A stretch of 64,000 nucleotides of DNA from Isurus oxyrinchus (taxonomy: Eukaryota). The stretch lies in contig JANJGN010000021.1 of NCBI GenBank assembly GCA_026770705.1, positions 79,670,001 to 79,734,000 of the forward strand, written 5' to 3'. Numbering within the stretch: the stretch's first letter is position 1; each line of letters begins with the position of its first letter. The notes under the pieces are model-generated. The model did not search any database. It was not told where the DNA came from and was given only the letters and a program-made list of their open reading frames with translations. Below are positions 1-64,000 of the stretch, in pieces. Both the position numbers and the translations under genes were made by a program.

Positions 1-1757
1 GAGTGTTGGTCCTCTATAGAGTGACAGTGGGGAGTTAATAGTAGACAATAAGGAAATGGAAGAAATGAACAAATATTTTGCTTCTATGTTCACTATAAAG
101 GATACAAAAAACATTCCAGTAATAGCTGCAAATCAGGAAGTGAAAGGGAGAAAGGAGCTTGGTGAAATTGAAATCACTAGGGAAATGATACTGAGCAAAT
201 TGATGGACCTGTGGGCTGGCAATTCTCCGGGTCCCGATAGACTACATCCTAGTGTCTTAAGAGGTGGCTAATGAGGTAGTTGATGCGCTGGTGTTAATTT
301 TCCAAAATTTGCTAGATTCTGGAAAGGTTGCATCAAGTTGGAAAGTAACAAATATATTCCTTCTATTCAAGAAGGAGTGAGGCAGAAAACAGGGAACTAC
401 AGGCCAGTTAGATTGACGTCTGTCATGGGGAAGTTATTAGAATCGATCATTAAAGAGGTTATAGCTGGGCACTTAGAAGAGCACAAGGCAATTGGGAAGA
501 ATCAGCATAGTTTTGTGAAAGGAAAATCATGTTTAACCAATTTATTGGAGGTTTTTGAAGGACAGTGGATAAAGGGGAGCCTGTAGATGTACTGTACTTG
601 GATTTCCAGAAGGCATTTGATGAGGTGCCACATTAAAGGTTATTGTGGAAAATAAAAGCGCATGGTGTAGTGGGTAACATATTAGCGTGGATAGAAGATT
701 GGCTGACTGGCAGAAAGTAGAGAGTATGTATAAATGGATGATTTTTGATTGGCAGGATGTTATGAGTGGCTTCCCACAGGGATCTGAACTGAGGCCTCAA
801 CTTTTTACGATTTACATCAATGACTTAGATGACGGGACTGAAGACGTAGCAGCTAAATTTACAGGTGACACAAAGATAGGTAGGAACGTATGTTGTGAAG
901 AACACATGAGGATGTTGTAAATGGATATAGATAGGTTAAATGAGTGGGCAAAGATCTGGCAAATGGGGTTTAATGTGGGAAAATATGAAGTTATTCACTT
1001 TGGCAGGAAGGACAAAAAAAGCAGAGTATTGGTTAATTGGAGAACAGCTGCAGAATTCTGAGGTGCAGAGGGATCTAGGTGTTCTAGTATGAGTCACAAA
1101 AAGTTAGTACAGCAAGTAATTAAGAAGACTAATGCAATGCTATCCTTTATTATGAGGGGGATTGAACATAAAAGTAAGGATGTTATGCTTCAGTTATACA
1201 GGGCATTGGTGAGACCGCACTGTGTGCAGTTTTGGTCTCCTTATTTAAGGAAGGATGTAATTGGAGGTGGTTCAAAGCAGATTTACTATATTGACACCTG
1301 GAATGAGTGGGCTGTCCTTTGAGGAAAGGTTTGACAGAGTGGGCTTGTTTCCACTGGAGATTAAAAGAGTGAGGGGTGATTTGACTGAAGTATACAAGAT
1401 CCTGAGTGGCCTTGACAGGGTGGACATTGAAAGGATGTTTCCTCTTGTGGGTGAGTCCAGGACTAGGGGGCATTGGTTAAAATTATAGGTTGCCTTTTTA
1501 GGACAGAGATGAGGAAAAAATGTTTCTCTCAGAGGGTTGTGTAACTTTGGAACTCTTAGAAGGTGGTGGAGGCAGGGTCACTGAATATGTTTAAGGCAGA
1601 GTAGATAGATTCTTGTTAGGTAAGGGAATTAAAGGTTATCAGGGTTAGATGGGAATGTGGAAATCGATACACAATAAGATCAGTCATGATCTTATTGAAT
1701 GGCAGAGCAGGTTCGAGGGGCTGAATGTCTACTCCTGTTCCTATTTCTTATGTTCTT
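1..1757 (+). mobile_element. CR1-type LINE, 3' part of ORF2 (decayed)
   Basis: [29 protein letters not shown] fragments; CR1 tail CCTACTCCTGTTCCTATTTCTTATGTTCTT. Confidence 0.9.
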
Positions 1758-2449
1758 AATACATCATCTGGAATTCATTGGTGGAATTGTTCCAGATTTG
1801 CATTGTGTGGTAACGGGCAGGTAAAATGATGTTTTACCTGCCGGCCGCGATGGCGGGTTTTCACAAAGTATCGTCCCAAACCCGCCACATTATTCATTCA
1901 TTCTCAGGAAACACACCGTTTCCATGGTGGGTGGGTTCTCATTTGCCCACATGCTATTACCTCGCCGCTTCATCACAGGGCCCTCACTCACTGCCAGTTC
2001 AAGGGACATCACCATTTACTCTCACACACACCGTCATTGTCCTCATCCCGTCCATGGGACCTCTCCCAACCACACAGGCCAGGCATACCTATATCTGGCC
2101 TGTCAGGCATCCTGCTTACACTTTATCTCTATTCATGCAGGACAAGCTGGCCCACAACGACAACAGGGAGAGATAGCAGACCGGTGGAGGAATGGCTGAA
2201 ATTAAGGTCCTCAAGGACTTTGAAACAAAGCCATTCAGCTGGACCGATCCTGTGCTGAGCTGTGTTCTACCAAGTGAGGATCCAGCAGTGCAACATCCAT
2301 CAGACAACCATGCTGTGAGTGATGTGTCCTGTTTCATAGGCCACTGCCAGGCACTAATTATCACCCCTTGCTTCTGCAGGCACATCTGGGAAACAATCGA
2401 TGGGTTCCATGACACAGGCCCTCCAATCAAGCCCCGAAGAAACCTCTGA

Positions 2450-3025
2450 TCATTAATAGAGGTATAGAGTACAAGAGTAGGGAGGTATGATGAACTTAAA
2501 GAAGACACTGGTTAGACCTCAGCTGGAGTCTTGTGTACAGCTCTGGGCACCACACTATAGGAAGGATGTGAACACATTGGAGAGAGTGCAGAAGAGGTTT
2601 ATGAGAATGGTTCCAGGGATGTGATACTTCAGTTTTCCTTGGCGAGGAGAAGGCCAAAAGGAGACTTGATAGATGTTTTCAAAATCATGAGGGGTGTGGA
2701 CAGAGTAGACAGGGAGAAATGGGGCCCGCTCATACACGGATCGAGAACTAGAAGGCACAGTTTTAGAGCGTTTTGCAAAAGAAGCAAATGCGAGGTGAGA
2801 AAAAACTCTCACGCAGTGAGTAGTTAGGGTTTGGAATGCACTGCCTGTAAGTGTGGTTGAGGCAAGTTCAGTTGAGGCATTCAAGAGGGCATTGGATGGT
2901 TATTTAATGTGCAGGGTTATGGGGAAAAGGCAGGAGATTGGCACCAAGTTAAAATGCTCAGAGAGCTGGTGCAGACATGCTGGGCCGAATGGCCTCCTTC
3001 TACACTGTAACAATTCTGAGATTCT
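2450..3025 (+). mobile_element. CR1 3' fragment inserted in the Harbinger relic
   Basis: RRPKGDLIDVFKIMRG, RTRRHS motifs and a CR1 tail. Confidence 0.85.
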
Positions 3026-5140
3026 GTGAAGAGGAATCTGGAAGAACCCTCCTTGAAGTCCTGTCACAGCGCTCACCCACACCCTCCACCACCACAGGGA
3101 TACACACTTTGGTGGGATCTAGCTTTAGAATAGCCTTGGGATCACAATCTGGTGAGCACATGGCACTGCCTGATCCACAGTAGGTGCTATGGATCAAGTC
3201 CCAAGTCCCTTCCCTGATGTCCGGCACTCAGAGGACTGCTGGAGGCCAGACATTTGCTGAGTCTGAGTCAGATGATGAGCTTCTGGACTTGGTCATGTCA
3301 CAGTTGCTGCAGCTGCAAAGGCAAGCTCAGGAACATCAGGAAAGGATGTCCACTACGCTCCTTAGATTGCAAGGCATGATGGAGGAGTCCGTCCGCCCTC
3401 AGGCTGAGGCATGCCAATGCACCGAGGTCAACACTGGTAGGATAGCGGCCACCATGGAGACCTTGATCCAGGACATTGGTCTGGGCTGCTCGATCTTACT
3501 CCAGCTTCCCCTTCTTCTCAAGGAGTCAGCCTGAGGCTCTTGGGTGCCCATACGGAGGAGGATCAGCAGGTGCACACCTCGGGGCCATCCATCCAGGCGG
3601 CTCTGGGAGTGTCCGGCCTATCCAAATCACCTCTTCTTGTGACCTCAGCAGCTCCAGCTCCACAGGCCAAGGAGGGTGCCACTGCCACACCACAGGACAC
3701 CAAAAACAGGCCGGGGCCATCCGAGTATCAGCCCTCCAGAGGATGCCCACCAAGGTCAACACAGGTAGGGCGTTGCAGGCTGACTCCACCTCCACTGTGG
3801 ATGTCCAGGTAGCACCAAGATGTAGCGGCAGGGTTAGGAAGGTTAAGAAGAATTAGTTGCACAGCCTGGGCATGGGTGATAATCACTTGTACATACTGTT
3901 CACTTGTACATACTCTTCTCTGTGACCTGTGCAGCCTTCAGACCAAAGTGATGATCCAGCCTCTCACTCCCTGGAAACATTACTGATGCCTGCACCTTGG
4001 CAGTGCTTGTTTTTGCTGCCAGAATTTAGTGGGCAGGTGCAACAGATTTCTCTTATACTCTGGGTGCTTGCAGCACCTTTAAGGTGGGGCTGGTCCCCAT
4101 CTCTTCAGCATCTGTGACCAGTGACTCTGTGCTCCTGAAGGGCTCAGGTGCTGAAGACGGATGAAGGATCAGAAGCTTCTAAAGTTTCATGGCTGCGTCT
4201 CTATGATATAACCCTGATCATAGAGCGCAAGTGAGCTGCCCTTGGCCAGGCAGGAGTCAGACATTCTCAGAGATTATGTGAAGATTAATGGAGTATTGTC
4301 ACCGTATGTCATCATCATCCTTCTACAATTGAATGACTATTTGGTCCTCCACTGCATCCCCATGGCAGGAACATTCTCACAGAGTGTATTCACTCTGTCA
4401 TAAGCCAGATTGGAGTCAAACATTCACAGATGCGATGTGAGGATCTATGGTGTCTCCTCACTGCATGTCATCATCATCCTCCACAAATCTAGCAGCTATG
4501 AGGGCCTCCCGAGTGCACCTGTCGCATCTGGCCAGTGTGAGGGCCTCATGCCCCATCATCGCCTTCGAAGACCTCCTCACCCTCATCCCTGTCAGTGTCC
4601 TCCTGATCAGGTGAGTTTCTGGTGGTTGCACATCAGCTGCACATTCAGCGAGTGGAACCTCTTGTGATTGATAGATTTCAGTTGCAACAAGCGGTGAACT
4701 ATGAGCGTCACATGAGTGCAGTCGATCACACCCTGCACCTGTGGGAAACCTGAGCTCTGAGCAAACCCAATCACTCTCACATCCTGGCTCCCCTGCTCCC
4801 AGGTGAAATGCACAAAGTTGTGTGCCCTCGAGAAGGTGGCATCTGTGACTTCATGGATACATTTATGGTTGGAGACTAGTGATTTCCCACAGAGATCACT
4901 GGTGTAGAAATTGAGCGCCACAGTCACTTTCACAGCCACTGGCAGGAAATGCCCTCCATGTCCCCATGGCAGCAGCTGACAGATGTGACCAACCAGTTCC
5001 CTAGACGTGTGCATTATTTGTCGACACTGGTTCTCGGTCATCTGCTGGAATGAAAGCAGCATCTATAGACCCTGGGTGTTGCAAGGCGCCAACCAAGTAC
5101 AGCTCGCTGTGGCTCTTCAGAGGCATGTGAGGGAGCCAGA

Positions 5141-5215
5141 GTCCATGATCCTTATATCCTTTCTCCAGGGTCCATGATCCTTATATCCTTTCTCCAGGGT
5201 CCATGATCCTTATAT
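5141..5215 (+). repeat. 29-bp tandem repeat, about 2.6 copies
   Basis: GTCCATGATCCTTATATCCTTTCTCCAGG repeated. Confidence 0.9.
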
Positions 5216-6492
5216 ACTCCTTCTTCAGGATGAGAGAGACACATGGTTAGCATGGGTGTACTAAGAGCCTATCCTAGTTAAGTGTGAAGGTCCCTTGATG
5301 CATCGCAAGGAGTACTGGCCACCACTTGGATGGCCAGAGTTTATTGCGCTACATGGCTGCCTGAAAGCCCACCCACCTCCACCGCACTCCACCTGACTGA
5401 TTGGCAGCAGCTTTGCCCATTGGACTGCATGCTGTGCACTCAGCTCAGGCATTCTCCTAACCTGCACTGCAAGGCTGCACTGTTAGCTTGAACCATGGGG
5501 AGACTGGTCCAAACAGGGATGATGACATTGCAAGGGACTGTGAGCATCTCCACCAGTGACTGCTCCATGGCCAGCTTTAGTGAGGAGATTGTACAACTAT
5601 TCTGCAGTCCACTAAAACACTCATGACTTTGCAGCCTGTGCCTGGAGGGTGTGTGTGTTTGGGGGGGGGGGGGGGGGCTGCGGTGAAAAGCTTTGGAGTA
5701 CTTGGTGGCACTTTGATGCCTCTCAATTGCTCGAGTGGGCAGATAAACTAGAAGCCCGGCTCCAATCATATTAATGTGGTTGCGCCTGAACTGTCTTAAT
5801 TGAAGAGGAAGAATGGTCACTTTATACAGGTTTCCATAATGCGTGGTTGCTTCCCTCGCCCACTCTACCATGCATCCCAAATGCTTGCACGCTATATTCA
5901 AAGGCAGGGCAGCCCTTGCACCCCCCTCAAGTCACCTCAATGGCAGGGCTACCCTGCATCCTCCCCACAAATTGCCTCAAACCTCAAGGCAGCCTTTCCC
6001 TCCTCCCCCCACAAGCTGCCTCAATGGCAGGGCTGCCCTTAACCGCACCCACCCCCCCTCAAGTCACCTCAACCGCAAGGCAACCCTTGTCTCACCCCAC
6101 ATCGCCCCAACAGCAGGGCTGCCCTTAACTCACCCTCCCCAATGCCCCTCAAACTTGAGGTTCATCAGGTGACCCTGGTGAGTGCTGCACATCATTGAGG
6201 GTAACTTGGAGGTGAGTGCACAGCTAAGTGCAGCCCACCAAGTGCACGCCTTTTAAGTGCTGTTGTGAAACACGTGGCATGCTTTCCCGATGATGTGGAT
6301 GGACGATCCAGCGGGGAGGGATGATTCTGCCAGGCTGGCCTAGTAATTATATGCAGATGAATTACAATGAGGTTCCCGATATCCAATGGCAGAAACCATC
6401 AATTACGACCTGGTTTCACGCCGTCGTGAAAACCACTGTCTGCTCACGCCACTGAACATGCCAGACGCTTGCGGCATGGAAAATCCCAGCCC

Positions 6493-8363
6493 TTGTCTTT
6501 CAGGCAACAACTGACAGAGACCACTGATCAGTTCATAAGTAGATGCAGAGACAAGGGGTGGGTTTGCGAATTTATGGTGGCAGATCTAGCCAACAGAATA
6601 ATTGAGCTTGTGATAGCAAAAAAGAGTTCCAAAAAGACCTCTTGGGCCAACTCTGAAGTTGTAGTGATCGTTACTGCAAAGCAGACTCGAGTACAAAGTC
6701 ATACTACTGGGTGGACAGAGCCTACAAGCTATGCACAATTCATCCACATTGGCATGATTGCTTACTAGACTTGCCTGTATTGGCTATGTGGGCATATTGT
6801 CTCACACATGCACCCAGAAATTGCCCAGCTTTTAACACTGTATGCAAAGCATGTGACACCATAAGGCATTCAAAGCGCCAATGTAGAAAGCAAAGACAAA
6901 TGGTTCGGCACCAAGAGAATCTACACCAAAAAACAGACTAGTACAGCATTTCAACCAACGAAGAGCCTATACCAATCAGCGCCAAGACAAAATCCATGCA
7001 ATGTTTAGCCAAGCTGTACAGTCAGATGATGAGGATGACCAGACCATCGATACCCAAAGTGAGTCAACAATTAATAGTGTGATCAAAGAATGTATTGGCG
7101 CAGTGGTGCCAACAGAACCCTTTCCCACCGTGCAGATTATATGCCCACAAATCAAAACTGGATTGTGATGCAGGTGGAAACACCCTTCTACTTCACACAC
7201 CTGAAATGTACATACCCAAGGATGTGACAAGTGATAATTCAGCCAACTACTGCCAAACTCACTGTCCACAATAACTCAGAGATTGCTTCCCTGGGATTGA
7301 TTACACTGAAGTATCTCTACAACAACTCACCCTGGTCACCCCAAAAATTTTATGTTGTGGACACAATGGGTCATCATCAAGATGACGATGAAGATCACAC
7401 AGCACAAGGAACACCATTGGAAACAGTGCTTAAACTGGGAGAAGATCACCTAACTCTGCAATGCAGATCATCAGCCAATAGGCTGAGCAGCATAGTTTGA
7501 ACCAAATATGTATATCCATTCTGAACACTTCATTACACTACTGAACCAATGTGGAATTACTATTCAGCAGACAAGTGCGGACAAACCTCCCCCATCATCA
7601 TTCATTGATACTCCCAGCAGTACGTGATGCATTGATTGAAAAACAGGGAAAGATGAAAGATGCTTATGACTGGCATGTGGGTAATGAGTTACCTAACCTG
7701 AGCATCGGAAAAGAATTTGAGTACAACACTCAACTGATGGCACCTGAAATCCAGCAGAAATCATCAGCGTATGTCCAGAAACAAGATTGTATCAAGTACT
7801 AGCACCAAGTGGCATGACAGCGCAACAAAACAGATGCCAAATCAGAGCAATACCACAACCAGAAACACTGAGCAGTGCTATTACGAACAGAACACGGCCT
7901 AAGATGCAACACAAACAAAGAACCTCTAACCAGTATTCTGAAAACATACAGCAGTCTCCAACAAAGATCCAACATATTTCAATCTGGTTGGATAAGCAAA
8001 CCGCTGATATGTTTCAGACACAATGTTGTTTTATTTTGCTGTCATGTACATAGTTTGATTCTTTAAGGATAAACCTTTAGTTTAGAAAAAAGGGAGATGT
8101 TGTGACATGATGTACTTGTACCTTTAAGACTGAGTATCTTAAACTGCTGTCAATCATTACCACCTTGACAGATGTGATGTATTAGTCCCATGAATTGTAT
8201 TCAGTCTACAAGCAGCAACAGTAGAGATCAGATGTACTATACTTAGCCCCCTAGTTAACTTTATCTGTATATAGTCTCGTCTTTAAATAAAGAACACACT
8301 TTATTGTTTCACTAATTTTTGTTGTGTGATTGGCATATCTATGCCAAATAGAATGACATAACA
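6493..8363 (+). mobile_element. Gypsy LTR retrotransposon relic with 3' LTR (8098-8363)
   Basis: gag fragments (FRQQLTETTDQFISRCR; HAPRNCPAFNTVCKAC), IN tail ELLFSRQVRTNLP, and PPT AAAAAGGGAGA followed by TGTTG...TAACA. Confidence 0.75.
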
Positions 8364-8529
8364 GCGCTCACCTTATCCCACCAGTCAGATTTCCCCTCTA
8401 GCGAAGCGACATCATTATCCAGCAGGGCTTTGCCATCCTGCGAGCCCATTAAACAAAAATGTACAGAACGTTGTGGTGGACAGATTATTGGGACAAGATG
8501 GTAAAATTAGAGCCATGATAAACTATTAA

Positions 8530-8867
8530 TCCAGAGATTTGTACAAGTTTTAATGAAATCTGTGGCGCCACAAATACCTTAATGATCTGACATTGTTCAT
8601 GAAAAACCATACAAGAATAGATGTTTCCAGCAAATTAGTCTATCTTCGAAAAAGATGGTTTAAAAAACATTTACAAATGCTGACATAATTGTATCAAAGT
8701 GAGAATAAATCAATGCTCCATTAGTTCAGGAATGCGTTTCAGTTCACTGCTGCTTCACACGAAGTGATGAGAGGACGCGATGTAGGGTTGAGGATATATG
8801 ATGCAGTTAGAGAGCAGAGTGTGGCAGCAAGAGGATGTGATGTGGTTACATGTTTTTTGTCTTCCAT
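8530..8867 (-). other. Candidate non-coding exon 5 (3'UTR) of MHC IIA
   Basis: Non-repetitive island with a minus-strand T-rich tract and TTTAG acceptor at 8868-8885, and ATTAAA at about 8548-8553. Exon 4 ends in a donor, so such an exon is required. Confidence 0.4.
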
Positions 8868-9214
8868 CTAAATTGAAAAAAAAACATCAGAAACACATTA
8901 AAATCTGAGAACACTGATTTCTTACCTCATTACATATGCATCAGCGATTTAGGTTTGTCTGAGTATAATTTGTAAGATATGAATGTAAATAAATAATCAG
9001 ATTTCCTATCTGAACGATGTCACCATGTACAATGGGCAACAATCACCATCTGTTGTAAGGTCAGGACAGATAGGGTTTGGATCTAAGACCCTTTATGTCT
9101 AGTATCTTACTACTGACTGCCATCTCTTTTGAATCAGACTGGTTTGCTAGCCAAGGAGAGACAAGTCATGCATTAGACTTGAGATTAGACAACCACACCA
9201 ATAAGTAGATTAGA

Positions 9215-10205
9215 CATAGAAACAGAACATTTACAGCACCCAAGGAGATCAATCAACCCAATGCGCTGTCTAGAAAACAGCCATCCAGCTGAATCCTACT
9301 TTCCAACTCTTGGTCTGGAGCCTAGTAGGTTATACAGTTTCAAGTTCATATCCAAGTATTTTTTTTTTTTAATGTGTTGAGAGTTTCTGCCTTTACCACC
9401 CTTTCAGATCGTGAGTTCCAGAGCCTCACCACCCTCTCAAGTAAAAAGGTTTCTCCTCAACCCCCCTCTAGTCCTTCCATCAATTACTTTAAATCTTTGC
9501 TGCCTAGCTATTGGCCTCTCTGCTAAGGAAAATAGTTCCTTCCTAACCATTCTATCTAGGACCCTCAATTTTATACACCTCCATTAAATCTCTCTTTTGC
9601 CTCTTTTGTTCCAAAGCAAACAACCCAAGCCTATCCAATCTTTTCTCGTAGCTAAAATCTCCAGTTCTGGCCAATGTACACTCCATTTTTATACTCCAAT
9701 CCCTTCAAAATAAAGGCCAACATTCCATTTGTCTTCCCTATTATCTGCTGAACTTATATGTTAGCTTTTTGGGACTCATGCACAAGGACCCCCAAAATCC
9801 CTCTGTGCTGCAGCCTTCTGCAGTCTTTCTCCATTTAAATAATATTATTCCTGCCAAATTGCAGAATCTCACATTTTCCCACATTATAGTCTATCTGCCA
9901 AGTTTTTGCCCACTCACTTAACCTGTCTATATCCCTCTGTAGACTCCTTGTGTCATCCTCACAACATGCCTTCCCAATTATTTTTGAGTCATCCACAAAC
10001 TTGGCGATAGTGTATTCGCTTCCCTCAACTAAGTCATTAATATATATTGTAAATAATTGTGGCCTCAGCACTGATCCCTGTGGCACTCCACTGCCATCCT
10101 GAAAATGCCCCCCTTATCCCAACTCTCTATTAGTTAGCCAATCCTCTACCCATGCTAATATACTATTCTCAACACCATGGGCTCTTATTTTATTAAGTAG
10201 CCTCA
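9215..10205 (-). mobile_element. CR1 LINE fragments
   Basis: [27 protein letters not shown]. Confidence 0.85.
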
Positions 10206-10759
10206 TGTGCCGCCCCCTTACCCCCATGATTCCCTCCTGACTCTGCCCCTGACCTGACCTGATCCAACTTCACCACTTAAATCCCTGACATCAACTGCCC
10301 TGATCACCCGACACCAACGGACCCGACCTCACCACTTGAATTCCCTGCAGCCCAACCTGGCCTGATCCCACCACCAAATACCTGATTTCATCACTGACCC
10401 ACCTACCAATTCACCCACCTGCCACTCCATCCACCCACTTGCCTCAACCACCCTACCCCTTACCCACTTACTAGGCCCTACCCCCTTATCACATACACAT
10501 TCACCCATTCATTCAGACACTCACATTGAAAAGCTGTTTAAACTGTCCCAGCTTTGCAATGCGTGAACACTGACCAGAATATGGCAGCAAGTGGCTTGGC
10601 TTTCCCAAACAATCTGGTCCCATGAAGAAACAGTTCCACTGTAGGTGCACTCTGCATTTCTGGAGAAGCTGGGATCAGAGGTCCTGGCTAGAAATGCGGA
10701 GGTCCAGTGTGGCGCAGAAAGGTAGCAGCCTCGCAGAGTGACTGTGAAACTATCATCGA

Positions 10760-10975
10760 CTGTCATAAAAACCCATCTGGTTCATGAATGTCTTTTAGGG
10801 AAGGAAATCTTCTGTTCTTACCTGGTCTGGCCTACATGTGACTCCAGGGCCACAGCAATGTGGTTGACTCTTAAATGCCTCTGAAATAACTTAACAAGGT
10901 CAGTTCAAGGGCAAATAGGGATGGACAACAAATGCTGGCCTTGCCACCAATGCCCTAATTCCATGAAAAAAAATA
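10760..10975 (+). mobile_element. HE1-like SINE fragment
   Basis: AAAACCCATCTGGTTCA..GTC(C)TTTAGGGAAGGAAATCT..CTTACCTGGTCTGGCCTACATGTGACTCCAG motif, repeated elsewhere in the window. Confidence 0.7.
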
Positions 10976-11159
10976 ATCCGAAGGTGATTGCCATTCTTCA
11001 GGAGATTTGGACCTTTTTTTGTTGGAGTGCATTGTGATTGGCTTAAGTGCACAAGCTTATTAAGTTTTTTTGCACAATAACTTAAAGGGGTGACTTGTGC
11101 ATGGCCTACATGGGAACATTTGGGTTGCAGATTGCCTGTTTAGAGGGAACATAATTATT

Positions 11160-11695
11160 CTTTTTTTTTAATTATTCACTTGTAGGACAAGCATTTGTTG
11201 TCCATTCCTCATTGTTCTCGAGTGCATTTAAGAGTCACCCACATTGCTGTGAGTCTGGAGTCACAGGTAGGCCAGACAGGTAAGAACAGCAGATTTCCTT
11301 CCCTAAAGGACATTAGTGTACCAGATGGATTTTTACAATAATCAGTGATAGTTTCATGGTCACCATTACTGAGGTGGTGTGTTACAGTTCGGTCACGGAG
11401 TCCAAGTTGCTGTGGCAATATCCACGTTTACATGCATGTTGTAATCTGAAGCTATGGGTAGTGATGGTAGAGGCTCCAACTTCCTTTTCAGAGGCAGGGA
11501 TGCTACTGACTGTGCCTCAAGATCTGCTTATCACCATAGACTGGCTTTCAATTCCAGAATTTTAAAAATTAATTAAAAACTTATCAACTGAATTTAACTT
11601 CCAGCAACTGTCATGTTGGGATTTGAAGCCATGTCCCCAAAGTAAGCCTGGGCCTCTTGATTACTATTCCAGTATCATTACATCTACACTCCATC
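11160..11695 (-). mobile_element. HE1-like SINE (interrupted)
   Basis: Reverse complement of the same motif; tRNA-like B box GGGATTTGAA at about 11620. Confidence 0.7.
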
Positions 11696-11699
11696 TCCT

Positions 11700-13005
11700 G
11701 GCAACATCTTTGTTAAACTCCTATGTACCCGTCTATTGAAATTACTTCCTCCCTTAAATGTGATGACCAGAGCTGTATGCAGCTATAGCTGTGGTCTAAC
11801 TGGTACTTTAAAAAAAAAAATGGTACTAGCATAACCTCCCTCCTCTTATATTCTTTGCCTCAACTAATAAAGGAAAGTATCCCGTATGCCTTCTTAACCA
11901 ACTCAACATATTATGCTACACTTAGTGTTCTGTAGACAGGCACTTCACGGCCCTCTGTCCTCTACATTTGTCAGTAACCTACCATTTGTGTATGCCCTTG
12001 CCTTGGTCGCAAATCAACTACCTCACATTTTTCTGGATTGAATTCCATTTGCCACTTTTCTGCCCACCTGACCAATCCAACGATATCTTCCTGCAATGTG
12101 CAGATTTCTTCCTCATTGTCAACATGGCCAATTTTTGTATCATCCACAAACTTCCTTCTTGATCATGCTCCTTTAAACATTGATATGTACCATGAAAAGC
12201 GAGGGACTCAGTATTGAGCCCTGCAGTATGCCACTGGAAACAATCTTCGAGCCACAAAACACCTTTTGACCATTACCCTTTACTTCCTGCCATTGAGGCA
12301 ATTTTGGATCCAACTTGTCACTTTGCCTTGGATCCCAATCTGTCATGTGAGACCTTGACAAAGTCCTGGCTGAAATCCATGCGGACATCAAATACACTAG
12401 GCTCATTGACCATCCTTGTAACCTCCTCAAAAATGGTGATCAAGTCAGACACAATCTTCCTTTAACTATTGCATGCTGACTACTTTGATTAATTGCATGC
12501 TTCATTTTTATGTTGGAACATTTTTGTTCTGAACCCTCTCTATTTCCTCCTTGAGTGCCTCTCATGCTCTCATTGATTTACCTTCCAGTCCAAATCACAT
12601 CTCAGCTCAGCAAAATTTTCCAATTGAGAACTTGTCCTTTTCCATAACTATGCAAAATTTAGTGAATTAGGATTACTATCCCAAAATGGTCTCCCACTGA
12701 TACCCTTTTCACTTGCCAAGTTTCATTCCTTAAAACCAAGTCCAAAATTGCCCCTTCTCTTGCTTTGCTTGTTATGTCTTGGTTAAAAAATTCTGAATAC
12801 ATTTTAAGAATTTTGCTTCCTCTGTGTCTTTCACACATTCTATTTCAGTTCATATTAGATTAGTTGAAATTTCCTGTTATTACTGCCCTGTACTTTCTGC
12901 ACTTCTCAGAGACTTGCTGACACATTTGTTCTTCTATCTCCCTCTGACTGTTTGGGGATCTTTGTACTCTTTTAACAGCATGACTGCCACTTTTTTGTTC
13001 ATCCT
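11700..13005 (-). mobile_element. CR1 LINE relic
   Basis: Degenerate RT segments (SGILQGSILSPSLF) and EN-region sequence. Confidence 0.75.
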
Positions 13006-13992
13006 GTAAATAGCACTGGTGGAGGTTCCTCTGTGCAGCTGAATGCATGTGTCTGCTTTGGAAAGTGCACCAATAGGAATGGAGAGGCCCAAATGGCAGA
13101 TCAAGTGTCAATTCAGGATTGCACACTGGCTGTTGTCATGATCTGACCACTTGTCATATTTCCGACAGATGCATGGGGCCTTACTGGCCTCCATGATATG
13201 ATGATGAGCATGGATCATGCTGGAACTGGTGGGAACGGATGCCCCCCAGTTTTTTCCACCCAACCTGCTCCCACATCATGTTACAAGACAGCAATGATGT
13301 AACCAAAGGTTAGAGGTTAAAGATGAAAGACTGGTTATTGATGAAACAAAAGCTTCACATGGCAGCAGTTTTCAACACTTGGATCTTATGGCACAGGAGA
13401 CGGCTTCATCGATGCAGCTTTAGAAAAGGAGGAGGCAAGACTAAGGATGCCATTGATTTAAAAAAAGGTCTAAGGAAGAGGAATCTGCTTGTTGGAACTG
13501 TAAGAACTGGAAAGAAACAGTGTTCTGGAGAATTGAAAATGAGATTTTTGTTGCCCCATCTAAAAGGCTTTGGAAGCTCATTAAGGATTAGAGTAGTCTA
13601 ATGGAGATCAGGCTCATTCTTAAATATTTGTTGTTTCATTTAATTTGGGGTGTTCCTGAAATAGGGTTTCAATGGTCAGGAATTGATAAAGATTAGCAAT
13701 GACAGCTCAATGTTATTACAGTTCGAAGAGGAGATTGTTATTTCTCTTCTGAGGATCCCGTTCTAAGAAGATACAGAGAACGTTAAGCTCTAGGTGTTAA
13801 CAGCTTCCCAGTGATGGTGCCAATGGCGATCGATACACTCAACAGAATGGCTGAAAGTAATTCAAAAATTAGATTAAATATTGGGACTTTATGATCTAGC
13901 TGCAATGTGACGTTGTATTGCAAAAGTATCCCATTCACCTGACAGTGCCAGCTAGCTCTTACTGGGACCTCACTCAATTGCTGATTATTCAT

Positions 13993-14155
13993 TAAAATAA
14001 AAGCAAAAAACTGCGGATGCTGGAAATCGAAAACAAAAACAAAAATAAGAAAGAACAGTTCTGTTGAAGAGTCATGCGGACTCGAAACGTTAACTGTGCT
14101 CCCTTCCACAGATGCTGCCAGACCTGCTGAGTTTTTCCAGGTATTTTTGTTTTTG
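13993..14155 (+). mobile_element. Short Penelope-like insertion with inverted ends and 15-bp TSD
   Basis: TTGCTGATTATTCAT at 13978-13992 and 14156-14170; Penelope tail GATGCTGCCAGACCTGCTGAG. Confidence 0.8.
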
Positions 14156-14316
14156 TTGCTGATTATTCATGTTTCAACAAGGCTATTATCCTGACCGCAA
14201 ATGTGTACTTGGTTGCTAGGATCAGTAACTAACCAACAGGAGTAGTTCTCTGGTTGAGGATCTTGTCCATTAACAATGCATAAAGACTGAGGTGTTCCTG
14301 TTCCCTGTACTTACCC

Positions 14317-14462
14317 CTAGATGCCGTGCTGCAGAGCTTGCAGCCTCTGTCTCTCTTTGATCAGTAAGATGATCCCTACAACAGCGCTGATGATTCCCAG
14401 AGTGAGTCCCAGAGCACAGATCACTGTCCCTGCACCAGACTTTTCCTCAGGCACTTCGGGTT
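14317..14462 (-). CDS. mhc2a: MHC IIA exon 4 (connecting peptide, TM, cytoplasmic tail, stop)
   Basis: [48 protein letters not shown], containing the class II alpha TM motif CALGL..G. TAG at 14317-14319 is followed 2 nt later by a GTAAGT donor, implying a separate 3'UTR exon. Confidence 0.95.
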
Positions 14463-17400
14463 CTGTATAGAGAGGGGCAAGAAAGGAATGAATGTCTCAC
14501 AGTGAAACACATGGTGAACATAACACAATGGAGAGACTGTTTAACAAATCAACACTCCTGGTGGAGAGTCTCACTCATTACTCGTACACATCAATTTGGA
14601 TGTCTGTTGGTCACAAATGTCCATTACTCTATGAACTACACACTCAAGAGGTCCATAATCTGAGAGTTACTGCTGCTAAGGGTGTACACAATATTGGTAT
14701 GCCCACAGTAAGAGCCCAGTATGCAATATTGGGTGTCCCATTATAGAAAGGACATTAAACTCATAAAAAGCACACAGCGTAGATTCACCAGGATGCTACC
14801 AAGAATGGGGAATGAGTTATGAGCAGGGATTTGAGATACTCAGAATCATGCAGCAGACAAGGAGGCCATCTGGCCCATTGTGCCTATGCTAGCTCTTTGA
14901 ATGAGCTATTCAATTGCTCTGTAAACATTTTCTGCTTTAAATATTTGTCTAATGACCATGTGAAAGTAAATGTTCAATCTGTCTCCAATATTCTTTCAGG
15001 CAAAGAGTTATTAAGACCTGGAATACACTGTATTAAAACATTCTCCTCAGAGAATTGGCCTCTAGATACTTTTCTTAATTATTTTAAATCTGTGTCCTCT
15101 GGTTACTGATCCTCCTGCTACTAGAAACGGTTCCTACCTATCTACTCTATCAAAACCCTTCATAATTGCGAACATTTCTAATAAATCTCCCTTTAATCTT
15201 CTTTGCTCCAAGGAGAAAAACCCCAGCCTCTCCAGTCTCTCCACACAGTGGACATCTCTGGTGCCAACTTACACCCTCTCCAAGGCCTCTGAGACTGTTT
15301 CCACTGAAGATAAGGATTAGACAATTTTTTATTTTTTGAATTATAAAGTGTTTTTATAGTGTTTTTTTTGTCTGGTTGGGGAATCAGAAACAAACAGTCG
15401 TTAGTTTAAAATGGTCAATTAGAGTATGAGGAGGGGGTTTAGGAAGTTTATACAAGGAGGGCTTTTGCAGTGCGGAATACTTTGTCACATGGAATGGTTC
15501 AAGCAAAGCCCACTGTAACAATGAAGTGCAATTTGCAAAAATATTTAAAATAGAAGAATTTGCCTGGAGTGGGGGCAGTGGGACTAGTTTAGGATAGAAA
15601 CAGGGTTATGGAGAGAGAGTGAGACAGTGAAACTGGTTTGGGTTTGACACAAGGATGCAGGGAGAGAATGGGGCAGTGGGATTAGTTTTGGATTGATGGA
15701 GGGGTATGTGCCGAAAGAAAGGCAGTGGGGTTAATTTGAGATTGAAACAGGGTTATTGAGATCGAATAGGGCAGTGACATTAGCTTTGGGTTGATGCAGG
15801 ATTAAAAAGGTAGAACGGTGAATTAATTTAGAGGGGTACATAAAGGGCAATTGGGGGAAAATGTTTCAGTTTAGTTAGTTAGGGATTGATACAGGGCTAT
15901 GGGGATAGATCAGGTTTAGCTTTGCAGGCTACGTTGTGAAGGGTGGTGTGATTAGTTTGGGATTGATACAGCACCAGTAGGCTATGTTGAAGTAGACACA
16001 AATTAAATCACAATACCAATGTGATTAAATGAAAATGCTGAGATTTAACACAATCACAACATCTACATTGATGAATAATAAAGACAAGGTGGCCACGCCC
16101 GGCAGGAACTAAATCAAAGAGGGCAATGAACTTCTTCTCTTCCTCTAAACATAAAATTGCTTTACAGCAACAATGTCATAAAAAGCTAATCAATTTGCAT
16201 ATAGCAAACAGCTTCTTCACGTCAAAATAAAACCTCATGCAAATATATGTTTTCAAAGAATACAACGTCATAAATGTTAAACTGTTTTTCTGAAAAACAA
16301 TTTAAACACATGCATAGGAATCGCAACACACGGTATGAATATGGGCTTTTGAGCATACAAATGCAGTTCACATGGGTGGATAACAGTGGAATAGGAGGAC
16401 AAACGTAAAATTATGTGGCAAATACACAGTTGGTGCAAATTTAAGATGCATAAAAAATAGCCAAGCACCTGAAAGATATTGACTGTATACAACAATACTC
16501 CTAGTGTAAACATAAAATACATGAAAAACCAAAAAATGTATGTTTATAGGGGTAAACACTAGACAGACCATAAACCCATGTGAGGGAAAAAAAAGTGAAA
16601 TATTCCCAATAAGAGTAAGTTCACCTTGTACTAGGCATAGAATAATCCTAAAACTTGAAGGGCGGAATCATCTATTCCCGTTTGTGGCGGCATCATCATT
16701 TTCTGCAGGAGCAGAAAGTATCGGGAGATCGCAAAATATCAGTTTATGTCATCATAAAGCCAGTTTGCGATCGTCTGCCCCACCCGTCAATGGTGGGCTG
16801 TGATTCCTGCCGCCACACATTGGGAACCTAATTTCAATACTTTAGCATCTCACTATAAACTCTCCTCACCAGAATCATCCCCCCCACGCTGGATTATCCA
16901 GGAAAGTTGGTTTGATTGCACGCTGACGTGTTTCACAAATGTATATAAGCAGCGTGCACCTAGCACATTACTTTTAGGGGAGCATACGGGCAGGTGTCTA
17001 CCCAACAGACCAGCTGTAATGCGGGGGTGACTTTTCAATGGTTGCAGAACGAGGCCTGTACTGGGGAAGGAGGGTATCCCGGGTGTGTGGAGGGCACATG
17101 TTGATCTATGCAAGTGGCCTCAAGATGGTGAGGACTGAGGAGGCAGTCTCCAGAGGAGATAAGGCCAGATGGAGATGTGAGGGTGTGTGTGTGAGAGAGT
17201 GAGTGGTGATATGCCTTGAGCTGGCAGTGAGTGAGATGCCAGTGAATGTGTGATGGGCTTGAGTGTGAGAGTTTAGAGTGATGAGATGGTTACCTTATCC
17301 TGGTGGCACGGAGGAGATCATTCATCTTCTTTCTACACTGGATGGCAAACCTCTTCTGTGCAGCGTTGGCAATGATCTTCACTGCCATCACCTACTAAAC

Positions 17401-20400
17401 TGGAGTAGTGAGATTGCTGGACCTCCTGTGGTCAGAGTGGGTTGGGGGCATCACGGTGGGCTCCAAAAGGCATTCCAGTGATGGGTCACTGAACTGTTCT
17501 TAGCTTTCAGGGCCATGTCTTCACTGGAGCAGTCCTGGGCTGCAAGCATTGAGAACTGTGTGCGTGGCTACAGTTTAGATATGGCACACAGAGTGAGGAA
17601 ACGGTGAGGTAATGGTATGGCAGGCAATTCAGAGGTTACCCGCCAGTGAGATGGTGTGTTTGCTGTGGCTGCATAATCGTTTTGAATGTCTTTGGGTCAT
17701 GGGCTGAATAACATGGGAGCACAGATGGCTCACCATATTGCGCTGCAGGCAGGGTCTGCGTGGGACTTCTGCCGCTCACTGGGAGTAAGGCAGTGGGGTC
17801 CTTAGCCTGCACCCTTCCCCCCAATCAATGGCCCCCCCATCACCTCTGAACTCACCTCCGGGGCAAGGACATTAAATTCAACTCAATGTCTTCAATGCAT
17901 AGCTGGTGAACAATGGAATCAGAGATCTGGTTTAAGAAACAGACTTGGCATATGGGCTTCCCACAGTCTGGCACACTGTGGTTTGCAAATTGCAGTGGGA
18001 TTTTCCCAGACCCAGCTAGGTGTCTGACAGAGGCACGGTAGCAACTGACTGTGGAAAGAATGGTAGTGACATGGGGACTGGCAGAAACTTCATCCCTGCA
18101 CCAGTGGTCTGCACAGTAAGTTTGCTGTCTGAGAACACAAGAATGGTTTAGCCTGCATAATAATGGGCCAAGGTGTTTGATAGATGGGCAGAACTTCAAT
18201 TGCACAAGGCAACCAGATGATTTGACTACCATGCAGTGTAGCACTGAAAAAGCCAGCAAATTTGAGTTTGTTGCCAGGGTCACATACAGAGTGGATGCAA
18301 AGCCATGCTTCTCAACAGCACTGTCTATGATGACTCAGATGAATGTCTAGTTAGAGAGAGCTCTGAAGAAGGGTCAAACGGACTTGAAATGTTAACTTTG
18401 TTTTTCTCTCTCCACAGATGCTGTCAGACCTGCTGAGCTTTCCAGCATTTTCTGTTTTTGTTTCAGATTTCCAGCATCTGCAGTATTTTGCTTTTAGATT
18501 GCAAGGTACCCAGAGATCAAATCCATCCCAGAATAGTCGTAGTCTTAGGGCCAGACAGTCGATATCACATTGTGACAGATCACGTAGCACGCATTGCCAG
18601 TTGTGAACAGTTGAGGTCATCTGCAAGTTTGACGACCATGTCCTCCAACAGAAGATCACATATCACACGGCATATCAATGCATCAAGGACAGTTGTAGAT
18701 CCAGACATGTCCATGGCAGATTGAATGTATACACAAACACCTTTATAGTGCCTGACCACCCCACAGTACTTCATTCAATATCCAGTTAATGGAATCTGGT
18801 AAAAGGCATTGGTTAGATCTCTTACAATGATGATGTGTTTCCACTGGGCAATCTTGTGTAAGATTGAGTCAACATCTGACATGAGTGAATGATGCAGCTT
18901 ACTGGAGCGGCCAACATCAGTGAATGCTGCGACAAGCTGAAAACCCCAATGTGACTTCTTTATGAGAAATGATGGGTGAAGGTATTCCACAGTGATCCCC
19001 ACATCTTCAGGCTGGGCAAAGACTCCGAGGCTTTCAAGATCATCAATTTTTCTTTGCAACTCAACAAGTTTGTTTCTGCAGAGGCTATGGGCCCTGATAA
19101 TATTCCGGCAATAGTACTGAAAACTTGTGCTCCAGAACTTGACGTGCCTAGCCAAGCTGTTTCAGTACAGCTACAAAACTGGCATCTACCTGGCTATGTG
19201 GAAAATTGCCCAGGTATGTCCTGTACACAAAATGCAGGTATACTGGGGGAGGCGACACTTTCACTGTGGAGGTTGTATGGGTCCCATGTTGACAGTAGTC
19301 TTGAGGAGGTTATACAGGTCTCATGTTGATAGAAGCCTTCAGGTGGTTGTATGGGTCCCATATTGACACTAACCTTGAGGAGGATGTATGGGTCTCATGC
19401 TGACAGTAGCCTTGAGGAGGCTGAATGGATCCCATGATGAAACTAGCCTTGAAGGGTCCAGCCTTGCCATTGTAACCTGGGAATGCTGGATTGAAGACGT
19501 CATCATAATCCTGAAGGAGTGCATAGAATTTAGGAAGATGGTTGTGGCTGTTTGAGGCCAATCATCTCTGTTCCACGATACCACTACAGGAGTTCCTCAG
19601 GGCAGTGTCCTCCGCCCAACCATCTTCAGCTGCTTCAATGACCTTCCTTCCATCATAAGGTCAGAAGTGGGGATGTTTGCTGATGATTGCACAATGTTCA
19701 GCACCGTTCATGATTCCTCAGATACTGAAGCAGCCCATGCGCAAATGCAGCAAGACCTGGACAATATCCAGGCTTGGACTGATAAGTAGCAAGTAACATT
19801 TGGAGTGAACCAAAGTGGCATCTGTGATGCTGGGGTCCTCTGGAGGAGGCCGAGGTGGATCATCTGCTTGGTGGCACTTCTGGCTGAAGATTGTAGCAAA
19901 TGCTTCAGCCCTATCTTTTGCACTGCTCTGCTGGTCTCCCCCATCATTGAGGATGGAGATATTTGTGAAGCCTCCTCCTCCAATGAGTTGTTTAATTGTA
20001 TACCATCATTCATGCCTGGATGTGGCAGGACTGCAAAGCTTAGATCTGATCCACTGGTTGTGGGGAATGTATTAAGTTTACGACAGTATTGAGAGCAGGA
20101 GAATGGAAGGGATGAGGGAGTGAGAGAAGAAAGAGGAAAGAGAAAGAAAGGGAGAGAGTGAGAAATGGGGAGAGTAAAAGGGCAAGGAGCAAAGAGAGAG
20201 TGTGAAAAATTAAATATTGAAAACAAACAAAGCCTCTTGGTGGGGAAAACTGGTTGAGGGTGAGGAGCTTTCTGACCTTTCACCATTCAGTGAGTGGAAG
20301 TGGCTGGAGTGTTAAGGGGAGGTGAGTGAGCAAGGGGGAAGAGGAGATTACAGAGATCGGGTGGGCAGCTCAAAGGGGAAGATTGGAGTGAGGGGATGGG

Positions 20401-23400
20401 AGATGTAGTTGGAGCAAGGGGGGGAGGATGACTGATTGGGGAGGGGGTGGAAAGGAAACCAAATAGGACCAATGTTATCTGTATAATATCCAACCAAAAT
20501 GCAGCATGCAGTCCTCTGTGTATGGAGATAGAGAGAGAAGCAAAGGTTAGAGAGCATTAGCAATAAAATCAAGGATAGAGTAAGCCTGGGTCATGCTTGC
20601 GGACAGACCGAAGGTGTTCCGCAAAGCGGTCACCCAGTCTGCGTTTGGTCTCTCCAATGTAGAGGAGACCGCATTGGGAGCAGCGAATGCAGTAGACTAA
20701 ATTGAGGGAAGTGCAAGTGAAATGCTGCTTCACTTGAAAGGAGTGTTTGGGCCCTTGGATGGGGAGGAGGGGGCAAGTAAAGGGGCAGGTGTTGCACTTT
20801 CCGTAGTTGAATGGGAAGGTGCCGTGGGAGGGGGCTGAGGTGTAAGGGGGAGATGGAGGAGTGGACCAGGGTGTCCCGCTGGGAGCGATCCCTGCGGAAA
20901 GTCGCCGGGGGGAGAAAGGAAGATGTGTTTGTAGTGGCATCATGCTGGAGTTGGTGGAAATGGCAGAGGATGATCCTTTGAACAGTGGGGTGGTAAGTGA
21001 GGACAAGGGGACCCTATCATGGTTCTGGGAGGGAGAGGAAGGTGTGAGGGCGGATTGCGGGAGATGAGCCAGACACGGTTGAGGGCCCTGTCAACGACCG
21101 TGGGTGGAAAACATCCTCATCCTCCGCCATTTCCGCCAACTCCAGAATGATGCCACTACTAAACACATCTTCCCTTCGCACCCCCCCAGCCCCCTCCCCC
21201 GGCGGCTTTCCGCAGGGATCGTTCCCTCTGGGACATCCTGGTCCACTCCTCCGTCACCCCCTACACCTCAACCACCTCCCATGGCACCTTCCTATGCAAC
21301 CACAGAAGGTGCAACACCTGCCCCTTTACTTCCCCCCTCCTCGCTGTTCAAGGCCCAAACACTCCTTTCAGGTGAAGCAGCATTTCACTTGCACTTCCCT
21401 CAACTTAGTCTACTGCATTCGCTGCTCCCAATGTGATCTCCTCTACTTTGGAGAGACCAAATGCAAACTGGGTGGCCATTTTGTGGAACACCTTCGGTCT
21501 GTCTACAAGCATGACTCAGACCCCCCCTGTAGCTTGCCATTTCAACACTCCACCCTGCTCTCATGCCCACATGTCTGTCCTTGGCCTGCTGCAATGTTCC
21601 AGGGAAGCTTAATGCAAACTGGAGGAACGGCACCTCATCTTCCGACTAGGCACTTTACAGTCTTCTGGACTTAATATTGAGTTCAACAATTTCAGATCAT
21701 AAGCTCTCTCTTCCATCCCCAGCCCCTGTCCGATCCCCCTTTTTCCAATAATTTATCATTTTTTTTACAACTATTTTTTTCTTTTCCCTCCTATTTTTAA
21801 ATTTATTTCGATCTATTGTTTCATCTCCACCTCTTTGCCCATTTCGATCCCTTCCCCCCACCCTACCCGCACTAGGGCCATCTGCCACTAGCTTGCTTCC
21901 CTTAATGTCCCCATTAGCACATCCTTTAGAATAATATCACCACCATCAACACCTGTTTGTCCTTTTGTCTATGACATCTTTGACAGTCTCTTTTGGCCTC
22001 CACCTATCACTGGCACCCTATTGAGCTCTCCTGTCCCACCCCCTTCTACCAGCTTATACTTCATCTCATTTCTATATGTCTTAGTTCTGATGATGGGTCA
22101 TACGGACTCGAAACATCAACTGTATCCCTCTCCGCATATGCTGTCAGACCTGCTGAGTTTTTCCAGGTATTTTTGTTTTTGTTCTAGATTTCCAGCATCC
22201 ACAGCATTTTGCTTTTCTCTTAGATAATCAAATCTGTACTCACCCCAGAATACGGTTGCAGATTCCTCCAGGGCTTCATGATTCACATGGCAGGAATACA
22301 TGTCTCCTGGACTCGGGATGAAGTTCAAATATGTGAATCTCTGGAAGGAATAATCCTTTTTTATATAGTACTCTGTGATGAAGTCGCCATCAGTCATTGG
22401 TTCATTGTTCTTTTTCCACTTCATGGTGATGTGTGGAGGGTGGAATCCATCAGCATGACAGATCAATGTGTTGGACTGACCCCATTCTACAGAGTTTTCA
22501 GAGTACATGGCAATTTGAGGAGGAACTGTGGGAAGAGACAGGGCACGGCATGGGTACAATTAACCAATGTGATGTAGCAGGATCAACAAAACATAATGGT
22601 CTACGGAGTGTAGAAAGTGAGTGACCATGACCAATTCATAAATTAATAGTAGATCACCAGGTCAGATCTGAAATGAGACTACTTTAAAATCAATCTAAAT
22701 AAAGTAAGAGTTTACATTTGAATAGTACCTTATCATATGACCAAGTACCTTACATTCAATGATTTCCACCAGTTATATGTACAGCAAGATGCTGAAAATA
22801 GCAAGTAAGACGAAAGACAAATTCATTTGTATCTGGTGTTGGCTGGGGTTAAACCTTGTTCAGGGAGCTGGGAAACTCTTTGCCCTTCTTTCAATAATGC
22901 CGTGAGGTCTTTTGCATCAAAATCTGAGGGCAAATTGGACCTCGGTTTATCATTACAGCCAAAAATTCAATCAATGATCTCCCAATGCTTCAGTTTTGTT
23001 TTGAGACAATCAAGGTTGTATTTCTTAGTCACCCTGAAAAGGTGATGCTGGGCCCTACTGAGGGACTAACTAAGGACAGTCTATTTTAAATATAGTACTG
23101 TGCACTGAGACAGGGTTAATCGGTAATCTTATAGTAAGGAAGAATCTGGGGAAGAGTAATCATAATGGGCTAGAATATTAAATTAATTTTGACAATGGTA
23201 TGGTTAAGTCTAAAATAGAAGTATTAAGTTTAGATAAAGCTAATTAGAGAGGTATTTGCAGACGAGTTGGCTGACATAAAATTGGGAAATTACATTAAAA
23301 GATAAGATGACAGGTAAATGGAAAACATTTAAATGAATAATTCCTAACAAATACACATTCCCTTGAGGAATAAAAAAATAATTGGAAAAGTGGTATAGCC

Positions 23401-26400
23401 GTGGCTAACTACAGAAGTTAAAGATAGTACAAAACAGAATACTGCAGACGTTGGAATTTAGAAAACAGAAAATAGTGGGAAAACTTATCAGGTGAGGCAA
23501 CATCTGTCGAGAGGTAAACGGAGCTCATGTTTCAATCAGAGACCTTTCTTCATAAGTTAAAGATAGTATTGGATTAAAAGAAGCAGTTTACATTGACTTA
23601 CTACAAATTTTAGAAACAGAGTATTAGGGGGATTTTAAAAATCAGCAAAGCATGCTCTAGAACTTGATAAGAAAGAAATAGAATGAAACTAAACTGGCAA
23701 GAAATATAAAAACAGATTGTAAGACCTTCAAGAATAAGAGAATAATGACATCTTAGGCAGATGGGTAGAATTATACAAAATAATTATTCTCTAAAGAAAG
23801 AGGGAAATAAACTACCATTACAAAGAAAGTAGAAAGACTGCCAATCATGAAAACAGAAGTAATACAAGCGATCAAGGAAATGAAGAAGGGTAAAGCTATG
23901 GGACCAGATGACATATGCATAGAAATGATATTGGCATTAGAAGAATTTTGATTCCAAGAGATCCTTGTAAGCCACTATTTATAGCACTATCCAAAAGACC
24001 AGATGCAACAGAATGTAATCTGCCTCATGAGTCACATATCAAAATCATTCTAAGAATTACCATGAGAACATGAAGCAGAATTAGACCAGAGATATCAGAA
24101 GAACAAAATGGGTTCATAGAAGGAAAAGGAACAAGAAATGGTGTTGAGAATTATAATGGACAGAGTAATAGAAGTCCAATGTGATGTTTGGCTATGCTTT
24201 ATACATTAAACCAAGACATTTGGCAGAGAGTGAGGCATGAACAGGTGTCTGAAATACTTCGTAACCTGGACATAGAAAGGAAAGATTTAAGACTGCTTCA
24301 GGACTTATACTTGGAATAAAAGCAACAGACAGAATAGACAATGCGTATAGTGAATAACAAGAGGTAAAAAGAGAAGTGTGACAAGGCTGTGTTCTGTCTC
24401 AAGATCTTTTCAATCTTTACAGTGAAATGATTGTAAGACAGCTATCAGTGTTACCAGAAATTTCAGTAAGGGGACGGTGGGGGGGGGGGGGGGCTGCTGG
24501 AGAAGGAGTAGCAGAGAGGAGGGGTAGGATAAAGGCGAAGACAGAGACGAAGACGAAGATGTAGAAGATGAAGGTGACAACAAAGAAGATAACAACAAAG
24601 AGGAAGAAGAAAGAAGAAAAGGAGCATGTAAACAGGAGGAGGGTAACAGATGTAAATGTGGGACCCTTAGAGGCTGCAACAGGAGAATAAAGAAATGATA
24701 GAAATGTTAAACAAATAGTGCGTCTTTACAATAGATGACACAAAGAGCATATTGGAAATTATGGGCAACTAAGGATCTAATAAGAGATGAGGAACTTAAA
24801 GTAATTAACATTAGTAAAGAAAATGTACTGGTGAAAATAATGGGAAACAATGGCCAACAAATCTCCTGGATGGCCTACATACAATGGTTTTAAAAGAGGT
24901 AGCTATAGGGGTAATGAATCCATTGCTCTTTATCTTCCAGAATTCCCTAGATTCTAGAATGGTTCCAGTGAATTGGAAAGGTAACTCTGCTATTCAAGAA
25001 AGGAGGGAGCGAGAAAATAGGGAACTAAGGGCCAGTTAGCCTCACATCAGTGGTAGGGGAAATGTTGGCATTTATTAGTAAAGATGTGGTGGCAATGAAC
25101 TTAGAAAATACATAAGAACAAAAGAAATAGGAGGAGTAGGCCATTTGGCCCCTTGAGCTTGCTCTGCCATTCAATAAGATCATGGCTGACCTGCCCCAGG
25201 CCTCAACTCCTCTTTTGTGCCAGCTCATCGTAGCTCTCAATGGTGTACTAAGCCTGAATATGAGGAGGATTTCAAAAATCAGCAAAGCATGCTCTGGAAA
25301 TTGATAGAGAGAGAGAAATAGAATGAAACTAAACTAGCAAGAAATATAAAAACAGATTGTAAGACCTTTAAAAATAGGAGAAAAATGACATCTTAGGCAG
25401 ATGGGCAGAATATACAAAAGAGTTATTCTCTAATGAAAGAGGGGAGTAAACAACCATTACAAAGAAAATAGAAAGACCACCAATTGTGAAAGACATAAAT
25501 ATTAAGCTGAAATAGAAGTCATATTTGACAAATCTATTAAAAGTTTTTTTGAGGGTATAACTAATAGGGTAGATAAGAGGGATTCAGTAGATGGGCTATA
25601 TTTGGGTTTTGAGAAGACATTTGATAAATTGCCTCACGTGTTGCACAGAAGATTAGGGATCATGTGATTGAGTAATATATTAGCATGGACTAGAGAATTG
25701 GTTAATGAACAGAAAACAGAATAAGAATAAATGGAACATTTTTGGTTGGCAAGCTCTTACTATGGGGATGCAGCTAGGATCAGTACTTGTGTGTCATCTG
25801 TTTACAATTTATATCAATAACTTGGATTAGGGTTCCCAGTGTAACCTAAGTTTGTTAATAACACAAAGCTAGGTGGGTAAGTAAGTTGTGAGAAGGATGT
25901 AAAAAGGTTACAAAGGAATATATGTAAGTTTAACTGAGTGTACAAGAAGATGACAGATGCAATATAATGTAGAGAAATAATAAATTATCCACTTTGACAG
26001 TGAAGAATGGAAAAGCAGAATATCTTTGCAAGGTGAGAGGCTAGCAAATGTTAACATTCAAAGGGTGTGGGGTTCTTGCACATGACTCATAGAATCATAG
26101 AAATCTAACATGCAGGTACAGCTTGGCATGTTAACCTGTTGAAGTATAAGAGTAAGAAGTCTTGCTGGAATAATATAGGGCTTTGGTGACATCACACCTG
26201 GAGCACAGTTTTAATCCCATCTCTAAGGAAGGTTAGACTTGTCTTAAGAGGGAGCAGAACAAAGGTTCACCAGGCTGATTCCTGCAATTACAGATTGAGC
26301 AGAATGGGTGTATATTCTCTGGCGTTTAGAAAAATGAAGGTGATCTCATTGAAACATCCAAGATTCTGAGAAGGTTTGGCAGTGCAGATGCTGAATAGAT

Positions 26401-29400
26401 GTTTCTCCTGGCTGGGGAATCTAGAACATGGGTCAGCCATTCAGGACTGAGATGAGGAGGAGTTTCAACAGAGAGTTGCGAATCTCAGAACTCTCTGGCC
26501 CACAGAGCTATGGATGCCCAGTCATCGAGTATATTCAAGATTAATAACGATAGATTTTAGTACAGTAAGGGATATGGGGAAAGAATTAGAAAGTGCAATT
26601 AATATGGAAGTACAACCATGATCTTACTGAATGGCAGAGCATGCTCAACATGCTGAATGGCCCACTCCTGCTCCTAATTCTTATGCTTTTATGTTTTTCT
26701 TGAATTGTTGTAGTTCTCTACTGATGATGATGGTGCTTCCATTAGGTAGGAAATTGCAGGATATTTACTCAGTGATACTGAAGGACTCTGCAAAGCAGGA
26801 TATGGTATATGATCTGGAGAGCTGCTTGGATGGTGGTGGTGTTTCACACATTTCAATGGCAGGGGTTGCAGAAGTGGGAGGTGCTCTTGGAGTAATCTTG
26901 GTGAGTTGCTAACATGGCAGTCTAAATAACCCGCTAAACTTTCTACAGAGAAGAAAAGAGTTGACGTTTCGAGTCCTCATGACCCTTTGACAGAACTTGA
27001 GTTCAAATCCAAGAAAGAGTTGAAATATAAGCTGGTTTAAGGTGTGTGTGTGGGGGGCGGAGAGATAAAGAGAGAGAGGTGGTGGGGGGGGTGTGGTTGT
27101 ATGGACAAACAAGCAGTGATAGAAGCAGATCATCAAAAGATATCAAGGACAATGGTACAATAGAACACATAGGTGTTAAAGTTAAAGTTGGTGATATTAT
27201 CTAAACGAATGTGCTAATTAAGAATGGATGGTAGGGCACTCAAGGTATAGCTCTAGTGGGGGTGTTTTTTTTTTATAATGGAAATAGGTGGGAAAAGGAA
27301 AATCTTTATAATTTATTGGAAAAAAAAGGAAGGGGGAAACAGAAAGGGGGTGGGGATGGGGGAGGGAGCTCACGACCTAAAGTTGTTGAATTCAATATTT
27401 AGTCCGGAAGGCTGTAAGGTGCCTAGTCGGAAGATGAGGTGTTGCTCCTCCAGTTTGCGTTGGGCTTCACTGGAACAATGCAGCAAGCCAAGGACAGACA
27501 TGTGGGCAAGAGAGCAGGGTGGAGTGTTAAAATGGCAAGCGACAGGGAGGTTTGGGTCATTCTTGCGGACAGACTGCAGGTGTTCTGCAAAGCGGTCGCC
27601 CAGTTTACGTTTGGTCTCTCCAATGTAGAGGAGACCACATTGGGAGCAACGAATGCAGTAGACTAAGTTGGGGGAAATGCAAGTGAAATGCTGCTTCACT
27701 TGAAAGGAGTGTTTGGGCCCTTGGACGGGGAGGAGAGAGGAAGTGAAGGGGCAGGTGTTACATCTTTTGCATGGGCATGGGGTGGTGCCATAGGAGGGGG
27801 TTGAGGAGTAGGGGGTGATGGAGGAGTGGACCCTCTCCTATGGCACCACCCCATGCCCACGCAAAAGATGCAACACCTGCCCCTTCACTTCCTCTCTCCT
27901 CACCGTCCAAGGGCCCAAACACTCCTTTCAAGTGAAGCAGCATTTCACTTGCATTTCCCCCAACTTAGTCTACTGCATTCGTTGCTCCCAATGTGGTCTC
28001 CTCTACATTGGAGAGACCAAACGTAAACTGGGCAACCGCTTTGCAGAACACCTGCGGTCTGTCCGCAAGAATGACCCAAACCTCCCTGTCGCTTGCCATT
28101 TTAACACTCCACCCTGCTCTCATGCCCACATGTCTGTCCTTGGCTTGCTGCATTGTTCCAGTGAAGCCCAACGCAAACTGGAGGAACAACACCTCATCTT
28201 CCGACTAGGCACTTTACAGCCTTCCGGACTGAATATTGAATTCAACAACTTTAGGTCGTGAGCTCCCTCCTCTATCCCCACCCCCTTTCTGTTTCCCCCT
28301 TCCTTTTTTTTCCAATAAATTATAAAGATTTTCCTTTTCCCACCTATTTCCATTACAAAAAAAAACACCCCCACTAGAGCTATACCTTGAGTGCCCTACC
28401 ATCCATTCTTAATTAGCACATTCGTTTAGATATCACCAACTTTAACTTTAACACCTATGTGTTCTATTGTACCATTGTCGTTGACATCTTTTGATGATCT
28501 GCTTCTATCACTGCTTGTTTGTCCATACAACCACAGCCCCCACCGCCCCCCCACCACCTCTCTCTATCTCTCCGCCCCCCACACACACACCTTAAACCAG
28601 CTTATATTTCAACTCTTTCTTGGACTCGAACTCAAGTTCTGTCGAAGGGTCATGAGGACTTGAAACGTCAACTCTTTTCTTCTCCGCCGATGCTGCCAGA
28701 CCTGCTGAGTTTTTCCAGGTAATTCTGTTTTTGTTTTGGATTTCCAGCATCTGCAGTTTTTTTGTTTTTAAACTTTCTACAGTTGAGCTTGAATCCCCAA
28801 AGACTCTGACTAAAGGCCAAGTGCTACCAACTGAGCCAATCAGACATTTATACTTTTAAAAATCTTGGCCTGGAGTTTCCACTTGTTTGCACTGGTTTCC
28901 TTGCACAACTCCAATATCACCATAACTGGCTCAAAGGATTGCAGAATTTTAAAGGCAAATTGCGTTCAGTGTAACATGGTTTTCTGTGAGCTTTTGGTGC
29001 TAGCTTTGAAAGTATTGCGCTAAAAGTGGACACTGCCAGTAAAACTGACTATACCCCAAATCAGATGCCCCCAGATCAAACTGATCATCGTTGAGATCTT
29101 CTGCTAATTAGACTTGTTTGTGAGCCTGCGAGGAACTCTTAAAGTTAGCATGTTTCTTTTGGTAACAAGGGTAGTGGCAGGTACATTTTAAAATGGTTTG
29201 ATTGAAATGTTTACTAAGGAACTCACTGCTGTATAACAATATAACCAGAAAAGAGGTTTGTGTATTTTCTTAAAAGTTTTTAAAAATAGGCTCACTCACA
29301 GGCAGTGAATTAACTCTGATTTGAAAAGATGATTAGGAACATAGAAACAGAGCATAAAATTTCTTGGATGAGCTTGCTGCTGGGTTCCCCCCTCCCCCAA

Positions 29401-32400
29401 CTCTCTGCAATTTTATGCTGGGACATGTCTTGCCCCTGCCCCAACTGAGGCCTTAAGTAGCCAATTATTGATCACCTAAGGGCCATTTCCCAATCAGCCT
29501 CAATTTTCAGGCTGGTGGGAGGAGTTCAGGGGTGGGGGGGGATGAAGCCTGCAAATAAACCAGGTTCAGGTCTCATGCGGAGGACGAGGGGCACCTCCAT
29601 CAGCTGCCTCCTTCTAGCATCACCTCCGCACACCCCGCATCCCACCCCATATGGTCTGATCACCACAGAACCTCCCTCACCGCCCGTCCCTCCCCACCAG
29701 CCTCTCTGACACCCCAATCCCCCTCTGCCCACTCCCCCTGGCCTCACCGTCCCTCTCCTCCCTGAGACCCCCAAAACTTAGCGCGTCCTGGACTCCCAGG
29801 ACTTAGGCTCCGTGGACTGTTTGCAGTCCCATTCCTGTCCAGTGTCGCTTCTGGCACTGCAGGGACTAGAGCGCTGCCAAACAATCAGATTGACTGGCAG
29901 CTCTCTAAGGCGGGACTTCCTCTTGAGCGACAGGCAGAAATCCTGCCTCCAGCCAATTAACATTTGGAGTGTTAAATGGCTGCAGGGCAGGCAGTGCCCC
30001 ACGGATGTGTTCACCGCTGACTCTTCAGATGGTAGGAAGGGAAATACCGCCATTTGAAAAATCCTGGCCCATATTCCTTAAAATCAGTTACTGTCAGATT
30101 TACCAATCTCAGATTTAAACTTAACAATTGATCTAGCACAAATTGCCCTTTATGGAAGACAGCACCAAACCATCTACCATCTTTTGTATGTAGAAGTACT
30201 CCCACCTTTATTCGTGAAAGGTCTGGCTCTAATTTTTAGGCTATGCTCCCTGGTTTTAGATTCCTTAACTAGCAGAAGTTTCTATCTCCCCTGTTCCTCT
30301 TAATAACTTGAAAACTTCAATAAGATCACCCTTAACCTTCTAAAGTTCTGGGAATATAGCCCTTGTTTGTTTAACCTCTTGCGGTCCAGTTATCATTCTA
30401 GTCAATTTACACTGTCCTCCCTCCAAGGTCAATACATCCTTCCTATGGCGCAGAGCCCAGGACAGCTCCCAGTATTCCAGGTGAGGTCAAACATGACTTT
30501 GTAAGGCTGAAACATGACTTCTATCCCAGTGGGAGGTCTGGTGACACAGTGGTAGCAACCCTGCCTCTGAGCCAGAAGCTGCCAGGACTTGTCGGCCACA
30601 GAAGCAGCATTAATAATGCGATTCAATGGGCTGGTAATCAGTCTGGGAATCCTTCCCCAAATGGAAAAAAGTGTGAAAATATGCTAAAAGAAACTTCTGC
30701 CCCCTTGTATTCTAGGCATGAAAGCCAGCATTCCATTAGCCTTAAGATGAAAGCAAAATACTGCGGATGCTGGAAATCTGAAACAAAAATAAAAATAGCT
30801 GGAAAAACTCAGCAGGGCTGACAGCATCTCTGAGAGGAATACAGTTAACATTGAGTCCATATAACTCTTCATCAGAACCTATGAATTTTTCCTGAGTTCT
30901 GATGAAGTCATACGGACTCAAAACGTTAACTCTGTTTCTCTCTGCAGATGATGTCAGAGCTGCTGAGTTTTTCCAGCTATTTTTAGTTTTGTTCCATTAG
31001 CCTTTTTGATTATTTTCTGTAGCTGTTAATAACATTTAATCATCTATGTATCTCAACCCCCAAGGCTATTTGGATCTCCATTGTTTCTAGTTTTTCACCA
31101 TTTATAAGTTCTATCGTTTTCAGGTCCAAAATGGATGACCTCAGATTTGCCTATATTAAAGTCTATTTGTTTCCCCATTTTTCAAAAAAAATATTGCTTG
31201 TCTACTTTTTCTCTTCTTGAGATAAATTTAAAAAAAGTCAAATTTAGTAACTAGTTTATGAAGTTTTCATGATCTCCTTTTGGCGTAGAGTCAAGTTTTG
31301 GATGGTTTGGTTTTAGTTCAAAACTCACCGAATATCTTGCTCTTTCTCAGAAATTGGTACAGTACATCAGACAATGAAATCTGAATTGGTTCACACTCTT
31401 TCCTGAGCTCATGATTAGTAGATTCTGCTCATCTTTTGGTTCATCCTGTGCTGGGATCATGTGATCTGTGAACATTTTCTTACCTTTCCATCAACTTACA
31501 TTGTTCCCTACTACATTTCCCATATCATATTTGTGGGGATTGTGAGGGGGGCTCAATCACAAGCATGCTCATTTTGCCTGGAACTGCATTCTCTTCTGAC
31601 TTTACAGTTTGTATTCAGCTTTTGTAGAACCAGACTCAAATGTGTCTTTAACCTTCTTTTCCTCTAAAGGTCAGCAAGTGTATACACGGTAGTAGAGTGT
31701 GGAATTGTTCTATACTTCAGCAAGAAATTAGTCAATCGCTGTCTCATAGTGAGTTTTGAACACCTATGGAGAATTTTTTTTTTGAATGCTTCTTTGACTA
31801 TCCTGACATATCTTCCAACTGCTCCATTTGATGCCAGGTAACAAAGAGGAGAGATGCTTATAATATTTTGCTAAATGAAATTTTGGAATGGAGAGAACAA
31901 AATTGAGGATAAGCTCCTCTAGTAAACCATGACAAGAAAAATAGACAGTAACTTGTCTATTGTGTGTTCAGTATTGATATTTTGATGTGTTTACTTTGAT
32001 CCACTTGAGTGACTATCTATGAGCACCCAGAAATCATTTTCCTTCTCACAAAAATCTACATGGATGCTTTGAAATGGTAAATAGGCCATGACCATGACTG
32101 AGTATTCCTGTGTTCAGAAACCTGCCAGAAACCTCTCTCTGAAGAACTAGGTCCCTCCACTCTATGACTCCACTTGGTGTGGCCTTGTTCACATGACAAC
32201 TCATTCAATGATTGTGGAACAGTTTCATTTGGTCATCTGTACACTGGTCAAACTCTGTTAATTCATTTAATGTCTGTTTGTAGATGATTTTTAACACTAA
32301 TTTTTGGAGTTTCAGCTACAATTTCAGTTGCAGTGTTTGGAAAGTCCTCACCTACTACCCCAGTTGTGAATTTTGCACCTTTGCAGCCTATCTCTGAGTC

Positions 32401-35400
32401 CTTATATATCAAACATGACAGTTTCAGCGACAGGATTCTTTTTCAAGCTGCGATATTTGATGTTGTACTTGTACAGTTCACTATAATGCTGTCATCATTG
32501 GTATTGCAGATTGGCTACAGTAAGCCCAGAATAGCTAGAGGTTTATGATCTATTAATGGGTGAAATTTCTGCCCAACAAAAACTGGTGAAACCTTTTGAT
32601 TCTAAAGATGATTTCAAATACTTCCTTTTCTATTTGTTCCTTATTGTGTTCACTCTTGGTCAGTGTACACAAAACAATTGCTATGGACTTCTCCTGTCCA
32701 TTATTCATCACATGACTGATCACTGCTCCAACTCCAGAGTTTGAAGCATCACATGCTAGCTTCAGGTCACGATTTGTATCACAATGAACAATAGTTGCAT
32801 CACCAGTCAAGCTTCTTGTTGTGCTTTAAACCATTCCCATTTCCCATCTTCAATAATTCATATAATGGAGCTAACACCGTTGTAAGCTCAGGCAGGAATT
32901 GTGATTAATATTGGGCCATGCTGAGTAAAGGAAGCTCAGACACATCTTTTGGCTTCAGAGCATCCCTATCTTTTCTTTCACTGGCTGTAACCCCTTTCCA
33001 TTGATTTTCAGGCCAAAGTACACGACCTTGGATTGCACAAAAGCGGCTTGCTCATTTCAACATATGATCATTGAGCCTTTTTAACACTTCATCCCACACA
33101 TGAAGGTTCTCTTCCTCTGTTGTGGTTACAATCAACACAATATTCCAATTGTACAAACACTGCAGCGCTCCTTGCAAAATCCTATCATTTGTAATTTGGA
33201 GCATTTTTAGAGAAGAATTCACACCATCAAGTAGCTTCATTTAGGAGTATAAGGCCATTAGTGTGTTTAGCGTGAGATACTGCTAACTCTCTCAATCCAC
33301 CTGGAGCTGTGCATAAGTGTAAAGCAAATTCAACATTATCAAAAGCTTGGAGCTCACTAACTCCACATACAAATCTTGGGAGGTTGGTAATGGATCTTGC
33401 TTATCACTATTGCCTGGCTGAATGTGACTTTGTAGTCCCTACATGTCTGATTTGGGCACAACAGTGCTACAATTGGGGTTGCCCAATCACTGTAGTCAGT
33501 TTTCACTTGCACACCATTTTGCTCTAGCTTCTTTAGCTCTTCTTCAACCTTGTTTTTGAAAGCATAAGGAACTGGCCTAGCTTGAAAAAGGCTTGATTTA
33601 GATGTGCACTTCCATGTTGATTATGCTTTTATAGCTGTCCTCAAAAATGTTGCTGTAGCTATTCAATAGCTAATCCAGCTTCTTGGTCATCTCAATTTTG
33701 AAGTCTACTATGAAGTCAGTTTTTACCCATTAACATTGATTTGTTGTCACACCTTGCAACAATAGTGGGCAACTTGAGGAACCTGCGTTTATATTGAACA
33801 CTGCACTCCATTTGTTCACATGTTTCTCACACCTAACCAGAGGACATAACATAAAAAATAGGAATAGGCCATTCAGCCCCTCAAGCCTGCCCTGCCATTC
33901 AATAAGATCATGGCTGATCTGCCTCAGGCCTCAACTCCTCTCACTGCCAGCTCCTCATAACCCTCAACTTCCCGATATTTCAAAATTCTATCTACCTCCT
34001 CTTTAAATACTTTCAGTGATCTAGCCTCCACAACTCTCTGGGGTAGAGAATTCCAGACATTCACTACCCTCTGAAAGAAGAAATTCCTTCTCATCTGTTT
34101 TAAATGATTGTCCCCTTATTCTGTAACTATGTCCCCTATTTCAAGATTTCCCCCAATAGTGGAAACACCTTCTCAACATCTATCCTGTCAAGCCCCCTCA
34201 GAATCTAGTATGTTTCAATAGATCACCCCTCATTCTTCTAAACTCTAATGATCAAAGGCCTAACTTAATTAGCTGTTCTTGATAAGTCAACCCCTTCATC
34301 CCAGGAAATCAGCCGAGTGAATCTCTTTTGAACTGCCTCCAATGCCAGCATATTCTTTCTTAAATACGGGGACCAAAACCTTACAAAGTGCTCCAGGTGC
34401 AGCCTCACCAACACCCTGTACAGCTGTAACTAAACTTCCCTATTTTTAAACTCCAACCCCCCAGCAATACAGGCCAAAATTCCATTTGCCTTCTGAACTA
34501 CTTGCTGCGCCTGCATGCTAACCTTTTGTGTTTCATGCACAAGAACACCCAGATCCCTCTGTGCTGCACATTTTTGGAGTCTCTCTCCATTTAAATAATA
34601 GTCTGCCTTTTGATTTTTCCTACCAAAATGCATGACCCCTCACGCTTTCGTACATTAAACTCCATCTGCCAAGTTTTTGCCCAATCACTCAACCTGTCTC
34701 TATTCCCTTGCAGATTCCTTATGTCCTCATCATGACATGCCCTCCCACCTACTTTTGTATCATCAGCAAATTTGGATATGTTACACTCTGCTCCCTCCTC
34801 CAAGTCATTAATATAGATGGTAAATAATTGAGGCTGTAGGACTGATCCTTGTGGCACTTCACTAGTTACGTCTTTCCCCTGAAAAAAACCCATTAATCCT
34901 GACTCTCTGTGTTAACCAATCCTCAATCCATGCTAATACATCGCCCCAATACCGTGAGCTCCTATCTTGTGCAATAACCTTTTATGTGGCACCTTATCGA
35001 ATGCCTTCTGGAAATCCAAACACACTACATCTACCGGCTCCCCTTTATCAATTCTGCTTGTTATATCGTCAACGAACTCTAGCAAATTTGTCAAACATGA
35101 TTTTCCTTTCATAAAACCACGTTGACTCTGTTTGATTGCGTTCAGCTTTTCTAAATGTCCTACTATTTCTTCCTTAATAATGGAGTCTGGTATTTTCCCA
35201 ATGACAGGTGTTAGCCTGACTGGCCTATAGTTTCCAGCTTTTTGTCTCCCTCCCTTCTTGAACAGGGGCATCACATTAGTGGTTTTCCAATCCTTTGGGA
35301 CCCTCCCGGAATCTAGTGAGTTCTGGAATATGTTGACCAATGCCTCCACTATCTCTGTAGCCTCTTCCTTTCAAACCCTTGGATGCAGGCCATCAGGTCC

Positions 35401-38400
35401 TGGGGACTTGTCTGCCTTCAGTCCCCTTAGTTTGTCAAATACTTTGTCCCTCATGATAGAGACTGTTACAAGCTATTTTCTCCCATTAGCTCCTTGCTTA
35501 TTTAATATCTTTGGAATGTTTATAGCGTCCTCCACCGTGAAGACCGATGCAAAATATTGGTTTAACTTATGTGCCATTTCCCTGTTCCCCATTATCAATT
35601 CTCCAGTTGTATCCTCCAAGGGTCCCACACTCACTTTAGCCACTCTCTTATATACCCGTAGAAGCTCTTGCTGTTTGTTTTTATATTTCTTGCCAATTTA
35701 CTTTCATAATCAATTTTCTACCTTTTTATTAGCTTTTTAGTCATCCACTGCTGAAGTGTGGTGGCCTAGACAAGTATAGGGAAGCAATTTAGTGCTAAAA
35801 GGGTTAACGGAGAAGTTAGAAGTTGAATTATATGCCTAGGCCTAAGAGAAAAATACTGCAACCTTGAGAAACAATACCATCTTGTCTGACCACAGTTGTA
35901 GGATGAGCCCTGAGACATTCCATTTTGTTCTTTCTCAGGCCGACTGTAATCGGAATCATGATAAGCAATTATGTAAGCGCAACATCTGTTGTGCTGGGAA
36001 TGAATATTTACTACTATATGCAAATAATTGGATAGGTTTGTGCAAAATTTACTGATTGGCCGTAAAAATGTTTTTAACAGGTCTACGAGACGGTACAATA
36101 GCTCTCGTTGTATTATTCTCCCTTGTGCACAAGTAATAAATGGGGTTTCTACGGATTAATGATGCCTCGGTGTGATTAATCTCTGACAGTTTCTTGGAGG
36201 TTCCACCGAGATGACTAATTCCTGAGGTTGAGTCACGGAGCGCCAGCGTTAGGACCTCGTGGTTCAAGGACTCCTCAGTCCACAGCAGCCTGATTTGGGC
36301 TTCTGGGGTTCATTGACCTGCGATCTGCCTTTGCCTGCCTGTGGCTGACTCTTAGGGTAAGTCATCTATTTAAATGTTTAGATTAGTTGTTGCAGTCCAG
36401 GACCGCTTTGGCCAGAGTGTACTCAGGGTTGGAGCCTTGTGGAGTTTAGATTTAGTTTAAGAGTGTACTCGGGGTTGGAGCCCCTGGAGTTTAGTTTCAG
36501 TATATACTTGGGGTTGGAGCCCCTGGAATTGGTACAGAGTGTGTGGGTAAGTGTTTGTGGTTTGGGGCCTGGGACCCCTTAAGCGTGTGAGTGAACTGAT
36601 TGGTGAAAGGTACCTTAGTAGTTAATTGGGGGTCGAGGACCCGCCAAGGACTGGCCTTTTGATTTTTTATTAGATTAAAAAAAGGGTAATATGGCATCAA
36701 AGAAACCCCAGGTTCCGCCTCCAAAGGAAACCCCAAATGCTTATTTGTATGTCCATTATGGACCTGAAAGTGTCCAACATGTTTCTTAATGGGTTAAGTG
36801 GACCCAAGGTAAGGGAGAGAACTTCCCACCAGATGGAACTTTTAATCGGGATAGAATTGAGCGCTTAGCATATGTTTTAAGGGAGGTAGAGAAGTCGGGT
36901 AAGAAGAAAGTGGGTTGGCCTGTGTATGTACAGTGGAAGGACGAAATGCAGATGATGAGTCGAGGAAAAGGAGTCAGGAATGTGAGAAAAAGCGAAAGCA
37001 AATTGATCATAAAGAGAAGTCCAGGATCCTGGTAGCACAGCCCCCAGCTCCTCTGTCGTCTGATGATGAGCTCAGCGATCGGGACTGGCCTGTCTACCAG
37101 TCCCCTCCTCCTTATGATGAGCATGAACAGGTTCCACCCCCGGCAGCAGCTGCCCTGCCAGCTCTGCCACCTCCTGGGGCGCGTCAGAACCTGATGGTAC
37201 TACCAGTGTACGAACCTGATCCCACTCCCAACAGAGACGGAACTCAGATCCAGCCCTCCCAACCGACCCTTCGTCCTCCGGCACTTGCAGCTGCCAATGA
37301 GAGCACACCCTAATCCTACAGGGGGTCAGATGCAAGTCTACTGTCCATGGACGCCTTCCGAATTACGGGCGATTGTTGAATCCACCCCCAACCCTAAAGA
37401 GGGAGTTGAGAAGTTTATACAGAAACTCGAAATTCTCCACAAATATCATCACCCCAATTGTGATGATATAGATGTGTTTCTTGATACTTGTCTGGGTACC
37501 CAGCGTTGGCGATCAATTCAGGAAAACCGTGAGTGGCCACCACTCGGCCCTCTTACCGCGGATCAGGAGACACAACTCTTCCAGTGCATTTGTGCGGCCT
37601 TGCGGAAGGCTTTCCCTGACATAGTTGATTGGCATAAAATCCACAGTACAGTGCAAAAACCCGACGAGGATGTTTGTGTTTACGATGAATGAGTCTGTTC
37701 TGTTTTTGTAAAATATTCTGGTGTTAATCCTCAGGATTCTGTTCCGGCCCTTGTTAATGCTCTGGTACAGGGATTACAGCCTGATCTTAAGAAAGCCTTT
37801 ACCCTTACTTGTATTGGGTGGGAGGGTAAGGAAAATCTTCAAGAAATTATTAGCACTCTCCAACATTGTGAGTGCCAATTGATCTGTTGCCAGAAATCCC
37901 CAAAGGAATAATGGCCCCAATGTTAGATGATCCAGCAGCACCAGTAGCAGCGCCTCCAGTGGCGACGCCTCAGCCACCGCCAACCCCGCCTCTGCCAGCA
38001 GCTCCACTCGCAGCGCCCACGCTGGCACCGGCCCCTGCATTTTACACTGCCCCTCAATTAGCTCCTCAGCCGCCCAACTTTTATAATTACCAACCACAAT
38101 CTGTTCTGTGGTCTCGGAATATGTGGCAGCCTAATTGGCAACAGGGCGCCCAGGGGAATCGACTAGCCAGGAAGAGGGAGAGGCCACCAGGTGAGACCAA
38201 GAGGGGGCGGCCGCTGGACTTGTTATAACTGTGGCCAGGAGGGTCATTAGGCCCGTACCTGCCCTCGGCCACCTACAGTTCCGCCGCAGGCGGCACCTCA
38301 GCAGGCGCCGGCCCCTCAGCCGATCCCTTACTCTGCCCCTCAAACCATCCCCTACTTGGTAGCTAACCCATTTGGGTCACTACACAATAGAGTTGCCGCA

Positions 38401-41400
38401 CCCTTTTACCTCTCATTACCGTTGAGGAACCCACAATCCCTTTGTCTGTTAATGGCCGTCTCTTGAATTTCCTTATCGATACTGGAGCGACTTATTCTAC
38501 CCTTCAGCCTGTCGAGGCTCCTGATGTCATCCCCTCTAGGGATTCAGTTTCCATTGCTGGGGTCTTGGGACAACCGCTTTCGCTGCCAGTTTCTGAAGAA
38601 GTGCCCTTTGACCTGAACGGAAGAAAAGGATCCCATCGATTCCTCCTTGGGGCTGACGTCACGGTCAATCTTTTGGGTCGTGAACTCCTCTGCAAACTCC
38701 GATGCACATTCGACTGCTCTAATAATTCTATCACTCTTCAAATTCCCAAGTCTACTTACTCCACAGTCATTGACCTTCTACAAGAAGAAACTTTGCGTCA
38801 GCTTCACGTTTGCTGGTGGAATTTCGGACATTGTGATTTATCCGATAAACTCAAGACTGCGCTACTCCAGCTTCTGACCGACCGCCATGTTTCCACCACG
38901 ATAGCCATCCACCCGACCCTGCAACACTGGCATCAGGATCTTTACTGTACAGCGCACTACTCTGCCTGCTCGGACCATCAGGATGCCCGTGAGGTAACAG
39001 GCCATCTGGGTGAGTGCTTTCTTTCTTTATCTTCCCTTTGCATCGGACCTGAAGGAGTTGCTGGTTCGTGTCCCTTCCTCCAGCTGCCCAACCACTTTTT
39101 CATGCCCGGGATGGTGCCCCTCAAGTTACCCTCTGTGTCTGCGCTGGGTATCAGGCCAGGGACCTTGGTCCTATGGTGTACCACCTTCAGTGCACAGATC
39201 CCCAAACATCTGTGGAACTGATGGATGGTTCCTGAATATCTATGATCAGGCTATCCAATTTTTTCCCTCTATGCCCCTTGAGTACCCTGCCTATTTTCAG
39301 CACCATGCTCTAGGCAGTGTAACCACTTGATGCCTCGGTAACTATCCCCGATACCTTGTGGGCAAAGGGTCCTAATGATGTTGGTCAGATATTATCAACA
39401 GAACCTTTTCGGGTGCGTTTGGATCCCTCTAAACCCCTCCCTCGGAAGGCTCAATATCCTCTTAATCCCGAAGCAATAGAAGGTATAAAGCCTGTCCTCC
39501 AAGACCTTTTAAACCCTGGTGTTGTTATTCCCACTGTTAGCCCCTGCAACACTCTTATACTCCAGTGCGGAAGCCAGGCAAGAATACCTGGCGTTTTGTC
39601 CAGGACTTGCAGGCAGTAAACGCTTGTGTGATCCCGGCTTATCCAGTGGTGGCCAACCTGGCTACTATACTTACCTGTGTTCCCTCTAACTCCACTTGTT
39701 ATACTGTTGTTGACCTCTGTGGAGCCTTTTTCTCCTTACCCATACACCCTGACTCTCAGTTTCTCTTCACCTTCACCTTTTATGGTATCAGTATACATGG
39801 ACCCAGTTGCCCCAGGGGTATACGGAGAGCCTGACCATTTTCTCTTGTGCCCTGCAGGCTGATCTCACTGATGTCTCCTTTTCTGGGGACTCTACTCTCC
39901 TTCAGTACGTCAATGACTTGCTTCTTTGCTCTCTGTCTGAGCAGACTTGTCTCAATGACTCCCTCACCCTTCTGAAAGCTTTAGCTGGTAAGGGCCATAA
40001 GGCCTCCCGTGAAAAGTTGCAGTTTTGCCGATCCCTTGTTGAATATTTGGGCCATGTTCTTGACAGCCCCGCTCGCCTCCTATCCAAACGCCGTGTCGAC
40101 AGCATTATCTCCCTTCCTCTTCCCTGCGCTAAAAAGGATCTGACTCATTTTCTTGACATGACGGGGTATTGTCGGCAGTGGATCCCTAATTAGGCCCTTG
40201 CAGGATCTCGCCATCTCTTCAGCCCCTGAGGACCTCGCTTGGGAGCCGGACTCCCAAGCCGCTTTTGCGGCTCTCAAGACAGCCCTTATTTCTGCCCCTG
40301 CCCTCGGCCTTCCTGATTATACTAAACCTTTTCACCTTTATGTTCACGAGCGTTGCGGCTTTTCACAGGGGTACTTACCCAGTCCCATGGAGCTACCCAG
40401 TGACCGGTTGCTTACTACAGTACTCGCTTAGATCCTGTTGCGCATGGTTATCCCTCCTGTATCCGATCCAGTGCGGCAGCCTACCTCACTGTTGTCACTG
40501 CCCAGTCCCTTACCCTTGGGTACCCTGTTGTTCTACATGTTCCCCATGCAGTCACGGTTCTCCTTAACCATTCGGCTACCCAACACCTTACCGCTGCCCG
40601 CGTCACCTGCTATGAGACAGCCCTTTTAGGGGATCCCTCATTGACTATTGTATGATACACCACTCTCAACCCAGCTACCCTGTTACCCAGAGGAAGACAG
40701 TGAGTCTCATGATTGCTCCACTATTGTCCAGCACTCCACCCTACCTTGTCAAGATCTGCAGGATCATCCTCTGTTAAATTCCGACCTCATCCTTTTTGTT
40801 GATGGCTTCTCTACTCGATCACCAAGCGGTGATTTACTTATTGGCTATGCTATTTGTGACTCTTACTCTGTTATTGAAGCATCTAGTCTCCTGTCACCCT
40901 GCTCTGCCCAGGCCATGGAACTTTTTGCCCTTACACGAGTCTGCATATTTGCTGCCAAACAATCGGCCAATATCTATGCCGACTCTCGATACGCTTTCGG
41001 CATGACACATGACTTTGGACAGCTTTGGAAACTCCGGGGGATTTCTCACATCAGCAGGAACCCCCGTCCGCCATGGGCAGCTCATCGCTAATCTTTTAAC
41101 GGCTATCCAGCTCCCCTCCTCCCTTGCTGTTATTAAATGCTCTGCCCTTTCACAAGGTAATGATTTTGTTTCTCTCGGTAATGATAGAGCTGATCGTGCC
41201 GCCTATGCGGCCATGGCCAGTCTCACTGGGTCTGTGGTTCCCCTTTGTTATCAGGCTGCAACCCCTTCTCCTGTAGCTAGTCTAACTGATCTTATTCACT
41301 TGCAGTCACAAGCATCTACCCGTGAACAAAACAGTTGGACTCAAGCATTGCGCGCACAACGCTCTGACGGCCTCTGGATTTCTCCTGATGGCCGTGCCTT

Positions 41401-44400
41401 TGCCCCTGCTTCACTCCTGCCCTTGGATTGCCCGCATGTTACATTCATTTTCCCATGCAGGCAAAGGGGGGATGAACAGAATGGCACAACAGATGTGGTT
41501 TTTCACCATGAGAGCTAAAATAGCTTCACAATGTCTGCTTTGTCAATGACATAACCCAGGCAAGACGCCCACAGTGACTGCTGGTACAGGACTCCAGTCA
41601 TGGGGCCCATTTGTACACCTACAAATGGCCTTTATATAAATGCCTAAAAGTATGGAAAAAATTATGTTTTGGTTCTAGTATGTTTGTTCTCGCGATGGGT
41701 GGAGGCGTATCCCACCCAACGAAATGATGCTGTTATTGTTGTAAAATTGTTGTTACATGAATACATACCCAGATTTGGGATACCAGAGATTTTATCAAGT
41801 GATAATGGACCTCACTTTACCGCTAAATTGATAAAGGAACTGCTGAAGGCCTTACAATGCAACCATCACCTTTCCTGCCCATACCACCGCCAGTCTACTG
41901 GGGCGGTGGAAAGACAAAATGGTATTCTGAAAAACATACTAGTTAAATTATGCAAAGAAACTGGTTTGAAATGGCTTGAAGCTCTACCCTTGGCACTCAT
42001 GACTATGCGCTCTCACCCTAACTGTACCACCTCCCTTTCCCCTCATGAAGTTGTAATGGGACAACCCATGCGCCTCCCGGTGGCACCACCTTTGTCAGCC
42101 AGGGAAATGGACATCCACACAATGGATGAGGGAATTATACCTACTGTATAGCGCTTACTAATTCTCTCAAAAGCTTGCATATACAGGTAGTAGAAGCTCA
42201 GAAAAACCCACCATTGAAGACTGTCATCAATACCAGCCCGAGGACCTAGTCCTGGTTAAAAGGCCTTCAGAAGAAAGAACTGTTTGGAACCTCGATGGGA
42301 GGGGCCTTTCCAAGTCCCACTCCCCACCCATACGGCCGTGAAGGTTGAAGGACGTCCCTTGTGGATCCACACATCACATGTCAAGCGGACGCTGACCTCG
42401 GATGGAAGTGTTTGTGCAGGAACTTTAACTGAGCCATCAGAATGTGGACTCTGATTTGGATCCTGTCCTGCATGGTCATTGTGGGGGCATGGACTACCAA
42501 TTCTATGGTTCAACGAATGCAGGCCGTAGCCTCGCAAGTTAATTGGATTAAATGTTGGATTTTTACTCATTTTCCTGTTAACCCTTCCTCCTCCAAGATG
42601 CATTTTCTGGCTTTCACCTCAGATTCCATTTGGTCCCTAGGTAATACAAGGGCCATCATCCATCAAGCGCCCGTTTGGAGATGGGAGCCCACCTTTGTGG
42701 TTGTTAAGGGGGAGGCCTGGCTATGCATCAGGAGAAATTATACCAAGGGTAGTACTCGGGTGGGCGAGCTGCCATTGGGGTCCTGTGCCTACCTTGCTGA
42801 TTATAATTACTGGGAAAGCCGATTCCGGTTCCACAACCAGTCTGGTCCTATGACTACCTTTTGGGAGTGCAAGGCCAATGAGGTGATGTGTCTTTCGCAG
42901 GCCCCGAGATCTGAGGATAGACTCACATACTTTAATGGGAGTGGGTGTGATTGCCAATGATCATACAATCTCACCTTAAATAATTCCACATCCACCTGGA
43001 GTGCTACTGGCTACTACACTGAAGGATTTGGGCCTTGCAGCTACAAAAATCAGTCCGGTTGCCCCGACTTGTTGGCTCTGCGAGCATTGCAGCTCAGTCA
43101 GACCTGCTGCATCCACTGGTATGACCAGACGAACTCCTCTTTTGTCTGGGACCAGCTCAGCTTTTGCCAAAATTCCACTTATTGGTACCCTACCCTTGTT
43201 CACAATGGCTCATTCTGGCTCTGTGGAAACAGGGCGTACAAAACCCTCCCTGACAATTGGACAGGCACCTGCACCCCTGAGGCCTTTGCGGTCAAGAGCT
43301 TTACTATTCACTCTCTCCACAACCATCCAGGGCCTGTGAAGACTCATAAACGATCAGCCTGGAACCCGCTTGTCACCCGCAACACCGGATTCCACAAATT
43401 TGTCCGGGCCTTCATCCCAGGTCTGGTGGTCTCAGAGCTGGAAAAGGCCATTGTTAATATTTCCGCTACAATGGAACTTATTGAGAATAAGACTGTTGAC
43501 ACCATTCAGAGTCTGCAGTTGGAAGCTAAGTCCCTTTCCAAGGCTGTCCTCCAGAACCATATGGCCCTGGATTTCCTGCTAGCAGCGCAGAGGGGAGTCT
43601 GTGCGGCCATTAATGAAACATGTTGTTTCTGCGTTAACAAGGGCCAGAGGATTAAGACTGATGTACATTTCATTCAGGACCAGGTGTGCGTCCTCCATGC
43701 AGTTGCCCAGGAGAAATCCTGTGACTGGTGGGGGTGGCTCCCCAATATCGGTGGGTGGTTTGGGGGCCTTTTCAAAACCCTCCTCAAATACCTCGTCATA
43801 GGCCTTGCCCTACTCATTGTTCTGTATGTTGTTATCCAGCTTGTCCTCTGTTGCATCCACTCTGTCTGCCGACTACAGAACCTTCAGAGATCTGGTGGCA
43901 AACAAGCTGTCCGTTCCCTCCCTCTCCTCAGGAATCAGGACCCCACTGAGGATGAAGCCCGGCGACTTGGATACATCGAACTTGGCTAAGGGTGGTGGAT
44001 TGTCCTTGTAGGACAAAAGGGGGGCAAGTGTGGTGGCCTAGACAACTATAGGGAAGCCATTTAGTGCTAACAGGGTTAATGGAGAAGTTAGAAGTTGAAT
44101 TATATGCGTAGGCCAAAGAGAAAAATACTGCAACCTTGAGAAACAATACCATCTTGTCTGACCACAGTTGTAGGATGAGCCCTGAGACATTCCATTTTGT
44201 TCTTTCTCAGGCCGACTGTAATTGGAATCATGGTAAGCATTTAAGTAAGCGCAACATCTGTTGTGCTGGGAACGAATATTTACTACCTCATGGATTGGTC
44301 AGTTAGCTTATGCAAATAAGTGGATAGGTTTGTGCAAAATTAACTGACTGGCTGTAAAAATGCTTTTAACAGGTCTGTGTGTATTCTGCTACGCGACGGT

Positions 44401-47400
44401 ATTAGCTCTCGTATTATTCTCCCTTGTGCACAAGTAATAAATGGGGTTTCTATGTATTAATGATGCTTTGGTGTGATTAATCTCCTACACTCCAATACTT
44501 TTTACCATTATTATTTACCATTCTGGTTCTAATATCTGCACTCTATTACTTATATTTTCTGCCCCTTCTTGTCACACTTTGATTATCATTCGTCTTCACT
44601 ATCCTGCATCTGTTCTCTCTCATTTCTTTTTGAGTTTTTAAACTACCCTTTAATTGAACCCTCCCCCCTACTAATTAAAGTCCTATCTAAAACCCTAGTT
44701 ATACAATTCACCAGGGCACTGGTCCCAGCATGGTTCACATGAAGCCTGTCCCAACAGAACAGCTCACTCCTTCCCCAGTACTGGTGCCAGTGCCCCATGA
44801 ATTGGAACCCATTTCTCCCACAACAATCTTTGATCCACGCATTTACCTCTCTAATCTTATTTACCCTACACCAATTTGCACATGGCTCAAGTAGTAATCC
44901 GGAGATTATTACCTTTGTGGTTCTGCTTTTTAATTTAGCCCAGAGCTGCTCGTAGTCCCTCAGCAGACTAGGTGTTCAGTTGAACTGTGCTCTCAGTTAG
45001 ATGTACTTCAATGAGTGCTCTCTCATGTGTCTTTACCCATAACGGAACAATCTGCAGCCAATCAATGCACATCTGGATGTACTGTTGAGCTATCAACACC
45101 TGTGTACAAAACTCTGTCATTTGAGTGATTGTTGGTGGCATAAATATTGTACAATCATAGTTCCTCCTCCCTTAAGCATCCTGGACTCACTTCAAGATTG
45201 TGAATTCCACGTTTGTGACTTTGCTGCTGTTTTCCATGACTATCAGAATGAGTTATTTTTCCTGCTTGGGTCTTTGGTCGGCAATCAGTTGGAATATGGC
45301 CTTTCAGCAACAAAATAATTTGGCATTTCTGTACTGATATGCCTGTGCCATGCAGTTGCCCTTACAACAATAATAAGACAATAAATCGCAATCAACAGCA
45401 TTTGCTGAGACATTGTTTCCGCTAGTTGTGGAATCTAAAACACGGGGGTGGGCACAATCTCAGGATAACAGGCCGATCATTTGTACTGAGATGAGGAGAA
45501 ATTTCTTCACTCGGAGGGTTGTAAATCTTTGGAATTCTCTAACCCTAAGGGTTCTGGATGCTCCACCACTGAATGCATTTAAGGCTGGGGTAGACAGATT
45601 TTTGGTCTCTCAGGAAATTAAGGGATATGGGGAGCAGGCAGGAAAATGGAGGTGAAGCCAAAGATCAGCCATGGTCATGTTGAATGGCAGAGCAGGCACA
45701 ATAGGCTGTGTGTTCTCCTCCTGCTCCTATTTCTTATGTTCTTATGTAATCCAGAGGCCCAAGCTAATGCTCTGTGGACATGGATTCAAATCCCACCACG
45801 GCAGCTGGTGGAATTTAAATTCAATTAATAAATCAGGAATTGACAGCCTGTCTCTGTAATGGTGACCATGAAACTATCAATTGCTGTAAAAACCCATCTG
45901 TATGCAAGGAAATCTGCCTTTCTTACCTGGTCTGTCCCATGTGTGACTCTAGATTCACAGCTATGTGGTTGACTCTTAACTTCCCAGCAAGCCATTCAGT
46001 TCAAGGGATGGGCAACAACTGCTGGCATTGCCAACAATGCCCAGATTCCATGAAAGGATATATTTTTAAAAAATCTTGATATCTCCAAGGCACATTGTTC
46101 TTGAAGTGTCTTACTCAATTTGGTAGAGGGCAATAATGCAGGTGGTTCTCCTGCAGCCGTATTGATGATATTAGCTATGTATTATTAAAAGAGAGGGAGA
46201 AATGAAAAGCTGTATTTAACTTTGCTGCTCGTCGGGTCATTGAAACATTTCCTGCGTTTGATCTAGGTTCTGAGTGTCACGCCCCTGCACCTGACCATCC
46301 CTGCCACCTCCATCTCAGAACAAAGGTACAGGAGTAGGCCTTTTAGCTCCTTGGACCTATCCCATGTCTAATTAGGACTGGTTCATATATCTTGGGAATC
46401 TTATGCTTATTAATGGGAAACAGAAAGTTGTTCCTTTCCCTCACCTTTTCCATTAAGACCTCCAGGGAAATGTGAACCTGGGGCTAGGCCTTGTGATTCA
46501 TTTCTTTATTCACAAACAAATCTTCCTAAAGTGAATGTGACCTCCCTTTAGACTTTAACTGGGTCTCTGGAGGTCAAACAGATATCCCAGTTGGGGAGTG
46601 GGCAGACTGCCTGCTCCAGTCTGATCAGGTAGGCAGCCATCGAATCAATACCACTGTCTGTGTCAGTTTGATCTTCACTGTCCCCATTCACCTGAAACCT
46701 GCTCCCAGTTACAATCTTCCCAAGGGCTTGAACTATAATCTCTTCCCTCCGAAACCCAAACTTCTTTGGCTTAAATCACCAAAGCGAGGCATTGGGGAGC
46801 AAGGATATAAACTCAGCAAGTTTGGGCAGTGGGCAAGAAGCCAGAGGACAGGAAAACAGAGCTGCACCAGGTACCACGGTGGGGTTAGCGAGATAACCAG
46901 ACCCAGGTCAAGTTACCCACAGTACTGACCCACTCCAGACCCGGGGGGTGAACCCGGTCACTTACCTTTCGGTTCCAGGGTCCCGTGCGACAGGTTCTTC
47001 AACACATTTAGACTCTGTTTCATGATGGCGATGTCGGCTGAGATCCCCGCCTCTCCTCCCTGTATTGTGATGTGCTGGAACTCGGGGATCCGCGCCACCT
47101 CCTTCTTCAGCTTGAAATCCATGTAGAAAACCTCATCACCGTCCACCTCCACATCAAACTGTTTATCCGGACTCTGCTCCTGAACCACGTAGACCAGGTA
47201 ATCTTCGTGCTGGTCTGTGTGAGAGAGAGAGAGTCAGGGCAAAAAATAACTCACTGAATATCAATAGGAATAATTACTCAGAGAGAAAACATCATTAAAT
47301 CAAAAGAAACCTGGTCCAGCCGGTGTGTGAAACAGCCGCTGCCCTAAAACCTTATTTAAAAATCAAAGGTCTACGTATCAGAGTCACATGACTATGGAAA

Positions 47401-50400
47401 GCCCCAGTGCGCATCGGTTTTTATCAAAACTAAACTTAGGTATTAAACAGAAGTGAACTAGATGTTAAACGGGAATAAATGGAATGAAATATTCAGAAGA
47501 TGGCTGAGGTGTATAACAAATAAAAATAATCTGTCTCCACCACTGTCAGGCAGCATATTTCCAGATCCTACCTACTCACTGAGTAAACACATTTTTCCTC
47601 ATGCCTTTGTTGTTCTTTTGCCAATCACTTTAAATTGATGAACTCTGGTTCTCAATCTTCCTCCAAAGAAACATTTTCTACCTACTCTGTACAGACCCCT
47701 CATGATTTTGATCACTTAAATCTCCTCTTCTCTAACAAGAACAGCCCCACCTCCATCAATCTACCCTTGTAACTGAAGCTCCTCACCCTTGGAATCTTTT
47801 TCATAGATCTGCACCTTCTATAATAACTTCACATCATTCCGAAAGTGTGGTGTCACTAACTGGACACAATACATCAGTCAGGAAGGATATGGAAAAAGCA
47901 GAGTTGAAAAGAAATGACCAGGTAGCAGAAGAGAGCCTTCCAGAAGGAGAAAACATCAGTTGACCTCGGGCCAACACTATTCATCTGTGCCAACTACAGA
48001 AGGGATTGCTGCTCATGAATTGGTCTCTACAGCACAACAATGTTCAGCACAGAAGTGACAGACATCCTGGACGCAGTCCATCATCTCTTGAGACAGACGG
48101 CTACTATCAAATTCCTCTATTTATAAAGCTTCGGATCCCGTATCCCTTATCAACCCTTCTCAATCTGTCCTGCTACCTTCAATAATGTATGCACATATTC
48201 CCCCAGGTCCTTCTACTCTTGCAACCCCCTTTAAAATTGTGCCCTTTGTTTTATATTGCATCTCCCCATTCTTCCTACCAGAATTTAACACATCACACTT
48301 CTCAGCATTAAATTTCATCTGGCATGTGCCTGACCAGCCTGTCTATGTCCTCTTTCTCTTCACAGTTCACAATACTTCCAAGTTTTATATCATCTGCAAA
48401 TTTTGAAATTGTGCCCTGCACACTCAACTCTGGATCATTTAAAAAGAATCTTTGATGGGCTTTGCACTTTTCTAGCAAGGCCAGCATTTGCTGCCCATCC
48501 CTAACTGCTCTCGGACTGAGTGGCTTGCTAAGCCATTTCAGAGTCAACCACATTGCCCTGGATCTGAAGTCACACGTAGGCCAGAACAGGCAAGGATGGC
48601 AGATTTCCCTCCCTAAAGGGCAATAGTGAACTAGATGTTTTTTTTTACGACAATTGATGATTGTTTCATGGTCATTATTACTGACGCTCACTTTCAGTTT
48701 CAGATTTTATTAACTGAATTTAAATTCTGGATTAATTCAGTAACATTACCATAACGTCATAATCTCCACTTATTATGGACCAGAAAAGAAGTGGTCCTAA
48801 TACTGACCCCTGGGGAACATTCTGTCAGTCCAAAAAACAACCTGTTCACCACAACTCTCAGTTTCCTATCACTCAGCCAATTTCATACCTATGCTGATAC
48901 TCTCCCTTTTATTCCATGGGCTCCAATAAGATAATCATAGACAGGAATGATTAATCCTTGAATATTGCTGAAAAGAGAGACATGTTACCAAAACTTTTCA
49001 TCTTGCACTCATCAGGGCAAGTGCAAGAATGCCAAATTTCAAAAAATCACAGCAATTTATACTACAGGAGAAAAGACTGCCTGGCAAGTTGACTCTGATT
49101 GGCTGAGGCATTGCCGTGGAGAAAGCAACAGGGAACTATTAACTCCTCAAGCTCCTGGGTAACTTAAAAAAGGTGCAAGGCTTGAACATAATCCTTTTGT
49201 TTTCAGAGAATGCATTCCTCTGTACGCATATATGTCACTTGTAGTAAGTGCAAATGAGCCAAGTTACAAATTTGACTGATTAGCTTAAATTGGTTGTTCA
49301 TGTAGCTATGAATACACTCAGCAAGTGCTGCTCAATCCTTGAATCGCATCTAACAGTAGATGTTTTATTTTGGGTTTTGCAGGTGATATTTTTTGCATTT
49401 GTCCCATTGAGTACAAGACGAAAAGCTTCAGCAACGTATCTCCCTTTTCAGCAAATGTTCAAGTTCTGTACTACCAAGCAAATGTTTGAATACCCCTTCT
49501 TAAAAATTCTGGGCTGGACTTTCCATTTGAGGGACCCCAAGATCAAATGCTTATCCTAACCTCACACTGCCCATGTTGAAAAGATTCACTCAACAGGACA
49601 TTTGTAGGATAGGCCAATTAATGGCCAGAGGATGTGTTCAGTGTCCAATTAAAGATGCTTTGGTGCTAGGGGATGAATAAGAAACCGTCCAGCACTAAGA
49701 GCTCGGCAGCCTAATGTTACAGGTAAGGGAGAGAGAGAGGATGTCTCATGGAGCCTTCACAGCACGTTTAAAATGTATAACATAAAAACACTACAGCTGC
49801 CAGACTGATTGGTTTAAAAGCAAACTGGAACTTGCGGGAAAGTACATACCCGGGACCCAGCAAGGCCTGCAAAATTGCCAGGAGGCTGGATTGTGTCAGC
49901 CCTCTATTCTGCCACTTAACGCTCGTTAGAATGTGAAATGGCTTTGGGCATGTTGGAATCAGCAGGATTGGATTCCCCGCCGTCTCTGGATGGCAGGTGC
50001 CGAGCCCCCACCATCCTGAAAAGGCCTAGGTCTTTATCAAAGGCTTGAATTTGAGCAACAATTTGATTCCCACTGAGAACTGTTGCTTAGTCATGTAGCA
50101 CTTGTAAAATAAGCCAGTTTGTTGATTTATTTCACCTCATCTCACTGTAGTCTACTTCCAGAACATAGGAGAAATGCCCATGGGTATGGTCAGGATCACT
50201 GTATCCAATTTTATTGTCACAGCCGTGGCTCCTATCATTATATGACTAGATATTGCATCGTTAAAGGAAACTCCTGCCCTCTATTTTTGTCCCATTCATT
50301 CTGAATACATGGTTAACTGATGATCAGGGCAATAGTCATTTTTAATAATATATTTACAACCTGCACTGATATATCATCTTTAATCTGATGAAACATATCA

Positions 50401-53400
50401 AAGTGCAGCATAGAGGTAAAAGTAGGTGCATCTCCCATGCACCAAGTAGGTGGATCTCTTATGAAGCCATTGAATGCACCGCTTAATAAGAACAAGAGTT
50501 TATACCAAAGATTATATTATGCTGCTGCTGAGGAGGATTGCGTTCCTTTAAGATCACAATGTCTAATTGTTGTTAATAAACACATTCTAAGGTCAATTGG
50601 TTATACTGATGTTTGATTAGGGAACCTTGTAGGTGAGAAGTACCCAAAAATCAGGAGTTTCCTTTAACGATGCAATATCTAGTCATATAATGATAGGAGC
50701 CACGGCTGTGACAATAAAATTGGATACAGTGATCCTGACCATACCCATGGGCATTTCTCCTATGTTCTGGAAGTAGACTACAGTGAGATGAGGTGAAATA
50801 AATCAACAAACTGGCTTATTTTACAAGTGCTACATGACTAAGCAACAGTTCTCAGTGGGAATCAAATTGTTGCTCAAATTCAAGCCTTTGATAAAGACCT
50901 AGGCCTTTTCAGGATGGTGGGGGCTCGGCACCTGCCATCCAGAGACGGCGGGGAATCCAATCCTGCTGATTCCAACATGCCCAAAGCCATTTCACATTCT
51001 AACGAGCGTTAAGTGGCAGCCGGTGGGACTTCTACCCATCAATGGGAGGAAGTCCCGCCTTGGAAAGCTGCTGGCCTTGCTTGCGGCTGGGGGGGGAGTG
51101 CAATCAGGGCCTTAGGGTATGGGTTGGGGGAGGAGGTCCAGAGGTGACCCCTCCAGTCAAAAAGGGGCTTCTGATGGAGCCACCTTTCCCCACTTCCCAC
51201 CCAAGATTGAACTTTGTTTTGGGTATTCGTCCCTGATCTATGATGTACCATCCAGCCTAAAAATTGAGGCTGGGTGAGAAAAGGCCCAAAAAGACCATTA
51301 AGAGGCCATTTAAGAACCTTAATTGGGGCAAGGGTGGGCTTCCCGTTTGAGGCCCTGCCTGTCCCAGAGTAAAATCACGAGCAGGTCAGGGCAGTCAGGA
51401 ACCCAGAGGGAATCCCGTCCACGCAATTTCACACTACCCCCTGCCTCATAACCCGCTGGAGGTGGGGCAGGAGGAGCATAAAATTCTGGCCCTAGTTCCA
51501 CTTTGTAATGACTCGACGGAGCAGACAGGTTTCAACAAGAAACAGCTAAACTTCATTACTGAGAGCTTTTCCAGTGCTACATGCTCGACATTGATAACTT
51601 CAGGAAATCTGACCCCCCGATTGTCTGCACTTAGGGTTCACTGGTCGGAGCCTCCACAGAACACCATGTGACCCTTGATGGACAGCAGGAAGGGCTATAC
51701 CCTCAGTTACCACAGTAATTCTTATTGTTTGAAGGTACCCATTGTGTATGGTCTGTTTGGATCAGTGCACAGCTCTTTGTAATTCCATAAGTCTTTGCTC
51801 TAGCGCACGGCCACTGCCAATGGCCCTTTCTGCCAAATGCCTTGTAGTATTGATGGAAAGCTGAGCAACTCCTTGGTGCATGCACAAAGCCTTTCATATG
51901 TCTTGCTAGGTTCGGGTACTGTAGTAAATGCGTCAACAGTTGGGTTGTGCTTAGGACCTGTAAACTTCATCATCCTGCGAGGGTCTCTTTCTACTTATGT
52001 TCATCCTTGAGTAGCTCTTCAATGCTGTATGTTTTGGGCTTTTTTAGCAGATTTTTCTGGAATTCTTCCAAGGGAATGGAAGCGATTGCCAGCTCAACAA
52101 TTCTGACTGCTAGCTCTGCGTCTCAAAAATCACAGTGTATAGCCTTTTCTCAGCATCTACTGATGAAGTGGTCTGTGGATTCTGTAGGCTTTTGTTGACA
52201 TGCCATGAACTCTAGCCAATAAATGCAGAAATTTAACCTGATTCTGGACCAGGTTTCCAATGTAGTCCATAGATCGTAATTCTCACATATTCAACCTGTA
52301 TAGACCTTGGTTCCCAATTGCTAGGTGAGTTATTATGCTTGCTTTTCTGGATCAGATACACCTGAATCAAAAAAAACCATTGCTCTGTACACTGTTTAAA
52401 CATTCTAAATGAGGATAGTAGGTCAGCTGGATCCCAATTCAAACTGAGGGATTTTGTGGATATTTTGACAATATCCCTTTGACCTTCCTTCTCCTATAGT
52501 ACCTGAGACAAGTGTCGCTGGAGCCACTTTCACATATTTTTCTGAAGATCTGTCCACTATAATGTCATCTTTCCCTGGCCTGATTTTTAGAACATTTATT
52601 CTTTGTTTGGATGACTCTCCCTTGCTCGCTATCGATCTGGTTCACACTCCTGGTCACTCACCTTTCTTGATTGAGCTAACCCGGTGCTGGTCCTCAACAC
52701 GCTGTCCCACTCACTGAACTGTACGTGCTGCAACCTCACAAGGGAACCTTACCAGCTCTTTATTTGAGCGCTATCTCAGCACTGCGTCTTCAAAGCTTTT
52801 CTGTGCAGCAGAATGTTGTGTTTTTAACACTCTCCAATGCTGCAACTCTATTGCGGATGACCAGAATGTCGAGGGCCACCTCATACCACGTAGCACTATC
52901 TGAAACTATACACCATATCGTACCTGTACTTAATCTTGCTGCTAGGCTGAGCATTATGTCGTTTAGAGGGAATCACTGCTGTACACCATGCTGCGCATGT
53001 TATAATGATTTAAAGGCACCAATCACTAATAGGGAATTGTGCAAATACAGTCTGGGTTCATTTATTAATTCTAGGCTCATGTGAACAGAAAAAAATGGTC
53101 AGAAAGCTTGAGGACATCAGCAACAGGCCTATGTGTCTGTGTTTTGCTTCAGGCCGATGTGAAACTGAGGCTGGATCACATGATACACTTCCTTTAAAGT
53201 GATAGCATGTTGCTATCCCTTAAAGGCATATTACAGGGCATGGACAGGGTGGATAGGGAGCAGCTTTTCCCCTTAGTTGAAGGGTCAGTCACAAGGGGGC
53301 ATAAGTTCAAGGTGAGGGGCAGGAGGTTTAGTGAGGAAATTTTTTTTTACCCAAAGGGTGGTGATGGTCTGGAATGCACTGCCTGGGAGGGTGGTGGAGG

Positions 53401-56400
53401 CGGGTTGCCTCACATCCTTTAAAAAGTACCTGGATGAGCACTTGGCATGTCATAACATTCAAGGCTATGGGCCAAGTGCTGGTAAATGGGATTAGATAGG
53501 TAGGTCAGGTGTTTCTCATGTGTTGGTGCAGACTTGATGGGCCAAAGGGCCTCTTCTGCTCTGTGATTCTGTGATACAACAGCAGATGTTACACACTGCT
53601 GCCTCTGTGCATCGGTGGTGGAAAGAGTGCATGTTTAAGGTGATGGATGGGGTGCCAATCAAGCAGGCTGTTTTGTCCTGGATGGTGTTGAGCCTCTTGA
53701 GGGTTGTTAGAGATGTACTCATCCAGGCAAGTGGAGAATATTCCATCACACTCCTGACTTGTGCCTTGTAAAGAGTGGACAGGCTTTGAGGAGTCAGAAT
53801 TTGAGCTACTCACTGTAGAACTCCCAGCCTCTGACCTGCCCTTGCAGCCACAGTATTTATATGGCTAGTCCAGTTCAGTTTCCAGTCAATGGTAACCCCC
53901 CCAGGATGTTGATAGTGGGGGATTCAGCAATGGTAATGGCATTGAATGTCAAGGGCGATGGTTAGAGTCTCTCGTGTTTGAGATGGTCATTGCCTGGCAC
54001 TTATGTGGCCCAAGTGTTATTGCCAATTATCAGCTGAAGCCTGGATATTGTCCAGGTTTTGCTACATTTGGACATGGACTGCTTCAGTATCTGAGGAGTC
54101 GTGAATGGTGCTGAACATTGTGCAATCATCAGCAAACATCCTGACTTCTGATCTAACGATGGAAGGAAAGTCAGCTGAAGATGGTTGGGCCTAGGACACT
54201 ACCCTAAGGAACTCCTGCAGTGATGTCCTGGAGCTGAGATGATTGACTCCCAACCAACACAACCATCTTCCCTCGTGCTAGTATAACTGCAACCAGCGGA
54301 GAGTTTTTCCACTGATTCCCTAGTTTTTCTGGGGCTCCTTGATGCCACATTCAGTCAAATGCAGCCTTGATGTCAAGGGCAGTCACTCTCACCTCACCTC
54401 TGGAGTTCAGCTTTTATGTCCATGTTTGAACCAAGGCTGTAACAAGGTCAGAAGCTGAGTGGCTCAGACAGAATCCAAACTGGGCATCAAGTGAGCAGGT
54501 TATGGCTAAACAAGTGCCACTTGAAAGCACTATTGATGAACCCTCCAATCACTACTGATGATCGAGAGTAGACTGATGGGGCGGTAATTGGTCAGGTTGG
54601 ATTTGTCCTGTTTTTTGTGTACAGGATATACATATTACCGGGTAGAAGCCAGTGTTGTAGCTGTGCTGGAACAGCTTGACTAGGGGTGTAGCTAGTTCTG
54701 GAGCATAAGTCTTCATTACTATTGCCGCAATGTTGTCAGGGACCATAGTCTTTGCAGCATCCAATGCCTTCAGCCGTTTTTCTTAAATCATGTGAGTGAA
54801 TAGAATTGGCTGAAGATTGGTATCTGTGATGCCGGGGAACTTCGGAGGAGGCTTAGATGGATCATCCACTCGGCACTTCTGGCTGAAGATGGTTGAAATG
54901 TTTCAGTCTTATCTTTTGCACTGATATTTTGGGCTCCCCTTTCACTGAGGATGGGATATTTGTGGATCCTTCTCCTCCAGTGAGTTATTTAATTGTTCAC
55001 CACCATTCATGACTGGATGTGGCAGGACTGCAGAACTTAGATCTGATCCATTTGGTTGTGGATCACTTAGCCCTGTCTATCATTGCTGCTGATGCTGCAA
55101 GTGGTCCTGTGTTGTGACTTCAACAGGTTGACACCTCATTTTTATGAGCTATGCCTGGTGTTGCCCTTGGCATGCCCTTCTGCAGTCCTTATTGAACCAG
55201 GGTTGATCTCCTGACGGTGGGACAGGACATACCCCAGTGATGGTGCTGCCTGGGACACTGTCTGTAAGGTATGATTCCGTGAGGATGACTATGTCAGGTT
55301 GTTGCTTGACAATTCTGTGAGACAGCTCTCCCAATTATGGCAGAAGCTCCCAGATGTTAGTAAGGAGGAGTTTGCAGGGTCGACAGGACTGCGTTTGCTG
55401 TTGGCATTTCCGGTGCCTAGGTTGATGCCAGGAGGTCCATCCGATTTCGTCCTTTTTATAAATTTCATAGTGGTTTGGTGTAACTGAGTGGCTTGCTAGG
55501 CCATTGCAAAGTCAGCCACATTGCTGTGGGTCTGGAGTCACATGTAGGCCAGGCCAGGTGAGGATGGCAGATTTCCTTCCCTTAAAGGGCACCAAGTGGG
55601 TTTTTAGGACCATTAGCAATCGTTTCATGGTCACTATAATCAAGATTAGCTTTTAATTCCTGATTTATTAACTGAGTTTAAATTCCTCCAACTGCCGTGT
55701 TGGGATTTGAACCCATATCCTCCAGAGCATTAGCCTAGGCTCTGGATTACTGGTCTGGTGAAAATACCACTATGCCACCACCTCCCCAAGTCCCAGTTTC
55801 CCAAGTTTCTCCTCATCCCTCACTTCCAATAACAACTGTGAGGAGCTCATGGATGTCTTCGTCATTAAAACTGTGATCATTAATTCAGCTGCCTCTACAG
55901 CTACCCTCGTTCCCTTTTGTTCACCGGGCAAGGCTCCCCATGCCCTAACCTTGACCCCACATCTTACTCTAGTTTCTCTCCTATCTCTGCTCATCCCCTT
56001 TCTGAGTTCATCTTGTCCATGAGACCCACCTCCTGTTCCCTTGATCATTTTCTCAATAAAGTTCCTCTTCTGGTCCCCATGTTAGCAGATATTGATAACA
56101 ATTACCTCTCCTGAAGTACTGTTCCCAACCATTTCAAATATGCCGTCACCAATCACCACCATAACAGATCACCGAGCCTTTTTAAATCAGGATTCTGCCT
56201 CAGCCGCAGTACCGAAACAGCTCTTGTTAAAGTCACTAATGACATCCTATGTGACTGTGACAAGGGTAAAATTTCGCTCCTCATCTTTCTTGACCTATCT
56301 GCAGCCTTTGACACAACTGACTACACCATCTATCTCCAATGCCTCTCCACTGTCATCCAATGGGTGGCACCGCTCTTGCCTGGTTCCATCCTTATCAATC

Positions 56401-59400
56401 TAATTATAGCCAGAAAAATAATTGCAATGCCTTCTCTTCCTACTCCTGCACTGTTACCTCTGGTGTTCCCCAAGTATTCATTCTTGGCTTCCTTCTATTT
56501 CAGATCAAATGAGGCCTCTTAGGCAGCACCTTCCCAACCTGCAACCACTGCCATCTAGAAGGACAAGGACAGCAGATAGATGGGAACATTGCCACCTGGA
56601 AGTTCCCCTCAAAGCCACTCACCATCCTGACTTGGAAATATATCGCTGTTCCTTCACTGTCGCTGGGTCAAAATCCTGGAACTCCCTCCCTAACAGCACT
56701 GTGGGTGTACCTACACCACATGGACTGCAGCGGTTCAAGAAGGCAGCTCACCACCATCTTCTCAAGGGCAATTAGGGATGGACAATAAATGCTGGCCCAG
56801 CCAGCGACATCCACATCCCCTGAATGAATAGAAAAAAGCAATGCTGCCTCTTAGCAACATCACCTGAAAGCACAGCGTTAGTTTTTACATGCAGGCTATG
56901 ACACCCAGCTATCTGACCCTTCAATTGTCTCTGATTTGTCATACTGCTTGTCTGATACAGTGCTGAATGAGTAAAAATTTCCTCTGAATTAATCTTAGGA
57001 AAATCAAATCGATTGTTTTCAGACCACACGTGAAACTCTGTTCCATAGCTATTGAATCCATTCCTCTCCCTAGCCATTGTCTGAGGCTGAATCAGACCAC
57101 AATTTCAGCCTCTTATTTGACCCAGAGCTGAGCTCCTGACTCTGTACTCTCTCCATTACTGAGGCCATCTTCTGGCCTGTCTCAGCCCCTGAGCCAGCTC
57201 AGCTGCTACCCTCATTCATGCCTTTATACACCTAATCCCGACTTTTCCAACATTATCCTAGCCTTTCATCCTCTGTAAACGTGAGCTCATTCAAAACTCT
57301 GCTGCCCAAATCTTAATTTACACCAGCGGCTTTCACCCATCACCTCTATGCTCACTGATCTGTAATGGCTCCCTGTCCAGTAATACCTTAAATTTTAAAT
57401 TCTCATTCTCATGTTCAAATTTATACATTGCCTCACCCTTCCCTATCTCTAGAGTCTCTTTCAGCCGAACAACTCCGATCTTGATGCTCCAACAACACAT
57501 CCTAGAACTCCTTCATCCCCTCTATTGGTAGAAATGCTTTCAGCAGCCTAGGTCCAAGGCACTCAAATAGCTCCCATGAGCTCTCTACCTCTCTCTCCTG
57601 CTTTAAGGAACCACTTAAGATCAATACTTTGACCAAACCTTTAGTAACCCCATATGACTCGATGTCAATTCTTCTCCGACTATACTCCAGTGAAGTGCCT
57701 TATAATGTTGCACCCAAAGCAGAAACACTACCTGAATATCATACAGTCTGCACCCCATGTAATAACACCACACTGATCCCAGTCAGATCAGGATTATTAA
57801 TATACTAACTCACAGTCTGCACTCCCTGTAATAACACCACACTGATCCCAGTCAGATCAGGATTATTAATATACTAACTCACAGTCTGCACTCCCTGTAA
57901 TAACACCACACTGATCCCAGTCAGATCAGGATTATTAATATACTAACTCACAGCCTGCACTCCCTGTAATAACACCACACTGATCCCAGTCAGATCAGGA
58001 TTATTAATATACTAACTCACAGCCTGCACTCCCTGTAATAACACCACACTGATCCCAGTCAGATCAGGATTATTAATATACTAACTCACAGTCTGCACTC
58101 CCTGTAATAACACCACACTGATCCCAGTCAGATCAGGATTATTAATATACTAACTCACAGTCTGCACTCCCTGTAATAACACCACACTGATCCCAGTCAG
58201 ATCAGGATTATTAATATACTAACTCACAGCCTGCACTCCCTGTAATAACACCACACTGATCCCAGTCAGATCAGGATTATTAATATACTAACTCACAGCC
58301 TGCACTCCCTGTAATAACACCACACTGATCCCAGTCAGATCAGGATTATTAATAAAATAACTCACTGCCTGCACTCCCTGTAATAACACCACACTGATCC
58401 CAGTCAGATCAGGATTATTAATAAAATAGCTCACAGTCTGCACTCCCTGTAATAACACCACACTGATCCCAGTCAGATCAGGATTATTAATAAAATAACT
58501 CACAGCCTGCACTCCCTGTAATAACACCACATTGATCCCAGTCAGATCAGGATTATTAATATACTCACAGCCTGCACTCGCTGTATTAACACCACACTGA
58601 TCCCAGTCAGATCAGGATTATTAATAAAATAACTCACTGCCTGCACTCCCTGTAATAACACCACACTGATCCCTGTCAGATCAGGATTATTAATATACTA
58701 ACTCACAGCCTGCACTCCCTGTAATAACACCACGCTGATCCCAGTCAGATCAGGATTATTAATATACTAACTCACAGCCTGCACTCCCTGTAATAACACC
58801 ATGCTGATCCCAATCAGATCAGGATTATTAATATTCTAACTCACAGCCTGCACTCCCTGTAATAACACCACACTGATCCCAGTCAGATCAGGATTATTGA
58901 TATAAGAACTCACAGCCTGCACTCCCTGTAATAACACCACACTGATCCCAGTCAGATCGGGATTATTGAGATAAGAACTCACAGCCTGCACTCCCTGTAA
59001 TAACACCACACTGATCCCAGTCAGATCAGGATTATTAATATACTAACTCACAGCCTGCACTCCCTGTAATAACACCACATTGATCCCAGTCAGATCAGGA
59101 TTATTGATATACGAACTCACAGCCTGCACTCGCTGTAATAACACCACACTGATCCCAGTCAGATCAGGATTATTAATATACTAACTCACAGCCTCCACTC
59201 CCTGTAATAACACCACACTGATCCCAGTCAGATCAGGATTATTAATAAAATAGCTCACAGTCTGCACCCCATGTAATAACACCACACTGATCCCAGTCAG
59301 ATCAGGATTATTAATAAAATAGCTCACAGTCTGCACCCCATGTAATAACACCACACTGATCCCAGTCAGATCAGGATTATTAATAAAATAACTCACAGTC

Positions 59401-60517
59401 TGCACCCCATGTAATAACACCACACTGATCCCAGTCAGATCAGGATTATTGATATAAGAACTCACAGCCTGCACTCGCTGTATTAACACCACACTGATCC
59501 TAGTCAGATCAGGATTATTAATAAAATAACTCAGTCTGCACTCCCCGTAATAACACCACACTGCTCCCAGTCAGATCAGGATTATTAATAAAATAACTCA
59601 CAGTCTGGACTCCCTGTAATAACACCACACTGATCTCAGTCAGATCAGGATTATTAATAAAATAGCTCACAGTCTGCACTCCCTGTAATAACACCACATT
59701 GATCCCAGTCAGATCAGGATTATTAATAAAATAACTCACTGCCTGCACTCCCTGTAATAACACCACATTGATCCCAGTCAGATCAGGATTATTAATAAAA
59801 TAACTCACTACCTGCACTCCCTGTAATAACACCACACTGATCCCAATCAGATCAGGATTATTAATAAAATAGCTCACAGTCTGCACTCCCTGTAATAACA
59901 CCACACTGATCCCAGTCAGATCAGGATTATTAATAAAATAGCTCACATTCTACAATCCCTGTAATAACACAACATTGATCCCAGTCAGATCAGGATTATT
60001 AATAAAATAACTCACAGTCTGCACCCCATGTAATAACACCACACTTATCCCAGTCAGATCAGGATTATTAATAAAATAACTCACAGTCTGGACTCCCTGT
60101 AATAACACCACACTGATCTCAGTCAGATCAGGATTATTAATAAAATAACTCACAGTCTGGACTCCCTGTAATAACACCACACTGCTCCCAGTCAGATCGG
60201 GATTATTAATAAAATAACTCACAGTCTGGACTCCCTGTAATAACACCACATTGATCCCAGTCAGATCAGGATTATTAATAAAATAACTCACTGCCTGAAT
60301 CCCTGTAATAACACCACACTGATCCCAATCAGATCAGAATTATTAATAAAATAACTCAGTCTGCACTCCTATAATAACACCATATTGACTCCAGGGAGAT
60401 TGGATATTAATATCTTAATCTATGTAAACTTTTATTACTTAACAACTCACATTCTCCAGCCCTGGCTCCATGAATTAAAACGAGCGCCAACACAGTAAAG
60501 TATCTCCCAGCTTCCAT
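14317..60517 (-). CDS. mhc2a: MHC class II alpha chain gene, spliced CDS join(60451-60517, 46966-47214, 22244-22525, 14317-14462), 247 aa
   Basis: Four exons with GT-AG boundaries and phase-1 junctions join in frame (67+249+282+146=744 nt). The product is signal peptide, alpha1, alpha2 Ig-C1 and CP/TM/cytoplasmic tail, and closely resembles shark class II alpha chains as I recall them. Confidence 0.96.
15560..15975 (+). repeat. Degenerate ~45-50 bp minisatellite
   Basis: Recurring GGGGCAGTGGGATTAGTTTGGGATTGATACAGGG motif. Confidence 0.7.
16660..17650 (-). mobile_element. Harbinger-derived relic
   Basis: GGGCGGAATC terminus; minus-strand Myb-like 'QCRKKMNDL'-type exon relic at about 17295-17500. 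Confidence 0.55.
18355..18497 (+). mobile_element. Penelope-like 3' tail with hammerhead core
   Basis: CTGAAGAAGGGTCAAACGGACTTGAAATGTTAAC plus the conserved tail. Confidence 0.75.
19268..19420 (+). repeat. 37-bp tandem repeat, about 4 copies
   Basis: GGAGGTTGTATGGGTCCCATGTTGACAGTAGTCTTGA variants. Confidence 0.8.
19580..20070. mobile_element. HER1-like LINE fragments (two orientations)
   Basis: [15 protein letters not shown] on plus; minus-strand segment similar to 54820-55080. Confidence 0.7.
20586..22219. mobile_element. Penelope-like element, head-to-head inverted GIY-YIG arms (older copy)
   Basis: [27 protein letters not shown] on both strands, junction at about 21110; the tail ends about 25 bp from the exon 3 donor. 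Confidence 0.88.
22244..22525 (-). CDS. mhc2a: MHC IIA exon 3 (alpha2 Ig C1 domain)
   Basis: 282 nt, VPPQIAMYS...[19 protein letters not shown]...[13 protein letters not shown]...FW, with the C-W-C Ig C1 signature, CAG acceptor and GTGAGT donor. Confidence 0.97.
23070..26700 (+). mobile_element. Decayed CR1 LINE with nested RTE-like fragment (about 23740-24460), Penelope tail (23430-23553) and purine-rich repeat
   Basis: CR1 ORF2 relics and tail at about 26690; [19 protein letters not shown] and [15 protein letters not shown] (RTE-type RT). Confidence 0.7.
26949..28768. mobile_element. Young palindromic Penelope-like insertion with 14-bp TSD
   Basis: About 850-bp near-identical inverted arms, both encoding the GIY-YIG domain; TAAACTTTCTACAG at 26935-26948 and 28769-28782. 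Confidence 0.93.
29350..30070. mobile_element. Harbinger-type MITE
   Basis: Ends AAAATCCTGGCCC; internal motifs shared with 49510-50030 and 51020-51492. Confidence 0.55.
30200..31170 (-). mobile_element. CR1 fragment with nested SINE-like and Penelope inserts
   Basis: CR1 3' sequence; inserts at about 30530-30690 and 30744-30991. Confidence 0.7.
30744..30991. mobile_element. Mini palindromic Penelope-like insertion with 13-bp TSD
   Basis: TTCCATTAGCCTT at 30731-30743 and 30992-31004; inverted tails, each with CTGATGA. Confidence 0.85.
31500..33840 (-). mobile_element. Gypsy LTR retrotransposon pol relic
   Basis: [28 protein letters not shown] (RNase H) and integrase relics. Confidence 0.8.
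33845..35756 (-). mobile_element. CR1 LINE ORF2 (left flank of the ERV)
   Basis: [41 protein letters not shown]; tail at 33845. Confidence 0.92.
35757..36188 (+). repeat. ERV 5' LTR (432 bp)
   Basis: TGTGGTGGCC...CTCTGACA, direct repeat of 44029-44489; AATAAA at 36135. Confidence 0.93.
36195..36212 (+). other. Primer binding site, tRNA-Gln
   Basis: TGGAGGTTCCACCGAGAT, an 18-nt complement of the tRNA-Gln 3' end, just downstream of the 5' LTR. Confidence 0.92.
36691..38390 (+). pseudogene. gag: ERV gag (frameshifted)
   Basis: Fragments with PPPY late domain, WTPSELRAI capsid segment, QKPDE MHR-like motif, and [13 protein letters not shown] zinc knuckle at about 38220-38265. Confidence 0.88.
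38391..42431 (+). pseudogene. pol: ERV pro-pol (PR, 2H phosphoesterase-like insert, RT, RNase H, IN), frameshifted
   Basis: [10 protein letters not shown] and NLLGRELL (PR); [35 protein letters not shown] (RT); LFVDG and [10 protein letters not shown] (RH); [24 protein letters not shown] (IN). Confidence 0.92.
42442..43989 (+). pseudogene. env: ERV env, single reading frame with one internal stop
   Basis: Signal peptide, CWIF (CXXC relic), KTHKR furin site, [26 protein letters not shown] helix. ORFs 42442-42960 and 43069-43989 are in the same frame, separated only by TGA at 42958. Confidence 0.93.
44029..44489 (+). repeat. ERV 3' LTR (461 bp), preceded by PPT
   Basis: PPT AAAAGGGGGG at 44015-44024; LTR TGTGG...CCTACA; AATAAA at 44436. 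Confidence 0.93.
44490..44970 (-). mobile_element. CR1 LINE ORF1 end (right flank of the ERV)
   Basis: Minus strand encodes a CR1 ORF1 esterase-like segment ([24 protein letters not shown]). Confidence 0.75.
45410..46065 (+). mobile_element. CR1 3' end followed by HE1-like SINE
   Basis: [17 protein letters not shown] and CR1 tail at about 45745, then SINE motifs. Confidence 0.8.
46966..47214 (-). CDS. mhc2a: MHC IIA exon 2 (alpha1 peptide-binding domain)
   Basis: (TC)n-ACACAG acceptor, then 249 nt encoding [46 protein letters not shown]...[12 protein letters not shown], then donor G|GTAAG. The DGDE-x-FY-x-DF motif is typical of class II alpha1. Confidence 0.96.
48957..49463. mobile_element. 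Non-autonomous element with ~80-bp inverted termini containing hammerhead cores
   Basis: TTGCTGAAAAGAGAGACATGTT...CTTGCACTCATCAGG mirrored by TGAGTACAAGACGAAAAGCTTCAGCAACGTATCTCCCTTTTCAGCAA. Confidence 0.7.
49909..51019. repeat. Perfect 368-bp inverted duplication (49909-50276 / 50652-51019), 375-bp spacer
   Basis: The arms read as exact reverse complements by eye. Confidence 0.95.
51505..53050 (-). mobile_element. Gypsy relic (gag and PBS-like site)
   Basis: [17 protein letters not shown] gag start; similar to 6500-6900; TGGTGTACAGCAGTG PBS-like at about 52974-52988. Confidence 0.65.
53225..53575 (+). mobile_element. CR1 3' fragment
   Basis: [26 protein letters not shown]. Confidence 0.85.
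53585..55790 (-). mobile_element. HER1-like LINE relic plus HE1-like SINE (55480-55790)
   Basis: [43 protein letters not shown]. Confidence 0.8.
55790..57700 (+). mobile_element. L2-type LINE relic interrupted by a HER1 3' end (about 56520-56840)
   Basis: LDLSAAFDT-type RT segment at about 56290, GVPQ, and L2 3' motifs (CAAAACTCTGCTGCC). Confidence 0.7.
57743..60415. repeat. 69-bp minisatellite, about 38-39 copies, in MHC IIA intron 1
   Basis: Unit ACTCACAG(C/T)CTGCACTCCCTGTAATAACACCACACTGATCCCAGTCAGATCAGGATTATTAAT(ATACTA/AAAATA). Confidence 0.97.
60451..60517 (-). CDS. mhc2a: MHC IIA exon 1 (signal peptide [22 protein letters not shown])
   Basis: ATG at 60517, hydrophobic leader, donor T|GTGAGT at 60450, phase 1 matching exon 2. 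X/Y boxes lie about 160-200 bp upstream. Confidence 0.92.
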
Positions 60518-60673
60518 TCTAACCCTCTTGTTTTTCCTAGTTGAGATCAGATATCCTTCAGTGCCAGCTCCTTTTCGTCTGCTGCCAGTTTCTCACCCTG
60601 AAGTTCAGTTTCTATCTCACTCACTTTACTGAAGTATCACTCTGTAATTGACATGTGCTTTAGCATTAATAAG

Positions 60674-60714
60674 CCAATCACAAATTGAGATCTCCTCCAT
60701 CAGCTGTTTCCAGG
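60674..60714 (-). promoter_or_regulatory. MHC class II X box and Y box (SXY module)
   Basis: Minus strand reads CCTGGAAACAGCTG (X-like, 60701-60714), a 19-bp spacer, then GTGATTGG (Y/inverted CCAAT, 60674-60681). This is the canonical X-Y spacing. Confidence 0.85.
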
Positions 60715-60811
60715 TGAAATTCAAGCCTGTTCTGAATTTCTTCAAATGAGCCTTGAGTTTGTTTTATTTGAGAAAGAATAGCAATGAGATGTATTTTTTT
60801 TATTAACAGAA

Positions 60812-61090
60812 TAAATCTCCCTCTATATTGTCCCATCAAACACTTCCAGGGCAGGTACAGCACAGGCTAGATACATAGTAATGTTCCCGCTAGATTGTCC
60901 CATCAAACACTCTCAAGGCAGGTACAGCATAGAGTTAGATACAGGGTAAAACTCCCTCCACACTGACCCATCAAACACTCCCAGGACAGGTACAGCATGG
61001 GGTTAGATTCTGAGTAAAGCTCTCTCTACACTATCCCCATCAAACACTCCCAGGACAGGTACAGCACGGGGTTAGATACAAATTAAATCT
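60812..61090. repeat. ~68-bp minisatellite, 4 copies, upstream of the promoter
   Basis: CCCATCAAACACTCCCAGGACAGGTACAGCACGGGGTTAGATACAGAGTAAAGCT variants; CATCAAA recurs at 60834, 60901, 60969 and 61038. Confidence 0.9.
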
Positions 61091-61329
61091 GTGCTCTGTT
61101 GCCTAAAATCAGAAGATTACCCTGACTGCACAAATATGATGCTTTCTTCTCAAACCAGAAAACATAGTCTAGATTTTTATCCTGTGCATTTTATGTACAT
61201 TCTATTATCTGTTAAATGTTGATGGGAAGCCATGAGCAATTTGTGCCCAAAATTCTGATAGGCAGTCCGAAAAGGAAAATGTGTTATTGATATGCATTTC
61301 AGAAAATAATCCACTCCTCTTCAATATGA

Positions 61330-61430
61330 AATCAAAACAAAATATGCTGGAAATACTCAGCAGGTCAGGCAGCATCTATGGAGAGAAAACAAAGTTAACG
61401 TTTCAGCTCAAGTTGACCTTCCATGACTGT
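61330..61430 (-). mobile_element. Penelope-like tail
   Basis: GCTGGAAATACTCAGCAGGTCAGGCAGCATC...GTTAACGTTTC. Confidence 0.75.
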
Positions 61431-62722
61431 CTTTAATCTGTTTGAATTGAGTTGATATTGTCACTAACACTGAATTAGAACAGTTTAATGTTATGAGAGC
61501 TGGGTTAAGAATGTTCACACTCATTTGGAAAAGACTATTATAGCTAATAGACTGAACAAACCTGCCTGTTCAACAGGGATGGATCTGAATCCCCAACCAA
61601 GATATGAATGTCTATGAGGTGTCTGTCTCACACACTCCAACCTGTTTACATCCAACAACTGACTGAGAAATTATAAGACCTGATTGTATTCTGACTCTGC
61701 CTGTACAAGTGATGGGTTAGGAGAATCAGAATGAATTAATGGATACCACTTTGATTCTTATTACTGGCAGTGGGTTGCCATTAAATCAGCTTCTTCTGAC
61801 CAACTGGGGTAGGTTTGGAGTAGTGAATATGTAGAAAACCATCTAAGATGGGAGTGCAAATGAACCATAGTGAATCATTAGCCTGTTTTACACACTATCC
61901 TATCTCCTTTCCCATTGAGCTGAATATGTCAGCAATTGAATGAGTGATGAAATAAACAAACCATTGTCCATTTTGCACAACATCTGAAGACCAATTTGTA
62001 TCCCAGTGATTGCTGAGAGTGTTAGAGGCTCAGACACAATTACCATCTCAATATGCTGTGTGTTTCTGTAGCTTGTGACTGGAGGAGTTCAGTTTCTCCA
62101 TATATGTTACAGAATGAGAATCTCTGAGTAACTGGTGCCACTTAAACAAGCCTTGAACTACCGCATAAATATTTAGTTCAGATTACTCCAATAGCCATTC
62201 TGAACACAGGCTGGCTGAGGATCAGCTGTCACTGGGACAAGTGTTTAATCCTAACCCGTGTGGAATGTTTAAAGTTGAATTTCAGCCTGTGATAAACTTT
62301 ACAATATCTCCCCCTGCAGGAGGAGATTTACATTCTCAAATTAATCCAGTTACAAACGCTGAGGTAAGATTGGTTCACCCCAGGCTTAGTAGTGAGGGAG
62401 CAGCCAGCTTTACACCGCATTACATTTACCTTCTGTTAATTTAATTGGAGATGAAAATGGCTGCAAGATTCAGCTGTTTTTTGGTGGCTCTATTGCTACA
62501 GGATCTGGTTGTTGTGAAGGTCACAGGGGGCAGGGGAGTTGCTCCCAGTTACTTATGACATAGCCTGCACCAGTATCCATACCATGGAGGATGAGTGTCC
62601 TGTGAGTATGCCAGAGGTGTGCACAGTGGCAGGTCGTGATGTCAGTATGTAACACTGATTTATTGCCCAACCTGCCATTCTGGACCTGGCCTCTCCTGTT
62701 ATCGCCCTCTGACAAACACGTA

Positions 62723-62850
62723 AGGTGGAATTTTACAGCCTTGTCCTGGCGGGGGAGGGGCTGGAAAATGTGGCAAACTGTTCAAAAATCCATTGATTTT
62801 GGTGGGACCGGAAAATGCCACCGGTGGAGGGGGCCATAAAATTCCACCCA
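62723..62850. mobile_element. Tiny Harbinger-type MITE
   Basis: TIRs GGTGGAATTTTA...TAAAATTCCACC flanked by TAA. Confidence 0.7.
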
Positions 62851-62949
62851 TAATGTTGTTTAAAAACAGAAGGGAGTGGTACTGGATGTTTGGAGTGAGT
62901 TCTGTGCATCTACAAGGCCTCTGAGGTCACCACTTGCTCCCAGTCATCG

Positions 62950-64000
62950 GGGCCATGGTTTCAACTCTGGTTAGGCTGCAGGATCAGAGGGAGATGAGGC
63001 ACGGGCAGCAGAGGAGACATCTGCTCTCAGAGGGAGGAGGAGAAGGCCTCTAACCCTGCAGGAGGCTCTACCCACTGAAGGTCTTCAGGAAGCTATTCTC
63101 CTGCTTACACCTCAGCCAGGAGCAATGTGTTTGGTAGCGGCACTTCACAGGGAACTTACTGAACTGTTCTGCTCTCTGCTAGACTTGTGGACTCAGAGCA
63201 GGTTGAGGATGGGGCTGACAAGTGGTCGCTAAGGTGACTATGACTGAATTTTTGGGCAAGCAGATCTTTCCAGAATACTACAGGTGATAGCACCAACACC
63301 TTGCGTTTTGCCATTCATGCTACATCCAGGAGGTCACAGAGTCCCTGTACACCAGTAGAGGAGACTTCATTGCCTTCTCTCTAAGCAGATGGAAGCAGGA
63401 GAAGTGGGTGCGTAGCTTTGCCAGGATAGTGGGCTTCCTCATGGGCCATCGATTGAGTACAGTGGCTTTGCGGGTGGTACTTCTCAATGGGGAATTGTAC
63501 TGAAATTACAAGGAGTACCACTTACTGAACATGGAGATGGTGTGTGACCATACCCAGAACATCATGTGGTGAATACCTTCTATCCTGGAAACAGTCATTT
63601 TTCCCTCATCTGCACCAGTCAGCAGCTGCTGTCGTATTTGAGCCACCTTTGTAAAAGCACTGGGCGGCTGCTTGGCAACAAGGCACAGCCACTGGACACA
63701 TGACTGATGATTCCCTTCCACATGTGGACAGTCCTCCAACAATGACAGCCATAATATAACAAGGAATGTCATAGAACAGACCACTGACATTCTGAAACAA
63801 TGATATTGTTGCCTGTACTGTTCAGTTAGAGCCCTCCAGTATCAGACCAATAAGTGATGGTCCCCTGCATCCTCCATGGCCTTCATGAGGAATTGGTCCT
63901 CACCACCAGGTCTTCAGCGACCACCTTAGGAGGAGGAAGCAGCTCACACTCGGAGGTCCAGACAGGCTGTCTGTGAGCACATACTCAGACTTGCTTCCCT
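62950..64000 (+). mobile_element. Harbinger transposase relic
   Basis: Degenerate VAKVT..NF, FARIVGF, YH.LNMEMVCDH segments homologous to 4607-5062. Confidence 0.55.

What the first reader, a model, noticed from the sequence alone, without database searches (positions are those of the whole stretch)
35757..44489. Full-length epsilon-like provirus with tRNA-Gln PBS inside an intact MHC II alpha gene
Seen: a complete LTR-gag-pro-pol-env-LTR provirus, antisense in intron 2 between the alpha1 and alpha2 exons, with a perfect Gln PBS. TAG at 38388 is in frame with pro, as expected for gamma/epsilon stop-readthrough. Established: the epsilonretrovirus WDSV primes with tRNA-His, and antisense intronic ERVs in immune genes (HERV-K(C4) in C4) are known and dimorphic. 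Inference: this may be an undescribed chondrichthyan ERV family and an allele-specific insertion affecting MHC II expression.
Basis: partly seen in the sequence, partly recalled or inferred. Interest (0 to 1): 0.7.

Follow-up and report, generated by a model that had tools for sequence, protein, structure and literature searches.

The report
Old shark retrovirus inside immune gene
A broken fish-type retrovirus, likely tens of millions of years old and carrying a remnant of a CNPase-like enzyme domain, sits backwards in an intron of an intact shark MHC class II gene and is likely a harmless passenger that splicing removes.

Summary
In detail: an 8,733-bp LTR-gag-pro-pol-env-LTR provirus (+, 35757-44489) with an 18-nt PBS for host tRNA-Gln lies antisense in intron 2 of an intact 247-aa shark MHC IIα gene. 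It is defective (20 private frameshifting indels in gag and pro-pol, a stop in env) and old (LTR K2P 0.058; about 58-132 Myr at two published shark rates). It belongs to a multi-copy family (at least 40 LTR matches) with 4-bp target duplications. RT groups on the epsilon side, with WEHV-1. A CNPase-fold domain lies between protease and RT (fold Z 17.1, next 9.0); this is already reported for teleost epsilon-like ERVs. This copy also lacks a target duplication, and about 950 bp of the host CR1 is missing at the site. A contig from a second organism shares a deletion seen in no other matched copy, so the insertion likely predates that species split. An RNA-like run splices α1 to α2 of this gene. 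A recent allele-specific insertion is not supported; ancient presence/absence dimorphism remains untested. Verdict: new member of a known kind, modest interest.

The parts
35757..36188 (+). 5' LTR, TG...CA, 432 bp; two short deletions relative to the 3' LTR; AATAAA at 36135
36195..36212 (+). Primer-binding site complementary to the 3' end of host tRNA-Gln(CTG)
36405..36528 (+). Three copies of a 39-nt repeat in the leader
36691..38390 (+). gag (start codon likely); broken by stops and 5 private frameshifting indels; CCHC knuckle at 38221; ends at TAG 38388-38390
38391..38777 (+). Protease (Pfam RVP), in frame with the TAG
38778..39312 (+). CNPase-like 2H phosphoesterase domain between protease and RT; in this copy split by a frameshift, with one catalytic motif substituted
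39344..41430 (+). RT and RNase H, in several frames; RT catalytic motif altered near 39900-39920
41440..42430 (+). Integrase (Pfam rve), frameshifted
42442..43989 (+). Gamma-type env (signal peptide, furin site, immunosuppressive domain, CX6CC, TM); one in-frame stop at 42958-42960
44015..44024 (+). Polypurine tract
44029..44489 (+). 3' LTR, TG...CA, 461 bp
34591..35753 (-). Host CR1 LINE, ORF2 RT part (left flank)
44497..44967 (-). Same-type CR1, end of ORF1 up to the start of ORF2 (right flank). About 950 bp that lie between the two flanks in other CR1 copies are missing; 3 nt (left) and 7 nt (right) at the junctions do not match CR1
60451..60517 (-). MHC IIα exon 1 (leader)
46966..47214 (-). 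MHC IIα exon 2 (α1)
22244..22525 (-). MHC IIα exon 3 (α2)
14317..14462 (-). MHC IIα exon 4 (connecting peptide, TM, tail, stop)

Best explanation
This is a defective provirus of a multi-copy, epsilon-like shark retrovirus family that lies antisense in intron 2 of an intact MHC IIα gene and is likely an old, inert passenger removed with the intron. Shown: anatomy, breaks in all genes, family membership, RT placement, the CNPase-like domain, the intact host gene, and a spliced α1-α2 junction in one RNA-like run. Inferred: the ancestral virus primed with tRNA-Gln, made Gag-Pol by reading through the TAG, and carried a CNPase-fold 2H phosphoesterase between protease and RT. The family spread by replication under purifying selection, and this copy entered a CR1 element about 60-130 Myr ago, before organisms A and B split. 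It was likely tolerated because the LTR poly(A) signals face away from the host transcript. The missing target duplication and the ~950-bp CR1 loss come from a repair-joined (aberrant) integration or a deletion at one flank; the data do not separate these.
For: Defective: private frameshifting indels against two sister copies are 5 in gag, 15 in pro-pol and 1 in env. Old: LTR K2P 0.058, against 0.038-0.067 in 4 of 4 other family proviruses; the two LTRs are each other's nearest and sisters, 92/83, not starred. Shared with another organism: a contig of run X5 (organism B) matches 38235-38362 with 2 differences and no gap, at depth 25.9, like unique intron flank at 20-28. The best of 45 other matches in this genome is 88% alike, and the best full-span matches are 6 bp longer. 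Family: 40 LTR matches scored of 569 candidates; 92 matches to the CNPase-like domain, some being pieces of one copy or more distant families; 17 of 18 other insertions have at least 3 of 4 matching target bases (read by eye). Replication history: changes private to this copy in pol segments are 56 synonymous and 30 nonsynonymous, dN/dS 0.17. RT tree: shark rows fall with WEHV-1 on one side of starred branches (97-99) against gamma-like rows. Fold: pLDDT 86; CNPase at Z 17.1 against 9.0 for the next hit; Foldseek E 2e-7. Host: open 247-aa CDS. A loose end in run X15 equals the first 30 nt of this gene's α2 exon and differs from the paralogue. Both AATAAA of the LTRs are on the strand opposite to the gene; the gene-sense strand holds 1 in 8.7 kb.
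Against: Orthology in organism B rests on one 128-bp contig from one individual. It is not shown that the spliced allele in X15 carries the provirus. In run X2, a provirus-identical piece has depth 7.8, about half that of shared flank pieces (15-19), and a second intron allele differs at 21 of 336 bases; this fits either a diverged proviral allele or an empty one. env has fewer frameshifts than pol (1 in 1.55 kb against 15 in 4.0 kb), although its private dN of 0.041 shows no conservation. Shark substitution rates are assumed values from two papers. RT placement used 57 hand-picked database rows, one named epsilonretrovirus, and gamma labels that I inferred.
Confidence: 0.8

Rival explanations
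1. Ancient, trans-species presence/absence dimorphism: the provirus marks one MHC IIα allelic lineage kept by balancing selection, with no effect of its own.
For: Half-depth provirus-identical piece in X2, and a 6%-diverged second allele in unique intron DNA. MHC lineages can outlast species splits (established knowledge).
Against: Other flank pieces in X1 and X2 differ from the window by only 0-1.3%, so deep divergence is patchy. The organism B piece is at full depth. The assembly holds only this gene and one paralogue.
Confidence: 0.12
2. Regulatory element: an LTR drives RNA antisense to the gene, or acts as an enhancer, and so tunes MHC IIα expression, as recalled for HERV-K(C4) in C4.
For: Antisense intronic position; LTRs structurally whole. 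In RNA-like run X1, contigs identical to this provirus cover most of it.
Against: That cover (depth 3-7) equals the unique intron flank (5-8), and contigs give no strand or level. It fits unspliced pre-mRNA or DNA carry-over. X1 may be the window's own source and is not independent.
Confidence: 0.05
3. The element is a chimera of two insertions that recombined through their LTRs and deleted the CR1 between them, or the junction is mis-assembled.
For: 0 of 4 target bases match, against at least 3 of 4 in 17 of 18 other insertions. The family forms at least one LTR flanked by both PPT and PBS (L023).
Against: The two LTRs are mutual nearest neighbours and sisters, and their distance is typical for the family. 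The flanks are colinear halves of one CR1 type, and exon order is normal. This rival changes the history of the site, not the verdict on function.
Confidence: 0.1

Closest known systems
Teleost epsilon-like ERVs with a CNPase domain (Basta et al. 2009, seen only as cited in PMC4977317)
   Same: Class I epsilon-like RT. A CNPase-fold domain between protease and RT, homologous to that of tilapia, pipefish, pufferfish and perch pol proteins. 15 of 54 RT-selected database proteins also hold it, among them hagfish, wrasse, sturgeon and newt.
   Different: Shark host. The top RT hits are sea-turtle ERVs (59-60%) and unnamed records; the turtle and amphibian proteins that span the region lack the domain. 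This copy's domain is broken.
Epsilonretrovirus WEHV-1 / WDSV
   Same: Same side of the RT tree; in-frame gag-pol stop; gamma-type env.
   Different: Only 40% RT identity to WEHV-1; no room for accessory ORFs after env; Gln PBS, against His/Arg as recalled; WEHV-1 pol lacks the CNPase-like domain.
Elephant shark CmiERV lineages II/III (PMC4422223)
   Same: Chondrichthyan epsilon-like ERVs of similar age by LTR distance (0.024-0.033 there).
   Different: Sequences not available to me, so the relationship is untested.
HERV-K(C4) in complement C4 (recalled, no call)
   Same: Antisense provirus in an intron of an MHC-region immune gene.
   Different: Class II virus with known dimorphism. Here dimorphism and effect are not shown, and the element is class I.

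Membership tests
Epsilon-like class I ERV (clade Mu of PMC6001957) | RT groups with epsilonretroviruses rather than gammaretroviruses | tested here: met
   60 rows, 343 columns. Three natural single-frame shark fragments lie with WEHV-1 behind starred branches (99, 97). Position inside the clade is unresolved; gamma labels are inferred.
Epsilon-like class I ERV (clade Mu of PMC6001957) | gag and pro-pol separated by a single in-frame stop | tested here: met
   TAG 38388-38390 is in frame with protease here; gag-stop-pro is in one frame in L032 and L033.
Epsilon-like class I ERV (clade Mu of PMC6001957) | Gamma-type env (immunosuppressive domain, CX6CC) | tested here: met
   TLV_coat E 9e-20; syncytin-2 E 2e-20, with the motifs aligned.
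Epsilon-like class I ERV (clade Mu of PMC6001957) | 4-bp target duplication (typical of class I, recalled) | tested here: met
   Met for the family (17 of 18 other insertions). Absent at this copy; see the row on canonical integration.
Genus Epsilonretrovirus in the strict sense (WDSV, WEHV) | Accessory ORFs (rv-cyclin and orf-b after env, orf-c in the leader; recalled) | tested here: not met
   env ends at 43989 and the PPT starts at 44015; no + strand ORF of 100 aa or more in the leader.
Genus Epsilonretrovirus in the strict sense (WDSV, WEHV) | tRNA-His or tRNA-Arg primer (recalled) | tested here: not met
   The PBS matches tRNA-Gln(CTG).
CNPase-bearing fish ERVs | CNPase-fold 2H domain with two HxT motifs in pol | tested here: met
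   A naturally open stretch of sister copy L031 has both motifs and folds as CNPase. The window's stretch matches it at 71-89% in three frames.
CNPase-bearing fish ERVs | Phosphodiesterase activity | not testable with these tools
   Fold and motifs only.
Canonical integrase-made insertion | Matching target duplication and intact host flanks | tested here: not met
   GAAG versus CTCC; 902-965 bp of CR1 missing by 9 of 14 comparison loci.
HERV-K(C4)-type dimorphic intronic ERV | Antisense in an intron of an intact immune gene | tested here: met
HERV-K(C4)-type dimorphic intronic ERV | Presence/absence polymorphism | tested here: inconclusive
   0 of 4 runs bridged the right junction or showed an empty site; 50-86% of each run was read.
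HERV-K(C4)-type dimorphic intronic ERV | Effect on host gene expression | not testable with these tools
   Only unstranded contigs were available.

The most novel reading that the evidence does not exclude
A provirus some 60-130 million years old has been kept as a trans-species presence/absence polymorphism of a shark MHC IIα gene, and its LTRs change the expression of the allele that carries it. It would be a chondrichthyan counterpart of HERV-K(C4), in the oldest lineage with MHC.
Probability: 0.06. Interest if true: 0.75.

Novelty: new member of a known kind. Interest (0 to 1): 0.3.

Why it matters
As it stands the value is modest. It is a dateable, shared insertion marker in the shark MHC class II region. 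It shows that the CNPase-bearing type of epsilon-like retrovirus, described from teleosts, also colonised a shark germ line in dozens of copies. The purpose of that captured enzyme fold in retroviruses appears untested: my searches found only a one-line mention in a review. Other viral 2H enzymes among the fold hits are annotated as RNase L or cGAMP antagonists, but CNPase is far the closest fold. If the insertion proved dimorphic with an effect on expression, it would bear on how transposable elements shape MHC alleles.

Tried and rejected
(1) Pfam and PDB sequence searches did not recognise the PR-RT insert; only the atlas, homologues and the fold did. (2) Junction test: 0 of 4 DNA runs covered 44498-44545 or bridged 44489/44490. 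Only 50-86% of each run was read, so this is no evidence either way. (3) No listed holder was on record as RNA; X1 and X15 are treated as RNA only because they show splice junctions. X15 has no cover over gag-pol, but also none over part of the unique intron, so the hole means nothing. (4) Empty-site comparison with the paralogous IIα gene 1 Mb away: its 16.5-kb intron 2 is not colinear and has no match to the provirus. No second haplotype is in the assembly. (5) Chimeric provirus: the LTR tree does not support it. (6) The AAG before the 5' LTR as an unprocessed viral end: suggestive, because it equals the bases after the PPT and mismatches CR1, but 2 of 20 other left flanks also end in AAG. 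(7) env co-option: rejected on private dN 0.041, dN/dS 0.52 and a stop. (8) The missing CR1 piece is not elsewhere in the window. (9) The bacterial promoter scan is irrelevant to an LTR. (10) Tree rows: 59 proteins were chosen by hand from about 190 returned, and 2 with suspected duplicated domains were dropped (P0108, P0109). (11) Earlier findings: three look-ups returned nothing. (12) Basta 2009 is not held.
Full report
Observation. The window holds a provirus on the + strand from 35757 to 44489. Its LTRs (432 and 461 bp, TG...CA) match at 403 of 427 aligned bases, K2P 0.058. An 18-nt PBS at 36195-36212 matches host tRNA-Gln: a pattern holding 15 nt of its complement found 25 sites, and ARAGORN called tRNA-Gln(CTG) in 4 of the 5 loci scanned. 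Pfam finds protease, RT, RNase H, integrase and TLV_coat in order. TAG 38388-38390 is in frame with the protease. The host gene is a minus-strand MHC IIα with four GT-AG exons and an open 247-aa frame. Intron 2 spans 22526-46965, and the provirus is 36% of it. That the host is a shark is my inference from the MHC sequence (recalled likeness to nurse shark IIα) and the 5.0-Gb genome.

State of the virus. All genes are broken. Against two sister copies, this copy has 5, 15 and 1 private frameshifting indels in gag, pro-pol and env. The zinc knuckle holds a stop, the RT catalytic motif is altered, and env has one in-frame stop. env looked better kept than pol, but its private dN (0.041) is no lower than pol's (0.025), so I reject co-option.

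Family and age. The 5' LTR gave 40 scored matches of 569 candidates at 78-100%. Four other two-LTR proviruses were fetched; all four are also broken. Their LTR pairs differ by 0.038-0.067, and the LTR tree is star-like. T = d/2u gives 58 Myr at 0.5e-9 per year (the rate assumed for catshark in PMC10699275, section 7 read) and 132 Myr at 2.2e-10 (assumed in PMC4422223, first 10,000 of 14,366 characters read). Changes private to this copy in pol segments are mostly synonymous (56 against 30, dN/dS 0.17). I read this as purifying selection during replication before insertion; with three rows, the branch also includes the path to the other two copies.

Shared with a second organism. In run X5 (organism B), a 128-bp contig matches 38235-38362 with 2 differences and no gap, at depth 25.9, like unique intron pieces at 20-28. 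In the window's own genome the best of the other 45 matches to this stretch is 88% alike, and the best full-span ones are 134 bp long. The contig therefore shares a deletion not seen in the other matched copies. This is one contig from one individual, but it makes an insertion older than the A/B split likely.

Classification. The RT core fragment is closest to MLV-type RT in the PDB. In the protein collection it is closest to sea-turtle ERVs (59-60%) and unnamed records; WEHV-1 is at 40%. A tree of 57 hand-picked database proteins and three natural shark fragments places the family with WEHV-1 against gamma-like rows (starred 99 and 97). It sits in an open group with hagfish, wrasse, turtle and squamate ERVs. 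This is clade Mu of PMC6001957 (passages read), which says such viruses occur in nearly all jawed vertebrates and that shark retroviruses are scattered through the tree. It is not genus Epsilonretrovirus in the strict sense: there is no room for accessory genes (the genus features are recalled).

About 176 codons lie between protease and RT where a turtle relative has 13 residues. Pfam and PDB sequence searches were blank. A naturally open stretch of sister copy L031, itself a defective provirus, found 51 homologues. Of 18 scanned, 14 were retroviral pol pieces by Pfam (one further hit looked like another RT type), several from teleosts. The atlas pointed to 2H phosphoesterases (0.93-0.94, recognition value just under its threshold). 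The predicted model (pLDDT 86) matched CNPase at Foldseek E 2e-7 and at Z 17.1 over 171 residues, rmsd 3.2, with the next 2H enzymes at Z 9.0 or less. The domain was present in 15 of 54 RT-selected proteins. The review PMC4977317 (passages read) states that ray-finned fish epsilon-like ERVs occasionally encode a CNPase, citing Basta 2009, which is not held. The architecture is thus known, and this extends it to a shark. Its role is inferred only: RNA 2',3'-cyclic phosphate chemistry is likelier from the fold, and antagonism of nucleotide immune signals is possible by analogy with the viral 2H hits. In the window copy the domain is frameshifted and one catalytic motif is substituted.

An atypical insertion site. 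Of 30 LTR loci, 18 other insertions could be scored for target duplication (14 solo LTRs and 4 proviruses; 6 unpaired LTRs left out). 17 match at 3 or 4 of 4 bases; one boundary was adjusted by eye. This copy matches at 0 of 4. Its flanks are two colinear halves of a CR1 LINE, and 902-965 bp that lie between them in 9 of 14 comparison loci are missing; 3 loci lacked the left flank and 2 gave partial matches. Three bases on the left and seven on the right do not match CR1. The LTRs are sisters (92/83), which argues against a chimera. A repair-joined integration and a flank deletion remain open. A literature search on this point found nothing relevant, so that mechanism rests on my own knowledge.

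Effect on the host gene. Run X15 (organism A, another study) has one contig whose loose end at 46966 equals the first 30 nt of this gene's α2 exon and differs from the paralogue. The intron is therefore spliced in that individual, though its allele is not shown to carry the provirus. In X1, contigs identical to the provirus (up to 1,455 bp) lie at depth 3-7, like the unique intron (5-8). X1 may be the window's source, and contigs give neither strand nor level. Its leader junction differs from the window's leader at 3 bases (another allele or the paralogue). Against my reading: X2 shows a provirus-identical piece at half depth and a second intron allele with 21 differences in 336 bases of DNA that is unique in the genome. 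The direct junction test was blank in 4 of 4 runs. Dimorphism is thus untested, not excluded.

Novelty. Ten literature searches found no description of this family or of an ERV in a shark MHC II intron. I did not read the supplements of the shark ERV surveys, which may list it, and most subscription papers are not held. HERV-K(C4), the WDSV primer and the antisense bias of intronic ERVs are recalled, not checked. Verdict: new member of a known kind, likely an inert passenger (0.8); interest 0.3.

Noticed in passing
G000:C21:79648353-79648622 (L040) and C21:80888715-80888972 (L039): MHC class IIβ-like β2 exons lie about 22 kb left of the window (same strand as the IIα gene) and about 120 kb beyond the paralogue, so there are likely two IIα-IIβ pairs about 1 Mb apart in opposite orientation.
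   Followed up: partly
G000:C21:80751861-80768874 (L036, L038): Second MHC IIα gene, 66 of 82 α1 residues identical; its intron 2 is 16.5 kb, not colinear, and has no provirus.
   Followed up: yes
L023 (G000:C12:25290340-25290790): A family LTR with a polypurine tract on the left and a PBS on the right: likely the middle LTR of a tandem provirus.
   Followed up: no
L031:5056-5856: A sister provirus carries an ~800-bp insertion that resembles the Penelope/GIY-YIG-like repeats of the window (for example 27257-28700), and it lacks about 1.7 kb of pol.
   Followed up: no
window 58288-60333: Long tandem repeat just inside intron 1 of the MHC IIα gene, next to the leader exon.
   Followed up: no
window 20569-21674 and 27370-28261: Several GIY-YIG-like (Penelope-type, label recalled) fragments, two of them in tandem, in introns 2 and 3.
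   Followed up: no
window 6430-8053 and 32288-33620: Decayed Gypsy-like LTR retrotransposon fragments, judged by eye from translations.
   Followed up: no
P0058 cluster (sea turtles), P0119 (hagfish), P0115 (wrasse): The shark family's RT neighbours span turtles, hagfish and teleosts. The CNPase-like domain is present in the hagfish and wrasse rows and absent in turtle and squamate rows that span the region, which fits loss in reptile lineages or exchange.
   Followed up: partly
window 45952-46286: Run X2 holds a second allele with 21 differences and 3 gaps in 336 bases of unique intron, more than the 2-4% seen between organisms A and B.
   Followed up: partly
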